A stretch of 64,000 nucleotides of DNA from assembly GCA_902792515.1 (NCBI GenBank), contig CADAZX010000012.1, forward strand, positions 6,165 to 70,164, in the 5' to 3' direction. Source of the stretch: an uncultured Ruminococcus sp. GTDB lineage: Bacteria > Bacillota > Clostridia > UBA1212. The notes beneath the pieces were generated by a model, which ran no database searches, had not been told where the DNA came from, and saw only the letters and a program-made list of their open reading frames with translations. Position 1 is the stretch's first letter. Each line of letters opens with the position of its first letter. Positions 1 to 64,000 of the stretch are shown here, in pieces. Both the position numbers and the translations under genes were made by a program.

Positions 1-241
1 ATCCAAATCTACAATACACACTATCGACGTTATTATATTTTATTCGTGCATTTTTTTCAAGGGTTTTTTAAGAAATTCTTAGATTTTTCTCATATTTTTC
101 CATTTCTCGGCAGTCCCCGCCAGCCCTTCCGCATAGACCTTCAAAGACACAAAAACGCACCGCACGCAAACGTTTCTCGAGGCCTGTTTTGAGTTATGCT
201 TCCCGCACTCTTTCGCCATCTCTCCGTTCCCCCGCAGGCAT

Positions 242-272
242 AAAAAATCCACGCCGCATGTTTGCAACGTGG
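242..272 (-). terminator. putative intrinsic terminator 3' of the tRNA pair
   Basis: Minus-strand hairpin ccacg..cgtgg (plus 249-253 / 268-272) followed on the minus strand by a T-run (plus A-run 243-248). Confidence 0.3.
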
Positions 273-278
273 ACTTGG

Positions 279-355
279 TGGTGACCCCTACGAGAATCGA
301 ACTCGTGTCGCAGCCGTGAAAGGGCCGTGTCTTAACCTCTTGACCAAGGGGCCTT
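279..355 (-). tRNA. tRNA-Glu (anticodon TTC)
   Basis: Reverse complement reads GGCCCCTTGGTCAAGAGGTTAAGAC..CGGCC-CTTTCAC-GGCTG..GGTTCGATTC..AGGGGTCACCA. Cloverleaf arms pair; anticodon loop CTTTCAC gives UUC; 3' CCA is encoded. Confidence 0.8.
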
Positions 356-358
356 ATT

Positions 359-434
359 GGTGGCTGTGGTAGGACACGAACCCACGACCTTCCGGGTATG
401 AACCGGACGCTCTAACCAGCTAAGCTACACAGCC
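359..434 (-). tRNA. tRNA-Met (anticodon CAT; initiator/elongator/Ile-lysidine not distinguished)
   Basis: Reverse complement reads GGCTGTGTAGCTTAGCTGGTTAGAGCGTCCGGTTCATACCCGGAAGGTCGTGGGTTCGTGTCCTACCACAGCCACCA. Anticodon stem TCCGG/CCGGA with loop TTCATAC; T-arm GGTTCGTGTCC; CCA end. Confidence 0.8.
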
Positions 435-475
435 ATTTTCGAGGATTTTTGACGCGCTCCCCGAAGCGCCAGTAT

Positions 476-504
476 ATGATACCACCTAAAAACCGTCCTG
501 TCAA
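476..504 (-). promoter_or_regulatory. putative sigma-70 promoter for the tRNA pair
   Basis: Minus strand reads TTGACA (504..499), 17-nt spacer, TATCAT (481..476), about 40 nt upstream of the tRNA-Met 5' end. Confidence 0.35.
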
Positions 505-520
505 GGACTTTTTTTATTTT

Positions 521-650
521 CGGCGAAAATCTGGCGAAAATCATTCCGCGTGTCATTCCGCGAAAAAACGCAAAAGATGCGAAAAGCGCGAAAACGACGG
601 GTTGCCCCCGCGAAAGTGATGAGTTGACCCCGCGAAACCCGCGAAAACGC
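521..650. repeat. low-complexity GCGAAAA-motif tract
   Basis: About nine copies of (c)gcgaaaa/cgaaaac and a duplicated cattccgcg, lying between a minus-strand CDS and the tRNA promoter. Confidence 0.5.
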
Positions 651-1115
651 TTAGAACCAGCCGACAACGGTCAGCACCAGCGCCGCAATCGCGACGAGTC
701 CGCCAATCAGAAGCGCCAGCGTGACCCATTTTTTACGGCCCGCTCTGCCGCCTTTGTTGGACACCATGTTCGCGACGCACGCGGGAATCACGAAAACGAG
801 CGCCGAGAAGAACAGCCCCATCGCAATCGCGTTCATGACCTCCTTGGCTGTGGTGCACCTGGCGATGCCGCCGAGGAACAGGCCGGCCGCGAAAATCGAC
901 GCAGCGATCGCTGCCAGAACGATCAGGATGATTCCGTCGTTTGTTTTCTCCGGCTGAGCGGCTTCCGCAGACTCCTGAGCGGCCTCTGCGGATTCTTGGA
1001 CTGTTTCCGTCGCCTCTTGTCCGGCTTCTTTTACAGCCGTCTCTGCCGTCACGTTCAGCTCTTCGTTTTCGGTTTTTTTCTCTTCATCATTAAAGCCGTC
1101 TGTCATTTTTGACAC
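651..1115 (-). CDS. hypothetical small membrane protein (acidic N-terminus, 3-4 TM helices)
   Basis: 154-aa ORF with high-GC third codon positions on the minus strand and hydrophobic segments (ILIVLAAIAASIFAAGLFLGG; LALLIGGLVAIAALVLTVVGWF). The overlapping plus-strand ORF 624..1112 is antisense. Confidence 0.5.
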   Translation of the reverse strand: MSKMTDGFNDEEKKTENEELNVTAETAVKEAGQEATETVQESAEAAQESAEAAQPEKTNDGIILIVLAAIAASIFAAGLFLGGIARCTTAKEVMNAIAMGLFFSALVFVIPACVANMVSNKGGRAGRKKWVTLALLIGGLVAIAALVLTVVGWF

Positions 1116-1200
1116 CCCCGGTTTGTTTTCATTTTCAGTCTAAAGCCGCTTTTTAACCTGCAACTTGCGTCTAAAGCGCCCTTTTACTCAGCCCGCCTGA

Positions 1201-2163
1201 CTATTCGGCCGCCGCCCCGATGCCCTCGAGCACGCCCATGATTATAATACCCGCGATAACGAGCGCGACCGCCACGTACTGCTTCCAGGTGAGCTTTTCG
1301 CGCAGGAAGATCCGGCCGAAAACAAGGCTCGCGACACAGTAGCTGGCGATGACTGGCGCCGCCGCGATCGCGTTCCCGCTGATGGCGTAAACGTAAGCGA
1401 GCTGGCCGACCGTCTCGAAGACCGCAGCAACGATCCTGTGCACCGTCGTGGGCGTTTTGTGCCCCTCTTCGCGGAAGAAGGTGAGCTTCTGCTTCCTGAT
1501 CACGAAAACGTAGATCGCCAAAAAGGCCGCGACGATCAGAAACGTCAGCTGGTAGGAGACGTTCGCGACGTCCTCGATCGTGTCCTCGGTAACGCCGATA
1601 AGCGGGGTTTTCTCCCAGTCGTCGAGGTACCAGCCGTCGAAAAACGTTCCGAGCGAGTCGAGCACGCAGTAGAGGATCGGCATCAGGAACGCCACGAAGC
1701 CGATTTTGTACTTCTTTTCGGTTTCCTTCAGGTACTGCACCTCGCGCCTGCGCTCAAGAATGCCGAGCAGCACCACGCCGGCCGTGATGAGAACGATCGC
1801 GATGGCCGTATAGATGTCAGGAAGCTCGCGGAGCACGATCATCAAGAGGATCGCGCTGACGGCGCCGCTGGCGTTCTGGATCGGCGACGAAACCGACACC
1901 TCAAGGTAGCGGAGGCCGAAATAGCCGACCGTCATCGAGGAAATGTACATCGCCGAGACAGGCAGGTAGACGAGCAGGTTCCTGAAGTCGTAGTTCAGGT
2001 CCTTCGTGAGCAAGGTGACAATGGCCGTGGCGCCCATAACGACGCCGACGACGATCGAAACCTTGAGATGACTGTATTTTTCGTTTTCGGCGGATCCCTT
2101 CTTATAAAAAAGGTCGGCCGCGCCCCATGCGAAAAACGAAATCAGTGCAAAAAGAAGCCACAT
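1201..2163 (-). CDS. DMT-superfamily (EamA-like) permease
   Basis: Ten predicted TM helices with a duplicated 5-TM architecture. Start chosen at the internal ATG (2163..2161) preceded by AGGAG; the ORF track extends it to 2202. Confidence 0.65.
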   Translation of the reverse strand: MWLLFALISFFAWGAADLFYKKGSAENEKYSHLKVSIVVGVVMGATAIVTLLTKDLNYDFRNLLVYLPVSAMYISSMTVGYFGLRYLEVSVSSPIQNASGAVSAILLMIVLRELPDIYTAIAIVLITAGVVLLGILERRREVQYLKETEKKYKIGFVAFLMPILYCVLDSLGTFFDGWYLDDWEKTPLIGVTEDTIEDVANVSYQLTFLIVAAFLAIYVFVIRKQKLTFFREEGHKTPTTVHRIVAAVFETVGQLAYVYAISGNAIAAAPVIASYCVASLVFGRIFLREKLTWKQYVAVALVIAGIIIMGVLEGIGAAAE

Positions 2164-2310
2164 AGAGTAAAATCTCCTGAAATAAAATAAAAGGAATCTC
2201 ATCCGCGGGCGGAGTCACGTCTGGATGTTCCCGCCTCCGCCCGCGGCTGTTATATTGTACCGCGGAAACACTATTTTTTCAAGGTTTCGTTTTCCGGGAA
2301 TCAACAGGTG

Positions 2311-2356
2311 TAAAAAAGGCGGCCCCCGGGACTCAAAAACCGCACCGGGGGCCGCC
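2311..2356 (-). terminator. intrinsic terminator
   Basis: Stem ggcggcccccgg / ccgggggccgcc (12 bp) followed on the minus strand by TTTTTT, directly 3' of the CDS ending at 2410. Confidence 0.6.
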
Positions 2357-2409
2357 GAATTCTCCGCCGTTAAAGCGGAAAAGCTGTCGGTTATTAAGGA
2401 TTAATTACT

Positions 2410-2940
2410 TTACTGCTCGCAGCCGTTCGGGCATCCGCCGAGGTTCGCGTCGTACTGGGTGCCGCACTTTGTGCAGTAAACGAGGTTCGGAACGTACTCT
2501 TCAGCGGGCTCCGCAGCCTTCTCGGTTTCTTCCTTGCAGCACTCTTCCTTGGCGGGAAGCTTGTTGTTGATCTCGTTGGAGTTCCTGACAAGGATGATGA
2601 ACATCATAGCCACCTCGTAGATGATTCTGAGGATGACCGGTCCGCAGACGAGCAGGATCAGGCCCTGGAGACCGAAGTACTTCACGACTGTCGTGCCGAC
2701 CCACTGTACCGAGATGATCATGAGGAGACCGGTGACGATGCAGAGAACGGTGAAGAATACGTACGTGATTTTAAGAATCTTTTCGAGAAGCAGCTGTCTG
2801 AAGTTGAAAATGTCGTGAAGAGTCTTGAAGAACTTGTTCAGTTTCTCTCTCTTCTTCTCAGGCAGAATGAAAATGCAAATGAGAACGGTCGCCGCAATCG
2901 CGGTGAGGATTCCGAGTATGTATGTAACAATGATAGGCAT
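2410..2940 (-). CDS. hypothetical membrane protein with C-terminal zinc-ribbon (CxxC..CxxxC)
   Basis: 176 aa with four hydrophobic helices, then the C-terminal CTKCGTQYDANLGGCPNGC. RBS AAAGGAG lies 8 nt upstream of the ATG. Confidence 0.6.
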   Translation of the reverse strand: MPIIVTYILGILTAIAATVLICIFILPEKKREKLNKFFKTLHDIFNFRQLLLEKILKITYVFFTVLCIVTGLLMIISVQWVGTTVVKYFGLQGLILLVCGPVILRIIYEVAMMFIILVRNSNEINNKLPAKEECCKEETEKAAEPAEEYVPNLVYCTKCGTQYDANLGGCPNGCEQ

Positions 2941-3010
2941 AATAAGACTCCTTTCAGTTTATTATTAGTTTTATTATACCACGCTTTCACGCGGTTGTAA
3001 ATTATTTTTC

Positions 3011-3108
3011 CGCCTCAAACCGGCCTCAAACCGGCGAAACCACGAAAACCGCGAAACCACGAAAGCCGCGAAACCACGAAAACCGCGAAACCACGAAAAC
3101 CGCGAGAA
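3011..3108. repeat. short tandem repeats (cctcaaaccgg x2; ~16-nt cgcgaaaccacgaaaac x5)
   Basis: Direct reading: ccgcctcaaaccggcctcaaaccgg, then gcgaaaccacgaaaaccgcgaaaccacgaaagccgcgaaaccacgaaaaccgcgaaaccacgaaaaccgcgag. Confidence 0.7.
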
Positions 3109-3182
3109 TCGGGTTCATAATCCCGCTAAAAAATCTCGTTCGAAAAACGTTCGAAAATCGCGTTCAAGAAGCGGATTTAAAG

Positions 3183-3602
3183 TCATCTGCGGAATCTTCT
3201 GAGCACCGCGAACCCGAGAATAATCAGCGTCACAACAGGCCCCGCGATCATCATGACGGTGCCGGCTGTTTTCGACTCGGTATGAACGTCCAGCGGGTCG
3301 TTCTCGTTGTAAAGCAGGGTTATCGTCTTCCCCTCTTTAAAGCCCGACTCGTAGTCACCGATCTTCTCGTGATATTCCCGGCCGTCGACGGTGTAGCGCA
3401 CGTAGACCTCGTAATCATATTTCGAGTTGCCGTCTTCATCCTCTCCGGCATAAATCTGCTCGATTTTTTCGATGACGGCTTCGGTTTTCGCATAGCCCCT
3501 GTCCCGGAAAAAGCGGAAATAGACTCCCACGCCGAAAACAACCAGACCCGCGACCGCGAGCAAAACGAGAATGAGTCTTTCCAACAATCTTTTATTTTTC
3601 AT
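3183..3602 (-). CDS. DUF3592-like small membrane protein
   Basis: Start placed at MKNKR (ATG 3602..3600) with a GGAGGA RBS 6 nt upstream; the upstream ATG of the ORF track lies inside that RBS. N-terminal TM helix, then a soluble domain. Confidence 0.6.
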   Translation of the reverse strand: MKNKRLLERLILVLLAVAGLVVFGVGVYFRFFRDRGYAKTEAVIEKIEQIYAGEDEDGNSKYDYEVYVRYTVDGREYHEKIGDYESGFKEGKTITLLYNENDPLDVHTESKTAGTVMMIAGPVVTLIILGFAVLRRFRR

Positions 3603-3714
3603 CTTATCCTCCATTGTACCGGCGTCCGGCAAAAAGCGAGCGCTTATGATCGCCGGCGCAAAAATCGACCGAGATTATAAGTTCCCGCTCAAAATACGCT
3701 TTTAAAGTTTAGTA

Positions 3715-5721
3715 TCAGTAAAGCTTCGCGCCTGCGGGAATGTGCGGATCGAGCATGAGCAGGTTGAGCCGCTCCTCCTCGCCTTCCTTGTGGACAGCGG
3801 AGAGCAGCATGCCGCAGGATTCGATTCCCATCATCGCTCTTGGCGGAAGGTTCGTGATTGCGACGCACGTCTTTCCGACAAGCTGTTCGGGCTCGTAAAA
3901 CGCGTGAATTCCGCTCAGAATCGTGCGGTTCGTGCCCGTTCCGTCGTCAAGCGTGAACTTCAGAAGCTTTTTCGACTTCGGAACCGCCTCACACTCGAGG
4001 ACCTTCACGGCGCGGAAATCCGACTTCGAGAACGTCTCAAAATCGACCGTATCGCTGAAAAGCGGCTCGATCACAACGTTCGAAAAGTCGATCTTCTCTT
4101 CAACAGGAGCCTCGTTCCCGGCTTCCTGCGCCGCCTTGCAAGCCTCTTGAGATGGGCAGGTAAAGCAGGCGCACCCGGGTTCTCCGGCCTTTGCCTCTGC
4201 CTTTTCGGGCTTTTTATTGTCAAGCGACTTCATTGTCGGGAACAGCAAAACGTCGCGAATGGCCGGGCTGTCGGTGAGCAGCATTGTGAGTCTGTCGATG
4301 CCGTAGCCGATTCCACCCGTGGGCGGCATGCCGATCTCGAGCGCGTTGAGGAAGTCCTCGTCGGTATGGTTGGCCTCTTCGTCGCCTGCCGCAAAAGCCG
4401 CGTCCTGGGCCGCGAAACGTTCGCGCTGGTCGATCGGGTCGTTGAGCTCCGAGTATGCGTTGCACATCTCCCAGCCGTTGATGAACAGCTCGAAACGTTC
4501 AACGTAACCGGGCTTGTCGGGCTTGCGCTTCGTGAGCGGCGAGACCTCGACCGGGTGGTCCATAATGAAGGTCGGCTGGATGAGCTTGTCCTCGCAGAAC
4601 TCCTCGAAGAAAAGGTTGAGAATGTCGCCCTTTTGGTGACGCTCTTCAAACTCGACGCCCTTCTCCTTCGCGATCTTTTTCGCCTCTTCGGTGTCCTTGA
4701 CCTCGTCAAAGTCCACGCCGGCGTATTCCTTGACCGCGTCGATCATCGTAAGACGCCTGAAGGGCTTGCCGAGGTCGATAACTTTGTCGCCGTACTTGAT
4801 CTCGGTCGTGCCGCATACGGTCGTGGCGACGTGGCGGAACATGGACTCGGTGAGTTCCATCATTCCGTAGTAGTCGGTGTATGCCTGGTAGAGCTCCATG
4901 AGCGTGAACTCCGGGTTGTGCCTCGTGTCGACGCCTTCGTTGCGGAAAACGCGTCCGATCTCGTAAACGCGCTCCAATCCGCCGACGATGAGCCTCTTAA
5001 GGTAGAGTTCGAGCGAAATCCTCAGCTTCACGTCCTCGTCAAGCGCGTTGAAATGCGTCTCAAACGGCCTCGCAGCGGCACCGCCCGCGTTCGCGACAAG
5101 CATGGGCGTCTCGACCTCCATAAAGTCGCGGCCGTCCAGGAACCTTCTGATCTCGCGGATGATCTGCGAGCGCTTCACAAAAGTATCCCTGACCTCCGGG
5201 TTCATAATGAGGTCGATGTAACGCTGTCTGTAGCGCGTGTCGGTGTCCGTAATGCCGTGGAACTTTTCCGGAAGCGGATTCAACGACTTCGTGAGCAGCG
5301 TGAGTTCCTCCGCGTGAACGCTCGTCTCGCCTGTTTTCGTTTTGAAAACGAACCCCTTCACGCCGATGATGTCGCCGATGTCGAGCGTTTTGAAAAGCGC
5401 GTACGGCTCCTCACCGAGCGAATCGCGCGCCACGTAGAGCTGAATTCTGCCCGTTCTGTCGAGAATGTGCGCGAACGAAGCCTTGCCCATGATGCGTTTC
5501 GCCATAAGACGGCCCGCGAGCACGACCTGCTTCCCCTCAAGCTCCTCGAAATTCGCGAGAACCTCTGAAGAGAGGTGCGTCCTGTCGAACTTTGTGATCT
5601 TGTAAGGGTCGATTCCGCGCGCTCTTAGGTCGGCAAGCTTGCCGCGCCTCACAACCATCTGTTCCGAAAGCTGCCTTCCCTCGCCGCTTTCATCAGTTTC
5701 GGGTCTCATATTTTCTGCCAT
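3715..5721 (-). CDS. lysS: lysine--tRNA ligase (class II) with a C-terminal EMAP/Trbp111-like tRNA-binding domain
   Basis: N-terminal OB fold and class II core (GIDPY..; FMEVETP; ..[30 protein letters not shown]), followed by a ~170-aa extension that contains a Myf/tRNA_bind-type domain ([43 protein letters not shown]). RBS AGAGGTAA. Confidence 0.9.
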
Positions 5722-5927
5722 AACTGTTACCTCTGTAAAAAACTACTCTCCGCCGTCAGCCCGCCTGCAAAGGCAAGCCCCATAAAACGGAGCGCGGCGC
5801 TTTCTCAGTCCAAAATGTTTCAAAAGCGCCGCAATCTCAACCGTCTCCCCCGGTTCAAGCGCCGCGTTTACGCGCGCTTAAAATCCGAAGGCCGGTATAT
5901 TTCAAAAACTGTCCGAACTAAGAAGCG

Positions 5928-6419
5928 TCAGTCCGGAATCCTGATGTCAAGAACCTTGTACTCGCGAACGCCGGCAGGAACCTGAACGCTCACAACGTCG
6001 CCGATTTTTTTCCCGATAAGCGCTGAGCCTACAGGCGAATTGTTGGAGATCTTGCCCTCAAGCGGATTCGCCTCGGATGAGCCGACTACCTGATAGTCGA
6101 CGACCTTGCCGTTCCAGAGGCACTCGACCTTCACAAAGTTTCCTATCCGGACTTCGTCGTTTGTGAGCTGTCCCTCGTCATAAAAAATAATGTCGTCACG
6201 GCTGAGTTTGGCCGTGAGGCGGGCGATCTCCGCCTCGTTGTCGCGCTGTTCGTTAAGCGCTTCGTCGTATTCGGCGTTTTCCGAAAGGTCGCCGCGGCTT
6301 CTCGCCTCTTCAATTCTGCGTACGATCTCCTCTTTTTTCTCGCCTTTCAAATAGTTGAGGTAAGCCTGCTCTTCCGCATATCTTTTCGTGGTATAATAAA
6401 TTGGTCCGTCACTTGCCAT
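5928..6419 (-). CDS. greA: transcription elongation factor GreA
   Basis: 163 aa with an N-terminal coiled coil (RGDLSENAEYDEA) and a C-terminal FKBP-like domain (SPVGSALIGKKIGD). The greA-lysS order is conserved in Firmicutes. Confidence 0.9.
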   Translation of the reverse strand: MASDGPIYYTTKRYAEEQAYLNYLKGEKKEEIVRRIEEARSRGDLSENAEYDEALNEQRDNEAEIARLTAKLSRDDIIFYDEGQLTNDEVRIGNFVKVECLWNGKVVDYQVVGSSEANPLEGKISNNSPVGSALIGKKIGDVVSVQVPAGVREYKVLDIRIPD

Positions 6420-6449
6420 AATGTAAAACTATCCTTCTCTCTTCGTAAA

Positions 6450-7958
6450 TTATTTCAGTTTGGCGTAGCCGTTATCCTTCAGAATAACGTCGTGCGCGCC
6501 GCCCTCGACGATGCTTGTCGAGCTGACCATCGTCAGCTTCGCGTTTTTGTGGAATTCCTCTATCGTGAGAACTCCGCAGTTGCACATTGTCGAGCGGATT
6601 TTTCCTAAAGTTAGGGCAATATTGTCGCTGAGTTTGCCCGCGTAGGGAACGTAGGAGTCAACGCCCTCCTCAAACGAGAGCTTTGACGCGCCGCCCATGT
6701 CGTAGCGCTGCCAGTTCCTTGCCCTGTTCGAGCCCTCGCCCCAGTACTCTTTGTAATACGTGCCGTTGATGTTGACCTTCGCCGACGGGCTCTCGTCGAA
6801 CCTCGCGAAATACCTGCCGAGCATTATGAAATCGGCGCCCATCGCCAGCGCGAGAGTCATGTGGTAGTCGAAAACGATTCCGCCGTCAGCGCAGAGCGGT
6901 ACGTAAACGCCCGTCTCCTCAAAGTATTTGTCGCGCTCCGCCGCAACGTCGATAACAGCCGAAGCCTGTCCGCGGCCGATACCCTTCTGCTCTCTCGTGA
7001 TGCAGATCGAACCGCCTCCGATACCGATCTTCACGAAGTCCGCGCCCGCGTCCGCAAGGAACCTGAACGACTCACCGTCGACAACGTTTCCGGCGCCAAC
7101 CTTCACGCTGTCACCGTATTTCGACCTGATCCACGCGATCGTCTCCTTCTGCCACTCGGAGTAACCCTCCGAAGAGTCGATGCACAGCACGTCCGCGCCC
7201 GCCTCAATAAGGGCCGGCACTCTCTTTTCGTAGTCGCGGCTGTTGATGCCCGCGCCGACCATGTACTGCTTGTGCTCGTCCAGAAGCTCGTCCGGGTTGT
7301 CCTTGTGCATATCGTAGTCCTTGCGGAAAACGAAATACTTCAGGTGGTCGTTCTCGTCGATGATCGGCAGCGAGTTGATCTTCTTCTCCCAGATAATGTC
7401 GTTCGCCTCTTTCAGCGACACGCCCTCTCTCGCGTAAACCAGCTTCGAAAACGGCGTCATAAACTCGGAAACCTTTTCGTCGCCGGTCATTCTGCTCGGC
7501 CTGTAGTCGCGGCTCGTAACGATGCCCAGAAGCTTTCCGCAGCAGGAACCGTCGTCGGTTATCGCTATCGTCGAAAATCCGTTTTCCTCTTTGAGCTTGA
7601 TCACGTCACTCAGCGTCGAATCCGGCCTCAGGTTTGACCTGCTGACAACGAATCCCGACTTGTAGCGCTTGACCTTGGAAACCATTTCCGCCTCGGACTC
7701 GATGCTCTGCGACCCGTAAATGAACGAAAGTCCGCCGCACTTCGCAAGCGCCACCGCCATGTTGTCGTCGGAAACGGCCTGCATTATCGCAGAAACCATC
7801 GGAATATTGATTGAAAGCGCCGGCTTCTCGCCCCTCCTGAATTTCACGATAGGCGTCTTCAGCGACACGTTCGACGGAACGTGCTGCTTGGAAGTATACC
7901 CCGGCAGGAGCAGGAACTCGTTAAATGTATGCGAGGGTTCCGGATAAATAAATGCCAT
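6450..7958 (-). CDS. guaB: IMP dehydrogenase (IMPDH/GMPR family with CBS pair)
   Basis: 502 aa with an inserted CBS region and the catalytic loop [13 protein letters not shown]-terminal flap [20 protein letters not shown] 8 nt upstream. Confidence 0.8.
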
Positions 7959-8097
7959 GTTTTAAATCCTCCGTTTATCAGTTAACCCGCTTGCGGCCCT
8001 TTTTCCCGGTCCGCCGCGCATGAAAAGTTCGCTTCAGATATAATAAAAAAAGCATCGGCGCGTGCTTTTGGCCACGCTACCCACACTTCATATTGCG

Positions 8098-8126
8098 ATT
8101 ATACTACGATTTTTTGCCGATTTCAA
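8098..8126 (-). promoter_or_regulatory. putative sigma-70 promoter of guaB
   Basis: Minus strand reads TTGAAA (8126..8121), 17-nt spacer, TATAAT (8103..8098), about 140 nt upstream of the guaB start. Confidence 0.4.
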
Positions 8127-8141
8127 GCGATTTCTTTCAAA

Positions 8142-8220
8142 GCCGCACTTTATGTTGCGTCTCTCACTTGACTGGGCAAAGCCCAGAATCGTTCGAACCG
8201 CAACATAAAGCTGCGGCGGC
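8142..8220. repeat. X-type palindromic element, copy X1 (arms tttatgttgcg / cgcaacataaa)
   Basis: Left arm gccgcactttatgttgcg, core ctcacttgac-tgggcaaagccca-gaatcgttcgaac, right arm cgcaacataaagctgcggcggc. Arms pair over 6+11 bp with a 1/2-nt bulge. Confidence 0.7.
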
Positions 8221-8280
8221 TCTTTCACAAGGTTGACATTGCTCGCGGAGTCGCCGCAGGCACCTTATTATTCCGTAAAA

Positions 8281-8348
8281 GCCTGTGTGTTTCGCACGAA
8301 GGCGACTCGTAGCCTTAGCTACGTCGGAGACTGAGTGGAAACACACAG
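8281..8348. repeat. H2-type element copy 1 (12-bp outer stem, conserved internal loops, inner hairpin)
   Basis: cctgtgtgtttc | GCACGAAGGCGAC | tcgtagc-ctt-agctacg | TCGGAGACTGAGTG | gaaacacacagg. Confidence 0.7.
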
Positions 8349-8407
8349 GGTTTATCGTTCGTGACGCCGATGCAAAGCTGCGGCGGCTCGAATTAAGGAA
8401 GCATTAA

Positions 8408-8483
8408 TGCACTTTATGTTGCGCCTCTCACTTGACTGGGCAAAGCCCAGAATCGTTCGAACCGCAACATAAAGCTGCGGCGG
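8408..8483. repeat. X-type palindromic element, copy X2 (atgttg type)
   Basis: Near-identical to X1: gcactttatgttgcg .. ctcacttgac tgggcaaagccca gaatcgttcgaac cgcaacataaagctgcggcggc. Confidence 0.7.
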
Positions 8484-8504
8484 CTCTAGATAAGGATGTG
8501 TTGA

Positions 8505-8558
8505 TGCACTTTGCATCGCGCCCCTCACTTGACGACGCACTTGATATTGCACCGCAGG
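8505..8558. repeat. partial X-type units (left arms of gcatcg and gatattg types, no adjacent partners)
   Basis: gcactttgcatcgcg-ccctcacttgac-gacgcacttgatattgca-ccgcaggc. The complementary gcatcg-type right arm lies at 8365..8386, on the other side of X2. Confidence 0.6.
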
Positions 8559-8578
8559 CTCCTTATTACTCCGTTAAA

Positions 8579-8632
8579 TCCTGTGTGTTTCGCAAGAAGG
8601 CGACTCGTAGCCTTAGCTACGTCGGAGACTGT
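8579..8632. repeat. H2-type element copy 2 (3' stem truncated)
   Basis: cctgtgtgtttcgcaagaaggcgactcgtagccttagctacgtcggagactgtg; the closing gaaacacacagg is missing. Confidence 0.55.
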
Positions 8633-8700
8633 GTAAAGAGCTGAAAATCGGCTTCTTGAAAACGCCTAGTTTCGAGCTATTTTTGAGAGTGCTTGTCCGA

Positions 8701-8778
8701 AGCCGCACTTTGCATCGCGCCCCTCACTTGACTGGGCAAAGCCCAGAATCGTTCGTGACGCCGATGCAAAGCTGCGGC
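8701..8778. repeat. X-type palindromic element, copy X3 (arms tttgcatcg / cgatgcaaa)
   Basis: gccgcactttgcatcgcg-cccctcacttgac-tgggcaaagccca-gaatcgttcgtgac-gccgatgcaaagctgcggcg. Confidence 0.7.
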
Positions 8779-8813
8779 GTCCTACACAAGGTTGCTAACG
8801 CAAGTTAGCCGAG

Positions 8814-8881
8814 TCGCGTATGTCTCGCGCGAAGGCGACTTTTAGCGTCAGCTAAACTGGAGACTGAGCGGAGACATACGC
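8814..8881. repeat. H2-type element copy 3 (different stems, same loops)
   Basis: cgcgtatgtctc | GCGCGAAGGCGAC | ttttagc-gtc-agctaaa | CTGGAGACTGAGCG | gagacatacgcg. Confidence 0.7.
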
Positions 8882-8993
8882 GGCTCTACTGCGAGAGGCA
8901 AGCCCTCTCAAAGCAATTCGCCAGCAATTGTCGAAGACACCTTATTCTCTTTTAGCTCCGGCGAATTGCGTAAAGAGCCGAAAATCGGCGTTT

Positions 8994-10322
8994 TTAATAC
9001 ATCAGGTTCACGTAGCTCGCATGATCCCCCATCGGGTCGATCGACCTGCCGCTCACGACCACGGTCGTGACCGTGTACTTCCCGGCCGCGAAATCCGTCG
9101 CGAACTTCGTGTACGTCGCGAGCTGCGACGGCGTGTTGATGCTGTGATACACAAAGCCCGACACAGTCGTCATGATCTCGTTGATCCTTCCGACGTTTTC
9201 GATCGTGATGACTTTCTTGGAGAAGTCCCTGATGAAGCGCAGCTGGTTGGCCTTTCTGTAGGGGTCGCCGGTCGAGCTGATTCTGCCGTTTTCGTTGTAG
9301 CGGTTTCTGGTGCGCAGGAACGTAACCGTCTCGGCGCCGTTTAAATGGTGGTAGCCCTTTGTGTACTTCAGCTCCGTTTTTCCGGTCGCCGAGTTCATGA
9401 CCCACCTGTCCTCGGAAAAATACACGTCCGCGCCGCCGAAAAGGTCGACAAACTTGGCCATGCCGTCCGGGTCGACGAAAATGTAGTCGTCAATGTGCAT
9501 GTTGGCGTCAGGCATCATCGCGCCGATGATGTGGCAGAGAAAATCGATTCCGGAGTTGCCGAACTTGCCGTCCTTGTACTTGATGAACTTGCCGATCGGA
9601 TAGCAGGCGTTCAGCTTGTATATACCCTTGCTCTTGTTGAGGCCGGTTCTCACAAGGTAGTCCTGCACCGCGCCGGTATACGGCACGTATGCGTCTCTCG
9701 CCAGCGAATAGCAGTCGACCGTTTTGGTGCGCTCGCAGATGCTGACGACTATCATCGTGTCGGTGAGGTCTGATTTGTTGTCGTAGCCTAAAAGTAGGAT
9801 ATTTTTGGCATCGGGCTGAAGTTTGACGTTGCTGCCGGCCGTTTTCGACACGCCCTCAACTATCGGGTCGGGAACGTAAGGAACCGTAGGTCCCGGGGCA
9901 CCTGTCGGCGGAGCCACGTCGGCCGGTTTAGGCGTCGGTGAAGGCGTCGGAGTCGGTGTCGGAGTAGCGTCGGGGTCTTCGGTTTCCGGAGTGGAAGAAG
10001 GATCCTCAGTAGAGGCTTCGGTTGGCGGAGGCGTTTCGGCCGGCTGCTCCGTTACCGTTGCCGGGTCCGGAGTCGGCGTAACCTCCTCGAGGTTTTCAAG
10101 GTCTGAGATGTCGATGACCTTGTCGCCCGGGTTTACCACAACGGTCTCGCCACCATGGTCGTTGTGCGGCTCGTTTTTCAGCGAGTTCCTCATAAACTTC
10201 ACGAGCGGAAGGAGCGTCGATACGTACACGACAACAAAGACAACAATAAAAATGTTGACGAAAATGCGGAGAGCCCTGCTGCCCGTCCCGTTATTCTTTT
10301 TCTTTTTAAAGTCTTTCTTCAT
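8994..10322 (-). CDS. LytR-CpsA-Psr (LCP) family cell-envelope phosphotransferase
   Basis: 442 aa: N-terminal TM helix, Pro/Thr-rich linker, then LCP domain motifs (NILLLGYDNKSDLTDTMIVVS, ..R.AYV..). Confidence 0.8.
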   Translation of the reverse strand: MKKDFKKKKNNGTGSRALRIFVNIFIVVFVVVYVSTLLPLVKFMRNSLKNEPHNDHGGETVVVNPGDKVIDISDLENLEEVTPTPDPATVTEQPAETPPPTEASTEDPSSTPETEDPDATPTPTPTPSPTPKPADVAPPTGAPGPTVPYVPDPIVEGVSKTAGSNVKLQPDAKNILLLGYDNKSDLTDTMIVVSICERTKTVDCYSLARDAYVPYTGAVQDYLVRTGLNKSKGIYKLNACYPIGKFIKYKDGKFGNSGIDFLCHIIGAMMPDANMHIDDYIFVDPDGMAKFVDLFGGADVYFSEDRWVMNSATGKTELKYTKGYHHLNGAETVTFLRTRNRYNENGRISSTGDPYRKANQLRFIRDFSKKVITIENVGRINEIMTTVSGFVYHSINTPSQLATYTKFATDFAAGKYTVTTVVVSGRSIDPMGDHASYVNLMY

Positions 10323-10499
10323 TATCTATTACACCTGCGGCGCGCCGCGTCCGCGCTTCCGTTTTCGCCCGGACAGTAATATTATACTACGTTTTATTGA
10401 AAAAATCTTGATTTTCCGGCGCTATTTTATTTCCCGGTTTTTGAGCGGTTTTCCGCGCCAAGGATTTTTGATACTCGTCAGAGTTTTTCGCAGGGCTGT

Positions 10500-11582
10500 T
10501 TACTCCGCGTCCGGAACGTACCCCGCCGCCTTGTAGTCGGTTTCGTTCATAAAAACGTACGAGACGCCGCCCTGGAAGTAGTTGTCAGTGATCCGTTCCT
10601 TGTCGTACCACGTGACGTCGATGTAAAGCGGTCCCTCGTCAGAGTAGACGCGGTTCCAGGCGTGGCGCTCGTCCGTTCCCGGCGCGAGTCCCGCGATAAA
10701 GTCGCAGCGGATGCCCGCCTTCCCGCAGAGCAGCTGAAACGCCTCCGCATACCCCCTGCAAACGGTCGTCCCGTTCACGAAAACGTTGTACGCGAGGTAC
10801 GGATCCATGACCGACGCCTGCGAGTCCTCGTAAACGCACGCCGCCGAAATCACCAGCGCGAAGTACCAGCACTTGTAATAGTTGCTCATTCCCGAAGGCA
10901 TTTTCGCGATAACCCTGTCGACAGTCTTGTTGAAAACGTCGACCGCGTTTTTGACAGCCGCCCTGTCCTCGGTCGCGTGCGGCAGCCACTCGTTGGGCAT
11001 GTAGTATTTGAGCTTGTAGATCTCCCCGAAAAGCCCCTCCGTATCAACGTCGGAATAAAGGTACAGGTCCTTCCTGCCCGCGTGAATCGCGTCCGTAGCG
11101 TCCACGACGACGGCGAAGAAGTTCGAGATTTCCGGGTAGTCCTTTTCGTTGATCGAAAAGTCGCCGAACGACTCGGCCGCTTCAACAATTTTGTCGTAAA
11201 TCTCACGTGACATCGCGTTTTTGATCGAATCGCGCGGGTTTTTAGCGGGTTCCGGACCGTCGCTTAAGACGTTGAGCTCGTCCGCGTCGACCGTATTGAG
11301 GAGCATGACCGCCTTTTTGATCGCGGGGTCGATGTGGCGCGCGGCTTTTTCTTCGTTCGCGTCGGCGAAAACCTCATTCTCATCGAAAATGACGGTAAAG
11401 CGGTCCGGCTCCGGCGTCGGTTCGGGCGTCGGAGCCTCAGTTTGAGCAGGTGCCGGCGTCGAATTATGGACTATGGTTATGATGCCGCACGAAGCGCACA
11501 CGCACAGAAACACCGCCGCGGCGACAACCGCCGCAACCGCCCTCAAAAACCTTCTGATTCTTTTAGCGTTCCCGTGTTCCAT
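10500..11582 (-). CDS. transglutaminase-like (Cys-His-Asp) lipoprotein
   Basis: Start at MEHGNAKR (ATG 11582) with a GGAAGGGG RBS. Signal/lipobox ..CVCASCG. Catalytic triad context CRGYAEAF, HAWN, DVTW. Confidence 0.7.
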   Translation of the reverse strand: MEHGNAKRIRRFLRAVAAVVAAAVFLCVCASCGIITIVHNSTPAPAQTEAPTPEPTPEPDRFTVIFDENEVFADANEEKAARHIDPAIKKAVMLLNTVDADELNVLSDGPEPAKNPRDSIKNAMSREIYDKIVEAAESFGDFSINEKDYPEISNFFAVVVDATDAIHAGRKDLYLYSDVDTEGLFGEIYKLKYYMPNEWLPHATEDRAAVKNAVDVFNKTVDRVIAKMPSGMSNYYKCWYFALVISAACVYEDSQASVMDPYLAYNVFVNGTTVCRGYAEAFQLLCGKAGIRCDFIAGLAPGTDERHAWNRVYSDEGPLYIDVTWYDKERITDNYFQGGVSYVFMNETDYKAAGYVPDAE

Positions 11583-11639
11583 TTCTGCCCCTTCCAATGA
11601 TTTCCGCATCTGAAACCGCGCGTGCGGCTCAAATTTTAC

Positions 11640-12185
11640 TCAAATTTTACCCAGCACGCGCCTCACCTCGAAGCTGCGCAGCGCCATCTCCTTCATGACC
11701 TGGTCGTCATGCTTAATGTATATCTCGTAAACGACGCCCTCGTCGACGGACCTGGCGTTAAAGCCGTAAGCCTCTTCATCGTCGTCGCCGAAGCAGTACA
11801 AAACCTTCGGGGCGTCTTCCTTCCTGACACCGTCGTTCTTTTTCGCCAGAACGTCGGCGGTTTTTACCTTCCTGAAATTCTCAAGGTCCTTTATGAGGAA
11901 ACTCATGACCTTCTTGCGGCGCGTCTGGTTCCTGATCTCGGAAATCGTAAACTCGCCCATAACTATCGAAAACTCGTACTCCAGATTGTTGTACTTCATA
12001 ATAAGCACCATCCCGTAAAACGCGATTGCGAAAACGAGAATGATCAGCAGAAAGCCGATCAGATGGTAAAAAATGTATATAACCGTCGCGACGGCAAGCG
12101 CCGCGATAGCGATGAGAATGCAGTAAATTACCGCGGTCTTGTTTTTTCTTGCCTTTACAAAGGTTTCGATTACTTCTTCTCTCAT
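11640..12185 (-). CDS. hypothetical membrane protein (two TM helices plus cytoplasmic domain)
   Basis: 181 aa with RBS GGAAG and two hydrophobic helices near the N-terminus. Confidence 0.55.
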   Translation of the reverse strand: MREEVIETFVKARKNKTAVIYCILIAIAALAVATVIYIFYHLIGFLLIILVFAIAFYGMVLIMKYNNLEYEFSIVMGEFTISEIRNQTRRKKVMSFLIKDLENFRKVKTADVLAKKNDGVRKEDAPKVLYCFGDDDEEAYGFNARSVDEGVVYEIYIKHDDQVMKEMALRSFEVRRVLGKI

Positions 12186-12312
12186 ATTATAACTTCCGAT
12201 AAAGGAAAGCGCACCTCCGAAGGGTTGTCGTATCGCCTCCGGGGGTGCGAAAAACCGCCACCATCATCTGGGGCATTCAATTATATTGGTTGCGCTTCGC
12301 ATTTCACCTGTC

Positions 12313-12449
12313 GCCGCACTTTGCATCGCGCCCCTCACTTGACGCCGCACTTTATGTTGCGCCCCTCACTTGACGACGCACTTGATATTGCACCGCTCAC
12401 TTGACCGCTTCGCGGAATCGTTCACGTCGCAATATCAAGCTGCGGCGGC
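12313..12449. repeat. 3x tandem 31-nt units (X-type left arm + CTCACTTGAC) plus one complementary right arm
   Basis: gccgcactttgcatcgcg-cccctcacttgac / gccgcactttatgttgcg-cccctcacttgac / gacgcacttgatattgca-ccgctcacttgac, then cgcttcgcggaatcgttcacgt, then cgcaatatcaagctgcggcggc, which pairs with unit 3. Confidence 0.7.
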
Positions 12450-12506
12450 TCTTCCACAAGGTAGATATTGCTCGCGGAATCGCCGCAGGCCCCGTGACGA
12501 TTCAAA

Positions 12507-12576
12507 CCAGGTGAGTCTCGCGCGAGGGCGACTTTTAGCGGCAGCTAAACCGGAGACCAAGCGGAGACTCACCTGG
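12507..12576. repeat. H2-type element copy 4 (overlaps the stop codon of the substrate-binding protein gene)
   Basis: ccaggtgagtctc | GCGCGAGGGCGAC | ttttagc-ggc-agctaaa | CCGGAGACCAAGCG | gagactcacctgg. Confidence 0.7.
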
Positions 12577-14020
12577 TAATCCAGCCGGCCTGGGCTTTTT
12601 CCTGCAGCGTCTGCAGGCTTTCCAACATCGTTCTCTCGCCGGACAGATAGCCGTCGATCGCGTAGGAGATGTCTATCTCGTTCGCGGACATTACCGGCAT
12701 GAAGCAGCCGAGGGAGCCCGCGAAGTCGGCGGATTCGGCGAAGTTCGAGAACACGGACGAGTTTTTGCCCGGCTTCGGGTATTCACGCCAGAACTTCTGG
12801 GTGTTGGCCGCCCTGTTAGCGGGAACGGCCTGGCCGTCGAGCGCGTAGCTCTTGGCGGCGTCGGTAACGGTCGCGTAGAGAGCGAGGTAAGCGCAGGCGC
12901 GGTAGAAGTCGTCGTTGTAGACGTCGCTCTTGCCGTGGTTCACGACAGCGAAGCCGTACACGTTGGCAGCGATCGCCTGGTAGTAAATACCGTTTTCCGC
13001 GTAGTTCTCGTCGTTCCAGCGCGGGAAGTGGATGTAGTCCCATTCCCACTTTGCGCCTTCGGCCTCAGGGTCTTCGGCGGCGAGGAGCGTCTCGGACCAT
13101 GTCGCGATGTCCTCGTGGTCAGCGATGATGAACGCGTATTTGGAGATGTCCTCGGGAGCGATATCCTTGGAGTCGATGCAGTCGACAAGTCCGCGCTCGG
13201 GGTTCACGATCTCGGCGAGGTCCTCAAGGCCGCTGACGACGTCGGGGTGCGTCAGGTTGAGTTCCTTGACCGTTTCCGAGTTGCCCACGTAGTCGTACAC
13301 GTCCTGGCCGTAGCTTCTCGCAAACGCGCCCCAGATCGCGTAGTCCTTGTAGTTCATCGCGATGGGAGTTTCGACGCCCTTCCCTTTCAGCGCCTCGGCG
13401 ATCTCAACCAGGTCGTCCCACGTCCAGTCGTCGTGCGGGAACGTGTAGCCCGCGGAGGAGATCAGCGAGTAGTTGAGCAGTACGAACTTGTGGTTGTACT
13501 CCATCGCCACCATGTACATGTCGCCGTTGTAGAAGCAAGCGTTGTACGCGGCGGGAAGAAGGTCGGCCGACGGATTGATTTTATTGTACGTGTCGAAGTT
13601 GAGCACTTCGCCGATGTACGGCCCGAGGTCGACAAGTTTGCCCTGCTGCGCGTAAAGTTCCATGCGCGGGGCGTCGAGGAGGATGACGTCGCCGGCGTTT
13701 TCGAGGTCGTCGCCGCTCATGAGGTCGTCGAGAACCTCAAAGTAAAGCGAAGTGGAGACCTTGTCGAGGTCGATGTCGATCTCAACGCCCGGGTAGTCGG
13801 AGTAGAAGACTGACTTGAACTTTTCGAGGTTCTGCGAGTTCTCGGAGTAGAGGTAGCCGGAGAGCTTGATCTCGGAAACGAGGTTCTCCGGAGTCGGTCT
13901 CGGAGTCGGCTTTATCTTATCGTCGTCGTCATCTTTTTTGGGCGTGCAGCCGGCCATTATCGCGAGCGCGAGAATGACGCAGATCGCAGCCGCAAGGAAA
14001 GCTTTTATTTTTCTGTTCAT
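12569..14020 (-). CDS. ABC transporter substrate-binding lipoprotein (extracellular solute-binding family 1, sugar type)
   Basis: Start at MNRKIKAFLAAAICVILALAIMAGC (ATG 14020..14018) with a GGAGGAGG RBS; the ORF-track N-terminal extension to 14299 is not supported. Lipobox, poly-Asp linker, SBP fold. Confidence 0.8.
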   Translation of the reverse strand: MNRKIKAFLAAAICVILALAIMAGCTPKKDDDDDKIKPTPRPTPENLVSEIKLSGYLYSENSQNLEKFKSVFYSDYPGVEIDIDLDKVSTSLYFEVLDDLMSGDDLENAGDVILLDAPRMELYAQQGKLVDLGPYIGEVLNFDTYNKINPSADLLPAAYNACFYNGDMYMVAMEYNHKFVLLNYSLISSAGYTFPHDDWTWDDLVEIAEALKGKGVETPIAMNYKDYAIWGAFARSYGQDVYDYVGNSETVKELNLTHPDVVSGLEDLAEIVNPERGLVDCIDSKDIAPEDISKYAFIIADHEDIATWSETLLAAEDPEAEGAKWEWDYIHFPRWNDENYAENGIYYQAIAANVYGFAVVNHGKSDVYNDDFYRACAYLALYATVTDAAKSYALDGQAVPANRAANTQKFWREYPKPGKNSSVFSNFAESADFAGSLGCFMPVMSANEIDISYAIDGYLSGERTMLESLQTLQEKAQAGWITR

Positions 14021-14034
14021 AAGTGCCTCCTCCT

Positions 14035-15048
14035 TTATTCGATAACGCCTATACGTTCGATACCGGCGGCAAGCTGTTTCTGACCGAGAATGTAGACGAT
14101 CATAACGGGGAGCATAACCATAAGGCAGCCCGCGAAGAGCATCGGCTCGGAGAGCGACTTTTCGAGCTCGGACATTGCGCCCTGGCTGGTCGCGTACTTG
14201 CTGTAGTACATCTGAATGTTCTGGAGTCTCGGCTGGAGCGTCTGGTGGCCGTCGATGTACATGTACGTTGGAGCCTCGTAGTTGTCGTTCCAGTGCCATA
14301 CGAACGAGAATATGAATACGATCGCGATAGCGGACTTTACGAGCGGGAGCATGATCTGTCCGAAGACCCTGATCGGGCCCGCACCGTCGATTCTGGCCGC
14401 GTCGTCCATAACGTCAGGAATTCTCTGGAAGAAGTACATGTAGATCAGCACGAAAAGCGCGCCGCGGAGGCCGAGTCCGAAAACGCACGGAAGCACGACC
14501 GGTCCCCAGGTGTTTACGAGACTGAGCGTCGCCCACAGACCGTAGGACGCGAGAATCATAACCTGCGGGGGGATGAGCAGTACAAGTACGACGAGGAAGA
14601 AAATAACGTTTCTGACCTTGAACTTGTAGCGGCCCAGCGAGTACCCTATCAGAGCGCACGCGGTCGTCTGGAACAGAGCCGAGAGGAGCGACGTTCCCAT
14701 CGAGTTGAAGAACGACTTGACGTAGTCGAGCGCCTCGAAAGCCTTCACGAAGTTGTCCCAGTTGACGGTGGTCGGGATGTACTGGACCGTCGGGTCCATG
14801 TAGTCCTGCGACGTCATGAGAGACGTGGAGAAAATGTAGATGAAAGGCAGAATGAAAAGGTACGCCATCTCGATGAGTACGAAGTACACAAAGATTCTGG
14901 AGATGATGAACGTGATCTTCTTCTTTGCCTTGTAGCCGAGATTCTCATATTTTTTGATGAATCCCTTGATGCCGCCGAGCTTCTTTTCGGTCTGCACGGC
15001 CGCGGCATCCGCTTGGGCAGCGGCGGTGTTAACAGCTTCCGGTGTCAC
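14035..15048 (-). CDS. carbohydrate ABC transporter permease (MalG-like)
   Basis: Six TM helices. Start chosen at the GTG (15048..15046), which sits 8 nt after GGAGG and overlaps the upstream stop as GTGA. The ORF track gives 15057, where the RBS abuts the start. Confidence 0.75.
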   Translation of the reverse strand: MTPEAVNTAAAQADAAAVQTEKKLGGIKGFIKKYENLGYKAKKKITFIISRIFVYFVLIEMAYLFILPFIYIFSTSLMTSQDYMDPTVQYIPTTVNWDNFVKAFEALDYVKSFFNSMGTSLLSALFQTTACALIGYSLGRYKFKVRNVIFFLVVLVLLIPPQVMILASYGLWATLSLVNTWGPVVLPCVFGLGLRGALFVLIYMYFFQRIPDVMDDAARIDGAGPIRVFGQIMLPLVKSAIAIVFIFSFVWHWNDNYEAPTYMYIDGHQTLQPRLQNIQMYYSKYATSQGAMSELEKSLSEPMLFAGCLMVMLPVMIVYILGQKQLAAGIERIGVIE

Positions 15049-15953
15049 TTCAGCCACCTCCTCGTAAGCAGGATGAAGATCATGATGACCGTGAGTGTTG
15101 CGAGCATGTAGAGCCAGCTGAGAGCCGACGCCTGTCCGTATTTCGTACCCTCCTGGGTCATACTGTTCATGATCGCCATAACGGGGTTGTCGGACGACAC
15201 GAACGAGTCAACGAGAGCGTATACGCAGTTCAGAATGACGAACGGCGAGATGTACGGCAGGGTAACGTGCCAGAACGTCTCCCACGCGGAGGCGCCGTCG
15301 ATTTCGACGACCTCGTAAAGCGTAGCGGGAACGCTCTGGAGAGCCGCGAGGAAGATCAGTATCTCAACGCTCGAGGCCCACATTATCGCGCCTATGTTGC
15401 TCATGATCGTCCCGAAGAACGAGTTGATCTGCTGAACACCCGTTGTGATCGAACTGAAAAGGCTCATGTTTCCGACGCCGTCCCTGAAAAGGTACGTCAT
15501 GATCGTTCCGGCGAGAATGACCGGGATGAAGAATATGACGCGGAAGACCGTTCTGCCCGGGAAGTCCTGCTTGAGCAGCACCGCCACGAAGAGCGAGAAA
15601 GCGACGATTACCGGCACCTTAATGAGCGAGTTTCCGAACGATTTGAAAACCGTTTCGCCGACGTTCGGGTCCTGGATAACCTTTACGTAGTTGTTGAAGC
15701 CGACGTACGTACTCGTGCCGTGGAATCCGTAAAGGTCGGTCAGAACCGTCTGGAAGAAACTGATTCTGACGGACAGTACGAGCGGAACCACGATGAATCC
15801 GAGGAATCCGATCAGCCACGGTACGGCAAATAGGAAACCTTCAAGCGATCTCTTCTTCTCAAACGACAGCAGAGTGTACTTTTGAGAATGAGCAAGCTTT
15901 TTCTTGTATTTTACCTGTTTTTTCAAAACAACCGGCCCCCTTTCGTTATCCAA
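15045..15953 (-). CDS. carbohydrate ABC transporter permease (MalF-like)
   Basis: 302 aa, six TM helices, EAA-type loop region. Confidence 0.8.
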   Translation of the reverse strand: MDNERGPVVLKKQVKYKKKLAHSQKYTLLSFEKKRSLEGFLFAVPWLIGFLGFIVVPLVLSVRISFFQTVLTDLYGFHGTSTYVGFNNYVKVIQDPNVGETVFKSFGNSLIKVPVIVAFSLFVAVLLKQDFPGRTVFRVIFFIPVILAGTIMTYLFRDGVGNMSLFSSITTGVQQINSFFGTIMSNIGAIMWASSVEILIFLAALQSVPATLYEVVEIDGASAWETFWHVTLPYISPFVILNCVYALVDSFVSSDNPVMAIMNSMTQEGTKYGQASALSWLYMLATLTVIMIFILLTRRWLK

Positions 15954-18693
15954 CCTTGACGGCCTCGGAAGAACCGTTATTGACTACCGCCACACCGAGC
16001 GCGGGAACGAGTCCCTCGGGAGCAGCGTAGTTTTCCTTGCTGTAGTTGACGTATATCTTTACGCCGTTGCTGTAGGTCGTGCAGTAGATGTCACCGTTTC
16101 TCGGGTCGTCCACGCACTTGTGGTCTACTATCGTGGCGTTCGCGACCGGCGCGAGGACCTTGTCGGCGAGAACGTAACCCTTCATTATGTCCGCGCTGAG
16201 GTCGTCGTACTGAGCCTTGAACAGCGAGTTGTAGTCGGTGTAGCGGAGCTCTTCCGTGGGTTCCTTGGTGACTTCGTACGTGAAGAACGCGCCGTACTCG
16301 ATCGATCTGAGCAGCGACTCGGTGTAGTTCGAGCTTCTGTTGATCGCGGTCGAATAGTAGTCAACCAGTCCGTGGTAAACGATCTGAACGAACGGAACGG
16401 ACTCGTCGATGATGAACAGCCTGGACGTCTCGGTCGGGATGTCGAGAATGTTGTCCGCGACTGAGGCGGCGTACTCGTAGCCGTAGTAGACCGAAACGTT
16501 GGCGAATTCCTTCTCGAACTCAACGATCCACTTTCTGTAGTACTCGATCGCCTGCTGGCGGAGAAGCGCGTTCTCCTTGTTGTAGTCCGTGAACAGGAGG
16601 TCGCCGAGCTGCTGGAGGTCGACGCTTGTGAAGCCGAGCTTCGAGATGTTCTTGACGTCCTTCTTCAGCATATGGGAGTCGTAGTAGAGCGGCCCCATAT
16701 AGTAGTTGTTGCTGGACCTGTAGAAAACGCCCGCGTTGCTGACCTGCTTGTAGTTTACGTAGAACGTGCCCGGGTTCTTTACGGTCGCCTGGCGGAGGCT
16801 GGCTCCCTTCGGCTTTCCGTAGAGGATCAGCATGTTCACGTCGGCGCTGACGTCCTTTTTGTTTTCGGCCGCATACGAAGTGAGGTCTTTAAGTCCGCTC
16901 TTGCCGCCCACGCTCGCACCGATGTTGTACTTGCGCATTATGTTGCCGTAGTAGCCGCCCTGCTGCCATCCGAGGAGCGAGTAGCGCATTCTCGGAGCCG
17001 CCTCGGCGGTCGACGCGACAATGTTCTTGGCCTGCGCGAACGTTGTCATGACCTTGTACTGCGTGAAGAGTCTGACCGAAGCCTGGTTGACGTCCGCGAA
17101 GAATATCTTGAGGTTGATGAGGTCGGGATCCTGACGCTTGTTTTCGTAGGAGTTGACCTTCGCGTCCTTGAGATAGTCGATCGTTTTGAAGTCGTTGTCC
17201 CACTTGTTAATCAGGAACTCTCGCGTGTTGTTCGCGACGTCGACGTACGTGTACTTCTTGTCCGAGTCGAACTCGTAGGAGTATCGCATCGTGAAGTCGC
17301 CGATTCCGGAGGGAACCTCGAGGAACGTGTAGGAGGCGCCGTTCTGGCTCATTTTCGCCTGGTAGAACTCTCTCCACTTGAACACGAACGTGACGTAGTA
17401 GAATTTCAGGTTCTTCATACCCGGCTGGCCGATGAGGACGGAAGCGTTCGCCTCGCTCTCGGTCGCGTAGCACGTGAGCATTTTGCTGCCCTTGACAACG
17501 CCGTACACCGGCATCGAGATCTTCTCGTTCGTCATGTTCGGGTAGTTGAACACGTCGAAAATGTCGTCGTAGCCGTAAATTCTCTTCTGGTACTCGTCGA
17601 ACTGCGAAATTCTCGGAACGTCGAAGTAAGTGAGTCCGCCGGAACCGTCGGGAGTTACGAAGTAGCCCTCGTCGCCCTGTCTCGCGGCGCTCATGAACGG
17701 CAGGCACGCGATGGACGCGACTCTCGGCATCTCGTCGGAATCTCTCGTGTAGTCCTTCTCTTCCTTGTCCTCCTTGACGTCCTTCTTGGGAACGTTGACG
17801 ATGAGGTCGCCGTTTTCGTCGAGCCAGAACTCAACCGCGAAGCTGAACTCGTAATTCACCTTGTAGGTGTCGGCCATGTTGTCGGTCTTGGTGACTTCGA
17901 TCGGAACCGTGTAGCGGACCTTGAAGCCGTCCGCGATCTTGTTGTACGCGAACCTGACCTTGTCTACCTGGTTGATACCGAAGTCCTTGCCGCCGTCGAG
18001 GTTGGAGGCTGTGTAGCCGAGCCTGACGAGAGAGGAAACGATATCGTGGTTGACCTTGTACTTCGGGTATTCGCTGTCGGCTGTTGCCGGGTCTGTCTCT
18101 TCGGGCTTCGGCGCCGGCCAGCTTCTGATCTCCTCTTTCTCACCCTTGGAGTTGGTGATCTCGAGGATGAGCAGCGAGTCTGAAGGCGAAAACTTGAGAA
18201 CGGTCTTGCCGCCGAGCTTGTTGGCCTTTTCGACGATGACTGTCATTCCCGCGTCGTTCGGAATCGTCTCTCCCGCCGCCTTGGGCTCGTTCTTGACAAT
18301 GTACTTGTCCATCCACTTGATATAGCCGACGTTACCGCCGAAAATCACCTTGTAGATGATGAAAATAGCCAGGAGCGCGACGACGATCGCCACAACGGTA
18401 ATGATGATCTTCTTTCTCTTTTTCTTCTTGCGCTGCTCTTCGAGGAACCTCTCGGCCTCCTCTTTGTCGATGTAAACGCCTTTGCGCGCCTCGTCGTCGT
18501 CCATTGAGGTCTTGAAAGCTGCCGTTTTTTTCGTCACGGTCTCCTGCGCCGCGTTTTCCGCGGTTTCGGCCGCGTTTTCGACGGTTCCGGCTGCATTTTC
18601 GACGGTCTCCGCGGTGTTCTCAACCGCGTTGTCAGCTGCCTCTACGTTTTGCAAGGCGTCATCTATATCGGTTTTTTTATTCTTTTTAAACAA
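15946..18693 (-). CDS. membrane-anchored DUF5696-like protein (putative glycoside-hydrolase-like; family name recalled from memory)
   Basis: 915 aa: cytoplasmic N-terminus with (T)VENAAE repeats, one TM helix (IIITVVAIVVALLAIFIIY) and a large extracellular domain. The C-terminal half is homologous to the CDS at 53586..55460. Confidence 0.65.
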   Translation of the reverse strand: MFKKNKKTDIDDALQNVEAADNAVENTAETVENAAGTVENAAETAENAAQETVTKKTAAFKTSMDDDEARKGVYIDKEEAERFLEEQRKKKKRKKIIITVVAIVVALLAIFIIYKVIFGGNVGYIKWMDKYIVKNEPKAAGETIPNDAGMTVIVEKANKLGGKTVLKFSPSDSLLILEITNSKGEKEEIRSWPAPKPEETDPATADSEYPKYKVNHDIVSSLVRLGYTASNLDGGKDFGINQVDKVRFAYNKIADGFKVRYTVPIEVTKTDNMADTYKVNYEFSFAVEFWLDENGDLIVNVPKKDVKEDKEEKDYTRDSDEMPRVASIACLPFMSAARQGDEGYFVTPDGSGGLTYFDVPRISQFDEYQKRIYGYDDIFDVFNYPNMTNEKISMPVYGVVKGSKMLTCYATESEANASVLIGQPGMKNLKFYYVTFVFKWREFYQAKMSQNGASYTFLEVPSGIGDFTMRYSYEFDSDKKYTYVDVANNTREFLINKWDNDFKTIDYLKDAKVNSYENKRQDPDLINLKIFFADVNQASVRLFTQYKVMTTFAQAKNIVASTAEAAPRMRYSLLGWQQGGYYGNIMRKYNIGASVGGKSGLKDLTSYAAENKKDVSADVNMLILYGKPKGASLRQATVKNPGTFYVNYKQVSNAGVFYRSSNNYYMGPLYYDSHMLKKDVKNISKLGFTSVDLQQLGDLLFTDYNKENALLRQQAIEYYRKWIVEFEKEFANVSVYYGYEYAASVADNILDIPTETSRLFIIDESVPFVQIVYHGLVDYYSTAINRSSNYTESLLRSIEYGAFFTYEVTKEPTEELRYTDYNSLFKAQYDDLSADIMKGYVLADKVLAPVANATIVDHKCVDDPRNGDIYCTTYSNGVKIYVNYSKENYAAPEGLVPALGVAVVNNGSSEAVKVG

Positions 18694-20812
18694 GATAGCT
18701 CAACTCCTTTGCAAACTGGACTATAAAGTCGACAAACTGAACCGCAAGGCCTCTCACGATCATGAACAGTATCACGACTGCCGCAACACCGGCCGCGGTG
18801 AGAATGAATACCAGCACCGCCTTGACGGGGTTGAAGCCGTGGACGCCCTTCATGCACATGAACACGAGGAATACCACCCACGCGTACGACACGTACGTGA
18901 TCAGGTTGTAGATCGGCTGTTCGGACTGCGTGAGCACCCTGGAAACAATCGCGAGCGGCAGATGGATCAGAATCAGCGGAACGTGGCAGTAGGCACCGCC
19001 TATCACAACGTCGCGGAAACGTCCTTCACCGTAGAGGATCGTCGTAACACCGTAGTTGACGATCGAAACGACCACCCACGGGAGCAGGCACCAGAGCAGC
19101 TCCTTGCCCCAGTCGATGAACTCGATCGGCCGTCCGCCTCTGAAAATGAATCCGGTGACGAGCTTCGCGAGGCAGTGCGTCACGACGTATATCAGCATGA
19201 CGATCACCGCGTCAAGATACGTGCCCTTGTTCTCGTATCTGATGTCCTCGAATCCGTCTACCGGATGGAGCGACACGTAAACCATGTTCTTGAAGAAATC
19301 GCTTATCTTCGTGAAGATGTTGCTCTTGTTCGGATCCTTCGGATGCTTCATTCTGTAGCGCCTTCTCACCGACTTGAACACGAGCAGACCGATCAGAAGC
19401 ACCACGACGACGGTCGCGATGATCGAGAAGTAGTCGCCCAGGAAGTCGGCGCGGAGCTCTTCGAACGCCTTCGAGTACCAGGTGACGTCCTCGGCGTCCT
19501 CGAAGTAATTGAGAGCCTCAGAGTAGCGCTCTTTTCTCCAGAGGATCTGGCCGATCGACTGGAGCGCCAGCACGTAGAAGTTGTCCTCTTTCTTTACCTC
19601 GGTCCACTGGTCGAAAGCGTTGTCGCCCTTGACTGCCGGGTTGTCCGCCTCCTCGTAGATACCGAGGGAGTAGTTTTTGTTGGCCTTGTGGACCAGGTCG
19701 GCGAATTCGGTCCTCGCGAAAACGTAGACCGTGTTGTTGCCGCCGTTGAGCACGTAGATGTTGCCTTCATTGTCGACCTCGAGCGATTTCGGGTTCGAGA
19801 ACTGGCCGTAGCCTGTTCCGACTGCGCCGAACGCGAACAGGTTTCTGCCCCACTCGTCGTATTCGTAAACGCGGCCGTACGTCGAGTCGATGATGAACGC
19901 GTCAAGATCCTTGTCCACGGTGACGTCGATGAAGTTCTGCAGGTCGCTTGTGTTTTTGAGAAGACCCTTGTCCGAGAAGTCGTATCCGGCGTAGAGAACG
20001 TCGGAGCCGGCCGGGTTGATCTTTCTCATCTGTGCGGCCGAGTAACCCGTCGTCGTCGCGTAGATGTATCCGTCATAAATAAAGATGTTATTAAAAGTAT
20101 AAGGCAGCGTTACAATGGTACCTTTTCTCGACTCTCTCGACCAGAGCAGCCTTGCGACCATCTCCCAGAACGTGAGCGCGACCTTGTTCGTACCGAAGTA
20201 GTTTCTGAACTCACCGTCTGAGGAGAGCATCAGAATACCGTTCGAGTCGCCGACGGAGCAGACGTAAATGTAGCCCTTTTCGTCCTTCACGACTCGCGAA
20301 GGCTGGTAGTTGAAGTCCTTCGAGAGGATGTCGCTCTCCGGGGTCGGGTACGCGAACCTGAAGTTTCCGTACTTCGTGAACTCCACGAGACGCTTGTTTC
20401 CGTAGTCCGCCACGAGGATCGTGCCGTCGTCGTCTACGAAAACGCACGTAGGCGAGTTGAGCTTGCTGCCGTCCTCCGCGAATCCGGTGATGGCGAAGTC
20501 AAACGAAAGGTCCTTCTTGAGGATGACTATCCTGTTGTTGCCCGTGTCGGCGATGTAGATCCTCTCGTCAGGTCCGATGAAAATGTCGTCCGGGTTGAGG
20601 AGCTTGCCTGTCGCGGTGTCCGGGAAGTCGACGACCTTGACCATCTGGTACGCCTCAGGCGTGGGAAGGTTGAAGCTGTAGTCGTCGGCAGCGGACATAA
20701 AGTAGTTCGCGTAAGGAGTCGCGGCGGCCGCGGGCAGGATCGCCAGAACGGAGAAGATGCACGTGACAGCCAGCGCCGCACAGATAAATTGCTTCATTCT
20801 GAATCTTTTCAC
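18686..20812 (-). CDS. secreted NHL-repeat beta-propeller fused to a C-terminal Yip1-like polytopic membrane domain
   Basis: Signal peptide; at least four NHL-like blades (RIYIADTGNNRIVIL; ILVADYGNKRLVEF; YIYVCSVGDSNGIL; NIYVLNGGNNTVYVF); then about five TM helices. Confidence 0.65.
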   Translation of the reverse strand: MKRFRMKQFICAALAVTCIFSVLAILPAAAATPYANYFMSAADDYSFNLPTPEAYQMVKVVDFPDTATGKLLNPDDIFIGPDERIYIADTGNNRIVILKKDLSFDFAITGFAEDGSKLNSPTCVFVDDDGTILVADYGNKRLVEFTKYGNFRFAYPTPESDILSKDFNYQPSRVVKDEKGYIYVCSVGDSNGILMLSSDGEFRNYFGTNKVALTFWEMVARLLWSRESRKGTIVTLPYTFNNIFIYDGYIYATTTGYSAAQMRKINPAGSDVLYAGYDFSDKGLLKNTSDLQNFIDVTVDKDLDAFIIDSTYGRVYEYDEWGRNLFAFGAVGTGYGQFSNPKSLEVDNEGNIYVLNGGNNTVYVFARTEFADLVHKANKNYSLGIYEEADNPAVKGDNAFDQWTEVKKEDNFYVLALQSIGQILWRKERYSEALNYFEDAEDVTWYSKAFEELRADFLGDYFSIIATVVVVLLIGLLVFKSVRRRYRMKHPKDPNKSNIFTKISDFFKNMVYVSLHPVDGFEDIRYENKGTYLDAVIVMLIYVVTHCLAKLVTGFIFRGGRPIEFIDWGKELLWCLLPWVVVSIVNYGVTTILYGEGRFRDVVIGGAYCHVPLILIHLPLAIVSRVLTQSEQPIYNLITYVSYAWVVFLVFMCMKGVHGFNPVKAVLVFILTAAGVAAVVILFMIVRGLAVQFVDFIVQFAKELSYLV

Positions 20813-20824
20813 AGCGCCACCCCC

Positions 20825-21694
20825 TTATTTGATACCCGAGTGGGCCATCGTATCCATAACGCTCGACTGCGAGACGACGAAAACGATGATGCTGGGCAGC
20901 GTCATAATGAGCGACGCGGCTGAGTTCGCACCCGTTCTCGCGAGACCGCCCTGCAGCGTCGACATGAAGAACGCGAAGGTACGGAGCTGCTCGTCATAGA
21001 TGTAGGTTGTGGACGTTCCGGCGTCGCCCCAGATTCCCGGGAACGTGAGGATTACGCACGTCGCCTGGGCGTTTCTGAGGAGCGGCAGAGCTATTTTCGT
21101 GTAGAGCTGCCACTCGGACGCGCCGTCGATCTTTCCCGCCTCGAATATCGTGTTTGGCACCTGGTCGAGGAACTGCTTGAGCAGGAACATACACGTACAG
21201 TTGGCGAGGCCGGGAATGATGTACACGAGGTAGGTGTTGTCGAGGTGAAGTCCGGTCACGATGATGTAGCTCGGGATCGCCGCCGCACCGGAGATGATGA
21301 GCAGCGCGTTTGTGACGAGCTTGAACAGCGCGGTTCCGCCCGGGAACTTGTGCTTCGAGAGCGGGTAGCACGCCATCGTGCCGACGACTATCAGCGCGAA
21401 CATGTACAGCGCGGTGATGATTATCGTGTTGAACAGGTACCTCGTGAAAGGAACCATCGTGTTCGCGGTGATACTCACCAGGTCGCTGAAGTTCTTAAGC
21501 GTCGGGTTGGCGACGTAGAACCGCGGCGGATAGAGGAAGAGCTCCTCTGCGGGTTTGAAAGCCGTAACGAAAAGGTAGACGATAGGCAGCGCCGAAATGA
21601 CGCCTGCGAACGCCAGCACGATCGTGATGACCGTAGGGGCTATCTCTCTGCGCTTCTTCGCTTTCTTTAAGTAATCAACGTCAACTTGAAACAC
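20825..21694 (-). CDS. carbohydrate ABC transporter permease (MalG-like)
   Basis: 289 aa, six TM helices. Confidence 0.8.
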   Translation of the reverse strand: MFQVDVDYLKKAKKRREIAPTVITIVLAFAGVISALPIVYLFVTAFKPAEELFLYPPRFYVANPTLKNFSDLVSITANTMVPFTRYLFNTIIITALYMFALIVVGTMACYPLSKHKFPGGTALFKLVTNALLIISGAAAIPSYIIVTGLHLDNTYLVYIIPGLANCTCMFLLKQFLDQVPNTIFEAGKIDGASEWQLYTKIALPLLRNAQATCVILTFPGIWGDAGTSTTYIYDEQLRTFAFFMSTLQGGLARTGANSAASLIMTLPSIIVFVVSQSSVMDTMAHSGIK

Positions 21695-21700
21695 AGATCA

Positions 21701-22726
21701 TCACCCCTTTTCCTGAAGCAGCTTGAACGCGAGACGTCCGATACCGAGAACCATGACCGAGAGCACGACAGCGATAGCCGAGGCGTAACCGACCTCGAAA
21801 CGCTGGCCTGCGTAGTCGCCAAGGTGGAGCATGATCGTAAGACCTGCGTCCTCGGGGCTCGGGTGGCCGACAAGCGTCTGGCTCAGACCGCCGACCGTGA
21901 ACGAACCCGTGATCGTAAGAACCGCCGAGAAGAGCAGCTGCGGCATCGTCTGAGGAATGTCGATGTAAATAAGTCTCTGGAATCTCGAAGTGATGCCGTC
22001 GACCATCGCCGCGTCGTATAGTTCTTTGTCGACGTTCGTGAAGCCGGCGACGAATGAGAGGAAGCCGGCGCCGAGCGAAGACCACAGCGCGACGATAATG
22101 ATTACGGGCATGATCCATTTGACGTCCTGCAGGAACTGGATCGGCTCCGTAATGAGACCCGCGTTAAGCAGCACCGAGTTGATGTAGCCCTGGCTGTCGT
22201 TCGCGAACATGACCAGCCAGACAACGCCCATCGCGATACCGGAGCAGAGCGAAGGCGCGTAGAACGCCAGCGTGTAGATCGGTCTAAGCTTGTTCGGGAC
22301 CTGGTTGATGAACCAGGCGAAGAAGTAGGACGCGATGTACGATACCGGGCCGACGATGACCGCGTAGTAGAGCGTGTTGCTGAACGCCTTGAGGAACAGC
22401 GAGTCCTCTACGAAGAGGTAAACGTAGTTGTCCCAGAAGATGAACTGCGGCCAGCTCAGCGAGTCGAAGTAGAAGAAACTCAGGACCGCGGAGGCGATCA
22501 GCGGTAAAAGAGTGAACGTGATGAAGCAGATAAAGAACGGCGCGATCAGCGCGTATGACATCTTGTGGTTCCAGATCTCATGCATCGTGTAGGAGAAATA
22601 CGACTTGGTGTAGTCGCGCTTCTTTCCGCCGTCCGCAGCGTCGTCCAAGACATTCTGTCCGGCCGCCTGCGCGTCATTCACGACGGTATCTTCCGCCTTT
22701 TTGAGCGCTTTTCTGTTTTTACCCAT
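21701..22726 (-). CDS. carbohydrate ABC transporter permease (MalF-like)
   Basis: 341 aa, six TM helices. Confidence 0.8.
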   Translation of the reverse strand: MGKNRKALKKAEDTVVNDAQAAGQNVLDDAADGGKKRDYTKSYFSYTMHEIWNHKMSYALIAPFFICFITFTLLPLIASAVLSFFYFDSLSWPQFIFWDNYVYLFVEDSLFLKAFSNTLYYAVIVGPVSYIASYFFAWFINQVPNKLRPIYTLAFYAPSLCSGIAMGVVWLVMFANDSQGYINSVLLNAGLITEPIQFLQDVKWIMPVIIIVALWSSLGAGFLSFVAGFTNVDKELYDAAMVDGITSRFQRLIYIDIPQTMPQLLFSAVLTITGSFTVGGLSQTLVGHPSPEDAGLTIMLHLGDYAGQRFEVGYASAIAVVLSVMVLGIGRLAFKLLQEKG

Positions 22727-22727
22727 T

Positions 22728-25700
22728 TCAGCCTACCTCCTTTTCTCTGTATTCAGACCAAACAATCGAATCCACGCCGTCCGGGAAGAACTCCTTCTGT
22801 TTACGTTTCATCTCTTTGTTGATTTCCCTGACCGCGTCCTCGAGGGCGATCCTGATGTTGCTGCCCTGAAGAACGGCCTGGTTGAGCGCGGTCGTAAGGT
22901 AACGCGGCGTGTAGTATCCGCCGAGAACGACCGGCGTTTCCGTGAAGTATGACCACTGTTCGTTGATGACCTCGAGCTCCTCGTCGCTGTACGCCATCGA
23001 GTTGATCGCGTATCTGTTCGCGGTGTTCCATCTCGACGCGACGCCGAACGTTGCTTCGACTTCCTGCGCGTAGGCGACCTGAACGGGCTCGCTCATCCAC
23101 CATTTAACGAACTGCCACGCCTCCTGAGACTGGAGCTTGTCGCCTTTGTTCTTGATCATAACGCAGGTGGTTCCGCTTCCGCCCATGCTGCGGTCGATCG
23201 TGCCGTCCTCCTTGAGGTGTCCCGGAACAGGCGCCATCGCCCATTTACCGTTGATTTCAGGAGCGGAGTATCTCAGCTGGCAGTACATACCCATATCCGC
23301 GATTCCGATCGGCATGTCGCCGAGTTTGAACTTCATGTAGAAGTTGGCCGCGTACGGGATATTATATTTATTGTAAAGGTTGGCGTACTCGACAAATGCG
23401 TTGTAGGCCTGCTCGCTGTCGAGCGCGGAGTGGAGGCCGTTGTAGTCGTAGACGTCGGCGCCGTTCTGGTACAGGAACGGATAGAGGTTGCCGGTACCGT
23501 AGTTGTAGCAGAAGTCCATGTTCTTCTCCTGCAGTCTCGGCAGTATCTCGTAGACGTCGTCCCACGTCTGGGGAATGTTCTCGATTCCGAGATCGCTCAT
23601 GATGTCGGTTCTGTAGAAGAGTGCCGCCCAGCCCTGCGTCTCGGGAACGGAGTAGTAGTTGCCGCGGTATCTTGAGAGCGTCAGCGCTCCGGGCAGGAAG
23701 TTCTTCTTGAACTCCTCGAACTCGGGGTTGTCGTCCACACCGTCGCCGTTAAGGTCGTTGTACGCCACAAGAGCGCCTCTGGCCGCGTATTCGACAGGCG
23801 CGCCGGCGCCGACCGAGATCGCGACGTCAGGAGCCGTGCCCGTTACGTAACGCAGCATGACCAGGCCTTCGACGCCGCCGGAAACCATGTTGACGTTGAC
23901 CTTGATACCCGTTTTCGGCGTAAAGTCCTCGGCGATGAGGTTTCTCAGCATTTCGACGTATTCACGTCCTCTCGCCACGTAGACCTCGATTTCCTTGACG
24001 TCCTCGCCCTCTGTAGCCTCGCGCGCGCCGACGAGCGTGTAGTCCTTTTTGAAGGAGTCGCCGAACTGGATCGCGCCTACGTAGAGGTTCTGGAAGCCGT
24101 TGCTTCTGCACTTCGAGTAGTTGAACTCGCCGCCGTGAACGACCATGTAGTCAAAAGCGATCGGGTGCTGCGAGATGTTCTGCAGCGTCGTGGAAAGGCT
24201 CGAGAGCGCGTTGGTGATCTCGTTGAGCGAGGAAGGAATGTCCTCGAGGCCCTCGGTGCCCTTGGAAAGTCTCTCGAAAAGCGCCTTCGCGACGGCTACG
24301 GAAGATCCGTAGTAAGGAAGAACTCCGCCGTTCGCATTTTTAATGTCGTCATAGATTTTCTTGAAGGTGTCGCGGTAGTTGGCGACCTCCTCCTCGATGC
24401 CCATAATGTACTTGTCGAGGTCCCAGTCTCTGTTCTTGTCGACCGCGTATCCGCCGCCCGATCCTCTCGTTGCGCCGGTGATGCTGACGACCATGCTGAC
24501 GAGCTTGGAGATCGAGTCCATCGACTCCTGAAGGCTCTGTATCGAAGCGCGCAGCGGACCGACCTTAGCGGTGATCGAGATGTCGTGCTCCCCTGCCGTC
24601 AGGTAGAAGTAGTACGGCTTCTGGTTAGCGTCCATAAGAGAAGCGCCGACCCATCCGTCCGAATACGTGAAGCAGTACTCCTCCATCTCCTTGAACGGGA
24701 TCTCTCCGTCAATTTTGATCTCGGTGTACGCCACGATGTCGGTGAGAGTCGTCTGATATCTGAAACCGATCTGGTACCAGCCGTCCTTCTCTACGCTGAA
24801 CTTCCACGTCGCTCCGTCGCCGCCGTTGACCCATCTGTCGCCGCCGAAATAGTTGTATCTCGTGACCTGGTAGGAGGCGGGGTACGTGCAGTAGTTGCCG
24901 TCCCATTCGCTGCGGATGCTGATCGTGTTCTTCTCCGACGGGATCTCGAACTCGACCTGCTTGAGCGCGTCCTTCACGATTGCGGACTCGGTGAAGCCCT
25001 TTTCGGCCTTGTACTCTTCGTAGGTGTTGTTGTCCATGGGAGCGACAAGGCGGACCGTCTTAATGATCGCGGGCTCTCTTCCGAACGTCAGCGAGATCGT
25101 TCTCGGCTTCTCGGGGCTCGCGAGGCTGCTGGCGTTGATCAGGAATCTGTAGGGATTTCTGTAGAGGCCTTCGGGGTTGGAGGCCACAACGTCCTGCCAG
25201 CGGAAAATTTCCTGCTGCTGGCTGCGGATCTCGTTGCCGGCGATGTCGAGGCTCATGCTGTCGTAGAAGTTATAGAGTCTCTTCAGCTCGATGCTGCCCG
25301 CCTCTTTGAAGGGGTACTTGTTGTCGACTCTCAGCCTGACCAGAGTGTTGTTCGACCTGTTTTCGGGAAGGAAATACTCGAGCTCGAGCGAGTAAAGCGC
25401 CGTCTCGGGAACGTCGACCTTGTAAATGAACGTGAGTTCATCAAGGGCGTTCGTGCCGTTTTCCTCGTTGCTGCCGGATTTTCCGAAGTATATCGCGGCG
25501 GGATCCGCCTTGATCGTACCGGAAACGGACTTGAACCTGTCCTCCTGCTTCGCGGAAACGGTGTAGCCGTCAGCGTCGCGCGTCGTGTCAACGTCCTCGA
25601 AAATGTCGAAGGAATAATCCTTGTCGAACGAGATATTCGACACGATACGGTTGATCCTCGCGATCAGCGCCTCTGTCGCGAACGGCAGCTCACCGTTCAT

Positions 25701-26090
25701 GACCTGGCCGTAATCGTAGATCTTGCCTCTGTACGAAACCGACTGATACTCGCCGCTGTCATTGCGGTAGAGTATGATCGTGTCGCCGGTCTCGAACCTG
25801 AAGCTGATACCGTAAAAGTCGGCGGCGTTGAAGACAATATCCTCTCCCGTATACTTTCCGTACTTCGACCCGTATTTTGTGAGAACCTTGCCGTACTCGA
25901 GCAGACTGTTGTCCGATCTTTCCTCGTTCTCGACAAACGGGTTGAAGGACATCGTGTCCTCGTTTGTGACCTCGAACTGCTTAATGCCGGACTTGCGGCT
26001 TCCGTGTATAATGAGAGCCACAATCAGCGCAATAACGAGGGTAACGCAAACGCACAACACGATAATTCTACGCTTTTGTTTTTTGTCCAT
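22728..26090 (-). CDS. TM-anchored 1120-aa protein: large N-terminal extracellular domain fused to a C-terminal ABC solute-binding domain
   Basis: N-terminal TM helix (RRIIVLCVCVTLVIALIVALII); ~700 aa of beta-rich sequence; C-terminal ~400 aa with sugar-SBP features (KVNVNMVSGG..., the WWM motif). Confidence 0.7.
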   Translation of the reverse strand: MDKKQKRRIIVLCVCVTLVIALIVALIIHGSRKSGIKQFEVTNEDTMSFNPFVENEERSDNSLLEYGKVLTKYGSKYGKYTGEDIVFNAADFYGISFRFETGDTIILYRNDSGEYQSVSYRGKIYDYGQVMNGELPFATEALIARINRIVSNISFDKDYSFDIFEDVDTTRDADGYTVSAKQEDRFKSVSGTIKADPAAIYFGKSGSNEENGTNALDELTFIYKVDVPETALYSLELEYFLPENRSNNTLVRLRVDNKYPFKEAGSIELKRLYNFYDSMSLDIAGNEIRSQQQEIFRWQDVVASNPEGLYRNPYRFLINASSLASPEKPRTISLTFGREPAIIKTVRLVAPMDNNTYEEYKAEKGFTESAIVKDALKQVEFEIPSEKNTISIRSEWDGNYCTYPASYQVTRYNYFGGDRWVNGGDGATWKFSVEKDGWYQIGFRYQTTLTDIVAYTEIKIDGEIPFKEMEEYCFTYSDGWVGASLMDANQKPYYFYLTAGEHDISITAKVGPLRASIQSLQESMDSISKLVSMVVSITGATRGSGGGYAVDKNRDWDLDKYIMGIEEEVANYRDTFKKIYDDIKNANGGVLPYYGSSVAVAKALFERLSKGTEGLEDIPSSLNEITNALSSLSTTLQNISQHPIAFDYMVVHGGEFNYSKCRSNGFQNLYVGAIQFGDSFKKDYTLVGAREATEGEDVKEIEVYVARGREYVEMLRNLIAEDFTPKTGIKVNVNMVSGGVEGLVMLRYVTGTAPDVAISVGAGAPVEYAARGALVAYNDLNGDGVDDNPEFEEFKKNFLPGALTLSRYRGNYYSVPETQGWAALFYRTDIMSDLGIENIPQTWDDVYEILPRLQEKNMDFCYNYGTGNLYPFLYQNGADVYDYNGLHSALDSEQAYNAFVEYANLYNKYNIPYAANFYMKFKLGDMPIGIADMGMYCQLRYSAPEINGKWAMAPVPGHLKEDGTIDRSMGGSGTTCVMIKNKGDKLQSQEAWQFVKWWMSEPVQVAYAQEVEATFGVASRWNTANRYAINSMAYSDEELEVINEQWSYFTETPVVLGGYYTPRYLTTALNQAVLQGSNIRIALEDAVREINKEMKRKQKEFFPDGVDSIVWSEYREKEVG

Positions 26091-26206
26091 ACAATCAACC
26101 TTTCACCAATTCCGGAGCGTCTTTTTCGGTGGATTTCCGCTCTTGTAAAGTATCAATCCGCCGGTGCGCCTCCCCGGAAATTAATTTATACACAATAAAC
26201 AAAATT

Positions 26207-26235
26207 ATTATAGAGTTTTTGTGTACGGCTGTCAA
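26207..26235 (-). promoter_or_regulatory. consensus sigma-70 promoter of the ABC operon
   Basis: Minus strand reads TTGACA (26235..26230), 17-nt spacer, TATAAT (26212..26207); about 115 nt of 5' UTR to the ATG at 26090. Confidence 0.55.
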
Positions 26236-26420
26236 CAGTTTTTTATATAATGCGCGCAAAAATATAAAGAAAATCGCGCCGGGCACGCGCGTGGGGGCAT
26301 CCTTCGGCGGGAAGCTGCCGCGCGGGAAGCCTTTCTCCCCCCTCCCAGGTTGGGGTTGGCACAAAAAAGCCGGCCTCGTTTGGGACCGGCAGTTTTGCGG
26401 TTAAAATTCTGTTAAGGGAG

Positions 26421-26462
26421 CGTCCCGCCCTCCCCTTTGATTCTAGAGGGAGGGCGGGCGCG
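26421..26462 (-). terminator. putative terminator 3' of the DHHW gene
   Basis: An 11-14 bp GC stem cccgccctccc / gggagggcgggc with a 13-nt loop; the downstream T-run is weak. Confidence 0.4.
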
Positions 26463-26487
26463 TCTCAAACGCAATCACCCATAAGCG

Positions 26488-28344
26488 TCAATGGGCTCTC
26501 AGATACTGCGTGCACATCCACGCGGTGTTTTCGTTTGCGGAGTCGTACCTCTCGACGGCCATCACGAGCAGCAGGTCGCCCTCGCCCAGTTCGCGGAGCG
26601 CCTCGTGAACGATCCTTCTGCCGCTGGGAGTGACGTTTCCGGCCTCGTCCATCTGGTAGTTGGACGTCGTGTCGAAGTCGCCTCTGTGGGTGACGTATAC
26701 CTTGGAGTAGTCCTTCGCGATGTAGCCGCAGATGGCGTGTCTGAACGAGTCGCCTATAATAAGGGCGGTATGCTTGTTGGGCGAGTCGGACTCGAGTATT
26801 CTGAGCTCGCCTGTGACCTGTTCGTTGCCGCCGGTGACGTTGTTCGAGAACGCCCAGGTCTGCCTTACGGTGATCTCGGGCTTGTAGTTGACCGTGTAGC
26901 CTGTGTAGTGGGTCGCGGGACCGACGCCGAGCGAAACGAGGTCGCCGCCGGCGTAGTCGCCTTCAATGACTTCCACTTTCTGAAGTCCCGTCGTGGGCTT
27001 TCCGAGCGCCTGGTACACCTGCATCGCGCCGATGAATCCGCCGACCGAATTCCAGTGGGTGTCCTGTTGGAGATACGTCTCGTAAAGGATTTTCGCGGTC
27101 TTCTCCTGCTGGAGCGGGTAGACGTACTTGACGTTGCTGTTTTCTCTCATATACGCGGCCATGAGAGATGCGCGCTTCTGGTCGTCGCTCTTGCTGAGGT
27201 CGATTCCTGAAGGCAGGTACTCCTGATAGACCTGTTCCTTGTTCGGGCAGACGAGAATGACGAGGCTGATGCCTTTTTTGTCGCACTCCGCCTGAAGCTC
27301 CTCGAACGTGTCCTTCCAGGCGCGCATTTCACCGGTCGTCAGTACGTTTGTGCCCTGTACGTAGCCGAGGCTGTCGTCGCCGTTGTAGAAATACCAGTCG
27401 TGGATGCCGAGGAAGCCGGCACCGCTGTATACGATGGGCGTTCTGGAGTTGTAGAACCCGGGAACGGACGTTCTGTACACGATGTCGGTTACCTTGACGT
27501 CGCCGCACTTGGTGCACGTGCTGAGCTTGTAACCGTCGTGCGCGTATGAAGCGGTCTGCGATTTCGTCGTTACGTAATTATGGCCCAATGCCGGCGAGGT
27601 GGACGTCTCTATATGACCGCATACGAGGCATTTTCTTGTTTCAATGCCCTGAACGGTGCACGTCGCCTTCTGAACTACCTCGGGAGCGCCGTAAACGTGC
27701 GTGTGAGGCGTCGGTTCGGGCGTTGGCGTGGGCGTGGGAGTAGGAGTCGGGGTCGGAGTGGGCGGCGCTGTCGGCTCCTGGGTGTCGCCTGCCGGATCTT
27801 CCGTTTCCGTCGCTGAAGGCTCCGGTGTGTCTGTTGGCGCCTCGGTCGGCGTAGGAGTCGGCTCGGGCGTGGGAGTCGGGGTCTCGGTCGGCGCCTGGGT
27901 GGGAGTCGCGGTGTCAGCCGGAGCTTCCGTCTCGTCGCCGAAAAGTCCGCTGAAGTCGGGAGTCGGCGTGGGTTCCTGAGTCGGAGCGCCGTCGTCCGGT
28001 TCCGGCGTCGGAGTGGCGCTTGCCTGCTGTCTCTCGGCCATTTTCTCCATGACCGGCCTCATTATTTTGTCCGTGTAGAATTTCCTCAGTGAGGACGTCA
28101 TTCCGTTGACGGTGTTGACTATCGAGGAACGCATCGGCGAGTGGTCGTTCACGAAAGCGTTGACCTTCCCGAACCAGTCGTTCGAGTACTCCTTCGGGAA
28201 CTCCGCAAGCTGTCTGATCTCGCCTGTCGAAGCCTCCTGCGCCTTTTTGTCCGCGCCGGTAGCCGCCAGGATCCACGGAACCGCGATGAGAGCAGCGAAA
28301 AGACATATAACAACTATAGGGAAAACACGTTTTTTGCCATCCAT
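26488..28344 (-). CDS. DHHW-family (AlgJ/AlgX-like SGNH) protein, partner of the MBOAT acyltransferase
   Basis: N-terminal TM helix, a long Pro/Thr-rich linker, then a C-terminal domain with QQDTHWN (DHHW-like) and GDSF motifs. Confidence 0.7.
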
Positions 28345-28361
28345 TTCTTTTCCCTCCTCCG

Positions 28362-29858
28362 TCAGAAATTCTGGTAGATCGACGGCGCGTACGAACCGCC
28401 GACGATCCTTATGATGCAGAACGCGAGTATCGCGAGCTGGATGATCACGTCGATGACCCTAACGGGTATCTTTTCTTTAATCTTGGCGTAGACGCCTCCG
28501 AGCGGTCTCTGAAGCGCGCCGCTGAAAAGGATTCCGCAGACGAGCGCGACGATGACCTCGACGCTGAGGTACGTGAACACCGAGTAGTACGGCGAGCCCT
28601 TGAACGAGAACATCTGTCCGATGAATCTTCCCGCGAAGTCGAGATTGTCCGACCTGAAGAAGACCCAGCCGATCATGACGACAAGTATCGTGTAGAGCCA
28701 GTTGACAGGCTTCACCGGGTTCTTTTTGAGCAGGTCGCCGAGGAAAAGCCTCTCCATAATGCTGAACACGACGAAAATGAGTCCCCAGACGATGAACGTC
28801 AGGTTCGCGCCGTGCCAGATTCCCGTAACCAGGAAAACAACCGCGACGTTGAAGCACGCTCTCGCCTTGCTGCAGCGGCTGCCGCCCATTGGAATATAAA
28901 TGTAATCCTTGAACCAGTTCGACAGCGAGATGTGCCATCTGCGCCAGAACTCCTGCACCGAAAACGACGTGTACGGGTAGTTGAAGTTCTCGTCGATCTT
29001 GAAGCCCAGCATGCCGCCGACGCCTATCGCCATGTCGGTGTAGCCGGAGAAGTCGTAGTAGATCTGGATCGTGTAGAGAATGATTCCCAGCCACGCGATC
29101 GGGGCGCCCATTTTGTCGACGTCCATAAAGGTCTTCTGCGAATTGAAAATCTTGTCGACCGTCTCCGCGACAATGTTCGCAATCAGCACCTTTTTGCCGA
29201 GTCCGTAGCAGAAACGCTTGAGCCCCGCGAGGAAGCCCTCGAGCGAGTGTTCGCGCTTTTCGATCTGCTTTCCGAGGTTGCCGTAGCGCATGATCGGGCC
29301 CTGCGTGAGCTGGCAGAGCAGCGTCATGTAGAGCGCGAACGTCAGGATGTTCTTCGACGGTTCGGTCTTTTGCGTGTAGACGTCCGCGATGTAGGAGATC
29401 GACTGGAAAATGATGAACGATATCGCGAGAGGCATGATGATCTTCATCGCGCCGCTGCCGTCGAATTTGAGCAGACCCGCGAGAGCCGCGCCGACGCTGC
29501 CCTTCTCCGAGAACATTTTGATCATGTTCACGAACATCGCGGTGTACTTGAAGTAGACGAGCACGCCAACGTTGAGAAGGAGCGCGACAACGAACGCCGC
29601 CGTCCTGCCCTTCTTGTGCTTTTCCCTGTCGATCGCGCCGATAATGATGCCGGCGAAAAAGTTGAGCGCTATGAGCGCCACGAAAAGGAGCAGCTCGTTA
29701 ATGCCGCCGAACGCGTAAAAAACGAGGCTCGCCAGCAGAAGGAAGATGTTCCTCGCCGTGACGGACGCCTTTTCGTTTTTGATCAGCCCCAGCAGGTAGT
29801 AGACGATGAGTACCGCCGGGAGGAAGATCTCGATAAATATAACCGATGCAAATTCCAT
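28362..29858 (-). CDS. MBOAT-family membrane-bound O-acyltransferase (AlgI/DltB-like)
   Basis: 498 aa polytopic protein with a conserved His-containing loop (..WHISLSNWF..). Confidence 0.8.
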
Positions 29859-29894
29859 AAAACAGCCTTTCTAAAAGGGTTTTGTTGCAGATAT

Positions 29895-29921
29895 ATTATA
29901 CTATTAGCCCGCGGGTGTCAA
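29895..29921 (-). promoter_or_regulatory. putative promoter of the MBOAT-DHHW operon
   Basis: Minus strand reads TTGACA (29921..29916), 15-nt spacer, TATAAT (29900..29895). The spacer is short, so confidence is modest. Confidence 0.3.
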
Positions 29922-29985
29922 CCGGAATCGGCCCCGCGGGCGAAAGCGGCCTTTAAACCGCCACTATTTTGGTGCATATTTGCTG

Positions 29986-31101
29986 TCAGCTCTCCGCGGT
30001 TCCGCCGTCCGGTTCTTCGCCGGTTCCTTCGGGCTTTGCCGGCGGCCGAGCGAGCATCTCCCCGATCTCCTCCGTCGAGAAAAAGTACTTTTTGTTGCAG
30101 AAATTGCAGCAGAGCTCGGCGCCGTGTCCGTCCTCGTAGATCTCGGTGAGTTCCTTTCTGCCGACAGCGGCCAGCGCCGCCTGCATCCTGCCGCGGCTGC
30201 ATCCGCAAACGTAGCCGAACCAGTGCGAAGACTGTATTTCCGGAGAATAGCCCTTGAAAATGTCTTTTACGATATCGGTCGCGGTCGCTCCGGCGGCGAG
30301 AAGCGTTGTCACCGAAGGCATGCCGCCTATGCGCTTTTCGAGGTCGTCGATAAGGCTGTCCGGCGCTCCCGGCATAAGCTGGATAATGAAGCCGCCCGCT
30401 TTTTCGACTCTGAACGGCTCTTTTCCGTCCGGGTCGGGACCGATCCTGACGCCGAGCGCGACGCTCGAAGGCACCTGCTCCGAAGCCGCGAAATAATACG
30501 TAAGGTCCTCTGCGATCTCGCCGCTTACAAGCGCGCTGGTGCCTATATAAGGCTCTTTGAGCGAGAGGTCCTTGATGATCTGCAGGAAGCCCTTTCCGAC
30601 TCCCGCCGCCACGTCGATCTTGCCGTCCGACACCCTGAGCGGGAGCTCGGCCTTCGGGTTGGCAACGTATCCGCGCACTCTTGCCTTGACGTCCGAGATC
30701 GTCACGATCTTGCCGAGCGGGCCCTTTCCGTTGATCTGGATCGAGACAGAGTCGGTCTCGTTTTTGAGCTGCGAAGAGAGGAGCGCCGCCGCCGTCAAAG
30801 CCCTTCCGAGGGCGGCGGTCGCGAGCGCCGACGTGCCGTGAATGATCCTCGCCTTTTCGCACGTCGCGGTCGACTCCGCGGCGGTGAACCTGACGAACCC
30901 GTCCGCCGCGATACCCGTCACCAGGACGTCGTCCGCGAGCAGCGGATTGCCACGTTTCAGGGCGCCCGCGTCAAGGTCGCCGAACACCTTTCCGCCTATG
31001 ATAAGCGTGCTTCCGCCGGTCTTGCCGGCCTCTTCTGCGCCTGTTGCGGCGCCGCCGCTGACATCATCTAAATTTTCCCTATTTTCAGTAAAATTTTCCA
31101 T
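29986..31101 (-). CDS. hslO: Hsp33 redox-regulated chaperone (start codon uncertain)
   Basis: Core aligns to Hsp33 from ..DVLVTGIAADGFVRF onward. C-terminal zinc centre CGCSRGR ... CCNFCNKKY. The first ~60 aa of the ORF are low-complexity. Confidence 0.75.
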   Translation of the reverse strand: MENFTENRENLDDVSGGAATGAEEAGKTGGSTLIIGGKVFGDLDAGALKRGNPLLADDVLVTGIAADGFVRFTAAESTATCEKARIIHGTSALATAALGRALTAAALLSSQLKNETDSVSIQINGKGPLGKIVTISDVKARVRGYVANPKAELPLRVSDGKIDVAAGVGKGFLQIIKDLSLKEPYIGTSALVSGEIAEDLTYYFAASEQVPSSVALGVRIGPDPDGKEPFRVEKAGGFIIQLMPGAPDSLIDDLEKRIGGMPSVTTLLAAGATATDIVKDIFKGYSPEIQSSHWFGYVCGCSRGRMQAALAAVGRKELTEIYEDGHGAELCCNFCNKKYFFSTEEIGEMLARPPAKPEGTGEEPDGGTAES

Positions 31102-31143
31102 CTTTCAAAATCCTTTTCCGCGTCACGCGTCACGATTCGCGCT

Positions 31144-33144
31144 TCACGCTTCGCGCGTTTTATAAAAGTACAGAACCGCCGACCTCTTCGGAATTTCCAC
31201 CGTGAGTCCGTCTTGCGCGAGCTGCCTGCCCGCGATTTCGAAGCACTCCCCCGTGAGGCCGTTTTCGAACCGGTAAACAAGGTCCTCGCAGACCTCCATT
31301 TTCGCCGTGAAAACGTCCGGCTCGGCCTTCGTGTTCCTGACAATTTGCACGAAGCCCTCGCCTTTTCCGGGCACGTCGAACTGCATCGCGTAGTAGTCGC
31401 CGTTCGACATGCGGCACACGGTCAGCGGGTAGTAGTCTCCCTCAATCATATACGGAGCCGCGCGCCTCCAGAGCGCCGTCATGCGGTTGCCCATTTCAAA
31501 CATCTCTTTGCTGTCGTAGTACTCGACCATCGAGGTCAGCGCCGGCGCCATCGCGCACTGGTAGCCGAACTCGTCGACGGGTCTCGACGCTCCCGGCGTG
31601 TAGTCGCCGTTTTCATCGTCCCAGTTGTAGTTGTGCGCGCGGAAATAAGGAATCCACTCGAACATCTCGCGGTGCTGCTTCTGCTTTATCGGGTGAACGC
31701 CGTAGCCGACGTCCGTGTAGTGAAGCGTAACGGCGCGCTTCATCGTCTCGATGTCGTTGCGACGGCCGCCCGATGAGCACGAGTCGATAATGAGCCCCGG
31801 GTTGCGCTCAAGAAGCGTGTCCCAGAAGCGGTAGTAGCCCTGGATGTGGGCGTTTTCGACGGCGCCTTCCCTGTTTTCGGTCTCCGCCGCCTTCCACGCC
31901 GACGCCGGAGCGAAGTTGAAGTCCTGCCTGTATATGTCCACCTTATATTCTTTAATTTTCGAGTCGACCGTCTCGATCACCCAGTCGAGGCAGTCGCGGT
32001 CGCCCAGATTGAGCAGCATGTAGTTCGGATGGTTGAGCCTCTCATCCTCCCTTTCCTCCAGGATCCACTCCGGGTGGTTTACGTGGAGCCACGTGCCTCT
32101 GTGGACCCGCTCGGGCTCGAACCAGAGCAGCAGCTTGATACCGTTTTCACGGCATTTTTCGCCTACGGGACCGAGTCCGTTCGGCCAGTTGTCGGGGTTG
32201 TGCCGCCAGTCGCCCGTTACGGTCCAGTCGTCGCCGCAGGGGTACCAGCCCGCGTCGATCCACCAGACGTCAGGTTTCATTCCTTTTTCTATATAGGTAT
32301 CTATCGCGTTCTTCTGGTTTTCCTCGGTGCAGCCGCAAAATTCCAACTTGCCGTCGATCATCCACGTGTGCAGGCAGAGCATCGGGCCGATCGGTTTGCC
32401 GCCGTCGGACGGAATCACCTCAGCGAAGTACCATCTCCGCCACATGTTCCTCGCCCTGTCCGCGGACCCCTCGCACGCCATCACCGTAAGGCTCGGAGTT
32501 CTTATCGTCTCGCCCGGTTTCAGATACGTGCGCAGCCTCTTCTGGCCGGCCGAAAGTCTGACGCCTTCCTCACCCGTCTCGAAAACCGCCTTCCAGTCGC
32601 CGCTCCAGCCGACGGCGCAGTTGGCGCACCAGTCGTCGAAAATCACCCTGAAATAGGGAAAAGCTCCAAAGCACGGAATGCCCCGCTCTGACGCGATTTC
32701 AAACCTTCCCGGTTTAAGTTCTGTCTCCCAAAGCTCGTACCCGGAAGGGTCGCACGTGTCGCCGTTGCCGTGGTAGAGCACCGGGTTTTTCCCCTTGAGC
32801 GTCTTCCCGCCCACAAAAAGATCGGAAATGACCGGAGAGTCGCTCTCCCCGGCATTGGTAATGAAAAATACCCACTCGGCAACAGGAAAACCGTCGTAGC
32901 GCGTGTACTCCGCCCTTATGTCGATTCCCTCCGCGTTTCTGCCGGTAATTACAGTGACGTCCTTTTTCTTTTCAAAGTCGCGCCTTTTCTCCGTGACAGC
33001 CGGCGAAAACTCTCCGGGAATACCTTCGATCAGCCTGCCGCCCGACCTGAAAGAGAGCGGAATATCCTCAAAATTGCCGCCGTCAAAAGCAAAAACGCCG
33101 TTCAGACGGTCAAAATTCCTCTCTGCCGGTGTGTTTTTCTCCAT
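31144..33144 (-). CDS. glycoside hydrolase family 36-like alpha-galactosidase
   Basis: 666 aa with clan GH-D features (WWIDAGW; IDSCSSGGRRND). RBS GGAGGT. Confidence 0.7.
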   Translation of the reverse strand: MEKNTPAERNFDRLNGVFAFDGGNFEDIPLSFRSGGRLIEGIPGEFSPAVTEKRRDFEKKKDVTVITGRNAEGIDIRAEYTRYDGFPVAEWVFFITNAGESDSPVISDLFVGGKTLKGKNPVLYHGNGDTCDPSGYELWETELKPGRFEIASERGIPCFGAFPYFRVIFDDWCANCAVGWSGDWKAVFETGEEGVRLSAGQKRLRTYLKPGETIRTPSLTVMACEGSADRARNMWRRWYFAEVIPSDGGKPIGPMLCLHTWMIDGKLEFCGCTEENQKNAIDTYIEKGMKPDVWWIDAGWYPCGDDWTVTGDWRHNPDNWPNGLGPVGEKCRENGIKLLLWFEPERVHRGTWLHVNHPEWILEEREDERLNHPNYMLLNLGDRDCLDWVIETVDSKIKEYKVDIYRQDFNFAPASAWKAAETENREGAVENAHIQGYYRFWDTLLERNPGLIIDSCSSGGRRNDIETMKRAVTLHYTDVGYGVHPIKQKQHREMFEWIPYFRAHNYNWDDENGDYTPGASRPVDEFGYQCAMAPALTSMVEYYDSKEMFEMGNRMTALWRRAAPYMIEGDYYPLTVCRMSNGDYYAMQFDVPGKGEGFVQIVRNTKAEPDVFTAKMEVCEDLVYRFENGLTGECFEIAGRQLAQDGLTVEIPKRSAVLYFYKTREA

Positions 33145-33402
33145 GGTTACCTCCGTAAGGTTTTATTGAGCCGTTCTCCGCCCTCGCGGCTTCTTCAATG
33201 CGAAGAACCGGTCGTAAGCGAGCCGCGGCCCGTATAATATCGCGGGTTTTTAGTCCGGTTGCACCATTATACCACCGCCGCCCGCGTTTTTCAACAAATC
33301 AAGGGGGCGGTTTCTTCACTGCGCTTTCTTCACCCGGCTTCCCCTCCTGTCGCGGGGCGTATATCGGAATTTCCGGGAAGTTCAAACGTTTCCGGGCTTT
33401 TT

Positions 33403-33432
33403 TTGGCTTTTTTTTAGATTTACGTGTATAAT
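33403..33432 (+). promoter_or_regulatory. putative promoter of the two-component operon
   Basis: TTGGCT (33403-33408), 18-nt spacer, TATAAT (33427-33432). Confidence 0.35.
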
Positions 33433-33515
33433 TATCGTGCCCGGAGGCGGAAAGAGCGTTTTTCAGACCGCACAGAACGGACATCCACTTAAATCAAACC
33501 CGGAGGAAACGGAAA

Positions 33516-34193
33516 ATGCAGATACTTTTAGTCGAAGACGAAGTGAGGCTCGCGAAGGCTCTCAAGCAGATTCTCGAGGAAAAAAATTACATGGTCGACA
33601 TGGTCCACAACGGCGAGGACGGTGTCTTGTACGGAATGAGCGGCGTTTACGACGTGATCATTCTGGACCTCATGCTCCCCAAGCTGAACGGTATTGACGT
33701 CGCGAAAAAGCTGCGCGCGGACGGAATAGAGACGCCGATCATAATGCTCACCGCAAGGGACAGCATCCGTGACAAGATCGCGGGGCTCGACAGCGGAGCC
33801 GACGACTACATGACAAAGCCGTTTTCGCCGAACGAGCTTCTCGCGAGGATCCGCGCGGTCACCAGACGCCACTCCGAGGTGCTCGCCGACGTCATCAACT
33901 TCGGTGACATCTCGTTCAACCTCTCGACGAACGAGGTCGCCTGCGGCGAAAAGTCGATCCGCCTCAACTTTAAAGAGGCCGAGATTCTGAAGCTTCTGTT
34001 TCTCCGGAAAAACGTTCCCGTATCAAAAGACGAGATCATCACCAAGGTTTGGGGCTACGACTCGGACGCCGGCGACTCAAACGTCGAGGCGTACATCAGC
34101 TTCATCCGCAAAAAGCTCGCCTTCATAAATTCAAAAGTTACGATCGTCGCTCTTAAAAAGGTCGGCTACAAGCTGGAGGAGAAAAAATGCTGA
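33516..34193 (+). CDS. OmpR-family response regulator
   Basis: Receiver domain (MQILLVEDE..D..LDLMLP) plus a winged-helix output domain. Confidence 0.85.
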   Translation: MQILLVEDEVRLAKALKQILEEKNYMVDMVHNGEDGVLYGMSGVYDVIILDLMLPKLNGIDVAKKLRADGIETPIIMLTARDSIRDKIAGLDSGADDYMTKPFSPNELLARIRAVTRRHSEVLADVINFGDISFNLSTNEVACGEKSIRLNFKEAEILKLLFLRKNVPVSKDEIITKVWGYDSDAGDSNVEAYISFIRKKLAFINSKVTIVALKKVGYKLEEKKC

Positions 34194-35596
34194 AAAAACT
34201 CAGGAACCGCATAGTTCTCACGAACGTTCTTACTGTCGGGGTGCTCGTTCTCGCCGTAGCGGTCGTAGTATGCGTGCTTGCCGTGAGGAGCGAGTTGAAA
34301 AAGGTCAACAGCCGCCTCGAGAAGGCGATCCAGATCATGGACAGCCGTTCGCTCTCGCCCTGGGAGCTCGGCGGCGAGTTCGGTCTTCCGGACTCCGGCA
34401 GCGGCATCGGTAACGGCTCCGGCGACGGCATCCTGCCCGATATGCCCGAACCGCCAGGCTCGTCAGGAAGCTCCGGAAGTTCAGAAAGCTCAGGAAATTA
34501 CGGAAGTTCCGGAAACTCCGGAAACGGTTCCTCCGGCGCACCCTCGTCGGGACGCGACGACATAATGAGGCGCGGTCAGTACATTCCCGGCACGGCGGTC
34601 GCCGTCATTCTCGACGAAAACAACGAGATCATCGCGAGCGGCGAGTTTTCCGCCACAATGTCGGAAGACGCCCTCTCCTACTGCGTCGAAAAGGTCCTGA
34701 ACTCCTCAAAGGACACGGGTCTCATTTCAGAGGCGGGAGTGTTCTACATGCGAAAAATTCTCAAATCAGGCACCTGCGTGGCGTTTACCGACAAGACCGA
34801 CTTTGACACCACGCTCAAAAACGCAATTATCCTGGCCGCGGTAATCGTTCTTCTCATAATGCTTCTCGTTTTCGGCGTCAGCATAATGCTCGCGTCGCTC
34901 GCGGTCCGGCCCGTAAAAGAAGCCTGGGACTCCCAGAAGCAGTTTATCGCGGACGCATCGCACGAGCTTAAAACCCCGCTCACGGTCATTCTGGCGAACA
35001 CGAACATTCTGGAGTCGCAGACCGAGGACGCCGGCAGGCTGCAGTGGATCGAGAGCACTCGCGAAGAGGCAGACCGCATGCAGCGCCTAATAGAAGAGAT
35101 GCTCTTCCTCGCGAAGTCCGACGCCGGTGCGTTCAATGTGGTAAAAGGCGACGTAAACCTTTCGGAGCTGTGCGAGCAGAGCTGCCTGTGCTTCGAACCG
35201 GTCGCTTTCGAGCGCGGCGTCAGCATTGAAACGTCCGTGGAACCGGGCATAACCGCCGTAACCGACGGCAAGATGGTCGAGCGCGTGCTTGGCGTTCTGC
35301 TCGACAACGCGGTGAAGCACGCAAAAAAAGGCTCTCAGGTCACTCTCTCGCTCGGAAAGACCGCCCAGAACACCGAGATATTCGTCCACAACTACGGCGA
35401 CACAATCGCGCCCGAAGACCTCCCGCACATTTTCGACCGGTTCTTCAAAGCCGACAAATCGCGCACACAGGATTCCGCCGAAAACGGTTTCGGACTCGGA
35501 CTGGCGATCGCCCACGACATCGCCGAAAAGCTCGGAGGCACACTCTCGGCGGCGTCTTCCGAACAGTACGGAACGACCTTCAGATTCACGCTTTAA
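34187..35596 (+). CDS. sensor histidine kinase
   Basis: Two TM helices flank an extracellular domain with a Ser/Gly-rich stretch; H-box HELKTPLT; ATPase N, G1 and G2 boxes. Confidence 0.85.
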   Translation: MLKKLRNRIVLTNVLTVGVLVLAVAVVVCVLAVRSELKKVNSRLEKAIQIMDSRSLSPWELGGEFGLPDSGSGIGNGSGDGILPDMPEPPGSSGSSGSSESSGNYGSSGNSGNGSSGAPSSGRDDIMRRGQYIPGTAVAVILDENNEIIASGEFSATMSEDALSYCVEKVLNSSKDTGLISEAGVFYMRKILKSGTCVAFTDKTDFDTTLKNAIILAAVIVLLIMLLVFGVSIMLASLAVRPVKEAWDSQKQFIADASHELKTPLTVILANTNILESQTEDAGRLQWIESTREEADRMQRLIEEMLFLAKSDAGAFNVVKGDVNLSELCEQSCLCFEPVAFERGVSIETSVEPGITAVTDGKMVERVLGVLLDNAVKHAKKGSQVTLSLGKTAQNTEIFVHNYGDTIAPEDLPHIFDRFFKADKSRTQDSAENGFGLGLAIAHDIAEKLGGTLSAASSEQYGTTFRFTL

Positions 35597-35607
35597 GCGC
35601 CATGAAC

Positions 35608-35648
35608 GCCGGAACGCCGCCGAAAAATCGCGTTCCGGCGGCTTTTTT
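35608..35648 (+). terminator. intrinsic terminator
   Basis: gccggaacgc-loop-gcgttccggc followed by TTTTTT. Confidence 0.6.
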
Positions 35649-35875
35649 GCTGGATTTTCTTTAAAACTATTGAAATGTGCGCCCGCGCGTGGTATCATAA
35701 ATCTGTATTTGGTGAAAAATCGCCTTTCCGGTACGCGGGACGTTTTGTTCCATTTACGGAACGTCCGGCTCAAGACGTACGGTTCCTGATGACCGGCAGG
35801 ATCCCGGGCACACCCCAGGGCTCCACCGCGCGCGTACGGTTTTATAAAGGCTTAAGACAGTCGAAGGACGGTATT

Positions 35876-37258
35876 ATGAAGAAACTTTCACTTAAGAAGA
35901 ACATCGCAACGAGAATTGCCGCGGGCGCCCTCGCCTGCACGATGGTTTTCGGAGGACTGATTCTCTCGTCTTCCGGAGCCGACTACAAAGGGGACATCTC
36001 CGACACTAAAGAAGACCTGAACAACGCAAAGGACAAGCTCAGTGAGATCGAGAAGAAGATCAAGGACAGGCAGGACTATCTCCGCCGCCTCACGGCCGAC
36101 ATCAACGACCTCGAGACAGAGCGCATCAGTCAGATGAGCGAGCGCGACATCCAGATTGCGGAGCTGAAGGCCCTTAAGGAAGACATCGAGAATTTCGACG
36201 CCGAGCTCGAAAAAATGGAGCAGGAGCACGCCGAACTCGAGAACCTGCTTCTCGACCGTTCCCGCATCATGTACCAGTCCTCCACGGACTTCGAGCTGAT
36301 CCAGCTTTTCTTCAGGTCCAAAAACATTTTCGACTTCATCGAAAAGCTCGATATTCAGCGCAAAATGATCGCCGAGGACAAGGCTCTCATGGAGCAGCTG
36401 AAGGACAGCGAGCGCATGATCGAGGAGAAGCGCGAGCAGCAGAGAACGCTTTTCGCCAACAAGGAAGTGCTCCTCACGGAGCTTGAAGGCGCGATCGCCG
36501 ACCTCGAAAACAACCGCGACATCGTCGAAGGACAGTACTCCGCCCTCTCCGACCTGATCACAGCTCTTGAAGGTCAGGAAAAGGACTATCAGGCGCAGGT
36601 CTCGGAACTCACCGATAAGCTGAACGAACTCGAGAGGAAGCAGCGCGAAGCCGAAGAGGCGGCGCGCAGGGCCGAGGAAGAGCGCAAGCGCAAAGAAGAG
36701 GAGGCCAGGAGAGCCGCCGAAGCCGAGCGCAAACGCAAAGAGGAAGAGGCAAGAAGAGCAGCCGAGGCTGCCGAAGCCGCAAGGAAAGCCGCCGAAGAGG
36801 CGCAGCGCGCGAAAGAGGAAGCCGCCAGAGAGGCCGCCCAGAACCGCGACCCGCTCGACGCCGGATTCATCTGGCCCATCGAAAAGTATTACTGCTTCAC
36901 CGGCTATTTCGGCTACCGCACCCACCCGATCACAAAACAGTGGACGCTCCACAGCGGCGTCGACCTCGCAGCCTCCACCGGCACGAAGATCTACGCCACG
37001 CAGTCCGGAACGGTCAGCCTTGCCGACTGGAACGGCGCCTACGGTCTCTGCGTCATAATCGACCACGGCAACGGCCTCCAGTCTCTCTACGGTCACTGCA
37101 GCAAGCTGCTCGTCTCCAAGGGCCAGCACGTCACGCAGGGCCAGACGATAGCGCTCGTCGGCGCGACAGGCGGCGCAACCGGAAGCCACCTCCACTTCGA
37201 GGTGCGTCTCTACGGAACGCCGGTCGATCCTCTGCCCTATCTTAAGGGAAAATATTGA
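35876..37258 (+). CDS. M23-family peptidoglycan DD-metallopeptidase with a long coiled coil
   Basis: Start at MKKLSLKK (ATG 35876, RBS GAAGGA). Signal anchor; ~300 aa coiled coil with EEARRAAEAERKRKEE repeats; C-terminal M23 motifs (HSGVDLAA; HLHFEV). Confidence 0.8.
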   Translation: MKKLSLKKNIATRIAAGALACTMVFGGLILSSSGADYKGDISDTKEDLNNAKDKLSEIEKKIKDRQDYLRRLTADINDLETERISQMSERDIQIAELKALKEDIENFDAELEKMEQEHAELENLLLDRSRIMYQSSTDFELIQLFFRSKNIFDFIEKLDIQRKMIAEDKALMEQLKDSERMIEEKREQQRTLFANKEVLLTELEGAIADLENNRDIVEGQYSALSDLITALEGQEKDYQAQVSELTDKLNELERKQREAEEAARRAEEERKRKEEEARRAAEAERKRKEEEARRAAEAAEAARKAAEEAQRAKEEAAREAAQNRDPLDAGFIWPIEKYYCFTGYFGYRTHPITKQWTLHSGVDLAASTGTKIYATQSGTVSLADWNGAYGLCVIIDHGNGLQSLYGHCSKLLVSKGQHVTQGQTIALVGATGGATGSHLHFEVRLYGTPVDPLPYLKGKY

Positions 37259-37287
37259 GTTCCGGCTTAAACCCGGAGATTTGATGA

Positions 37288-37326
37288 AAAGAGCGGGCTC
37301 CGCGAAGGTGTCCGCTCTTTTGTTTT
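37288..37326 (+). terminator. intrinsic terminator
   Basis: agagcgg..ccgctct stem followed by TTTTGTTTT. Confidence 0.5.
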
Positions 37327-37386
37327 ACCGCTCTTTTGTTTTACCGCTGCAGTCGAAGATTATAGAGCCGCGGCCTTTTGCGCGTT

Positions 37387-37950
37387 TTACGACCTTTTAT
37401 AAAGTATCGACGCGGCGACCTTGTCCGCTGCCTGTTTCCCCGCGAGCGCTTCCGCGATCGCCAGCGCGAAGTCGAGCGCGGTCCCCACGCCTCTCGACGT
37501 GATCACGTTCCCGTCCCTGACAACCTTCTCCTCCGAATACCCGCAGGCAGCTTCGTCTACGCAGCCGGGATAAGACGTGGCGCGGCGCCCTTTAAGAAGG
37601 CCCGCCTTTTCGAGAACGCACGGCGCCGCGCATATCGCGCAGACAATTTTTCCCTTTGCGTAAAACGCTTTCGCGGCGTCTGTCGCGCGCGTGTCGTCGC
37701 GGAGGGTGTGTGCGTTAGGCAGTCCGCCCGGGAACGCCAGTGCGTCGAACGCATCCGCGCAGTCTTCGTTTACCATTCGTCCGAAAACGGCGTCGGCGGC
37801 TACGTCTATGCCGTGGGAGCCGTGAAGAACGTTTCTGCCGGTCATCGAGCAGACAGTAACCGCGACCCCCGCCCTTCTCAGAATATCCACTGTAGTCAGC
37901 GCTTCGACCTCCTCAAAGCCGTCGTGAACCATCATCAATACTTTTTTCAT
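37387..37950 (-). CDS. DJ-1/PfpI-family protein
   Basis: Start at MKKVLMM (ATG 37950). Nucleophile-elbow cysteine in ..KIVCAICAAP... Confidence 0.8.
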   Translation of the reverse strand: MKKVLMMVHDGFEEVEALTTVDILRRAGVAVTVCSMTGRNVLHGSHGIDVAADAVFGRMVNEDCADAFDALAFPGGLPNAHTLRDDTRATDAAKAFYAKGKIVCAICAAPCVLEKAGLLKGRRATSYPGCVDEAACGYSEEKVVRDGNVITSRGVGTALDFALAIAEALAGKQAADKVAASILYKRS

Positions 37951-38051
37951 CTCCAAAGCACGTTCCTTTCTCTTTTCACGGCCGCTGGAGCGCGGCGGTG
38001 TTATGATCATATACGAAAATTATACCCGTTTCCGCCCCGGGCTTCAACCGT

Positions 38052-38152
38052 GTTTCCCGCCGTTTCCAATTAATTTTCCAATTGATTTTCTGTCATTATC
38101 CGGCATTTCCCGCTTTTTCCGGCTTTTCCCGCGTTTTTCCGGCATTTTCCAT
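38052..38152. repeat. low-complexity TTTTCCGGC / TTTCCCGC tract
   Basis: ttccaattaattttccaattgattttc ... ccggcatttcccgctttttccggcttttcccgcgtttttccggcattttcc. Confidence 0.5.
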
Positions 38153-38285
38153 CCTCGCACGCGAATAAAGTATACCCGGAAACCAATATAAAAAATCCGC
38201 GTCCCTCCCCCGGCCGCCCTTTAACGGACACGCGCGGACTGAAGAAACGCGGATCGAATTATTGTTTTAAACCGTTGCGACCGTT

Positions 38286-39953
38286 TTACGCGGCGGTGTG
38301 GCTGACGCTCTCGAACTTGGCTTTGTCAATGATCTTGACGGCCTTGTTGTTCTTCTTCGTGAGCTCGTACTTGGCGCCGGCGTCGGCGACCTCTTTGGAG
38401 GTGTCGTCATCGGACTTGAGCGACTTGAGGTTGTTCAGAACGACCGTTCTCACGCTGAGCGTGGCAGAAGAGTTCTCGTCCTCCGCGGGCTCGTCCTCGG
38501 TGCTGGTGTTGATGTCGAGGATGCCGGTGCACTTCGTGATGTAGTAGCGGTTGTCGTCCTGGAAGAGCTTCAGTTTGGTCTCCTTGAACTTGCCGCTGTC
38601 GTCGGTAACGCTCTCGAGGTTGTAGTCGTTTCCGTAGGGCTCGAGGTCGGGCTTCTCGACCGGGTTCTCGTTCTCTTTTTCGCCCTCTTCCTTGTCGCCT
38701 TCCTCGTCGCCTTCCTCAGCCTTGTCGTCGGTCTTCTCGGTGAGCGTGCTCTTCACGGCCTTGCGCGTGTCGTCGGTCCACTGGAGAGAGTTCGCGAATT
38801 TTCCGAGCAGGTCGGTCGACGAAGGAGTTCCGCTGAACGTGTTGGCGCCCTTCGCGGAAGCGTAGAGAACGCCCTCTTTGGCGGCGATGTCTTCAAGCGT
38901 GGCGTCGGTGTAGTCGGGAACCGCCTTGATGTCGTTGCCGTCGGCGTCCTTCTCGCCTGTTGCAACTTCCGCGATGCCCTTGCCGGTGTACTTGCCGTCC
39001 TTAAGGAGCGCGTCGAAAATCGCCTTGACCTTCGTCTCGATTTCATCGCACTTCTGGTTCCATTCCTCGAGCTTCTTGTTGTACTCTTCGAGGTCCTTCA
39101 CGTACTTGTCGTACGCGTCCTTCTTGGTCTTGTACTCGACGTACTCTTCGGAGGTCTCGTCCTTGTTCTCGGGCTCGGTGGGCTCAGTGACCTTGGTGGG
39201 CTCGGTAGGCTTGGAGCCGGGCTTCGCGAAAACGAGCGAAGTCAGGTTGATCCTGCGGTAGTCGTCGAGGTGCTTGTTGTACTCGTCGAGGACGGCCTGT
39301 TCGCCGTTGCTCTTGACGTTTCCGTCATCGTCTTTGAAGTACAGATCTTCGACCTTGTATGTCTCTTCGAGCTTGTCTCTGTACTTTTCGATAGCCGCGA
39401 GCTTGTTGGCGTACTTGCAGTACTCGTCGAGCTCGTCATAAGTGACGTTGACGCCCGTTACAAGCTTCACGATCTGATCCACGGAATACGAGCTTCCGTA
39501 CATCTGATAATAGATGTTGATGTAGTAATTGAGGTTATTTTTGATGTTGGTCTTTTCCTGCTTGGAAAGATTGCATCCGTTCTTCACGGCGAGACGGTAT
39601 TTTCCGTTGAACTCGGCAACCTCTTTAAGAGCGTGCTCCTGAGCCTCCGCCTGCTTGTCCGCCGTCCAGTACGTGCTCGCGGAGAAGTTTTCGTCAGCCT
39701 CGTCCGCCTCGGACTCCATTTCCGCGACAGCGTCGTCGAGGAAAATACGGTACTCGAGAACAGGAACGCGCTTGCCGTCGACGTAACCGACATAAGATTT
39801 GCTGTCCGCGTCAATAAGAACGGCAGCGACAATCGCGGCGGTGATGACCGCGACCGCGATAACGATAATTAAAATAATTTTGGTATCGAATTTGGAGACT
39901 TTCTTGGGAGTCGGTCTCTTTTTATCATAAATACCCTTAGCCAAAATGCTCAA
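38286..39953 (-). CDS. hypothetical membrane-anchored, Lys/Glu/Asp-rich extracytoplasmic protein (SurA-N/PrsA-like region possible)
   Basis: 555 aa: N-terminal TM helix, then a low-complexity, highly charged sequence. No catalytic motif recognised. Confidence 0.55.
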   Translation of the reverse strand: MSILAKGIYDKKRPTPKKVSKFDTKIILIIVIAVAVITAAIVAAVLIDADSKSYVGYVDGKRVPVLEYRIFLDDAVAEMESEADEADENFSASTYWTADKQAEAQEHALKEVAEFNGKYRLAVKNGCNLSKQEKTNIKNNLNYYINIYYQMYGSSYSVDQIVKLVTGVNVTYDELDEYCKYANKLAAIEKYRDKLEETYKVEDLYFKDDDGNVKSNGEQAVLDEYNKHLDDYRRINLTSLVFAKPGSKPTEPTKVTEPTEPENKDETSEEYVEYKTKKDAYDKYVKDLEEYNKKLEEWNQKCDEIETKVKAIFDALLKDGKYTGKGIAEVATGEKDADGNDIKAVPDYTDATLEDIAAKEGVLYASAKGANTFSGTPSSTDLLGKFANSLQWTDDTRKAVKSTLTEKTDDKAEEGDEEGDKEEGEKENENPVEKPDLEPYGNDYNLESVTDDSGKFKETKLKLFQDDNRYYITKCTGILDINTSTEDEPAEDENSSATLSVRTVVLNNLKSLKSDDDTSKEVADAGAKYELTKKNNKAVKIIDKAKFESVSHTAA

Positions 39954-40188
39954 CCGCCTTTTCTAAAATGTAAATCGTTCTCTCTTGCGGAAGTTCCGGA
40001 AAACTCCGGCGGAAACTGCCCTGTCTCACCGCTCCGCAGAATAAAGCAAATAATATTATATACTTTCCGTACAGTTTTGGCAACCCTTTTTTTGTAAATG
40101 ACGCCGCCGTGTGACGCCCCCGGTGACGCCGCCTTGGAAGCGAAAAGCCGGCCCGCGGCCGAAGAAGCCCGGAAACCGCCGATTTTAC

Positions 40189-40218
40189 TTGAAAAAACAC
40201 CCTCGAAAATGGTACACT
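40189..40218 (+). promoter_or_regulatory. putative promoter of the GH78-like gene
   Basis: TTGAAA (40189-40194), 18-nt spacer, TGg-TACACT (40213-40218). Confidence 0.35.
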
Positions 40219-40253
40219 AAGCGCAATGAATGCTCACGGGAGGGACCACTTCT

Positions 40254-42719
40254 ATGCAAAATCCATTTTTGAAAGCGATACCTGTACGGACCGACGGCGG
40301 AGACGAAGGCTCGGTCAACAGATACACGGACTTTTTCGCGGTGATCGAAGGGCTGAGGACAACTCAGGACACCGGCGAGGTCGCGGGGCGCGTGATTTTC
40401 GAGATCAACGCCGACAGCGAATTTGCGGCATGGGTCAACGGCTGTCTCGTTTTGACAGGCCAACACTCGCAATACCCCGGGAAGCCCGTTCCGGAGACGT
40501 GCGAGATAACGGATTACCTCAGACCGGGAGTCAACACGCTCGCGATTACCGTCTACAGACAGGGGCTCACGACGTCGTCGTACCTTCAGTGCCGCGGCCA
40601 GCTTCTTTACGAGGTGACGCAGATCCTGCCCGGAGAGGTAAACGGAACCGTGATCGCCGCCTCTTCCGCGGAAACGACTGTCGCGAGGCTTTCGCGCGCG
40701 TATAAAAGCGGCTCCGTGCCCATGGTGAGCGGTCAGCTCGGTTTCACGTTCGCGTTCAGCGCAGCCGAGGATTTCGCGGGTTTCATCTCGCCGGAATATG
40801 ATTTTGAAAAAGCCGCCGCGGACGGATTTCAGCCCGCCGAAGAACTTCCTCTCGCGGAGGACACCGTTTTCGTGCCGAGGGGCATAGAAAAGCTGGCAAT
40901 TCTCGGCGCGGGACCGGCGAACGTACTGGCACAGGGCATTTTCGACTTCGGCCGCGAGTACCGCGAGACGAACACCCTTCCCCACGCGCAGTACATGCAG
41001 AACGCCGCGCTCAAGGCGATGCGTTTCTCCGAGCTCTCTCAGGACGCGCCGAACAGGCCCAGAACGCTCCCGGCTGTCGAAAATTATATGGAGCGCCCCT
41101 GCGAAAAGCCCGCCCCCGCCGCCGGCGCAATCCGCTTCAGGACCGACAAGATCGTTCTGTCGGGTGCTTTGCGGGAAGGCCGAGGCATCTACGCCGTCAT
41201 CGACCTCGGAAAGGAGACCTTCGGCTACCTGTCGTTCAGGATATCTCTCGAACGGCCCGCGGTTTGCGGGATCGCCTACAGCGACCACCTGATCGACCTC
41301 CGCGCAAGGAGCTTCGTCGGCGGAAGATCGTTCGCGAACACACTGATCCTCCCCGCGGGAGAGACGTGCTATACACACCTTTTCAGCAAAATAGGCGGCA
41401 GATACTTGCAGATCTATGCCGAAACCGACGATATCACGATCTCCGGGCTCGGAATCGTTCCCGTGCGCTACCCTGTTGACGACCACAGGCGCGGGACGTT
41501 TATGATCAACGACGCGCTTCACGCGAAGATTTTCGATACCTGCCTCGACACGCTTCTCCTCTGCATGAACGAGCACTATATGGACTGCCCGCAGCGCGAA
41601 CAGTCGCTCTACGCGATGGACAGCCGCAACCAGATGCTCTGCGGTTACTATGCTTTCGGCGAGTACGCGTACGCAAAAGAGAGCCTGCGACTCATGGGCC
41701 GGTCGCTCCGCGAGGAGGACGGTCTTCTGGAGCTGTGCAGCCCCGCGAAGGTCTCCGTGACGATACCGTCGTTTTCGCTCCACTGGGTCATCGCCCTCTG
41801 CGAGTACGTGAGGTACAGCGGCGACACCGAATTCTTCACCGAGCAGCTCCCGGTCACCAACGCACTTATGCGCGCGATGCTGAGCAGACGGACCTCCTCG
41901 GGTTGCCTCGTCCGCTGGGAAGGCGCCGAGCACTGGAATTTCCACGAGTGGAGTGGCGAACTGGCGGGAACGATCGGAACTCCGAATTCCACCGACGCCG
42001 ACGCCTGCCTGACAGCGCTTTTCATCATGGCCACCTCCCTCCTCGCCGACACGATCAACGACGCGGCTCCTTTTAACACAAGCGCCTCCGAACGCGCCGA
42101 CATGCTCCGCGAACTCGCTTCGGGAATGCGCGCCGCCTTCAACAGAACGTTCTTCGACACTTCGGTAGGCACCTACGCCTCGCTCAGCGACGGCAGAACT
42201 CTGCGCGACTACAGCCAGTTCACGAACGCGCTCGCGATCCTCTGCGGCGCCGCCGGCCTCTCCGAGACAACGTACCAGGGCGCGGTCAACGCTCTCGCAG
42301 GCGCCAACCTCCCTGTTGAAGTCCTTCCCTGCACGCTCAGCACGACCATTTTTAAGTACGAAGCGCTTCTTTCCGTCTCGCGCGACTTTATCGACACCGT
42401 CATGGACGAGATCACTTTTCTCTGGGGTCACATGCTCTACAACGGCGCGACGTCGTTCTGGGAGACCATAGCCGGTGCCGCCGATTTCGACGACGCGGGC
42501 TCTCTCTGCCACGGCTGGGCGGCAATTCCGGTCATTATCTACTACAAGTACATTCTGGGCATCAACCCGACCGCCCCGGGCTTCCGCAACTACGACGTGA
42601 ATCCGGTCCCGTGGAACGGCCACTACGCGGAAGGTTCGGTATACCTCCCCGCGTCTAAAAAGGTGCTCCGCGTCGAAACGGACGGAAAGTCTTTCTCGGC
42701 GGACACGTTCAACCTGTAA
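40254..42719 (+). CDS. six-hairpin glycosidase, alpha-L-rhamnosidase (GH78)-like
   Basis: Start at the second ATG (40254) after GGGAGGG. Contains a MDCPQREQ motif in the (alpha/alpha)6 region. The long minus-strand ORF 40185..42722 is antisense. Confidence 0.6.
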   Translation: MQNPFLKAIPVRTDGGDEGSVNRYTDFFAVIEGLRTTQDTGEVAGRVIFEINADSEFAAWVNGCLVLTGQHSQYPGKPVPETCEITDYLRPGVNTLAITVYRQGLTTSSYLQCRGQLLYEVTQILPGEVNGTVIAASSAETTVARLSRAYKSGSVPMVSGQLGFTFAFSAAEDFAGFISPEYDFEKAAADGFQPAEELPLAEDTVFVPRGIEKLAILGAGPANVLAQGIFDFGREYRETNTLPHAQYMQNAALKAMRFSELSQDAPNRPRTLPAVENYMERPCEKPAPAAGAIRFRTDKIVLSGALREGRGIYAVIDLGKETFGYLSFRISLERPAVCGIAYSDHLIDLRARSFVGGRSFANTLILPAGETCYTHLFSKIGGRYLQIYAETDDITISGLGIVPVRYPVDDHRRGTFMINDALHAKIFDTCLDTLLLCMNEHYMDCPQREQSLYAMDSRNQMLCGYYAFGEYAYAKESLRLMGRSLREEDGLLELCSPAKVSVTIPSFSLHWVIALCEYVRYSGDTEFFTEQLPVTNALMRAMLSRRTSSGCLVRWEGAEHWNFHEWSGELAGTIGTPNSTDADACLTALFIMATSLLADTINDAAPFNTSASERADMLRELASGMRAAFNRTFFDTSVGTYASLSDGRTLRDYSQFTNALAILCGAAGLSETTYQGAVNALAGANLPVEVLPCTLSTTIFKYEALLSVSRDFIDTVMDEITFLWGHMLYNGATSFWETIAGAADFDDAGSLCHGWAAIPVIIYYKYILGINPTAPGFRNYDVNPVPWNGHYAEGSVYLPASKKVLRVETDGKSFSADTFNL

Positions 42720-42964
42720 CACCTGGATTTCGAAGTAAAAAATTAAATCAAAAGCCCTGAGGCTCAGGCGTTTCCGCGATCTCGCGAATGATGCTGCTTC
42801 AGGGCTTTATTGTGACGTCTTTAGTGTATCCGGAAACGGAACGCTCTTTTTAAATCAGGCCGCTGCCACGCTGCTCCTTCCGCTTGTTATGCGGGGATAT
42901 GAGTTTGGAATCCTTTCCAAGGATAAGGATGCGGTTTATCTGCAGGTTTCCCAAACACCCGCTG

Positions 42965-43756
42965 CTAACACGGTGCGTTTGCGGGAAGTGAAAAACAAGA
43001 GCGAGTCGTCGCTCCGGGCGAGTGGCAAACAGGTTTTCCATCGGTTTTTCCCGCAACAGTGTACGCCCTCTCCTCGACGGTGTCGTCCGTTCTCGAGTAA
43101 AGTCCGTTTTTTCCGGCGGAGTAGCAGACGATGTCGTAGCGCATCAGGCGGTCTTCGTAGTCTGCCGTCCAGAGGCACGTGCCGTTTTCGCCGTCCTCGA
43201 AAAAGAATCCCTCCGCGGCGACTTCCCGGAAATACCGGTCGGTCAGAAAATCGAAAACGAGCAGCCCCTCGGGGTCGATAAAGTTGTACGCGCACTCCAG
43301 GAACATGCCCAGCCCGCCTTCGCGAGTTATATGGTTGACGCCGTCCTCGAGGCAGTACATCGCCGCGTAGGAGCCGTACGTGTCCATTTCGCACATATCC
43401 TGGCAGAGCCACAGAATATCGGGGCCTTTTCTGCCGCGGCGCTTTGAAGATGCGATACCGAGCATCTCGGGACTTATGTCAAGCCCTGTCATGTCGAATC
43501 CGCGCGCCGCCATCTCAAACGTAAGCTCGCCGGTGCCGCATCCCACGTCGATAACGAGGGTCGACTTTTTGACGTCGCTTCCGTCCGAGGACGCTTTTCT
43601 GCGCGCGCGTCTGCCGTTTTCCAGGAAATAGCCCGCTGCCTGCGCGAGACCCTCCGGCCCGTGTTCCTTAAAAATACCGCACAGAAAATCCGCAAGCTTT
43701 TCGCGGTCCATGTCTCCCGTGTATGCGTCGTAAAAGGCAGCGAGTTCGCCGTACAT
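42965..43756 (-). CDS. class I SAM-dependent methyltransferase
   Basis: Motif I VIDVGCGTGELT and post-I acidic residue GLDIS. Confidence 0.8.
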   Translation of the reverse strand: MYGELAAFYDAYTGDMDREKLADFLCGIFKEHGPEGLAQAAGYFLENGRRARRKASSDGSDVKKSTLVIDVGCGTGELTFEMAARGFDMTGLDISPEMLGIASSKRRGRKGPDILWLCQDMCEMDTYGSYAAMYCLEDGVNHITREGGLGMFLECAYNFIDPEGLLVFDFLTDRYFREVAAEGFFFEDGENGTCLWTADYEDRLMRYDIVCYSAGKNGLYSRTDDTVEERAYTVAGKTDGKPVCHSPGATTRSCFSLPANAPC

Positions 43757-43840
43757 TTTCCAAACCTCCGTGTTGCCCGCGGCTCCGTGCCGCGGCGCGT
43801 TTTTCCCTGAAAAAAGGCAAAAACCGGGTTTTACCGCAAG

Positions 43841-45646
43841 TTACTTTTTCAAAATTTCGAGCGCTTTCGCGAGCACCGCGTCCTCCCCCTCGGGAATGAG
43901 CTCCGGGTCGGTGTTTTTGTACTCCGCCGCCTGCTCGACCGCTACGTCCGGATTGATCCCGACGCCGTCGATGCACTCGCCCGAGGGCGTGAAGTACCTG
44001 TGAGTCGACAGAACGATCCCGCTGCCGTCGCTCTCAAAAGTCAGGTTGATTTGCGCGAGCGCCTTGCCGTACGTATGCGAGCCTACCGTCGTTCCCGCCT
44101 TGAAATCCCTGAACGCTCCCGCCAGAAGCTCCGAAGCGCTCGCGGTTCCGCCGTCTACAAGCAACACCATGGGAACTCTAATGCAGTTCGAATCTGACGT
44201 AAACGTATTCACGACGGTTCCGTCGCGCCTTTTCGACACCGCGACCGTCCCCTCGGGAAGAATAATATCGCTGACCTCGACAGCCTCGTTTACGTAGCCG
44301 CCCGGATTTCCGCGCAGGTCGATCACAAGGCCGTCGGCGCCGTCACCGGTCACGTCGAGAAGCGCCTTTTTGAATTCCTCCGCCGTCCCGCCGATAAACT
44401 GGTTGACGCGGATGTACTTGATGCCGCCGCCCAGGTCGCGGGCGCTGACGGTCTTTTTGACGATTTTTTCGACCGTGCACCTGACGTCGCGCGTTACACC
44501 CGCGTTTTCGAGCGTCAGAACGATCTCCTCGCCTGTTTTGGAGAGCTCGCTCCTGATTTCGGAAATAGCCACGCCGTCCGTGGATTTTCCGTTGACAGCC
44601 CTGAGAACGTCGCCGGCCGTGATTCCCGCCTTTTCCGCGGGTGAGTTTTCCTCGACCTCGGTGACGTAAATGACGCCGTCAACTGTTTTCACCGTCATGC
44701 CTATGCCGCTGTAGGAGCCGTCTATAAAATCGGTGTAGTCCGACATCTTCCCGGGTCTGTAGTAGCTGCCGTAAGGGTCGTCGATTGATTCGGCCATGCC
44801 CCTGACCGCGCCCTCGACAAGCTCGTTCGGGTCAACGTCGGTGTAGTAGTTGTCTATTATAAAACGGTAAACAGACTGCAGTTTCGCAGTCTGTTCGTCG
44901 TCGAGGCCCTGTTCGGAAAAGTCGACCGAGTAGCCGGTCGCGGCCTTTTTATTTGAGACGCGCGAAGAAATTCTGCCTATGAAGTAGCCGCAGAGGCCTA
45001 CGAGGAACAGGAGGAGCGCGAGCATGATCGCCACGATCGCGATAACGGCGCGGCGTTCTCTCTTGTCGGCGGCTTCGTGCCGGTCTCCGGCGGATTGTTC
45101 TTCGTTTTCATCTCCGGAAGCGTCTAAGGCGCCGTTCTCCGTGTCTTTCTTCGTGCCGTTCTCCGCGGAATTTCCGGCAGCGTCCGCGGTTTTTCCGGCA
45201 GCGCCCGCGGTTTTTCCGTTTTCGGCGGCGTCAGAAGCGTCACCGTTCAAAGAGTTTCCGTTTGCCGCAGCCTCCGTCGCGGATCCCGCACTCAGTCCTG
45301 CCGCCCCGCTTTGATTATGTTCCGTTTCCGTGAACCCTCTCAGCCGGCCCGTTACCGACGAAGGGTCGAAAACCGTATCCGATCCGGGCTGAACGTCCTC
45401 AAGCCTTTGCTCCGTCACCGCGGAATTGTTTTCCGGCCTGTTTTCCGTCCCGCCTTCAGACCTTCCCGCGTCGCTTCCGGAATCGGGAACGTTCCCGAAC
45501 TGCCCGTAAAGCCTCGTTTTAGGTCTCGAAGCGCTTCCCGCGCCGCTCAGAGCCTCCGCGAAGAACGAATCCGCCCACTCGTCGTGTTCTCTGTTATCCG
45601 GTTGGAAATTATCAAAATCGCCCATATTTTCAACCCTTGCCGTCAA
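43841..45646 (-). CDS. ctpA: S41 C-terminal processing peptidase with ~200-aa disordered N-terminal tail
   Basis: TM anchor, PDZ domain, S41 catalytic region (..VLLVDGGTASASELLAGAF..). Start overlaps the ftsX stop as ATGA. Confidence 0.8.
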   Translation of the reverse strand: MTARVENMGDFDNFQPDNREHDEWADSFFAEALSGAGSASRPKTRLYGQFGNVPDSGSDAGRSEGGTENRPENNSAVTEQRLEDVQPGSDTVFDPSSVTGRLRGFTETEHNQSGAAGLSAGSATEAAANGNSLNGDASDAAENGKTAGAAGKTADAAGNSAENGTKKDTENGALDASGDENEEQSAGDRHEAADKRERRAVIAIVAIMLALLLFLVGLCGYFIGRISSRVSNKKAATGYSVDFSEQGLDDEQTAKLQSVYRFIIDNYYTDVDPNELVEGAVRGMAESIDDPYGSYYRPGKMSDYTDFIDGSYSGIGMTVKTVDGVIYVTEVEENSPAEKAGITAGDVLRAVNGKSTDGVAISEIRSELSKTGEEIVLTLENAGVTRDVRCTVEKIVKKTVSARDLGGGIKYIRVNQFIGGTAEEFKKALLDVTGDGADGLVIDLRGNPGGYVNEAVEVSDIILPEGTVAVSKRRDGTVVNTFTSDSNCIRVPMVLLVDGGTASASELLAGAFRDFKAGTTVGSHTYGKALAQINLTFESDGSGIVLSTHRYFTPSGECIDGVGINPDVAVEQAAEYKNTDPELIPEGEDAVLAKALEILKK

Positions 45647-46563
45647 ACTTTCATATGCTTTTTAGAAGCCCACACGCTCGCGACGAAGCCCGTCACGATG
45701 CCGAAAATGAGGAACGCCAGGAATATCCAGCCGGCGCCCGTCTCTTTAAACGTAAGCGGGACAATGTTCGCGGAAACGGCCGTGTCGTAAACGCCCTTGT
45801 AGACCGCCGAGTAGATTCCGGAGAGCGCGAAGAACGCAAGCACGGAGCCCACGATTCCGGTGAAAACGCCCTCGATAACGAACGGCACCGCGATGTACAG
45901 GTCGGTCGCGCCGATGTACTTCATGATCTGAATCTCGTTTTTCCTCGCCAGAATCGTCAGCTTGACCGTGTTGAAAATCAGCAGGATCGAGAGCATCGTC
46001 ATGAAAACGACCGCTATGATCGTGCCGATGTTGACCCAGAAGCGCATGAGCTGCATTTTTTCAATGGTGCCCACAATGTCCTTCACGCTGTCGACGCCGT
46101 CCAGCCCCTTGACCTCCTCAAGGAACCCGGTGCCGTCCGTGTACTCGTTCAGCTGCACCTCGATTGACGCGAAGTGAAGTCTCTCGCTCTCCCTGTACTT
46201 TTCAAAAAGCTCCTCGTCGCCCTTAAAGTAGGAAATAATTCTGTCCAGGTTCGCCTCTTTGGAAATGAACTGCGCATCCTTCACGCGGGAGTCCGACTTG
46301 ATGACCTCGAAGTACTCCATGGCCTCTTCGTCGCTGACGAGGTAGCTGAGGTTGATCTGCACCTCCGCGCGGTCGCCGAACTGCCTGATCACCGAGCCGA
46401 GCGTAATTCCCGCCTCGATCATCAGTCCCGAAATGAGAAGCACCGAAAAAACGACGATAACAGACGCGAAAACCATAAAAAGGTTGCGAAGTATGTTTCT
46501 GAAGCCCTGCCGGAGCTCGTAATAAGCCAGTCTCAGGAATTTCATAGCGCCGCCTCCCTTCAC
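45643..46563 (-). CDS. ftsX: cell-division ABC transporter permease FtsX
   Basis: 306 aa with four TM helices and a large first periplasmic loop; overlaps ftsE as ATGA. Confidence 0.85.
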   Translation of the reverse strand: MKGGGAMKFLRLAYYELRQGFRNILRNLFMVFASVIVVFSVLLISGLMIEAGITLGSVIRQFGDRAEVQINLSYLVSDEEAMEYFEVIKSDSRVKDAQFISKEANLDRIISYFKGDEELFEKYRESERLHFASIEVQLNEYTDGTGFLEEVKGLDGVDSVKDIVGTIEKMQLMRFWVNIGTIIAVVFMTMLSILLIFNTVKLTILARKNEIQIMKYIGATDLYIAVPFVIEGVFTGIVGSVLAFFALSGIYSAVYKGVYDTAVSANIVPLTFKETGAGWIFLAFLIFGIVTGFVASVWASKKHMKV

Positions 46564-47264
46564 TCGGTGAACTGTCTCATGCCGTGGGACAGCGAAATGA
46601 CTCTCTGGCCGCTGTTCTCGACTATGCCCGCCTCGTGCGTCGCGACGAGAACCGTGGCGCCCATATTGTTGATCTCTTTAAGAAGGCGCATGATCTCCAT
46701 TGAATTCTCGGGGTCGAGGTTGCCTGTGGGCTCGTCGGCAATAATAAGTCCCGGCAGCAGCACGATTGCCCTCGCGATCGCCACACGCTGAAGCTCGCCG
46801 CCCGAAAGGTGCATCGCCTTTTCGTTTTTCTTGGCCAGAATTCCGACAGTGTCCAGAACGGCGTCGACTCTCTCGTCGATCCTTTTTTTAGGCTCGCCGA
46901 GCATCTCCATCGCGCAGGCGATGTTTTCGTAAACGCTCCTGCCAAGTATGATTCTGAAATCCTGGAAAACGACGCCGACCTCGCGTCTGTAGTAAGGAAT
47001 GCCGCTGTCTTTAATATCCGACAGCCTGATGTTTCCGACCGTGATCGAGCCATCTGTCGGCCGCTCCTCCATCATAAGAAGTCTGATGAGCGACGACTTG
47101 CCGGAGCCGGAATGGCCCATAAGAAACGCAAACTCCCCCGGAGCGACGCGGAAACTCACGTTGTCGAGCGCGCGCACTCCGTTCGGGTAGTCTTTTGTCA
47201 CGTTTCTGAAAACTATCTCCGGCCCGTTCAGCCGGTCAATTCTTTTTTCCTCTGAGTTCTTCAT
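46560..47264 (-). CDS. ftsE: cell-division ABC transporter ATP-binding protein FtsE
   Basis: Walker A GHSGSGKSS, signature LSGGELQRVAIARAI, Walker B ADEPTGNLD. Confidence 0.9.
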   Translation of the reverse strand: MKNSEEKRIDRLNGPEIVFRNVTKDYPNGVRALDNVSFRVAPGEFAFLMGHSGSGKSSLIRLLMMEERPTDGSITVGNIRLSDIKDSGIPYYRREVGVVFQDFRIILGRSVYENIACAMEMLGEPKKRIDERVDAVLDTVGILAKKNEKAMHLSGGELQRVAIARAIVLLPGLIIADEPTGNLDPENSMEIMRLLKEINNMGATVLVATHEAGIVENSGQRVISLSHGMRQFTE

Positions 47265-47314
47265 TTGTAAACCGCCTTAACATATAATCAGCGCCCGGCA
47301 GGATTTCCGGAAAA

Positions 47315-48520
47315 TCAGCGTCTTCCCGGCGTCTTTCTTGCCGCCGTTCCCTGGACGTCCTCGCCTCTTTCGGGAGGCAGCGAGTCCATGTAGTCCAAAA
47401 GCATAAAGCCTATGCTGACCTTGAGCCCGTCCTCGAACGAAGTGCAGTTGAGCCCGGTCAGCTTGTTGAATTTGTCGATACGGTAGTTGAGCGTGTTCCT
47501 GTGCACGAAAAGGACCTTCGACGTCTCGGAGACGTTCTGGTTCAGCTCGAGGTACGTTTTCACCGTCTTGATCAGCTCGTCGCCGGCCTCTCCGCTCTTT
47601 TCTCCGTTTTTCTCGTCCGCGCGCATCTTTTTCCCGTGGTATTCGAGAAAAGCCGTCCCGAATACTTCGCGCAGGTACGCCTCGCAGACCTCCCTTTTCA
47701 GTCCGTAAAGAAGGCGCGCGACGCCGAGCTTGTCGTAGGAATAAACGCCGCCGTCAAATCCGAAGGACTCTCCTACCGCGAGCGCGCGTTCGGCCGTTCT
47801 GTAAGAGGTGTCGGCGTTTCTGAGCTGCCTGACCCTCGCGCCGATGCCGACCGAGATGTCCGTGAGATACTCCGAAAACGCGGTCTCCCTCACGCCCGCT
47901 GCCGTCGCGGCTATGTCCTCGGGCGAGTTCCGGTCCCCGACAGGAACGATTACCGCCGCCGCGTCCGCCCTCATTTTGACGGTTACGCAGCCTTCGCTCT
48001 CTGGAAAAACATATTCAAGAAGCGAACACACGTCCGAAAGCCTGTTCTCGCGCTCTCCGCCGTCGCCCTTTCTCCTGCCCGAAACCGTGACGATCAGCAC
48101 CTCGACGTCGCCGCCCGCCGCCGATATCCGCTTGGTGTAGAGCGAAAAGTCGTTCTGGTTGACGGCGTCCCTGCCGCCTGTAAGAAGCGTACGGAAAAAG
48201 TCGTTTCTGCGCGCGGAAACCGTCAGAACGTTTTCGTTGTAGATGACAGCCGCGAGCTCGAGAGTTTTCCCTGCCGACGACGCCGATTCGCCCTGTTTTA
48301 CCGTGTCGCAGAACCACAGTCCGTCGTTCTCCGTTTTCACGAACAGGCAAACACGGCCGTCCTTTGTCCGGACAACTCCTTCGGAAGGCTCTTCCGGAAC
48401 CGGAATATTCTCCTCTTTTTCGGGAAAAATCAACTTTCCCGACATATCCGCTATACCGAAGTCCGGGCCCATTATGCCCGAGATCTTTTCGGCGAGCGTC
48501 TTGACCTCAAAGTCGTCCAT
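47315..48520 (-). CDS. PucR/CdaR-family transcriptional regulator
   Basis: C-terminal PucR-type HTH (VSETSKVLFVHRNTLNYRIDKFNKLTG). Confidence 0.7.
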   Translation of the reverse strand: MDDFEVKTLAEKISGIMGPDFGIADMSGKLIFPEKEENIPVPEEPSEGVVRTKDGRVCLFVKTENDGLWFCDTVKQGESASSAGKTLELAAVIYNENVLTVSARRNDFFRTLLTGGRDAVNQNDFSLYTKRISAAGGDVEVLIVTVSGRRKGDGGERENRLSDVCSLLEYVFPESEGCVTVKMRADAAAVIVPVGDRNSPEDIAATAAGVRETAFSEYLTDISVGIGARVRQLRNADTSYRTAERALAVGESFGFDGGVYSYDKLGVARLLYGLKREVCEAYLREVFGTAFLEYHGKKMRADEKNGEKSGEAGDELIKTVKTYLELNQNVSETSKVLFVHRNTLNYRIDKFNKLTGLNCTSFEDGLKVSIGFMLLDYMDSLPPERGEDVQGTAARKTPGRR

Positions 48521-48565
48521 ACTTCACCTTCAGGAATATTCCGCCTTAAGCCGGAACGCAAAAAC

Positions 48566-48664
48566 CGCCGTACGTACCGCGCCCGCGTGCGTAAGCGCGT
48601 TGAGCGACCTGAAATTCGGGTCGTCGAGCATCGCCGTCCGTACCGCGCCCGCGTACGCGTAAGG
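48566..48664. promoter_or_regulatory. two ~33-bp direct repeats upstream of the PucR-family gene (candidate operator)
   Basis: ccgccgtacgtaccgcgcccgcgtgcgtaagcg (48566-48598) and cgccgtccgtaccgcgcccgcgtacgcgtaagg (48632-48664), about 85% identical. A nearby ggaatctcatc x2 tandem repeat lies at 48739-48760. Confidence 0.35.
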
Positions 48665-48766
48665 CAGGCTCTTTTCGGATTTCATACGCGGAAATTATAA
48701 CACACCCGCGCGTATTATGCAAACAAAACCGCGCGCCGGAATCTCATCGGAATCTCATCGTGAACC

Positions 48767-50659
48767 TCAGCCGAGGTATCTGAAGCTGAGCCTTCCGACC
48801 GGAAACGCCTTGCCGCTCACGTAGTAGTCCATAATATCGGACGGGTTTTCGACGCCGTCGGCGACTTTAAAATAGAAGCTGTTCACGTCCGCCGCGAGCG
48901 AAAGCGCCTGCCTCGGGACCTTGATCTCAAGGACCTTGCCGCTTAGCGCGTACTCCGCCTCACCCGTTTTTTCACCGGAAAAATCGGCCGAAAGCTTCTC
49001 TACCGCGAGTTTTCCGTCCTGTTCCGTGCGCCCGATGACGAAGCCGTAGCCTTCCCAGCCGCCCGCCGCCACCGCGCCGGTGCCGACAAAAACGTTCATC
49101 CACGAAGAGTCGCCGTTTTCGCGCGCCTTAACGTCTTCTTCCGTCTCGATTCTGAAATAGATCGAGGACGCGTCCTGCGCGATTCTGACCTCTTTAATAA
49201 AGTTCCGCGCCGCCGCCTGCTCGTAGTGCACGGTCGGAGCCGCTCCCTTGCTGCTTCTCGCTTCGTTTTCGATAACGGGAGCCATAAACACGGCCTCCGC
49301 CTCATCCCATTTCGGGTCGTTCGTGCCTATCGCGATTTCGGCGGGCTTTGAGTCAAGCTGCGCGCCTGCCGGCAGCTGTCCGTTTTTGTACTTTCTGATA
49401 TTCTGCGCGAGCTGGATGTAAAAAGCGTCGTTGTGGCCGCCCTTCATTGGCTCCGCGTCGCGCGAAAACTCGGTATTGGCAAGATCTACAAGCGCGTACT
49501 CGCCGTCGTAGGCGAACTTTCCCGCGACCCACTCGTTCCAGCCCGTGACAAATACCGTTCCCGGGTCCTCTTTAATGGCGACGTCCCATGTCGCCTGGAA
49601 AAACTGCCCCTCGGCCGCTTTGTCGCTCTCGTTTTTGTGCGTGTTCACGTTCCAACCGCGGCCCCAGTTGTCTGCTCCTCTCGTTATCGAAAACGACATC
49701 GGAAGCGCGGGGTGCGCCGCGACTGCAACGTTGATCACGTCGTTGTGAACAGGCGCCGGATACTCCCACTCGATCCACGGGAAGCCGTCCTCGCGGAACG
49801 GCGCGTTCGGCCACTGCGACTCCCTGAAGCTGAACAGTTCCAGAATCTCTTTTGAAAAAGGCTCGGAAACGTAGCTTTTATCGCCTCTTCCGCGCGCCTC
49901 GTTCCTGTCGTCGGCCATTGATATATTCCCTATAATTAGCGGTTTTCCGTCGACTCTGTACCACGCGGCGTCATACTTTCCGTTCTTGTAGTACAGCTGG
50001 TAAAGATTTTTGATCACGCGGTGGGAGTAGGCGTTTGTGTAAAAAACGATCTGAGGCGCGTCCCATCCGGCGTTCCGGAGTTCGCACACCTGCGTTATGA
50101 CCCTCTTGGCCACCACGTCGTACGTAACCGCGTTCGTCACGTCGAAAGCGAGGAAGTCGACTCCCGCCTCGGTCAAAAGCTCGAGATGGCGCCTGATGAC
50201 CCACTTGTCCGACGAATTGTAGTATCCGTAGAGAGGCTCGCCCCAGAAGTGCGGCTCGTCGACGGGCGACTGCTTGCTCTCTGAATAAAAAAGAATATCC
50301 TTGCCGTTGTCCTTTTCGAGCAGCTTCGAGACGTCGTAAATGTCCTTCGCGTTGTGCTGTCCCAGAGTCAAAAAATAGAACAGCCCGACGTTTCTCGTCT
50401 TGTCCGTCTTCTCGCCCGGCACGGCCTCAAAAGCGCGGCCGAACTCGTCAAGCCCGGTTACGTAGTTAGAGGTCTTCCCTCCTTTGTAATAGTCGGCGGC
50501 GGTAAGACCGTCAACTATTACCGGCTTGGGCGCCGCCGACGTCGGGTCCGAGGGGGCGTGACCGTCCGGAACGCCGCAGGACGGGCACGCCGCGAAGCAA
50601 GCCGCGCCAAGTGTCAGCAGCGCGGCGCAGCGTATCAGTTTTTTGAAATTCTTAAACAT
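48767..50659 (-). CDS. secreted lipoprotein, TIM-barrel glycosidase-like (GH99/GH71-like NEW motif), function unknown
   Basis: Start at MFKNFKK (ATG 50659); lipobox LGAACFAAC; motif TVFVTGWNEWVAGKF. Confidence 0.55.
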   Translation of the reverse strand: MFKNFKKLIRCAALLTLGAACFAACPSCGVPDGHAPSDPTSAAPKPVIVDGLTAADYYKGGKTSNYVTGLDEFGRAFEAVPGEKTDKTRNVGLFYFLTLGQHNAKDIYDVSKLLEKDNGKDILFYSESKQSPVDEPHFWGEPLYGYYNSSDKWVIRRHLELLTEAGVDFLAFDVTNAVTYDVVAKRVITQVCELRNAGWDAPQIVFYTNAYSHRVIKNLYQLYYKNGKYDAAWYRVDGKPLIIGNISMADDRNEARGRGDKSYVSEPFSKEILELFSFRESQWPNAPFREDGFPWIEWEYPAPVHNDVINVAVAAHPALPMSFSITRGADNWGRGWNVNTHKNESDKAAEGQFFQATWDVAIKEDPGTVFVTGWNEWVAGKFAYDGEYALVDLANTEFSRDAEPMKGGHNDAFYIQLAQNIRKYKNGQLPAGAQLDSKPAEIAIGTNDPKWDEAEAVFMAPVIENEARSSKGAAPTVHYEQAAARNFIKEVRIAQDASSIYFRIETEEDVKARENGDSSWMNVFVGTGAVAAGGWEGYGFVIGRTEQDGKLAVEKLSADFSGEKTGEAEYALSGKVLEIKVPRQALSLAADVNSFYFKVADGVENPSDIMDYYVSGKAFPVGRLSFRYLG

Positions 50660-50741
50660 TTTCTCTGTCCGGTTAAATATATAACCGCCCGTGTTTCCGG
50701 AGACCGTTCGCGCGGGCAGTTTTTTATAACAGGAGCAGCGG

Positions 50742-51425
50742 TCAGGCCGCCGTCTCCTCCGCTTCCTCGGCATAGCCGTAGCACTCGAATTCGTAAATAC
50801 TTACGAACGGATACTGTCCGCTGAACGTCTCGTCCTCAGGGAACTCCACGAGCACTCTTACAAAGGAAGCCGTCGTGTTGCTGTCGAATGAGCCCTCGTC
50901 GGTAAGCGCCGAAGGTCCGTAGTTCACGTCGTCGTACACGTAAACGGATTTCCAGCTCTCCTCTTCGCCGGTGTCGGAAACCTGAATGCTGTAGGTTCCG
51001 GTCAGCGACTCGAACATAATATAAAAGTCGGTGATCGTGAATTTTCCGCCCAGATCGATAACGACCCAGTAGGTTAAGTTGTTCTGCCAGTCGGGTCTCG
51101 AAAGGTCGAACCCGCTCCATCTCGTCGTCTCGTCGCCGTCGCAAACAAGGTTCGCCGGGCCGCAGTTGGCGCCACTCTCCGTGTAGTCGGCCGTCGCTTC
51201 TTTACCGAGTACAACGTTCACAATAGGCTTGGACGGCGTCGGAGCCTCAGTCGGTTCGGGTTTCTCCGTCGGCGCCTCAGTATCGGCGGGAGCCTCGGTC
51301 GCTGTCGAAGCCTGGGTTGCAGGCGGATCGGTCGGTTCGGGCTTGTTGTCCGGCGTCTTGGCGCAGGCGCAGAAAAGTACGCAAACACACAGTGCAAAAA
51401 CTGCTGCAACGATGATTCTTCTCAT
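50742..51425 (-). CDS. discoidin (F5/8 type C) domain lipoprotein
   Basis: Start at MRRIIVAAVFALCVCVLFCAC; Pro/Thr-rich linker; motif NLVCDGDETTRWSG. Confidence 0.65.
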   Translation of the reverse strand: MRRIIVAAVFALCVCVLFCACAKTPDNKPEPTDPPATQASTATEAPADTEAPTEKPEPTEAPTPSKPIVNVVLGKEATADYTESGANCGPANLVCDGDETTRWSGFDLSRPDWQNNLTYWVVIDLGGKFTITDFYIMFESLTGTYSIQVSDTGEEESWKSVYVYDDVNYGPSALTDEGSFDSNTTASFVRVLVEFPEDETFSGQYPFVSIYEFECYGYAEEAEETAA

Positions 51426-51550
51426 TTTGTAAATCCTCCAAATTTTCCGGCGGCGCTTATGCGCGCGCATATTAAAAGAATGGAACTTGCGGATATCTTC
51501 GCAGTTGGTTTTATTCTACACCATACCCTGCCGGTTTTCAAGCGTTTTAA

Positions 51551-51600
51551 CGTTTTTTCCGTCCCGTTTTTTCCGTCCCGTCCCGCGTTTTCCGTCCCGC
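51551..51600. repeat. short tandem TTTTCCGTCCCG repeats in a divergent promoter region
   Basis: gttttttccgtcccgttttttccgtcccgtcccgcgttttccgtcccgcg. Confidence 0.5.
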
Positions 51601-51868
51601 GCACATACTTCTCCCGTTCCGCTCCGGTCCCGCTCCGGTTCTCTCCCGCGTAAGTGTCGCGTCACTCCCCGCCGCGGGATATTTCCCGTTTTTCCGTTGA
51701 ACGGATTTAACGAATTTCAGGGGCGAAAATGCGTTTTTTTAACGTCGCGTTTCACGGCCGCCTGTGCGGATATTTCCCGGGTGTACGATCTTAACATGCC
51801 GGATGGCGAAAATTGCATTTTTTTACTGTCGTGCCGCCGCGACGCCCGTCCGGAGGCATGGTTCGAGA

Positions 51869-51897
51869 TTGACTTCGGCGCTCCGCGGTGGTACAAT
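51869..51897 (+). promoter_or_regulatory. putative sigma-70 promoter of the DUF4091-DUF5696-kinase operon
   Basis: TTGACT (51869-51874), 17-nt spacer, TGg-TACAAT (51892-51897). Confidence 0.45.
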
Positions 51898-51932
51898 CTC
51901 AGCAAGGAAAACAGCCGAAGGAGGGCTCGAAA

Positions 51933-53582
51933 ATGCTCATCAAAGCTATCACTTCACTTGAAAAATGCTTTCCGGACGAATACCCGGTCTCAAAACACGG
52001 TCTGAGCTCGTTTTCGATGCTGAAAAACGAGCGGTACTCTTTCCAGGTCTGCTTCCGCGTGAGCGAGGTCAACACCTCCTCGATGCACGCGACGGTGACC
52101 GTCGACTCCCCGCTGGCGGATTGCGTAAGCCTCTACAGGGTGCGCTGCACGCCCGCTGAGCTGCCCATTTTCGTCGGACACAACGACGGCAACTATCTGC
52201 GCACCGAGCCCGGCCTCTTCCCGGACGTTCTGGAGCCCTTTGAGAACGGCGGTCACGTCTCGGTGAGCAACGTTCTGCACAGCGTTTGGATTGAGATCGA
52301 CCCCAAAGGCAGTTTCCCCGCCTCCGCCTACCCCGTCACAGTCACGGTCAGCTCCGGCGGCGAAAAAGCCTCTGTCACCTGCCTCTGCGAGATCATTGAC
52401 GCGGAACTTCCTCCTCAGGAACTCATTTTCACGCAGTGGTTCTACGTCGACTGCCTTATGAACTACTACCGCACGGGCTTTTACGACGAACGGCTTTGGA
52501 CCGCGATCGACAGTTTTATGACTAACGCCGCGAAATACGGCCAGAACATGATCCTGACGCCCGTTCTCTCCCCCTCGCTCGACACAGCGGTCGGCACCTA
52601 CAGAAAGAACGTTCAGCTCGCCGACGTAAGAGTCGACGGTGGGGAATACTCGTTTGATTTTTCCAAACTCGGCAGGTGGGTCGACCTCTGCGACAAGGCG
52701 GGCATCAAATACCTGGAGATCAACCATTTCTTCACACAGTGGGGCGCGGCCGCCTGCCCGCAGGTCTGGGCAACGGTCGACGGCGAGTATAAACGGATCT
52801 TCGGCTGGGACACTCCCTCGGACAGCCCGGAATACAGGAAATTCCTCTCGCTGCTCATTCCCGCCTTCCTCGAATACCTCAGAACGGAGAGAAACGGCTC
52901 CGACAGGCGCTGCCGCTTCCACATTTCGGACGAGCCTTCCCTTGAGCAGCTCGACAAGTACAAGGAGCTCTCGGATATGGTCCGCCCGTTCACGGAGGGG
53001 CTCCCGATCATGGACGCGCTCTCGAATTATGAATTCTACAAGCTCGGTCTCGTTGACTGCCCCGTTCCCTCAACCGACCACGCTTCCGCATTCATCGAAA
53101 ACAAAGTGCCCGATCTCTGGCTCTACTACTGTTGTGGACAGATGAACGGTGTTTCAAACAGGTTCCTTGCGATGCCTTCCGCGCGCAACAGGATTATAGG
53201 GACGCAGTTCTACAAGTACAACATCGCGGGCTTCCTGCAGTGGGGTTACAATTTCTACAACACGATGCTATCGCTGACAGAGATCAACCCGTTCAACGAA
53301 TCCGACGCGGGCGGCTTCGTTCCCGCAGGCGACCCGTTCTCGGTCTACCCCGGCCCCGACCTTAAGGCATGGCCGTCCCTGCGCGAAGTCGTTTTCTTCG
53401 ACGCGATTCAGGACCTCCGCGCTCTCAGGCTTTTGGAGAGCATGATCGGCCGCGAAAAGGTGATGCACGAAATCGAAAACGGCATTCCCGAAATCACGCT
53501 TGCACGCTATCCCTCCGAGATTGGATTCATTCCGTCGATGAGGGAACGCGTTAACGCTTTAATTAAGAAACACACGAGGTGA
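51933..53582 (+). CDS. DUF4091-domain protein (GH123-like beta-N-acetylhexosaminidase-like)
   Basis: Start at MLIKAITSLEK (ATG 51933, RBS GAAGGAGGG). N-terminal beta-sandwich plus TIM-barrel-like region, matching the family architecture as recalled. Confidence 0.6.
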   Translation: MLIKAITSLEKCFPDEYPVSKHGLSSFSMLKNERYSFQVCFRVSEVNTSSMHATVTVDSPLADCVSLYRVRCTPAELPIFVGHNDGNYLRTEPGLFPDVLEPFENGGHVSVSNVLHSVWIEIDPKGSFPASAYPVTVTVSSGGEKASVTCLCEIIDAELPPQELIFTQWFYVDCLMNYYRTGFYDERLWTAIDSFMTNAAKYGQNMILTPVLSPSLDTAVGTYRKNVQLADVRVDGGEYSFDFSKLGRWVDLCDKAGIKYLEINHFFTQWGAAACPQVWATVDGEYKRIFGWDTPSDSPEYRKFLSLLIPAFLEYLRTERNGSDRRCRFHISDEPSLEQLDKYKELSDMVRPFTEGLPIMDALSNYEFYKLGLVDCPVPSTDHASAFIENKVPDLWLYYCCGQMNGVSNRFLAMPSARNRIIGTQFYKYNIAGFLQWGYNFYNTMLSLTEINPFNESDAGGFVPAGDPFSVYPGPDLKAWPSLREVVFFDAIQDLRALRLLESMIGREKVMHEIENGIPEITLARYPSEIGFIPSMRERVNALIKKHTR

Positions 53583-53585
53583 ACC

Positions 53586-55460
53586 ATGGCAATCTACTAT
53601 TTAAAAGGCGAAAAGCTGCGCGCGGAGTACTGCCCCGACAAACTCTCGCTTAAAGCGTTCTTTGGCGTCAACAGCTGGGAAACAGGCGGCATGATACCGT
53701 TCGTGCGCTCCAAAACGGCAGGAACCGTATCGTTTTCCGGCGCACGGTGCGAGTCTTCGGAATACGAAACCGGCACAGTCTCCGGCGTAAGAGCCGTCTA
53801 CAGCGGCTTCGGCGGCGGATCTTTCGAAAACGTCCGGATCGTCACGTTTGTGTACGTTGAGCGCTCTGACGACACTCTCCACGCCGAGTTCTTTGTAAAA
53901 GGCGACAAAGAGGCGGACATCGACGTCGTCTGCTGGCCCGCGCCGCTTAAATACGCCGCCGAAGAGGGCTACACGGTTCTCCCGAAAATGCAGGGCCTTA
54001 TCCTGCCGGCAAAATGGGACGGAAAGGTTCCCTGCTACCAGGGGTGGCAGATGCTCTCGCGCGACTACTATATGCCTTTTGCGGGCCAGATCCGCGGCCG
54101 TGAAGGTTACATGATGCTTTTCGACACTCCGTGGGACGCCTGCTGCGAGACGAAGCACGTTCCCGGCGGCGACACGACGTTGATTCCCTTCTGGAAGCCA
54201 ACTCTGGGCCACTTCCTGCCGCGCGACAGACGCAAGCTCGTCTATTCGTTCTACGAAGACGCGGACTATAACACATTCGCCAAGGTCTACCGCCGCTACG
54301 TTAAAGAGCACGGCCGGCTCGTCACAATGAGGCAGAAAATCGAAAACAACCCCTCGCTCGCCTACATGCCCGGCTGCCCCATATACCACGACGGCATCGC
54401 GACGTTCATTCACGAACAGTCGGAAGCCTACAACAAAGAGAATCCGGAGGCGAACACGTGGGTCACGCCGTTTTCGGAGATCGGAAAGAGGCTTGAAAAC
54501 ATTCATGAGCTCGGATTCGAAAAGGTCTACCTCCACCTCGACGGCTGGGGCCGCAGAGGCTACGACAGACTGCATCCGGATCTTTTCCCGCCCTGTGAAG
54601 AGGCAGGCGGCGCGGAGGGAATGAAGGACCTGAGCGACCTCTGCAGGAAGCTCGGCTACAGGTTCGGAATCCACGACCAGTTCCGGGACTACTATTTCGA
54701 AGCAGAGTCGTTCGACCTCGACAACGTCGCCGTGGACTTTGACGGGAACTACCCTGTCTACAACGTGTGGTGCGGCGGTCCGCAGACGTTTATGTGCCCC
54801 GAGCTCTGCCCGCAGTACGTAAAAAGGAACTACAAACACTTCGAAGAACTCGGCATCAAGATCGACGGAACGTATCTGGACGTCTTCTCTGTTGTCGACC
54901 TCGACGAATGCTTCAACGAAAAGCACGCCGTCACCAGAAGGGACTGCGTGGAATACCGCAGGAACTGCTTCGACTACCTTAACGCGGCGGGAATCATCAC
55001 CTCCTCCGAAGAAGGCGTCGACGCCGTGCTCCCCTCGATCGCGCTCGTTCACCACGCGCCGCTTTCAGTCGACGAGCTCTCCTCGGACCACGGCACCGCG
55101 GTAGGAATTCCCGTTCCGCTGCTCGCGCTCGTCTACAGTGACTGCCTGACTGTTCCGTGGTTCGGCGTCGGGTCACGCGGCGGGTGGCACATTCCCGTCA
55201 CCGACAGCGGATACCTCTACGCGCTGCTCACCGGCGGCACCGTCTATATCGGCCCCGGAATGTCCCCTGAAGGCGTCGCGCTCGCAAAGACCGCGCTTGA
55301 ACACAACGCGCGTGTATACGACAAGGAGCTCGTAAAGCACGAATTCCTCGGCAGTCCGCGCAAACAACGCTCCACGTTCGCCGACGGCACCGTCGTGACC
55401 GTCAATTTCGACACCGACGAGTTCAGCATCACTCCCGGAAACCGAAAACCGGAAATTTAA
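53586..55460 (+). CDS. DUF5696-like protein (soluble paralog of the 15946..18693 protein)
   Basis: 624 aa. Shared blocks with the 915-aa protein: LHLDGWGRRGY vs SLLGWQQGGYY; LGYRFGIHDQF vs LGFTSVDLQQL; VPLLALVY vs VPFVQIVY. RBS GAGGTGA. Confidence 0.6.
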   Translation: MAIYYLKGEKLRAEYCPDKLSLKAFFGVNSWETGGMIPFVRSKTAGTVSFSGARCESSEYETGTVSGVRAVYSGFGGGSFENVRIVTFVYVERSDDTLHAEFFVKGDKEADIDVVCWPAPLKYAAEEGYTVLPKMQGLILPAKWDGKVPCYQGWQMLSRDYYMPFAGQIRGREGYMMLFDTPWDACCETKHVPGGDTTLIPFWKPTLGHFLPRDRRKLVYSFYEDADYNTFAKVYRRYVKEHGRLVTMRQKIENNPSLAYMPGCPIYHDGIATFIHEQSEAYNKENPEANTWVTPFSEIGKRLENIHELGFEKVYLHLDGWGRRGYDRLHPDLFPPCEEAGGAEGMKDLSDLCRKLGYRFGIHDQFRDYYFEAESFDLDNVAVDFDGNYPVYNVWCGGPQTFMCPELCPQYVKRNYKHFEELGIKIDGTYLDVFSVVDLDECFNEKHAVTRRDCVEYRRNCFDYLNAAGIITSSEEGVDAVLPSIALVHHAPLSVDELSSDHGTAVGIPVPLLALVYSDCLTVPWFGVGSRGGWHIPVTDSGYLYALLTGGTVYIGPGMSPEGVALAKTALEHNARVYDKELVKHEFLGSPRKQRSTFADGTVVTVNFDTDEFSITPGNRKPEI

Positions 55461-55517
55461 ACCGGCATTTAAGACTCTGAAACAAACTCCATGACCCGTT
55501 AACCCGGAGGTTATATT

Positions 55518-56639
55518 ATGAACGAATTGATCAATACCGATATTATCAGGCTTTTTAAAACTGACCTCACCTCCTTCGACGACCTTGATATCGTGAGGAT
55601 CATCAGCGGCCACATTAACGTCACCTACTGCGTAACGCAGCCGGGATGCGCCGACACAGGACACGGACAGTACATCTTCCAGCGTATCAACCACAACATC
55701 TTCCGCGACCCGGAAGGACTTATGCGGAACATTCAGCTTGTGACGGAATACGTTTACAACCTGAAGAAGAACACGTCGCCTGACCCGGAGCGCTCCACAC
55801 TCGTGCTTATGCCCGCCGTTGACGGAAAGATTTTCGCGCGCGACAGCGAGGGCTATTACTGGAGGTGCTACCAATACCTGAGAAATTCGGTAAACCTCGA
55901 CATGGTCAAGGTCACAAGGAAGACGTACCTGAGCGCCGGCAGCGCGCTCGCGGAATTCCAGAAGTCGCTCATGGGTTTCGACGCGTCGCAGCTCGTCGAA
56001 GTGATTCCCGATTTCCATAACACCGTCAAGCGCTTCGAGAACCTAAAAAAGGCTGTCGCCGAGAACCGTTCCGGACGAGCGTCCGACGCGAAGGCAGATA
56101 TCGATTACGCCCTAAGTTTAGAGAAAATCACAAGTCTCATCACGGACGGTCTGAAATCAGGCGAAATCCCTCTCCGCGTCACGCATAACGACACGAAGTT
56201 CAGCAACATCATGATCGACCGCGACACAAAAGAGGTCCTCTGCTTTATCGACCTCGACACTGTTATGCCGGGAAGCGCTCTCTACGATTTCGGAGACGCG
56301 CTGCGCGCGGGCGGCTCATCCGCAGCCGAAGACGAAGCCGACCTTTCCAAGGTGCATTTCGTGCCCGCGAACTTTAGGAACTTCTGCAGGGGCTACCTGT
56401 CGGGCGCGAAGGATTTTCTGACCCCCTCCGAGATCGCGCTGCTCCCCGAGTCTGTCGCGATAATGACGTACGAGTGCGGCATCCGCTTTCTGTCCGACTA
56501 CCTCGACGGCGACGTATATTTCCACACCTCGTACCCGGAGCACAACCTTGTTCGCGCAAGAAACCAGTTCAAGCTCGTCTCGGACATTCTCGGCATGCTC
56601 CCCGCTCTCCACGCGGAAGTTAACAAGCTTCTCCGCTGA
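55518..56639 (+). CDS. APH-family phosphotransferase (NahK-like anomeric sugar kinase candidate)
   Basis: Brenner motif HNDTKFSNIM and a metal-binding IDLD motif. Operon context with glycosidases. Confidence 0.65.
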   Translation: MNELINTDIIRLFKTDLTSFDDLDIVRIISGHINVTYCVTQPGCADTGHGQYIFQRINHNIFRDPEGLMRNIQLVTEYVYNLKKNTSPDPERSTLVLMPAVDGKIFARDSEGYYWRCYQYLRNSVNLDMVKVTRKTYLSAGSALAEFQKSLMGFDASQLVEVIPDFHNTVKRFENLKKAVAENRSGRASDAKADIDYALSLEKITSLITDGLKSGEIPLRVTHNDTKFSNIMIDRDTKEVLCFIDLDTVMPGSALYDFGDALRAGGSSAAEDEADLSKVHFVPANFRNFCRGYLSGAKDFLTPSEIALLPESVAIMTYECGIRFLSDYLDGDVYFHTSYPEHNLVRARNQFKLVSDILGMLPALHAEVNKLLR

Positions 56640-56748
56640 CCGGTCCGTCCGGGAAATTCTCCGGCAGGGAACTTCTGCTGTCCGGAACTTCTGCAACCGG
56701 CGCGAACCTGCCTGAAAACGCAATTTTTTTCATAGAAAAGAGGATAAA

Positions 56749-57663
56749 ATGGCTAAAATACTCAATTTCGGATCTCTTAACGTTGACTACGTCTACCACA
56801 TGGACCATTTCGTGCTTCCCGGTGAGACGCTGACGTCCTCAGCCCGAGACGTAAATTGCGGCGGAAAAGGATTAAATCAGAGCATAGCGGCGGCCTCGTC
56901 CGGCGCTACGGTATTTCACGCGGGAAAGATCGGTCGCGACGGTACAATGCTCACCGACATGCTTAATGCGCGCGGAGTCGACACCTCTCTCGTGGAGATC
57001 TCCGGCGGGCCTTCCGGTCACGCGATAATACAGGTCGACAAAGCCGGACAGAACTCGATTATTCTCTTTCCCGGCGCAAACCGCGAGATCGACAGCTCTT
57101 CAATTGAGCGCGCTCTCGAAAACTTTGCGGAGGGTGACTATCTTATCCTTCAGAACGAGATAAGCAGGATTCCCGAGATAATGAAGGCAGGCGCCTCCAA
57201 AGGTATGAAGATCGTTTTCAACCCGTCGCCGGTAACAGACGATATCGCATCGTTCCCGCTCGAGCTCGTGGATATTTTCGTGCTGAACGAAATAGAGGGC
57301 GAGGTGCTTTCGGGCGAAAAGGAGCCGCAGGATATAATAAGAGTTCTGCGTTCAAAATACCCCGGCGCGCTCGTGCTCCTGACGCTCGGCAAAAACGGCT
57401 CGATACTCGCGGGAAAAGACGTCTTCCTCACCTACGGAATCCATTCCGCACCCGTGGTCGACACGACCGCCGCCGGCGACACAATGCTCGGTTTCTTTAC
57501 GGGACTTCTCGCGTCAGGCATCGGGTACGAAGAAGCGCTGTCCACGGCAACAAAGGCGGCCGCTGTCACAGTCTCGAGAAAAGGCGCCGCGCCGTCAATT
57601 CCCACGCTTGAAGAGGCGCGGGCGTGTACATTTCCTTACGTCGAATCCGGATACGGGAAATAG
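56749..57663 (+). CDS. PfkB-family carbohydrate kinase (ribokinase-like)
   Basis: N-terminal GG motif (NCGGKGLNQ) and C-terminal anion hole (TAAGDTMLGFF..). RBS AAGAGGA. Confidence 0.8.
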   Translation: MAKILNFGSLNVDYVYHMDHFVLPGETLTSSARDVNCGGKGLNQSIAAASSGATVFHAGKIGRDGTMLTDMLNARGVDTSLVEISGGPSGHAIIQVDKAGQNSIILFPGANREIDSSSIERALENFAEGDYLILQNEISRIPEIMKAGASKGMKIVFNPSPVTDDIASFPLELVDIFVLNEIEGEVLSGEKEPQDIIRVLRSKYPGALVLLTLGKNGSILAGKDVFLTYGIHSAPVVDTTAAGDTMLGFFTGLLASGIGYEEALSTATKAAAVTVSRKGAAPSIPTLEEARACTFPYVESGYGK

Positions 57664-57692
57664 AGTCTCCGTTGTTTGACCGTTACTTTTAA

Positions 57693-57724
57693 GGCCCGGC
57701 GCTGATCGCGCCGGGCCTTTTGTC
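57693..57724. terminator. bidirectional intrinsic terminator
   Basis: ggcccggcgc-tgatc-gcgccgggcc followed by TTTTGTCTT, between convergent genes. Confidence 0.6.
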
Positions 57725-57765
57725 TTGCAAAGATTTGCGGTTTCCGCTTGTTTGAACGCCGTCTG

Positions 57766-58368
57766 TCATTTCTCCGGATGGCCGTCGGCGTCTGTTCCGG
57801 ACGTTTCGATACCGCTGTCCGGTTCACCGTCTGTTCCATTGTTTCCGGCTTCGACCGGATCCTCCTCCGGCGTGGGTTCATCGCTGAATTTATCCTTTTT
57901 AAAGGCGAAAAACCGCTGTCCGAAGTAGTTCAGGATCACGAACAGTCCCGCACCGAGAAGCGTCGCCACATAGCCAACCGCCTTGGGCATTTCGACGTTC
58001 TGCCACGGCCAGACCCACTGCTTCGTGAACAGCCAGCCGATGAAGGGCTTCGCGGTTCCGTAGGCGATTATCCAGCACACGACGATGTTCAGAATGAAGC
58101 GGAACACCTCCGCGGCGCTTCTGGCGTTGCTCTTGAACGTAAAGTACTTGTTCAGGAAAAAGCTCAGAATGCTGCCGATAACGTAGTTGGCGGCCGAAGC
58201 TATCCAGTACGCCGTGTTGTCGCTGACCGACTTGTTCAGGCCGAGCAGCCAGAGCACGAGGTAGTTGACGCCGAGACCGACGACGGTGTTCAGAACTCCG
58301 ACCAGTACAAATTTCCAGAACGTCTTGTCGAGAATAGTCTTTTGGAGGATTTTCTTGATAAAACCCAT
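57766..58368 (-). CDS. GtrA-family membrane protein
   Basis: Start at MGFIKK (ATG 58368, RBS GGGAG). Four TM helices typical of GtrA, with an acidic C-terminal tail. Confidence 0.65.
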   Translation of the reverse strand: MGFIKKILQKTILDKTFWKFVLVGVLNTVVGLGVNYLVLWLLGLNKSVSDNTAYWIASAANYVIGSILSFFLNKYFTFKSNARSAAEVFRFILNIVVCWIIAYGTAKPFIGWLFTKQWVWPWQNVEMPKAVGYVATLLGAGLFVILNYFGQRFFAFKKDKFSDEPTPEEDPVEAGNNGTDGEPDSGIETSGTDADGHPEK

Positions 58369-58587
58369 ATTTTCACTCCCTGTTCCGCCCGGACCGGTCA
58401 TTTTCGCTTTCTCCACCGCTCCGCAGCGTTTTTATGATACAACATTTTTCCATACTTCGCAACGTTTTCCGGCATGACGACCGTGAAGCGTGACCGTGAA
58501 GCATCTGCAAGCGTAAGCTCCTGCTGCATGAAAAGTGTGTGAAAAGTGCGGAAACACGGTCGCGAGGGTTTGCGAGCTCAAACGGTC

Positions 58588-58617
58588 TTGACACCCGCGG
58601 GCGGAGAAAAGTATAAT
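58588..58617 (+). promoter_or_regulatory. consensus sigma-70 promoter of glnN, with a leader hairpin
   Basis: TTGACA (58588-58593), 18-nt spacer, TATAAT (58612-58617). The leader contains the hairpin aaccccgcgaaggggtt (58631-58647). Confidence 0.5.
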
Positions 58618-58685
58618 AAAGAGTTGGAAACCCCGCGAAGGGGTTAAGGCAAATGAGTTTTAGCGATATGTAAAGGGCTTCGAAA

Positions 58686-60812
58686 ATGAAAAACACGACT
58701 GAAACAAGCGAGAACAACCGGAACATTACGGAGCTTTTCGGGAGTCTTGTCTTCAACGACACCGTTATGAAGGAGATGCTTCCCGAGGAGATTTACGCCT
58801 CCCTGCACCGGACGGTTGCCGAGGGCAAAGAAATCGACATGAACGTCGCCGACCACGTCGCGAAGGCGCTCAAGGACTGGGCGATCGCGCACGGAGCAAC
58901 GCACTATTCGCACTGGTTTCAGCCGCTCACCGGAATCACCGCGGAGAAGCACGATAGCTTCCTGACTGCGAACCCCGACGGCAGCGTTATTGCCGATTTT
59001 ACGGCAAAAAATCTCATCAAGGGAGAGCCGGACGCGTCGTCGTTCCCCTCAGGAGGCCTTCGTGCCACGTTTGAAGCGCGCGGCTACACTTCGTGGGACC
59101 CGACCTCCTACGCGTTTATAAAAGACAACTGCCTGTGCATTCCGACCGTTTTCCGCTCGTACGGCGGCGAAGTGCTCGATATGAAAACTCCGCTGCTCCG
59201 TTCCATGGAACTCATCAACAGAGAGACGCTCAGGATCCTTCCCTTCTTCGGACTCGGAGACGTCACGCGCGTGGTGCCCACGGTCGGTCCCGAGCAGGAA
59301 TATTTCCTCGTGGACAGACAAATGGCCGAAAAGCGCCGCGACCTTATGCTGACCGGCAGAACGCTTTTCGGCGCCAGACCGCCCAAAGGGCAGGAACTTG
59401 CCGACCACTATTTCGGCGCGATGAGGCCGCGCGTCAAAGCGTTCATGAAGGACCTTGACGAGGAGCTTTGGAAGCTCGGCGTCTACGCAAAGACCGAGCA
59501 CAACGAGGCCGCGCCGGCACAGCATGAGCTCGCTCCGATCTATACCGCGGCAAACACCGCTGCAGACCACAACCAGCTCACAATGGAGAAGATGAAGATT
59601 CTGGCCGAAAAGCACGGCCTGCTCTGCCTTCTCCACGAAAAACCCTTCGAGGGCGTGAACGGCTCGGGCAAGCACAACAACTGGTCGCTCCAAACAGACA
59701 CCGGCGTCAACCTGCTCCGCCCCGGAAAGGACCCCGCGCGCAACAAGCTCTTTCTGCTCATCCTCACGGCAGTCATTTCCGCCGTCGACAAGCACCAGGA
59801 CCTTCTCAGAATCGCGGTCGCATCCGCTTCCAACGACAGACGTCTCGGCGGCAACGAAGCCCCGCCCTGCATCGTCTCTGTCTTCATCGGCGACGACCTC
59901 AAGTACATTCTTGACGCAGAGGCCTCCGGCCGCGACCCGGGCGAAAATCCCGGAAGACAGCGACTCAATTCCGGCGTGCAGACGCTTCCCGACTTCAGCC
60001 GCGACACAACGGACCGCAACCGCACCGCGCCGATGGCGTTCACCGGCAACAAATTCGAATACAGAATGCTCGGCTCCGGCTTTTCGGTCTCCGAGACGAA
60101 CGTGGTCATGAACACGATCGTCGCCGACGAGCTCGCCGCTTTCGCAACCAGGCTAGAAAACGCCTCCGACCCGCAGGCTGAAATCGACGCGATCATCGCC
60201 GACGAGTACAACGCCCACAGCAGAATCGTTTTCAACGGCAACTGCTACTCCCCCGAGTGGGAAAAGGAGGCCGCCGAAAGAGGACTTCTAAACCTTAAGA
60301 CAACCGTCGACGCGCTCCCGTATCTCGACAGCGCCGAAAACATCTCGCTGTTCACGCGCAACAAAATCTACTCCGAAAACGAGATCCGCAGCCGCAAGGA
60401 GATTCTTTACGAGAAATACTGCAAGGAAATCGCGATCGAAGCGAACACAATGCTCGAAATGGCGCGCCGCCAGATCCTCCCGGCGGTCATCGACTACTCC
60501 GCCGGCCTCGCGCGCTCCTGCTATTTCCGCGCAAAAACAGACGTCACCGGAGCGCGCTCCTGCACCGAAAAGCTCCTTCTCGACAGGATCGACCCGCTCT
60601 CCAAGGAGATGTTCACCGACATCGACACGCTCTCGAAGGCGGTCGACGACTCCTCAAAAACGCAGAGCAGCTCCGAACGCGCCGCAAAGTGCCGCGACGA
60701 AATTCTTCCCGCCATGGCGTCTCTCAGGAAGCACGCCGACTCGCTCGAAAATCTCGTCGGTTCCGGATACTGGCCGTTCCCGACGTACGCCGACCTCCTA
60801 TACGGAGTCTGA
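58686..60812 (+). CDS. glnN: glutamine synthetase type III
   Basis: 708 aa, the length and block order of GSIII (..NGSGKHNNWS..; ..FEYRMLGSG..). Confidence 0.75.
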   Translation: MKNTTETSENNRNITELFGSLVFNDTVMKEMLPEEIYASLHRTVAEGKEIDMNVADHVAKALKDWAIAHGATHYSHWFQPLTGITAEKHDSFLTANPDGSVIADFTAKNLIKGEPDASSFPSGGLRATFEARGYTSWDPTSYAFIKDNCLCIPTVFRSYGGEVLDMKTPLLRSMELINRETLRILPFFGLGDVTRVVPTVGPEQEYFLVDRQMAEKRRDLMLTGRTLFGARPPKGQELADHYFGAMRPRVKAFMKDLDEELWKLGVYAKTEHNEAAPAQHELAPIYTAANTAADHNQLTMEKMKILAEKHGLLCLLHEKPFEGVNGSGKHNNWSLQTDTGVNLLRPGKDPARNKLFLLILTAVISAVDKHQDLLRIAVASASNDRRLGGNEAPPCIVSVFIGDDLKYILDAEASGRDPGENPGRQRLNSGVQTLPDFSRDTTDRNRTAPMAFTGNKFEYRMLGSGFSVSETNVVMNTIVADELAAFATRLENASDPQAEIDAIIADEYNAHSRIVFNGNCYSPEWEKEAAERGLLNLKTTVDALPYLDSAENISLFTRNKIYSENEIRSRKEILYEKYCKEIAIEANTMLEMARRQILPAVIDYSAGLARSCYFRAKTDVTGARSCTEKLLLDRIDPLSKEMFTDIDTLSKAVDDSSKTQSSSERAAKCRDEILPAMASLRKHADSLENLVGSGYWPFPTYADLLYGV

Positions 60813-60860
60813 CACATTCAAACACAGACCGTGCGAATTCCAATATCACATTTATAACGC

Positions 60861-60895
60861 AAAAAGCACTCCCTCACCCCGGGAGTGCTTTTTGC
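60861..60895. terminator. bidirectional intrinsic terminator
   Basis: aaagcactccc-tcacccc-gggagtgcttt flanked by A and T runs, between convergent glnN and the yhaN-like gene. Confidence 0.6.
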
Positions 60896-60919
60896 TTCAC
60901 TTACACACGAAAACACAGG

Positions 60920-63553
60920 TCAAGTCTTTTCGATCATCCTGCTCTCGTGGCACGTCAGGTAAATAATCTGACGCTTTCCGGCAATCTCGCCGATAATACT
61001 CGCGATATCGCGCATATTCTTCGCGTCCAGATTCACGAACGGGTCGTCAAGCACGATAAAATTCGTTTTGTCGCCGTACAAAACGTCGATCAGTGCCAGC
61101 TTCACGCAAAGTCCGACCGCCGCGAGCTGTCCCTTGCTTAGATGCTCCTGACCGCGTTTGATTCCGTTCGCGGTGAACTCGACGTTGAAATTCCGGTTGA
61201 CGCTGACGTCGCCGCCGTACGTTTCGCTGAGCGTCCCGCGGTAGTGGTCGAACTTGGACAAAACCGGCTTGATGTAGCGCTCGACAATCGCGTCGTAGGC
61301 GTCCTTTACAAGCTTTTTCGTCTTCTCGATATCGCCCTTGATTCTCCGGTATTCGTCGAGTTTCCGGTTCTCTTCTTCGATTTTCGCCTCCGCGTCGCCA
61401 AGCAGTTCAGCCCGCTCCTCAAGCCGTTTGATATCCGAATCACAAAGGCTTGCCTCGTGAGCGGTTTTCTCCCTGTTTTCGGCAATTTCTTCGATTTTCC
61501 CGGGCGTGTATTCAACCGGCGTTTCGGGAATGCTTTTCTCTAAAACGTACTGCGAGAGCTTTTTCTTTCTCGCTTCCGCCTCACCGAGTTTGCCCGCGGC
61601 CAAAGCCTTGTCGACCTCGAGCGATTTGATCCTGTCGTAAAGGTTTCCGCCCTCCCCGGCACGTCCCGGAGCGTATTTCCCGAAAAATCCGTTAATTGCC
61701 GCAAGCTCTGAGTCAATCGCCGTCTTTATCTCACGCCGTCTCTCAGCTACGCCGTCGCGCTCCGCCTTCAGAGACGCCTCCGCCGCAACAATGTTTTTAA
61801 GATTCATCAGCTTGTCTCTCAGGCTGTCTCCGGTCACGCCGCACTTCTCGAAAATCGAGGAAAGCTTCCGGTTCAATGCCTCGGCGTCAATGGTTTTGGT
61901 CGCGATTTCGTCGCGGAAGCCCGCGATTCTGTCCCTTGCGGCAAAATAGTTTTCCACGTCGTGTCTGAACTTCTCCGCGCCCGCGGCGTCGTCGCCGTAG
62001 TTCCCGAAAATACCCGTAAGCCTTACAACGCTCTCCCTTGCGTCCGAAAGCCTCGCTTCCGCCTGTTCGCGCGCGTCCTCTCTTTTCCGCTTCGCCTGCT
62101 TAAGGCCGCGCGCCCCGAGCGCAAACAGTACGATACCCGCGCAAAGCAGCGCGAACCCGAGCACAAAAAGCGCAATATTCAGCCACGCGACGCCGCTTTT
62201 CACAAACGTCATCACGACGCCGCCCGCGAGCGCCAGAAGCGATGCCACGGCGAGCGCGACGCCCGCCTTTCTGAACATGCCGGCCCTCTCAAAAGCGCCC
62301 GCGTCTGTACCGTACCCTTCGACCGCGAACGCCCTTACTTCCCTGTCGGCCTCGTCTCTCTTCTTGACGGCCTCCGGAAGCAGCTCCAGCGCTTTCGCCA
62401 CCGCCTCCTCGCGCCCCGCGAAGGTTTCCCTCAAAGACGCGCTGTCGTTTTCGGCTGCCTCGGCAACAGAACGCAAAGCCGAGATACCCGCAGCCGACTC
62501 CTCCGCTCTCGCGACGTCCCGCTCCGTCTCATAGATCATCATGCCGTCAACACCGTTTTCCGCGATTATCCTCTGAAGTCCGGCAAGCTCGGCCTCTTTT
62601 TCAGGCGGGAAAACCGTTCCGGAAAGGATATTTTCGTTGCGCATATAGTCGTCGACAGTCGCTTTCACGTTTTGTATTTCGGCGTCTTCGGGGAAACCGG
62701 ACGGATAACCCGCAAGAATCTCACCGTATTCTTTTTCCGTTTCTTCCGCGTTTTTGCGTAGTTCCGCGGCGTAGGCGCACGCGTCAGCCAGCTCCTTCTG
62801 CTTTCTCTCGGCCTCTTCCTCAGCCTTCAGAGCGGCGAGCTGTTCCGACAGCGAGCCGCGTCTATCATACAGTCCCGACAGAGTCTCTCTGATCTTCCTG
62901 TACTCAGCCGCCTGCTCCCTGAGTTCCGAAATCGTCCGCTCGCACTCCGCGATCAGCGTGTTGTTCTTGCCCGAGCCTTTTTTCTCATATTTCTTAAGCT
63001 GTTTGTCGAGCTGCTCCAGCGCGGTTTCGTAGTGTCCGTCGTCGCTGACAATGTTGCCGCCGAGTTTCTGGCTGATATCGTTCGTCGCCCCTGGCTGCAT
63101 GCTGTCGCCGGTCATGAACATGATTTTTCTGAAAGAATCCTCGTTGATTCCGAGCAGTTCCTCCCCGATCGCGGGCGCGTTTTCGAAAACGTTCTTCACG
63201 CCGTCGACGTACACGGAAACGGTGTCGCGCGTTCTGCTGACCCTGTCAAAAGTCCGCTCTACTCTGAAATTCGCTGTCCGTCCCCCGTACTCCGACAAAA
63301 ACTCCAGCGTGCCGCCGTAAACGCCCCCGGAAAACGGGTAAAAAATCGTTCTGTTGATGATTTTCGACTCGCCCTTTGACGATGCCGTGTCCCTTTGCGT
63401 CTCCATCCCGTACAGCATGGCCGTCAGGAATTCCGCGAAAGTGCTTTTGCCCTCTCCGTTTCCGAGCATAAAAGGCGTTATGCCGTCCCCGAACTCGATA
63501 TCGGTGTCCGTGATCCTTCCGAAGTTTTCAATGTGACATCTTACAAGCTTCAC
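60920..63553 (-). CDS. SbcC/YhaN-like AAA ATPase with coiled coil and an internal TM hairpin
   Basis: Walker A GNGEGKST; long coiled coil; two hydrophobic helices mid-protein; C-terminal signature/D-loop (..IVLDDPFVNLD..). Confidence 0.75.
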   Translation of the reverse strand: MKLVRCHIENFGRITDTDIEFGDGITPFMLGNGEGKSTFAEFLTAMLYGMETQRDTASSKGESKIINRTIFYPFSGGVYGGTLEFLSEYGGRTANFRVERTFDRVSRTRDTVSVYVDGVKNVFENAPAIGEELLGINEDSFRKIMFMTGDSMQPGATNDISQKLGGNIVSDDGHYETALEQLDKQLKKYEKKGSGKNNTLIAECERTISELREQAAEYRKIRETLSGLYDRRGSLSEQLAALKAEEEAERKQKELADACAYAAELRKNAEETEKEYGEILAGYPSGFPEDAEIQNVKATVDDYMRNENILSGTVFPPEKEAELAGLQRIIAENGVDGMMIYETERDVARAEESAAGISALRSVAEAAENDSASLRETFAGREEAVAKALELLPEAVKKRDEADREVRAFAVEGYGTDAGAFERAGMFRKAGVALAVASLLALAGGVVMTFVKSGVAWLNIALFVLGFALLCAGIVLFALGARGLKQAKRKREDAREQAEARLSDARESVVRLTGIFGNYGDDAAGAEKFRHDVENYFAARDRIAGFRDEIATKTIDAEALNRKLSSIFEKCGVTGDSLRDKLMNLKNIVAAEASLKAERDGVAERRREIKTAIDSELAAINGFFGKYAPGRAGEGGNLYDRIKSLEVDKALAAGKLGEAEARKKKLSQYVLEKSIPETPVEYTPGKIEEIAENREKTAHEASLCDSDIKRLEERAELLGDAEAKIEEENRKLDEYRRIKGDIEKTKKLVKDAYDAIVERYIKPVLSKFDHYRGTLSETYGGDVSVNRNFNVEFTANGIKRGQEHLSKGQLAAVGLCVKLALIDVLYGDKTNFIVLDDPFVNLDAKNMRDIASIIGEIAGKRQIIYLTCHESRMIEKT

Positions 63554-63560
63554 CGTTCAG

Positions 63561-64000
63561 TCACCTCACTTTTATATCTTCTATGAGGTTTCCGGCAAGC
63601 GCCTTGAAACCGAGCGCGGCAATCCGTTTTTTGTCCGCGTCGCTGAGGCTCGTGTCAGCCGCAAGCTTTCTCGCAAACTCTCCGCGAAGCGATACCTCGT
63701 TCAGAAACGCCTCGTAATCCGGCTCCTCGGTGCTAAGATTCTTGACCGACAGCGCAAAAAACCTGCCCCCGAGCGAATTCTCCAAAGCGGTATCAAGGCC
63801 GTCCGTGTCAAAACGCGTAGCGCCTTCGATCAAAAGCCTCACCAGATCCCTGTTCTTCGCTCCCGAAACGGCTTCTTCGCAAACGTCCAATGCGTCCTCC
63901 TTCGAAGCGGTCCCCGAAATGTCGACGCGGAACTCGTGAACCGTTCTCTGCGCGAAAGGCACGAACCTCGTCTCGACCCTCGCCCCGGGCCTGTCCGTCT
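63561..64000 (-). CDS. C-terminal part of a YhaO/SbcD-like phosphoesterase partner (5' end outside the window)
   Basis: The frame stays open to the window edge upstream of the ORF-track start. Position immediately upstream of the SbcC-like gene. Confidence 0.5.
   Translation of the reverse strand, partial: TDRPGARVETRFVPFAQRTVHEFRVDISGTASKEDALDVCEEAVSGAKNRDLVRLLIEGATRFDTDGLDTALENSLGGRFFALSVKNLSTEEPDYEAFLNEVSLRGEFARKLAADTSLSDADKKRIAALGFKALAGNLIEDIKVR

Follow-up and report, generated by a model that had tools for sequence, protein, structure and literature searches.

The hairpins of REPINs commonly carry compensatory changes (PMC3116915), and bcr1, an interspersed repeat of the Bacillus cereus group, is mobile and adopts a cruciform-like, multi-hairpin fold that is maintained by compensatory changes (PMC3184786). 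The distribution of bcr1 is not conserved between close strains, and the BOX elements of Streptococcus pneumoniae are modular, being composed of boxA, a variable number of boxB and boxC (PMC3184786). The repeats described here, built around a hairpin that we designate X, share the behaviour of REP/BIME, bcr1 and BOX elements, but not their sequence or defining details. They define a new lineage-specific family of a familiar kind, that of nested intergenic repeats akin to REP/BIME, REPIN, BOX and bcr1, in which the depth of nesting, a six-helix composite unit and the long, invariant, asymmetric loops of X are unusual.

The likeness to REP/BIME mosaics drawn in an earlier note on this DNA is apt. 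As in REP/BIME and REP/REPIN-RAYT systems, the X family comprises many short, dispersed extragenic palindromes whose compensatory changes keep the hairpin, and which form mosaics with other motifs in both orientations; further points in common are a presumed single-stranded DNA hairpin substrate, the absence of target-site duplication and the presence of solo-half remnants. The differences are nonetheless substantial. REP and REPIN sequences span ~20-40 nt and carry a GTAG-like 5' tetranucleotide, whereas X spans ~80 nt, begins with GCCGCAC and has no GTAG; they usually occur as inverted doublets, which are rare in the X family (L006 and L035 only); and, unlike them, X combines an exchangeable apex with conserved internal loops that are long and asymmetric, and resides in far larger composite units (350-410 nt, six helices). 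REP and REPIN sequences are mobilized by RAYT, an IS200/IS605-like Y1 transposase, and the host of the X family belongs to a Clostridia lineage from which REP/RAYT systems are not known.

The X family resembles bcr1 as a Firmicutes-specific set of interspersed repeats behaving as mobile elements; bcr1, however, is ~155 bp long, bounded by 5-bp direct repeats and transcribed, and the two lack sequence similarity. BOX elements are likewise intergenic and MITE-like, and their variable number of internal modules may be compared with the tandem 31-nt left halves of X at 12312-12405, but BOX modules are collinear whereas those of the X family are nested hairpin within hairpin, with no sequence similarity; BOX is thought to be mobilized by an IS, and the X family has no known candidate. 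Integron attC sites are also imperfect palindromes with conserved structure and variable sequence, unpaired bases and a variable terminal structure, recognized as a folded single strand. This candidate was rejected, as the X family has no RYYYAAC or GTTRRRY boxes, no cassettes or ORFs between its copies and no integrase (IntI), and its copies are dispersed rather than gathered in one array. Finally, the subterminal hairpins of IS200/IS605 elements, PATEs and the ωRNA of TnpB provide precedents for strand-specific single-stranded DNA hairpins and for insertion without duplication, and PATEs are, in addition, structured non-coding derivatives in many copies. The ends of IS200/IS605 elements differ from each other without terminal complementarity, whereas X-family units are closed by complementary terminal arms; given these complementary ends, the lack of a common 4-5 nt motif in the 5' flank and the lack of a TnpA or TnpB match in the loci that we fetched, an IS200/IS605-derived element was likewise rejected.

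The DNA analyzed is a single 64-kb stretch (hereafter, the window). X is laid out as GCCGCAC, an 11-nt left arm, CCYCTCACTTGAC, a mini-hairpin, GAATCGTTC(N4-5), a right arm and GCTGCGGCG; its ends are GCCGCAC and GCTGCGGC, its length is ~80 nt, and its conserved internal loops, 12 nt in length, are asymmetric (CTCACTTGAC versus GAATCGTTC). A covariance model built from 38 X copies and run over the whole window with filters off returned exactly four complete copies, all on the + strand, with scores of 77-110 bits and E-values of 6e-17 to 2e-25 (Table 1). The ends reported by cmsearch were 8139-8220, 8403-8484, 8699-8781 and 12372-12449, and copies 1, 2 and 4 were extended to 8222, 8486 and 12451 so as to include the trailing GGCTC. 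The sequence of the three copies around a conserved core in the earlier note is as described there, and the model recovers these together with the copy at 12372-12451, part of which the note had also listed. The note overlooked the half elements and two other hairpin modules, H2 and S. Beyond the four complete hairpins, the window holds five half or partial copies, and the model gives partial matches at 12310-12366, 8500-8556 and 8309-8387. The loop sequence CTCACTTGAC occurs exactly seven times in the window, on the + strand every time, against a chance expectation of ~0.1 in 128 kb of random sequence, and X copy 1 folds as single-stranded DNA at -25.4 kcal/mol (z -6.7). Read as a -35 element, the TTGAC of the X core has no -10 at a usable spacing on either strand, and this candidate was discarded.

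Table 1. Repeat modules of the X family and bordering genes in the window, in order of position.
Feature	Position	Strand	Description
guaB (IMP dehydrogenase)	6450-7958	-	One border of gap 7959-8993
X copy 1	8139-8222	+	Arm type A (TTTATGTTGCG / CGCAACATAAA), mini-hairpin TGGGCAAAGCCCA, 102.5 bits
S hairpin, copy 1	8211-8260	+	CTGCGGCGGCTC...GGAGTCGCCGCAG; G-T wobble on + strand
H2 hairpin, type a	8278-8353	+	Variable outer stem AAAGCCTGTGTGTTTC/GAAACACACAGGGTTT, conserved interior GAAGGCGAC-hairpin-GGAGAC
Solo right half, X type B	8354-8389	+	ATCGTTCGTGAC GCCGATGCAAA GCTGCGGCGGCTC; directly 3' of H2 type a
X copy 2	8403-8486	+	Arm type A (TTTATGTTGCG / CGCAACATAAA), 5' outer arm degenerate (AATGCAC), 89.4 bits
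Solo left half, type B	8506-8533	+	
Left-half fragment, type C	8534-8553	+	Directly after type-B left half 8506-8533
Truncated H2	8576-8634 (in feature 8576-8663)	+	5' arm and core only, fused to end module TGTGTAAAGAGCTGAAAATCGGC
Complete composite unit	8651-9002	+	
P1 terminal arms of the unit	8659-8678 with 8975-8994	+	
Invariant AGCTATTTTT in the unit	8675-8684	+	
P2 of the unit	8682-8695 with 8898-8912	+	
X copy 3	8699-8781	+	Arm type B (TTTGCATCG / CGATGCAAA), inside composite unit 8651-9002
Small hairpin of the unit	8794-8809	+	
H2 hairpin, type b	8811-8886	+	Within composite unit 8651-9002
H3 of the unit	8913-8922 with 8960-8969	+	Loop AGCAATTGTCGAAGACACCTTAT
GCGTAAAGAGC motif in the unit	8967-8978	+	
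LytR_cpsA_psr gene	8994-10322	-	Other border of gap 7959-8993
Solo left half, type B	12312-12343	+	First of two tandem 31-nt solo left halves; ends in CTCACTTGAC
Solo left half, type A	12344-12374	+	Second of the tandem pair; ends in CTCACTTGAC
X copy 4	12372-12451	+	Arm type C (TTGATATTGC / GCAATATCAA), differing mini-hairpin CGCTTCGCG, 76.7 bits
S hairpin, copy 2	12440-12489	+	
H2 hairpin, type c	12506-12577	+	Orthologous copy in Mageeibacillus sp. UBA1212

All X copies of the window, complete and partial, are restricted to two intergenic gaps. The main cluster is a non-coding gap of 1,035 nt (7959-8993) that holds X copies 1-3, and the second is a gap of 383 nt (12186-12568) with a DUF6106 gene on one side and a solute-binding-protein gene on the other. 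The spacing between X copies, of 264-296 nt, is non-coding and filled only by other repeat modules. Pfam searches of 40 ORFs of the window revealed no transposase, recombinase or reverse-transcriptase domain, in agreement with the earlier observation that neither a RAYT nor another transposase is encoded there, and two tRNAs are the sole matches in the window at Rfam gathering scores.

To analyze the changes in the arms we used an alignment of 38 distinct X copies from the window, a related MAG and metagenomes (A1). Standard pairs occupied 96.9% of the cells in the 24 proposed pairs of the X stem, and 9 of these 24 pairs changed on both sides. The covariation score of 0.274 compares with 0.124 in shuffled alignments (0 of 500 shuffles reached 0.274), and sliding the partner columns reduced pairing to only 28-47%. 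The differences between arms are hence compensated, as had been proposed. The arms fall into only ~4 haplotypes, each multiplied by copying: type A (left TTTATGTTG, right CAACATAAA), type A', which is type A with one further swapped pair, type B (left TTTGCATCG, right CGATGCAAA) and type C (left TTGATATTG, right CAATATCAA). Four pairs distinguish type A from type B, and two distinguish it from type C. With ~4 haplotypes, each spread by copying, there have therefore been few independent compensatory events in X. The argument that plain copy-paste repeats do not show such a pattern was thus overstated, since the haplotypes are themselves spread by copying and both REPINs (PMC3116915) and bcr1 (PMC3184786) are also compensated.

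The X arms do not mix freely; free mixing without compensation was the outcome that the earlier note had named beforehand as one that would count against its reading. One or two unmatched arm positions were present in 4 of the 38 aligned copies, as two transitions confined to one arm (L019:221-299 and L037:2004-2082) or as a single uncompensated change (L019:452-534 and L042). A further copy, in L021, carries an A left arm beside a B right arm and was counted apart from these four. The apex variants TGGGCAAAGCCCA and CGCTTCGCG each combine with several arm types. Furthermore, A- and B-type copies can match everywhere except at the four swapped pairs (L040 versus window 8699-8781).

Alignment of the copies with their flanks revealed that X is a module of larger composite elements and not a stand-alone unit. 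The composite unit is ~350-410 nt long and contains six helices, in the order P1 arms, AGCTATTTTT, P2 around X, an optional small hairpin and H2, then H3 and GCGTAAAGAGC; H3 encloses an invariant AGCAA.TGTCG.AAGACACCTTAT, and AGCTATTTTT and GCGTAAAGAGC are invariant among units. Across 11 units, 96.2% of cells were paired and 34 of 88 pairs changed on both sides, against 17.5 in shuffled alignments (0 of 500 reached the observed count) and at most 8 with slid partner columns. Compensation is present in all six helices, and the sequences of the unpaired junctions are invariant. The strongest covariation lies in helices other than X, and the earlier treatment of X as the element itself has to be revised accordingly.

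The set of modules comprises X, S, H2, H3, P2 and the terminal arms P1, and their combinations make up units of 80 to ~410 nt, in which modules lie in either orientation, some of them truncated or nested at the apex of a hairpin. In L037 and L030 the inner H2 hairpin carries an X within its apex, where most H2 copies have none, and comparison with units without X and H2 (L039, L014 and L056 compared) shows X and H2 lodged together in the P2 loop. A second composite form is a split X, in which matched left and right halves surround other hairpins. In strain L058 the order is a B left half with core, X of type A, S, a linker, H2 type a, ATCGTTCG and a B right half, and a multibranch fold closed by the B halves is predicted. 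The window shows the same arrangement at 8354-8389, but in L058 this is closed by a matching left half; the window right half is a remnant of a split-X form of this kind. Cargo always lies between TTGAC and (A/T)TCGTTC, so that what is conserved as "loops" in X is the junction at which the apex can be exchanged. S copy 1 shares part of its 5' arm with the 3' outer arm of X copy 1, making their pairings mutually exclusive, and the 3' arm of H2 type c contains the stop codon of the solute-binding-protein gene. A hammerhead-like reading of H2 (CUGAG...GAA) was rejected, because it lacks the invariant G8-A9 positions and has no Rfam match.

To determine the distribution of the family, we scanned sequence collections for the exact pattern CTCACTTGAC-N9-13-GAATCGTTC. 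Only 1 of 185,579 species genomes contained it, the Mageeibacillus sp. UBA1212 MAG, with 12 loci (13 matches on 10 contigs, all intergenic). In metagenome contigs the pattern was present at 38 loci, ~29 of which are true family members, the rest lacking the arms. No exact-core match was found in viral contigs and no BLAST similarity to composite unit 8651-9002 in plasmid and phage collections; a phage or plasmid origin was dropped on these grounds. A full-text literature search with three conserved motifs returned nothing relevant. A contig of the UBA1212 MAG (L008) is syntenic with window 10818-18563 at ~90% identity, and the window therefore derives from a sister species of UBA1212. The family is found in this uncultured rumen/gut Oscillospiraceae lineage, consisting of the window's organism and Mageeibacillus sp. 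UBA1212. All copies are intergenic, beside unrelated genes of housekeeping function (DnaJ, Maf, DnaB_2 and an ECF transporter among them), with no recurrent neighbouring gene and no bias in orientation relative to neighbouring genes (13 anti/anti versus 11 same/same).

Comparison of related sequences revealed differences in the presence and arrangement of the modules. L008 has a unit of ~365 nt between its DUF6106 and transglutaminase genes, where the window has only 30 nt, and lacks window 12319-12489, with the junction falling within a shared TCGCCGCA. In L018, 132 nt containing X stand in place of 8 nt of L056, in an insert that is reversed relative to the host unit and destroys its P2 helix. 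Strains with GuaB or DUF6106 proteins identical to those of the window display at least four different module arrangements, and most of their contigs break inside repeats. An ENA contig (L001) matches the window at 99.98% identity for 12.3 kb, the two parting exactly at 12318, and in L062 the cluster is joined to different neighbours. Some of these strain differences may be metagenome assembly artefacts in repeats, but most are argued to be real because the same modules recur in independent assemblies. Neither a convincing target-site duplication, around ~15 inspected units or X copies, nor a clean insertion boundary at the compared loci could be identified, and TCGCCGCA at 12312/12482, the only flanking repeat, is itself part of a module.

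Taken together, these data make it probable that X is a module of selfish intergenic repeats, non-autonomous and dependent on a single-stranded fold of the + strand, which are copied at the DNA level by an enzyme encoded elsewhere. The elements would be copied or rearranged through a single-stranded intermediate, for which + strand DNA is the likeliest candidate on the model of REP/RAYT and IS200/IS605-type systems. The stems would need only to pair, and the asymmetric loops CTCACTTGAC and GAATCGTTC would be the sequence-specific sites that a trans-acting enzyme, its gene lying elsewhere in the genome, recognizes or cuts. Propagation would fail for copies with unmatched arms, and this failure, together with gene conversion between copies, would keep left and right arms matched. 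The fetched loci (~0.5 Mb) yielded no autonomous copy. Apart from two X copies in L035, none of these loci contained inverted-repeat pairs separated by 0.6-3.5 kb, and no matched left and right halves with cargo enclosed more than ~370 nt (maximum 370 nt). Searches by tblastn with approximate queries found no Y1 transposase match, and hence no RAYT, in the fetched loci, and the Pfam searches found none in the 64-kb window; 10 neighbouring ORFs examined with Pfam included no TnpB/IscB-like ORF, and the neighbouring ORFs of ~400 aa have no OrfB domain.

The strand preference of the fold, which counts in favour of the preceding reading, bears equally on a different one, which we regard as unlikely, although it accounts for several of the observations. 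The composite units could be ~300-nt structured non-coding RNA genes or cis-acting parts, with X and H2 as RNA domains and the dispersed copies representing paralogous RNA genes or an RNA borne by a mobile element (ωRNA/HEARO-like). Six co-varying helices with invariant single-stranded junctions are consistent with this reading, as is the consensus fold, which is 18 kcal/mol better on the + strand (-114.2 versus -95.8 kcal/mol for the - strand), a preference due in part to the use of RNA folding rules in predicting the structure. On the + strand, the helices other than X show 16 G-T (G-U in RNA) versus 4 A-C events, and one of the former, a G-T pair at the base of H2, is retained in 10 of 11 units. 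Within X the two kinds of mismatch are balanced (4 versus 6), and the strand preference consequently rests on the other helices. In addition, the window unit 8651-9002 is bracketed on the + strand by a promoter-like TTGAAA-16-TATTTT (8656-8683) and a terminator (8977-8989), and 1 of the 72 nt of the H2 at 12506-12577 is changed in its UBA1212 orthologue, while the flanking genes differ by ~9%.

Against an RNA reading, three canonical units of the UBA1212 lineage (two of them in UBA1212 and the third on a metagenome contig) lack both a promoter and a terminator of their own, and with random orientation (13 versus 11) read-through would produce the folding strand in only half of the cases. A large number of copies are halves, truncated or placed in reverse inside another unit, whose P2 is thereby destroyed, and neither a recurrent neighbouring gene nor a TnpB/IscB-like ORF is present. 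Nor did the repeats match any Rfam family: over the window and a canonical unit nothing was returned at E <=10 except chance-level scores of 13-22 bits, consistent with the earlier failure to recognize the sequence as a known family. The proposal of selection for a hairpin, at the RNA level or as DNA, is thereby upheld in part, in that the hairpin constraint is real; an RNA-level role is not favoured, given the orientation, the promoters and the broken copies. By analogy with REP/RAYT and IS200/IS605, a single-stranded DNA intermediate would be the favoured substrate.

A more speculative reading, to which we attach little probability, is that the six-helix unit, with its X and H2 domains, is the working part of an undescribed mobile system, acting either as a structured + strand RNA that accompanies or guides an unrecognized nuclease or recombinase or as a new class of single-strand hairpin transposon that inserts at the apexes of other hairpins. 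If so, cleavage would take place in the CTCACTTGAC and GAATCGTTC loops, leaving the stems free to change. In support of this reading, the identity of A- and B-type copies outside the four swapped pairs and the tandem arrays of left arms both hint at a templated, concerted change of the two arms.

It is less likely still that X and the composite unit are classical MITEs, with arms that are TIRs bound as double-stranded DNA by a DDE transposase and haplotypes that represent subfamilies from different parent insertion sequences. The complementary, inverted terminal arms of the composite unit (~20-38 bp) and the presence/absence differences between relatives fit such elements, and the inner end sequence GGCTCTTTACGC may resemble ISL3-type ends. 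DDE ends, however, are normally most conserved at their tips, whereas in the composite unit the outermost bases are the most variable and the inner part is invariant. The asymmetric loops CTCACTTGAC and GAATCGTTC are unlike two identical double-stranded binding sites, and the strand asymmetry of the fold is not expected if double-stranded ends are recognized. The ~15 inspected copies lack the target-site duplication of such an insertion, and the ~0.5 Mb of fetched sequence contains no parent or autonomous IS with the same ends. An artefact, in the form of chance palindromes or metagenome misassembly of a simple repeat, is highly improbable even though strain contigs often end in repeats and de Bruijn assemblers can mis-join them, for the E-values of the covariance model reach from 6e-17 to 2e-25, the same modules appear in independent assemblies (an ENA contig, a GenBank MAG, and JGI and other metagenome records) and orthologous copies are common to both species.

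By itself, the finding changes nothing known about bacterial interspersed repeats. The family nevertheless provides a clean Gram-positive example of structure-constrained selfish repeats, and the combination of invariant asymmetric loops with freely co-varying stems predicts a structure-specific, trans-acting enzyme, of a sort not known to have been sought in this clade. The repeats explain assembly breaks upstream of guaB and beside the DUF6106 gene in this Oscillospiraceae lineage, and they mark hotspots of strain-level rearrangement, including the synteny break in L062. Their modules could be used as strain-typing markers and should be masked when the lineage is screened for new RNAs. A long-range pairing was also considered, within the composite unit, between the AAGGT that follows X and the ACCTT of the H3 loop; the two are complementary, but both are nearly invariant and hence give no covariation signal.

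The hairpin modules X and S of the intergenic repeat family share the segment CTGCGGCGGCTC, which has two possible partners: the outer arm on the 5' side of X, and the downstream sequence GGAGTCGCCGCAG, with which it forms the S hairpin. These pairings define mutually exclusive structures, and the computed minimum-free-energy fold favours S together with the inner stem of X.

The interior of a third hairpin module, H2, carries two linked changes in many loci. In the first, GAAGGCGAC...GGAGACTGAGCG alternates with GAGGGCGAC...GGAGACCAAGCG, a Watson-Crick covariation. The second consists of the co-occurrence of GAAGACGAC with GGAGGC, a swap of G/A for A/G that does not correspond to a standard pair, and this linkage may reflect either a non-canonical contact or merely subfamily linkage. 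The H2 copy at 12506-12577 has an orthologue in Mageeibacillus sp. UBA1212 (approximately 6060-6140 of the reverse-complemented locus L008), from which it differs at 1 of 72 nt; the flanking genes are about 9% different. This near-identity could be due to purifying selection or to gene conversion between copies. The stop codon of the solute-binding-protein ORF (12569-12571) lies inside the 3' arm of this same H2 copy.

In both repeat clusters of the window, the repeats occupy the space from the end of one gene to the promoter of the next, and in each case the minus-strand gene that comes next has a strong promoter-like site, directly upstream of which the cluster ends. Between the DUF6106 promoter-like site and the DUF6106 start codon lies a further hairpin, GCGCACCTCCG...CGGGGGTGCG, whose minus-strand tail is T-rich; this hairpin may be a leader/attenuator or may terminate transcription of the upstream operon. 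In locus L062, from a strain whose DUF6106 protein is identical, the repeat cluster joins the SmpB side, not the ABC-transporter operon; this junction represents either an assembly chimera or a loss of synteny at the repeats.

Locations of repeat-associated and other features (window coordinates unless a scaffold is named)
Feature	Location	Strand	Remarks
CTGCGGCGGCTC, shared by X and S pairings	8211-8222; 12440-12451		
guaB promoter-like site	8098-8126	-	TTGAAA-17-TATAAT
DUF6106 promoter-like site	12280-12307	-	GTGAAA-16-TATAAT
Hairpin GCGCACCTCCG...CGGGGGTGCG	~12215-12255	-	conserved between species
L062 repeat cluster	ena:ERZ914904 scaffold_66832, 2287-2866		different neighbourhood
tRNA gene 1	282-353	-	Rfam, 61 bits
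tRNA gene 2	361-434	-	Rfam, 66.6 bits
12-nt periodic repeats, GGCGTCGG-like	9911-9979		within LytR_cpsA_psr ORF
12-nt periodic repeats, GGCGTCGG-like	11405-11461		within transglutaminase-like ORF
DUF5696 protein 1	15946-18693	-	full-length domain match
DUF5696 protein 2	53586-55460	+	match to part of model only

Elsewhere in the window, the probable products of both sets of 12-nt periodic repeats are low-complexity linker peptides. No Pfam match was obtained for three ORFs with lengths of 231-845 aa (37378-38073, 38286-39953 and 40185-42722). The surroundings of the two DUF5696 genes are of the carbohydrate-uptake and glycoside-hydrolase type.

What the first reader, a model, noticed from the sequence alone, without database searches (positions are those of the whole stretch)
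8281..8881. H2-type elements: variable 12-13 bp stems with invariant internal loops
Four copies exist: 8281-8348, 8579-8632 (truncated), 8814-8881 and 12507-12576. They have completely different outer stems (cctgtgtgtttc/gaaacacacagg; cgcgtatgtctc/gagacatacgcg; ccaggtgagtctc/gagactcacctgg) and different inner hairpins (cgtagc-ctt-agctacg vs tttagc-gNc-agctaaa). The two internal loops are conserved throughout: GCRCGARGGCGAC and YYGGAGACYRAGYG. Conserved loops with covarying stems are the signature of a folded functional element.
Basis: seen in the sequence. Interest (0 to 1): 0.8.

Follow-up and report, generated by a model that had tools for sequence, protein, structure and literature searches.

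The report
Hairpin module of mosaic intergenic repeats
The "H2" hairpins are real, strongly folding, about 70-base elements, but they are one building block of a non-coding repeat family that litters the intergenic DNA of one narrow group of gut/rumen Clostridia, so they most resemble REP/BIME/MITE-type selfish repeats rather than a new RNA gene or ribozyme.

Summary
There are three full H2 copies and one truncated copy, all on the + strand, in two intergenic regions.

The "invariant loops" are not open loops. They hold five more Watson-Crick pairs, two of which covary, interleaved with conserved G.A pairs. H2 is therefore an irregular 27-pair rod.

Across 66 copies (34 distinct) from the window, one MAG (Mageeibacillus sp. 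UBA1212) and related metagenome contigs:
- 97.6% of cells pair.
- 15 pairs show compensatory double changes.
- No Rfam family matches.

H2 is one module of a larger system. About 350-nt composites have 24-29-nt terminal inverted repeats that enclose hairpins H4, H1, H2 and H3. Modules sit nested in each other's apical loops, are truncated, or form tandem arrays. They differ between strains and between sister species. They flank unrelated housekeeping genes, and no transposase gene was found.

Best reading: a clade-restricted, REP/BIME/MITE-like mobile repeat. Its + strand folds, and its conserved purine mismatches probably serve as recognition marks for a trans-acting single-strand enzyme. That last step is inferred. 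An RNA-level role is not excluded. Interest is moderate to low.

The parts
8282..8349 (+). H2 copy 1. Stem cctgtgtgtttc/gaaacacacagg, inner hairpin CGTAGC-CTTA-GCTACG. It is preceded by the leader 8250-8281 (gtcgccgcaggcaccttattattccgtaaaag) and followed by gttt + ATCGTTCG, so it sits as an 'M2 unit' in front of an orphan H1 3' half.
   Evidence: MFE -31.7, z -4.2; CM 8280-8351, 92.3 bits.
8580..8631 (+). H2 copy 2, truncated after GGAGACTG and fused to a TIR-R fragment (8633-8652, gtaaagagctgaaaatcggc).
   Evidence: (CM 8588-8637, 36.8 bits, model positions 11-62).
8815..8882 (+). H2 copy 3. Stem cgcgtatgtctc/gagacatacgcg. It lies inside the full composite element 8656-8997.
   Evidence: MFE -33.6, z -5.3; 94.4 bits.
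12507..12576 (+). H2 copy 4. Stem ccaggtgagtctc/gagactcacctgg. Its 3' arm contains the stop codon (12569-12571, TGA on the minus strand) of the solute-binding-protein gene 12569-14299.
   Evidence: MFE -40.6, z -6.7; 96.2 bits. In one search the orthologous copy in UBA1212 is 71/72 identical.
8142..8217 (+). H1 module, complete. Further complete copies lie at 8409-8481, 8702-8778 and 12375-12446. Layout: GCCGCA stem, covarying 11-12 bp stem with a bulged C, conserved 13/13-nt internal loop (YCYCTCACTTGAC / GAATCGYTCRNGN), variable apical hairpin.
8354..8384 (+). Orphan H1 3' half (ATCGTTCG tgacgccgatgcaaag ctgcggc), immediately after H2 copy 1.
   Evidence: family D11; the complete nested arrangement is seen in L137.
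8506..8553 (+). Two consecutive orphan H1 5' halves.
   Evidence: family D2.
12313..12374 (+). Two consecutive orphan H1 5' halves of 31 nt each, upstream of the complete H1 at 12375-12446.
8656..8692 (+). TIR-L, the left terminal inverted repeat of the composite element (TTGAAAACGCCTAGTTTCGAGCTATTTTT...).
8964..8997 (+). TIR-R, the right terminal inverted repeat (..GCGTAAAGAGCCGAAAATCGGCGTTTTTAA). It includes the only terminator-like hairpin found (8977-8989) and abuts the LytR stop codon at 8994-8996.
8685..8909 (+). H4, a putative long-range helix (8685-8695 gagagtgcttg with 8899-8909 caagccctctc). It encloses H1 (8702-8778), a small hairpin (8794-8809) and H2 (8815-8882).
   Evidence: One search shows the same architecture with different sequence in L019.
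8913..8969 (+). H3 helix (gcaattcgcc / ggcgaattgc) closing the conserved AGCAATTGTCGAAGACACCTTATT segment.
   Evidence: (I10).

Best explanation
H2 is a roughly 70-nt imperfect-palindrome module of a lineage-specific, non-coding, interspersed mosaic repeat family. The family occurs in a Mageeibacillus-like clade of Oscillospiraceae.

Shown here:
- H2 folds on the window's + strand into an irregular rod. From the base: a 12-13 bp stem, a bulged G, 3 bp, a tandem G.A/A.G, 2 bp, G.A, C-G, a second tandem G.A/A.G, C-G, a small pyrimidine bulge, and a 6-bp hairpin.
- It occurs alone, as the second hairpin of about 350-nt composites bounded by 24-29-nt terminal inverted repeats, and nested in the apical loops of other modules. 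Other modules are also nested inside H2.
- The arrays differ between strains and between sister species.
- They lie beside unrelated housekeeping genes.

Inferred:
- The element is selfish or mobile DNA of the REP/REPIN/BIME/MITE kind. It propagates or rearranges through folded single-stranded DNA.
- The helices only need to pair. The invariant purine-purine mismatches and the bulged G are strand-specific recognition marks for a trans-acting single-strand enzyme, a transposase, nuclease or recombinase encoded elsewhere in the genome.
- As a side effect, the arrays probably act as transcription barriers between genes.

The confidence of 0.6 applies to the repeat-family reading as a whole. The specific ssDNA-enzyme mechanism alone would rate about 0.35.
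For: Fold and covariation:
- 66 copies, 34 distinct; 97.6% of cells paired against 85.6% in shuffles.
- 15 pairs with double changes; sliding the partner columns drops pairing to 24-45%.

The + strand is the folding strand:
- Non-Watson-Crick cells in the stems are 5 G.T and 8 G.A/A.G against 1 A.C.
- Apical loops are mostly G..A-closed.
- The + strand is 1.3-3.9 kcal/mol more stable than the - strand.

DNA-like perfection of the stems:
- 831 of 848 stem cells are Watson-Crick and only 5 are wobble.
- All 16 H1 variants have perfectly complementary variable stems.

Repeat-family behaviour:
- 19 copies on 14 stretches of one MAG, and none in the other roughly 185,000 species genomes.
- 43 copies in metagenome contigs of the same clade. 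None in viral contigs.
- Terminal inverted repeats are 85-92% identical within an element, and the two ends co-vary between elements.
- Short units of about 170 nt without H1/H2 occur in tandem arrays.
- Nesting of H2 in H1 and of H1 in H2.
- A composite is present in UBA1212 between two genes that are 30 nt apart in the window.
- Strains carrying the identical DUF6106 protein have different arrays.
- 44 unrelated neighbouring gene families, none mobile.
- Only 7 of 30 TIR-L copies have a plausible -35 element.

Precedent:
- REPIN hairpins show common compensatory changes (PMC3116915).
- TnpA-REP needs the conserved mismatched bulge of REP, and restoring a regular stem abolishes activity.
- IntI, relaxases and IS200/IS605 TnpA read irregularities of folded ssDNA in a strand-specific way (PMC8266576).
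Against: - No transposase, RAYT or integrase was found in the window or in about 1 Mb of related DNA. That is only a fraction of a genome.
- No target-site duplication or clean empty site could be defined.
- The folding strand is more often antisense to neighbouring genes, 42 against 19 with redundant loci. In this window it lies on the C-rich strand. That is the leading-strand template, the opposite of what IS200/IS605-type elements prefer.
- Loop invariance outside the window is partly by ascertainment, because copies were fetched with a pattern that fixes the loop bases. The covariance model recovered only three or four loop-variant copies.
- Some metagenome 'polymorphisms' may be assembly chimeras.
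Confidence: 0.6

Rival explanations
1. H2 works as RNA. The composite, or H2 alone, is transcribed as a multi-copy small RNA or as part of UTRs. The G.A-rich rod would be a protein-binding or processing site, for example for an RNA-binding protein or a double-strand/irregular-helix RNase, that modulates stability or termination of neighbouring transcripts.
For: - Multi-branched fold of the whole composite: z -9.0 and -7.3 in two copies of different sequence.
- Purine-rich internal loops, G..A-closed apical loops, and G.U/G.A tolerated on one strand only.
- The window composite has a TTGAAA-16-TATTTT promoter-like site and a good + strand terminator.
- The H2 at the SBP gene end is 71/72 conserved between species whose genes are about 91% identical.
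Against: - There is no conserved promoter: 7 of 30 TIR-L copies have a -35 match of 4/6 or better, and only 2 reach 5/6.
- Most TIR-R ends lack a U-run.
- Elements occur in both orientations relative to genes.
- G.U makes up only about 0.6% of stem cells, and double changes outnumber single wobble changes by about 20 to 1.
- Many copies are truncated, nested or orphan halves.
- No Rfam match.
Confidence: 0.22
2. H2 has no specific partner. The arrays are simply palindromic spacers that the host keeps as bidirectional transcription terminators or insulators and mRNA 3' stabilisers between genes.
For: - Arrays lie between a stop codon and the next promoter.
- In UBA1212 a composite replaces the small terminator hairpin present in the window.
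- Both TIRs read inward as a hairpin followed by a T-rich run.
Against: - H2 itself has no U-tract. The terminator scan flags only the TIR-R hairpin in the LytR-IMPDH spacer, plus two sites in the second spacer that are not H2.
- Generic terminators would not keep 14 unpaired or mismatched positions nearly invariant while the stems drift.
- Arrays also occur between divergent genes.
Confidence: 0.1
3. H2 belongs to a known structured class: a self-cleaving ribozyme, a riboswitch or leader, a K-turn element, or an integron attC site.
For: Superficial resemblance only: two 'internal loops', tandem G.A pairs, an imperfect palindrome with conserved unpaired bases.
Against: - No Rfam family matches at the gathering score or at E<=10.
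- The tandem G.A pairs are flanked on both sides by covarying Watson-Crick pairs, with no adjacent 3-nt bulge.
- There are no conserved AAC/GTT core sites, no integrase and no cassette ORFs.
Confidence: 0.03

Closest known systems
REP / REPIN elements with RAYT (TnpA-REP) transposases, and their BIME arrays
   Same: - Short intergenic imperfect palindromes in many copies.
- The hairpin is maintained by compensatory changes (PMC3116915).
- Conserved mismatches or a bulge inside the stem are needed for strand-specific recognition of folded ssDNA (PMC8266576).
- Clustered into mosaic arrays.
- Lineage-restricted.
   Different: - H2 is about twice as long, with 27 pairs.
- It has three G.A motifs instead of one AA-GC bulge.
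- There is no conserved 5' GTAG.
- Arrays are head-to-tail rather than alternating or inverted doublets.
- Modules are nested in each other's loops.
- No RAYT was found.
- The host is a Clostridium-class Firmicute rather than a proteobacterium.
MITEs with structured interiors (e.g. Neisseria Correia elements, pneumococcal BOX and RUP elements; reviewed in PMC3184786 and PMC2229807)
   Same: - Non-coding elements under 400 nt with terminal inverted repeats.
- Modular build (BOX A-B-C).
- Strongly folding.
- Sit next to gene ends, with presence/absence differences between strains.
   Different: - No target-site duplication and no parent insertion sequence was identified.
- The interior modules H1, H2 and H3 each show long-term covariation and conserved non-canonical bubbles. 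That goes beyond what TIR-driven transposition requires.
IS200/IS605-derived PATEs
   Same: - Hairpin-based, strand-specific, no duplication.
- The H2-bearing 'M2' unit is found 3' of GAATCG and itself ends in ..TTTATCG in several nested cases. This resembles insertion 3' of a fixed short target.
   Different: - There is one large hairpin rather than two subterminal ones.
- The preferred orientation is opposite to the lagging-strand-template bias of that family.
Integron attC sites
   Same: Sequence-variable stems with conserved unpaired bases, read as a folded single strand. Same-orientation arrays.
   Different: No AAC/GTT core sites, no integrase, no cassettes, and scattered through housekeeping intergenic regions.

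Membership tests
Any Rfam 15 family (ribozymes, leaders, riboswitches, known sRNAs) | Covariance-model score at or above the family's gathering threshold | tested here: not met
   Only two tRNAs pass in the whole window. At E<=10 over 7900-13000, nothing overlaps H2. One RT-3 match (13.5 bits, gathering score 40.5, E 8.7) overlaps the H1 array at 12327-12442 on the minus strand and is noise.
REP/REPIN-RAYT | Multi-copy intergenic imperfect palindrome that folds as a single strand, with conserved mismatches | tested here: met
   19 copies in one MAG. 97.6% of cells paired, with invariant G.A positions. Folds with DNA energy parameters at z -4.3 to -7.0.
REP/REPIN-RAYT | Conserved GTAG tetranucleotide 5' of the hairpin | tested here: not met
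   The 5' flanks are ..CCGTAAAAG..GGTAGAAT..CGACAAAT and ..TTCAAAC. GTAG occurs only inside the inner hairpin of one subfamily.
REP/REPIN-RAYT | Inverted doublets (REPIN), or alternating orientation in BIMEs | tested here: not met
   All modules in the window arrays, and in L130, are in the same orientation, head to tail.
REP/REPIN-RAYT | Cognate Y1 (HUH) transposase gene, usually flanked by the repeats | tested here: inconclusive
   None among the Pfam-scanned window ORFs and 20 array neighbours. No whole genome was available.
MITE | Terminal inverted repeats bounding a short non-coding element | tested here: met
   24-29-nt TIRs in 7 composites of 347-381 nt. All TIR pairs lie 120-390 nt apart.
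MITE | Target-site duplication of fixed length | tested here: inconclusive
   No matching flanks in L019, L027 or L010. The only filled/empty pair is between species too diverged to align at the junction.
MITE | Presence/absence polymorphism at orthologous sites | tested here: met
   A composite is present in UBA1212 (L010 about 6830-7200) and absent in the window (30-nt spacer 11610-11639). Arrays differ among strains L136, L137 and L138.
MITE | Autonomous insertion sequence with the same TIRs | tested here: inconclusive
   No TIR-L/TIR-R pair more than 390 nt apart in 1.0 Mb of held sequence.
Integron attC | R''/R' core sites with conserved AAC/GTT, and an integrase or cassette array | tested here: not met
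   The outer stem ends vary. GTT/AAC is present only in the gtttc/gaaac subfamily. No integrase was found.
Kink-turn RNA motif | Three-nucleotide bulge immediately followed by tandem sheared G.A/A.G pairs | tested here: not met
   Both G.A tandems are flanked on both sides by Watson-Crick pairs, and 17-58 and 21-54 covary. The only bulge is a single G three pairs away.
Intrinsic terminator | G+C-rich hairpin followed by a U-run | tested here: not met
   The scan flags none of the H2 copies. It flags the TIR-R hairpin at 8977-8989 and two sites in the second spacer, 12459-12440 (-) and 12580-12594 (+), which lie outside H2. H2 is followed by only 3-4 T.

The most novel reading that the evidence does not exclude
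H1, H2 and their relatives could be substrates of an unidentified strand-specific single-strand enzyme that inserts hairpin modules into the apical loops of other hairpins. That would make them a previously undescribed, loop-targeting class of miniature mobile DNA in Clostridia that reads a G.A-rich irregular helix. Alternatively, the roughly 350-nt five-helix composite could be a multi-copy structured RNA with a new purine-rich protein-binding rod.
Probability: 0.2. Interest if true: 0.65.

Novelty: new variant of a known kind. Interest (0 to 1): 0.35.

Why it matters
If the reading is right, this extends REP/REPIN-like 'hairpin replicators' to an uncultured Oscillospiraceae lineage. The recognition architecture is unusual (three conserved G.A motifs in a long rod), and so is the habit of nesting modules inside each other's loops.

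Practically, these arrays break short-read assemblies: several contigs end at the repeats. They may also create chimeric contigs. They supply stop codons and probably terminators to neighbouring genes.

It does not open a long-standing question. The partner enzyme and the acting nucleic acid remain unknown.

Tried and rejected
- Rfam at gathering and at E<=10: nothing.
- Ribozyme cores (hammerhead, hairpin, twister-type) checked by eye on both strands: no match.
- Kink-turn and loop-E motifs: the geometry does not fit.
- Integron attC: no core sites.
- Phage or prophage origin: PHROGs gave only housekeeping-type hits. The viral scan gave two hits, neither confirmed by the covariance model.
- Single pattern hits in 32 unrelated genomes are chance. 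The best, L016, scores 27.7 bits, has no stem and lies in a probably coding stretch.
- Recurrent neighbouring protein: none. Clusters only reflect orthologous loci.
- Transposase: not seen in the Pfam-scanned window ORFs or 20 array neighbours.
- Autonomous element with the same TIRs: none in held DNA.
- Target-site duplication: not definable.
- Conserved sigma-70 promoter in TIR-L: absent.
- Small ORFs preceded by AAGGA at 8386-8470: seen in two copies only, where GCCGCAC is replaced by ATGCAC. Judged coincidental.
- Orientation versus genes: only a 2:1 bias, from crude ORF calls and redundant loci. Not decisive.

Full report
**Context**

The window is a bacterial chromosome segment of about 55% G+C with housekeeping genes, mostly on the minus strand. 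These include LysRS, GreA, IMPDH (6450-7958), a LytR-family protein (8994-10322), a transglutaminase-like protein, DUF6106 (11640-12185) and sugar ABC-transporter genes.

A metagenome contig is 99.98% identical to the window. The GTDB genome Mageeibacillus sp. UBA1212 (Oscillospiraceae) is about 91% identical over 6 kb. The source is therefore a sister species of that MAG.

The H2 copies lie in the only two long intergenic spacers of the first 20 kb: 7959-8993 and 12186-12568. Each spacer runs from the stop codon of the upstream minus-strand gene to a good minus-strand promoter-like site for the next gene (8126-8098 and 12307-12280).

**Check of the observation**

Three full copies and one truncated copy are present, all on the + strand. 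Exact stem limits are 8282-8349, 8580-8631 (truncated), 8815-8882 and 12507-12576.

- The motif GGCGAC-N12-30-GGAGAC occurs 6 times against 0.48 expected, and four of those are H2.
- Each full copy folds far better than shuffled sequence. With RNA parameters the energies are -31.7, -33.6 and -40.6 kcal/mol (z -4.2 to -6.7). With DNA parameters z is -4.3 to -7.0.
- The + strand is always 1.3-3.9 kcal/mol more stable than its complement.

**Anatomy**

In an alignment of 14 distinct copies, and later 34 distinct copies out of 66, the 'invariant loops' resolve into further structure. From the base upward:
- outer stem of 12-13 bp
- bulged G
- C-R-C paired with G-Y-G (the middle pair switches A-U to G-C, 23:11)
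- tandem G.A/A.G (A.A in one subfamily)
- R-G paired with C-Y (A-U to G-C, 20:12)
- G.A
- C-G
- second tandem G.A/A.G
- C-G
- a U opposite two or three pyrimidines
- a 6-bp hairpin whose loop is usually G..A-closed

Overall, 97.6% of cells form standard pairs, against 85.6% in column shuffles and 24-45% when partners are slid. Fifteen pairs show changes on both sides.

The outer stems are diverged versions of one ancestral stem (YNNGTGNGTYTC), not unrelated sequences.

**Caveat on ascertainment**

Copies outside the window were fetched with a pattern that fixes most loop bases. Their loop invariance is therefore partly by construction. The covariance model tolerates loop changes. Over 409 kb of clade DNA it found only a few variants. 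One of them swaps G23.A52 to A.G.

**Which strand folds**

Departures from Watson-Crick pairing in the stems, read on the + strand, are 5 G.T and 8 G.A/A.G against 1 A.C. On the + strand the exceptions are the most stable mismatches. On the complement they would be the least stable. Together with the purine-rich bubbles and the G..A-closed apical loops, this identifies the + strand as the strand under folding constraint.

Wobble pairs are very rare, 5 of 848 stem cells. Double changes outnumber single wobble changes by about 20 to 1. All 16 variants of the companion H1 module have perfectly complementary variable stems. This near-perfect complementarity is more typical of DNA hairpins than of evolving RNAs. 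That judgement is inference.

**What H2 belongs to**

A scan of one genome per species (185,579 species) found 18 pattern hits on 14 stretches of a single genome, Mageeibacillus sp. UBA1212. The 32 other hits are single chance matches that the model rejects. The metagenome scan added 43 model-confirmed copies, all from the same narrow clade. The viral scan added none.

The flanks show that H2 is one module of a larger system:
- Composites of about 350 nt are bounded by 24-29-nt terminal inverted repeats. The repeats are 85-92% identical within an element, and both ends change together between elements.
- The composite folds into a closing helix P0, a helix H4 that encloses H1, a small hairpin and H2, and a separate helix H3.
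- Two copies with different sequences adopt the same architecture (z -9.0 and -7.3).
- Short units of about 170 nt (TIR-L, H3, TIR-R) lacking H1 and H2 occur in head-to-tail tandem arrays.

H2 also occurs in other settings:
- It is found alone (L038).
- It is found as an 'M2' unit, GAATCG | CCGCAGGCACCTTATTAYYCCGTAAAAG-H2-GTTTATCG | TTCG, inside the apical region of H1.
- H1 in turn is found inside the inner loop of H2.
- The orphan H1 half-sites in the window are explained as remnants of such nesting followed by deletions between short direct repeats. The comparison is L137 against window 12309-12506.

**Dynamics**

UBA1212 carries a full composite between the DUF6106 and transglutaminase genes. 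The window has only a 30-nt spacer with a small terminator hairpin there.

Contigs encoding the identical DUF6106 protein carry three different arrays in the neighbouring spacer. One of them lacks the H2 at the end of the SBP gene and uses a different stop codon. Another conspecific contig has a different array upstream of IMPDH. Many conspecific contigs simply end at the repeats.

One contig, L094, appears to join two loci through the repeats. Some of this variation may therefore be assembly artefact.

By contrast, the H2 that overlaps the stop codon of the SBP gene is 71/72 identical between the two species, while the surrounding genes are about 91% identical.

**Associated functions**

No protein family recurs next to the arrays. 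The 44 distinct neighbours are ordinary housekeeping genes, for example NifU, DnaJ, sortase, BMC shell protein and an ECF transporter. No transposase, integrase or HUH enzyme appears in the Pfam-scanned window ORFs or in 20 array neighbours.

No TIR pair encloses more than 390 nt. There is no conserved promoter: only 7 of 30 distinct TIR-L copies have a -35 match of 4/6 or better. Most right ends lack a U-run.

Orientation relative to the local coding strand is biased but not fixed, 42 opposite against 19 same, using crude gene calls and redundant loci.

**Interpretation**

The combined picture is as follows:
- multi-copy, non-coding, intergenic and clade-restricted
- bounded by inverted repeats
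- modular, nested, truncated and tandemly arrayed
- variable between strains

This is the behaviour of selfish interspersed repeats of the REP/REPIN/BIME/MITE kind.

The closest mechanistic precedent is the REP-RAYT system and other enzymes that read folded single-stranded DNA. REPIN hairpins commonly show compensatory changes (PMC3116915). The conserved mismatched bulge of E. coli REP is required by TnpA-REP. Strand-specific recognition of irregularities in hairpins is shared by IntI, relaxases and IS200/IS605 transposases (PMC8266576).

By analogy, I infer that H2's helices only need to pair. The invariant bulged G and the G.A motifs on the + strand would be recognition marks for a trans-acting enzyme. 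This step is inferred, not shown.

Membership in REP/REPIN proper fails on three points: no 5' GTAG, no inverted-doublet organisation, and no RAYT found. Membership in MITEs is incomplete: TIRs and polymorphism are met, while target-site duplication and a parent IS are undetermined.

An RNA-level role remains possible. I put it at about 0.2. A purely terminator or insulator role is less likely, because nearly invariant mismatched positions are not needed for that. Known ribozymes, leaders, kink-turns and attC sites are excluded by direct tests.

**Verdict**

H2 is a real, well-supported structured element, and apparently an undescribed family. It is best filed as a new variant within the known world of bacterial structured interspersed repeats, not as a new functional RNA class. 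Interest is moderate to low, 0.35.

The most novel reading still open is a loop-targeting hairpin mobile element with an unknown enzyme, or a multi-copy structured RNA. I give it a probability of about 0.2.

Noticed in passing
window 8142-8217, 8409-8481, 8702-8778, 12375-12446 (complete); 8354-8384, 8506-8553, 12313-12374 (orphan halves): The H1 module family has an 11-12 bp variable stem (TTTRYRTYGCG types) that is always perfectly complementary. It also has a conserved bulged C, a conserved 13/13-nt internal loop (YCYCTCACTTGAC / GAATCGYTCRNGN) and a variable apical hairpin. 5' halves occur as 31-nt tandem units without partners.
   Followed up: partly
window 8656-8997: A complete composite of about 340 nt, with terminal inverted repeats (8656-8692 and 8964-8997). 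It folds into P0 / H4 (enclosing H1, a small hairpin and H2) / H3, with z -9.0. The promoter-like site TTGAAA-16-TATTTT (8656-8683) and the + strand terminator (8977-8995) in this copy are not conserved in other copies.
   Followed up: yes
window 12569-12576; L138 about 2090-2120: The solute-binding-protein gene ends with a stop codon located inside the 3' arm of H2. A strain without that H2 uses a different stop codon (TAG) supplied by a TIR-R end. The repeat family therefore provides the gene's stop codon.
   Followed up: partly
window 11610-11639 versus L010 about 6830-7200: The sister species carries a full composite where the window has only a small terminator hairpin (CCGCACGCGCGG + TTTCAG on the minus strand) between the DUF6106 and transglutaminase-like genes.
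   Followed up: yes
L094 1-800: This contig joins the array of one locus (the L034/L076 type) to the 3' end of the LytR gene seen in the window. It is probably a metagenome assembly chimera through the repeats.
   Followed up: partly
L079 641-711; L082 1531-1602; L085 6087-6158: Variant H2 copies. One has the single G.A (positions 23/52) swapped to A.G. Others carry a tandem GA/AG mismatch inside the outer stem.
   Followed up: no
window 9911-9979 and 11405-11461: 12-nt periodic GGCGTCGG-type repeats inside the LytR-family and transglutaminase-like ORFs. They probably encode low-complexity linkers.
   Followed up: no
window 282-353 and 361-434 (minus strand): Two adjacent tRNA genes (61.0 and 66.6 bits). 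They are the only Rfam matches in the window.
   Followed up: no
window 3715-5721 (minus strand): A lysyl-tRNA synthetase-like gene carrying an extra C-terminal tRNA-binding domain (PF01588).
   Followed up: no
window 8386-8470 and 8488-8644: In two array units an AAGGA(A) motif lies 7-8 nt upstream of an ATG that replaces the usual GCCGCAC start of H1, giving short ORFs (21 aa and about 45 aa from these ATGs). This is not seen in other copies and was judged coincidental.
   Followed up: partly

Follow-up and report, generated by a model that had tools for sequence, protein, structure and literature searches.

A 31-nt tandem array as a probable by-product of a modular hairpin-forming repeat family in uncultured Oscillospiraceae

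Three units of 31 nt stand head to tail in an intergenic region of the window, the whole 64-kb stretch of DNA analysed here, and they are followed by a single right arm that matches only the last of them. Why should the left half of an inverted repeat be iterated when its partner is not? A first-pass annotation had noted that the layout resembles a short repeat-spacer array, had judged CRISPR unlikely, and had put forward replication slippage at an element end or a modular RNA as alternatives. We consider it probable that the mini-array is part of a lineage-specific modular family of hairpin-forming interspersed repeats, of the kind of BOX, BIME/REP, REPIN and MITEs. The array would be a by-product within this family, which is well defined and strongly covarying and makes loci hypervariable.

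The array and its hairpin modules

Reading of the sequence and Tandem Repeats Finder both bear out the layout as first described, the program reporting period 31, 3.3 copies, 84% matches and a score of 134 at 12304-12405 (features are on the + strand unless stated otherwise). The units follow the formula G(C/A)CGCA + CTT + variable heptamer + GC(G/A)C + C(C/G)C + CTCACTTGAC, with TGCATCG, TATGTTG and GATATTG as the variable parts of units 1, 2 and 3. Units 1 (12313-12343, GCCGCACTTTGCATCGCGCCCCTCACTTGAC, stem variant TTTGCATCG) and 2 (12344-12374, ...TTTATGTTG..., stem variant TTTATGTTG) are 5' halves, or L units, of a hairpin named H1, and both are orphans in the window. Unit 3 (12375-12405, GACGCACTTGATATTGCACCGCTCACTTGAC) is the left half of a complete H1 of the GATATTG variant (12375-12449), which the H1 covariance model R1 matches on 12375-12447 with 74.5 bits (E=6.6e-15). 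Next comes an apical hairpin of 4 bp read off the sequence (CCGCTTCGCGG, 12405-12415) and then the right arm, R (12416-12449), which carries AATCGTTC and ...CAATATCAAGCTGCGGCGGC (...GTCGCAATATCAAGCTGCGGCGGC) and complements unit 3 only. The 22-nt linker that had been noted after unit 3 was correctly placed, but it is not neutral, as it holds the CCGCTTCGCGG hairpin and AATCGTTC. Tandem Repeats Finder extends the array over a degenerate partial unit, TCACCTGTC (12304-12312), in which seven of nine bases are the same as in TCACTTGAC. These positions are part of a left flank common to strains without the array: the flank ...CATTTCACCTGTCGCCGCA is found in L028 and, altered, in L005, neither of which has L units. 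A coding explanation for the array was rejected, as 31 nt cannot be divided into whole codons and the small ORFs that cross the modules are unconserved.

H1 is a hairpin of about 75 nt, built in the order L - apical hairpin - R. Its outer stem is conserved (GCCGCA / TGCGGC), as is its internal loop, with CTCACTTGAC on the 5' side and AATCGTTC on the 3' side, and its inner stem is variable, occurring in a few discrete and fully compensated variants. Accordingly composed, R consists of AATCGTTC, 3-5 nt, the complement of the variable stem and AAGCTGCGGC. The apical position is taken either by a small exchangeable hairpin (TGGGCAAAGCCCAG or CCGCTTCGCGG) or by a whole inner block (H1 - Y - H2), Y being a linker and H2 a second type of hairpin. 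All three stem variants of the array (GCATCG, ATGTTG, GATATTG) also exist at other places in complete hairpins, in each case together with the arm that complements them. Exact copies of the 10-mer CTCACTTGAC number seven in the window, all of them on the + strand and inside two intergenic repeat clusters; about 0.1 matches would be expected by chance for a random exact 10-mer in 128 kb.

To judge by the alignments, the arms of both hairpins are clearly kept complementary among copies. Pairs were counted for the hairpin read off the sequence in 24 complete copies of H1 (17 distinct), in which 96.7% of the cells are standard pairs and both sides have changed in 9 of 24 pairs. For H2 (20 copies, 17 distinct), 99.8% of the cells are paired and both sides have changed in 14 of 25 pairs, including pairs of the hypervariable outer stem and pairs inside a seeming internal loop; for both hairpins, such covariation counts overstate the number of independent events, because the copies fall into few discrete subfamilies. 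None of 500 shuffles reached the values observed for H1, and sliding the partner by 1-3 columns left 27-44% of the cells paired. Chimeric hairpins with mismatched arms, in which an L with TTTACATTG is joined to an R with GCATCG, are present at L015 and L018, as expected from module shuffling.

Beyond R, the locus continues with the linker Y (12450-12490; repeat family D11) and the fourth copy of H2 in the window, whose overlap with the stop codon of a substrate-binding-protein gene is as first described. Y ends in GCCGCAGGC, a short direct repeat at which strains lose or gain blocks. H2 copy 4 (12506-12577) is supported by covariation and by the H2 covariance model R2 (96.4 bits, E=7e-28 at 12504-12579). 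Its outer stem, ACCAGGTGA / TCACCTGGT, extends over the final codons and the stop of a gene for an ABC-transporter substrate-binding lipoprotein of 483 aa (12569-14020, - strand, starting with MNRKIKAF...; Pfam SBP_bac_1 and SBP_bac_8), the TGA stop (12569-12571) sitting inside the H2 right arm. The C-terminus ...AGWITR is retained even by homologues of only 72% identity, which makes the right arm of H2 native gene sequence. This raised the question whether the gene end had served as a template for the left arm of the H2 outer stem, a possibility that was set aside: the H2 copy at L023 11150-11225 has a very similar stem (CCGGTGG / CCACCGG). Such templating is also unneeded, as GGTTTATCG, at which H2 and R are usually joined, is similar to GGTTATCC at the end of the gene and short-homology joining suffices.

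On the other side, between the repeat block and the DUF6106 gene, there is a conserved hairpin rich in GC, GCACCCCCGGAGG...CCTTCGGAGGTGC, after which comes a T-rich run (12209-12249, - strand). It is common to the window, L024, L028, L031, L032 and L005, whatever modules are present, and is probably the native terminator or leader of the intergenic region. A promoter and terminator scan of 12100-12700 yielded consensus-level matches only. At the edge of the array there is one promoter-like site (12307->12280, - strand), which is unconserved in relatives.

H1, Y and H2 together constitute a modular repeat family that also fills positions 8140-8980 of the window, so that the first-pass annotation was right to regard the units as left arms of a hairpin element found elsewhere in the window. 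This second cluster, region A (8142-8978), contains complete H1 hairpins at 8142-8218, 8406-8482 and 8702-8779, an orphan right arm at 8354-8385, and an orphan L unit at 8503-8533, which a truncated GATATTG-type L follows. It also holds H2 copies at 8278-8353 and 8811-8886, a truncated H2 at 8576-8648, and W modules; relative to L015, the region is rearranged. The two covariance models, built from the H1 (R1) and H2 (R2) alignments, match in the window only at 8142, 8406, 8702 and 12375 for H1, and only at 8278, 8811 and 12504, plus the truncated copy at 8576, for H2. Neither has a match in the loci of more distant relatives.

Outside the window, the MAG "Mageeibacillus sp. UBA1212" (Oscillospiraceae) has 12 complete H1 copies on 9 contigs, all of them intergenic (11 exact pattern matches and one more with AATCGCTC). 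When the complete-H1 pattern was searched in one genome per species, over 185,579 species, real matches were found only in UBA1212 (10 loci, 9 contigs); a match in Verrucomicrobia (L013) was dismissed as chance, there being no hairpin around the pattern. Viral contigs scanned with the H1 pattern gave 0 matches. With Rfam at the gathering threshold, only two tRNAs were detected in the whole window. At E<=10, region 7950-12700 gave four weak sub-threshold matches, none relevant, and the sole one in the array region was to RT-3, with 13.5 bits against a gathering score of 40.5. We are dealing with an undescribed, strongly covarying modular family of uncultured Oscillospiraceae, absent from Rfam and from all other species representatives scanned. 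As for the genes of the 64-kb window, they code for transporters, glycosidases and housekeeping functions, and a Pfam scan of 41 of the 42 called ORFs and of the second permease gene (14035-15057), with lysS, greA and guaB assigned from translations, revealed no Cas, transposase or reverse-transcriptase gene.

Related strains and nested copies

Comparing unit number at the same locus in relatives, as had been proposed, proved informative: 0, 2 or 3 units are found. The spacer between the substrate-binding-protein and DUF6106 genes was fetched from members of the 90% cluster of the substrate-binding protein. The exact 483-aa protein is on record in three contigs, two of which reach into the spacer (L001 and L002), and these have the same arrangement as the window, L(GCATCG) - L(ATGTTG) - H1(GATATTG) - Y - H2, with three L units. 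L031, whose protein differs by 3 aa, has two, in the order L(GCATCG) - H1(ATGTTG) - Y - left half of H2 - W module. Two L units are also present in L032 (90% cluster, P0035), which harbours the complete nested form, L(GCATCG) - [H1(ATGTTG) - Y - H2] - GTTT - R(GCATCG) - ... - H2. In L028 and L029 (2 aa different), the left flank runs to GCCGCA and then into GGCACC... and other modules, with no L unit and no H2. UBA1212 (L005; 90% cluster, P0036) has the flank, GCCGCAGGC, 16 nt and H2, again with no L unit, and L024-26 (90% identity) have other modules only and no L unit. At 74-77% identity (L027, L034, L036), there is no module of the H1/H2 family. The spacers of close relatives differ in their sets of H2, W and Z modules as well. 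Such intergenic regions, hypervariable between strains with flanking proteins 97-100% identical, could be useful for strain typing.

The related strains supply the partners that the orphan units lack in the window. In L032, the right arm of unit 1 lies about 240 nt downstream, after H2, and in both L031 and L032 unit 2 is followed by its own apical hairpin and its own right arm. Alignment by blastn showed that the window is without a 196-nt block of L032, which is bounded by two GCCGCAGGC direct repeats and has R(GCATCG) inside. L031 and the window have different cassettes, TGGGCAAAGCCCAGAATCGTTCGTGACGCCAACATAA (37 nt) in the former and GACGCACTTGATATTGCACCGCTCACTTGACCGCTTCGCGGAATCGTTCACGTCGCAATATC (62 nt) in the latter, at corresponding positions between identical flanks, CTCACTTGAC on one side and AAGCTGCGGCGGCTCTTCC... 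on the other. Donor copies with the exact window cassette behind another L exist at no fewer than eight other loci (at least 8). Breakpoints between relatives fall at GCCGCA(GGC), CTCACTTGAC and AAGCTGCGGC. The sequences of L units 1 and 2 do not differ between the window, L031 and L032, which is no evidence of constraint because these strains are too close.

Nesting is not confined to this site. A metagenome scan for an L directly followed by an L, a pattern from which the frequency relative to plain hairpins is not derivable, retrieved nine further loci with two-unit L-L junctions and various outer variants. Wherever such loci are complete (L020, L023), and likewise in L032, the cognate R of the outer L sits after H2. 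The modules follow one another as L(x) - [H1(y) - Y - H2] - GTTT - R(x), both outer arms being of the same variant; in L023 they are variant-specific, TTTGCATTG pairing with CAATGCAAA. In minimum-free-energy folds of the nested units, of about 270 nt, outer L and outer R are closed around a multi-helix junction in five of six cases, the exception being the + strand of L020, in which they are unpaired. At L017 3804-3967, an H1 has only GCCGCAGGC..-H2 at its apical position, and the H1 model spans it with 47.9 bits. Because of the layouts of L020 and L023, the folds and L017, we take the L-L junction to mark the 5' boundary of one hairpin that sits nested at the apical position of a second. A further L precedes the GATATTG-type hairpin in 10 of 10 occurrences, with differing outer variants; the search pattern biases this count. 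At L017 4232-4293, two L units of 31 nt with identical sequence stand in tandem, and L022 has a similar pair.

Origin of the array and orientation of the family

All modules share the junction motifs GCCGCA(GG), CTCACTTGAC, AATCGTTC and AAGCTGCGGC, and in the explanation that we prefer, blocks would be deleted, swapped or duplicated between these motifs. An inner block in the apical position of a hairpin brings two left halves head to tail and leaves the outer R about 240 nt away, after H2. Unit 1 would then derive from a nested element as its outer left arm, the matching right arm having been lost together with the 196-nt block between two GCCGCAGGC. Unit 2 would correspond to the left arm of the inner hairpin, with its loop and right arm replaced by a GATATTG-type hairpin between CTCACTTGAC and AAGCTGCGGC, and unit 3 would be the left arm of that incoming hairpin. 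By another route, a third level of nesting might have been followed by a deletion between two Y modules, and the present forms fit either. The 196-nt difference may be a deletion or an insertion, and the cassette may have come in by exchange or by nested insertion followed by deletion. As for the mechanism, we infer that blocks were rearranged by short-homology recombination or, at hairpins, by template switching in the course of replication. The chimeric hairpins of L015 and L018 and modules truncated at the same motifs fit a short-homology exchange.

Units 1 and 2 are most probably orphan half-hairpins without a function of their own. We take them to be dispensable because the modules of the spacer vary while the flanking genes are nearly identical. 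Any mobility of the family is hypothetical, as neither target-site duplications, nor a mobilising enzyme, nor a clean filled/empty pair were found in the window and loci examined. Of the features by which MITEs are recognised, inverted arms are present, and no consistent duplication flanks the H1 copies. The block 12313-12490 has GCCGCA on both sides and is absent in UBA1212; since GCCGCA is itself part of the module, this absence may equally reflect a short-homology deletion.

The orientation of the family with respect to genes was determined for 34 genes around 22 clusters, real genes being selected by a codon-usage filter. The strand opposite to the + orientation of the element carries 26 of the 34 flanking genes, and in 12 of 15 cases a convergent gene has the H2/W end on its 3' side (11 within 40 nt of the stop codon, one at 82 nt). 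Given this gene orientation, the reverse complement of the element would usually be co-transcribed as a 3' region. Folding of the window block gives -131 kcal/mol for the - strand against -108 kcal/mol for the + strand (z = -4.0 versus -2.8). An assignment of the strand by G.U versus A.C mismatches was abandoned, as the modules point in different ways: H2 on the + strand has 4 G.U and 0 A.C pairs, on the - strand, two G.U pairs are conserved in the Y hairpin, and H1 on the + strand has 5 A.C versus 3 G.T. The very strong covariation and the 26/34 bias suggest that the hairpins are selected for something. Their importance might be at the level of RNA, in 3' untranslated regions, or at that of single-stranded DNA, for a mobilising enzyme. 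The orientation bias, of about 80%, could also be compatible with replication direction, as for elements mobilised as single-stranded DNA. Conceivably, the orphan units take part in a selected role, for instance through alternative pairing of the conserved outer stem.

How do other explanations of the array compare with the exchange of modules? That the array arose in assembly, through wrong joining of dispersed repeats, is hardly credible. Contigs of relatives often break inside these clusters, and L002, L011, L021 and L022 end there, which calls for caution with short-read MAG assemblies. Nevertheless, the identical three-unit array is present in two separately deposited assemblies that were built differently and independently, a 69.9-kb scaffold of ERZ28612982 (L001) and a k141 contig of ERZ27280566 (L002), and the same junction between units 1 and 2 recurs in related strains. 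Furthermore, an expansion made by the assembler is unlikely because the three units differ in sequence and because the whole array, at 93 nt, is shorter than the 141-mer of the contig that bears it. A CRISPR-like repeat-spacer array is suggested by the superficial layout only, constant and variable segments alternating at a fixed 31-nt period, and is refuted, the first-pass annotation having been right to think it unlikely. CRISPRs have direct repeats of about 23-47 nt with unique spacers of similar length, whereas the whole period here is 31 nt; the variable parts, of 7-9 nt, belong to a small set of variants that recur at many loci, and each variant has an arm that complements it; the units are half-hairpins of a type dispersed in the genome, and there is no cas gene in the 64-kb window. 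With this false lead removed, the odd array would be explained by the nesting of a hairpin, a deletion between two 9-nt repeats and the exchange of a cassette. Amplification of one element end by simple replication slippage, the alternative raised at the outset, is very improbable for the array and has for the most part been refuted. Slippage would produce perfect tandem pairs such as that of L017, which the pair of L022 resembles, but the three units of the window represent three stem variants, each of which also exists as a complete hairpin, and unit 1 has its cognate right arm in L032. The step from two units in L031 to three in the window is likewise a 37-for-62-nt cassette exchange rather than the gain of a neighbouring copy.

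Two further readings assign the array to an activity of the family. The units might be insertion scars of a self-nesting mobile element, with a single-stranded-DNA transposase (HUH/RAYT-like or other) or another recombinase acting at H1; such an enzyme would cut after CTCACTTGAC and insert an H1-Y-H2 copy, so that each L-L junction would represent one transposition. The junction indeed always lies immediately after CTCACTTGAC, the GATATTG-type hairpin always has a further L before it, with differing outer variants, and a structure-specific enzyme would need just such a conserved internal loop in combination with variable stems. We nevertheless regard this reading as unlikely: the window contains no transposase gene and none was identified in the loci examined, target-site duplications are absent, and the nested form replaces the apical hairpin rather than splitting it, leaving no clean insertion footprint. 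The strain breakpoints, at several different shared motifs, suit a homology-driven exchange, and the 10 occurrences suffer from the search bias mentioned above. Somewhat more doubtful still is the possibility that the block is a transcribed structured RNA, a 3'-UTR stabiliser, terminator-like or protein-binding, with half-units serving as decoys or alternative pairing partners for the outer-stem strand. The strong covariation of H1 and H2, the 26 of 34 flanking genes on the opposite strand, the position of the H2/W end 3' of convergent genes and the more stable folding of the - strand in every case are in its favour, and BOX, ERIC and REP elements act on co-transcribed mRNAs (PMC3049150). However, close strains with near-identical flanking genes have 0, 2 or 3 units and different module sets, so the array is dispensable; the mismatch signals of H1, H2 and Y conflict, there is no Rfam family match, and the orientation bias could equally reflect replication direction. 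The modular RNA envisaged earlier remains a minor possibility: the covariation is strong and the orientation biased, but neither demonstrates a role for the orphan units themselves. It is tempting to speculate, although we deem it rather unlikely, that the family constitutes a self-nesting element and has its own mechanism. The H1 (CTCACTTGAC / AATCGTTC) and H2 loop motifs would then be sites for a structure-specific enzyme or an RNA-binding protein, blocks would be inserted into the junctions of other copies, stacked L-L units would record successive events, and the nested unit of about 270 nt would form a multi-helix junction, as RNA or single-stranded DNA, with a cellular role in operon 3' regions. 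If a hairpin-recognising enzyme or a 3'-UTR RNA function exists, the family might offer an entry to it.

Resemblance to known repeat families

By its organisation, the module family appears to be a new, lineage-restricted family of the BOX/BIME/REPIN kind, with no evident shared sequence. As in repeats of that kind, its copies are extragenic and dispersed, its stem-loops are kept, and its content is mosaic between strains. BOX elements of Streptococcus pneumoniae and S. suis have the structure boxA - boxB(n) - boxC, the number of boxB copies varying between strains (PMC3049150). They resemble the present family as composite intergenic modular repeats with an internal module in strain-variable tandem arrays, predicted stem-loops when transcribed, clustering with other repeats and no need for coding capacity of their own (PMC3049150). 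By eye, however, no sequence relationship is apparent between BOX and the H1/H2 family, which we do not class with BOX proper. What is iterated here is a half-hairpin, and its partner arm may be far downstream, unlike the self-contained boxB; the units of one array belong to different stem variants, and the host is an Oscillospiraceae MAG lineage.

MITE-like elements such as ERIC/IRU, Correia and RUP are likewise non-coding and multi-copy, with inverted-repeat ends that fold into hairpins, polymorphisms of presence and size between strains, and co-transcription with neighbouring genes with orientation-dependent effects (in part PMC3049150). They differ from the H1/H2 family, for which no target-site duplication was seen and no related insertion sequence is known to us, and whose modules are shuffled at several internal motifs rather than moved as one unit. 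The likeness to CRISPR ends with the regular alternation of constant and variable segments: here the 7-9 variable bases of each 31-nt period are reused and pair with partner arms, and the units are dispersed as hairpins without cas genes.

REP, BIME and REPIN sequences of Proteobacteria are short imperfect palindromes, extragenic, that fall into few discrete sequence groups per genome and occur as singlets, hairpin-making doublets and higher-order clusters, some of which arose by insertion into or next to existing elements (PMC3116915). The present family shares these traits, but its hairpins are larger (about 75 nt) and have a conserved internal loop of 10-13 nt, it includes H2 as a second hairpin type as well as linker modules, and its hairpins are nested within one another with matched outer arms. 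In addition, the host is Gram-positive and no RAYT or other transposase is present in the 64-kb window. Among REP sequences, singlets have been read as defunct remnants, and tandem arrays of single REPs exist (PMC3116915).

A hairpin module at the end of the transporter gene

The fourth copy of H2, the second hairpin module of the interspersed repeat family, lies at 12506-12577, and part of its outer stem (ACCAGGTGA / TCACCTGGT) is supplied by the native last codons of the ABC-transporter substrate-binding lipoprotein gene (12569-14020, minus strand). The stop codon of this gene is TGA in the window, versus TAG in strains that lack H2 at that site. As the gene end, GGTTATCC, is similar to GGTTTATCG, the usual H2-R junction, the sequences suggest that this copy was joined to the gene end by short homology. 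The loci named for the outer stem and gene end are window 12506-12577 and those of two relatives, L032 and L005 (UBA1212), with transporter proteins in the same 90% cluster. A comparable abutment to a stop codon is found in L016.

Repeat clusters and native terminators

All strains, regardless of the repeat modules present, keep a GC-rich hairpin with a T-rich run behind it (12209-12249, minus strand) immediately upstream of the DUF6106 gene. This element probably serves as the native terminator or leader in the spacer between the transporter and DUF6106 genes. Classical bidirectional terminator hairpins, consisting of an A-run, a GC stem and a T-run, also occur in related contigs, at 4170-4230 of L017 and after the last module of L015/L018. 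As these hairpins are located within repeat clusters or at their margins, such clusters accumulate around native terminators.

A larger cluster of the H1/H2 family, at 8140-8980, is flanked by the genes for IMP dehydrogenase and LytR-CpsA-Psr. It comprises three complete hairpins of H1 (the ~75-nt module), three H2 hairpins and two orphan halves: a right arm (8354-8385) and a left half, the latter followed by a truncated left half of the GATATTG type, an H1 stem variant (8503-8552 for the pair). The orthologous spacer of the metagenome contig L015 has the left flank in common and a different module order.

Other repeats and RNA genes

In a more distant relative (L034/L035), whose transporter protein is 74% identical, the short motif repeated in the equivalent spacer (3960-4100) is a different one, ..CACCGTCAAACTC.. 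/ ..CACCGTCGAACCC... The transporter-DUF6106 spacer may thus attract repeats in other lineages too.

The window also contains a second kind of short tandem repeat, unrelated to the H1/H2 family, with CGCGGTTTT / AAACCGCG-like units of 9-21 nt (559-646, 3012-3165, 18548-18611, 38063-38150, 45162-45218 and 51551-51599), including AAACCGCGAAACCACGA repeated 4.5 times (3028-3105) and TCCGGCATTTCCCGCGTTTT repeated 2.5 times (38099-38147). Of these sites, 3012-3165 and 38063-38150 lie between called ORFs, but 18548-18611 is within the DUF5696 gene (15946-18693).

The only Rfam matches in the window are two neighbouring tRNA genes, tRNA-Glu(ttc) and tRNA-Met(cat) (279-434, minus strand).
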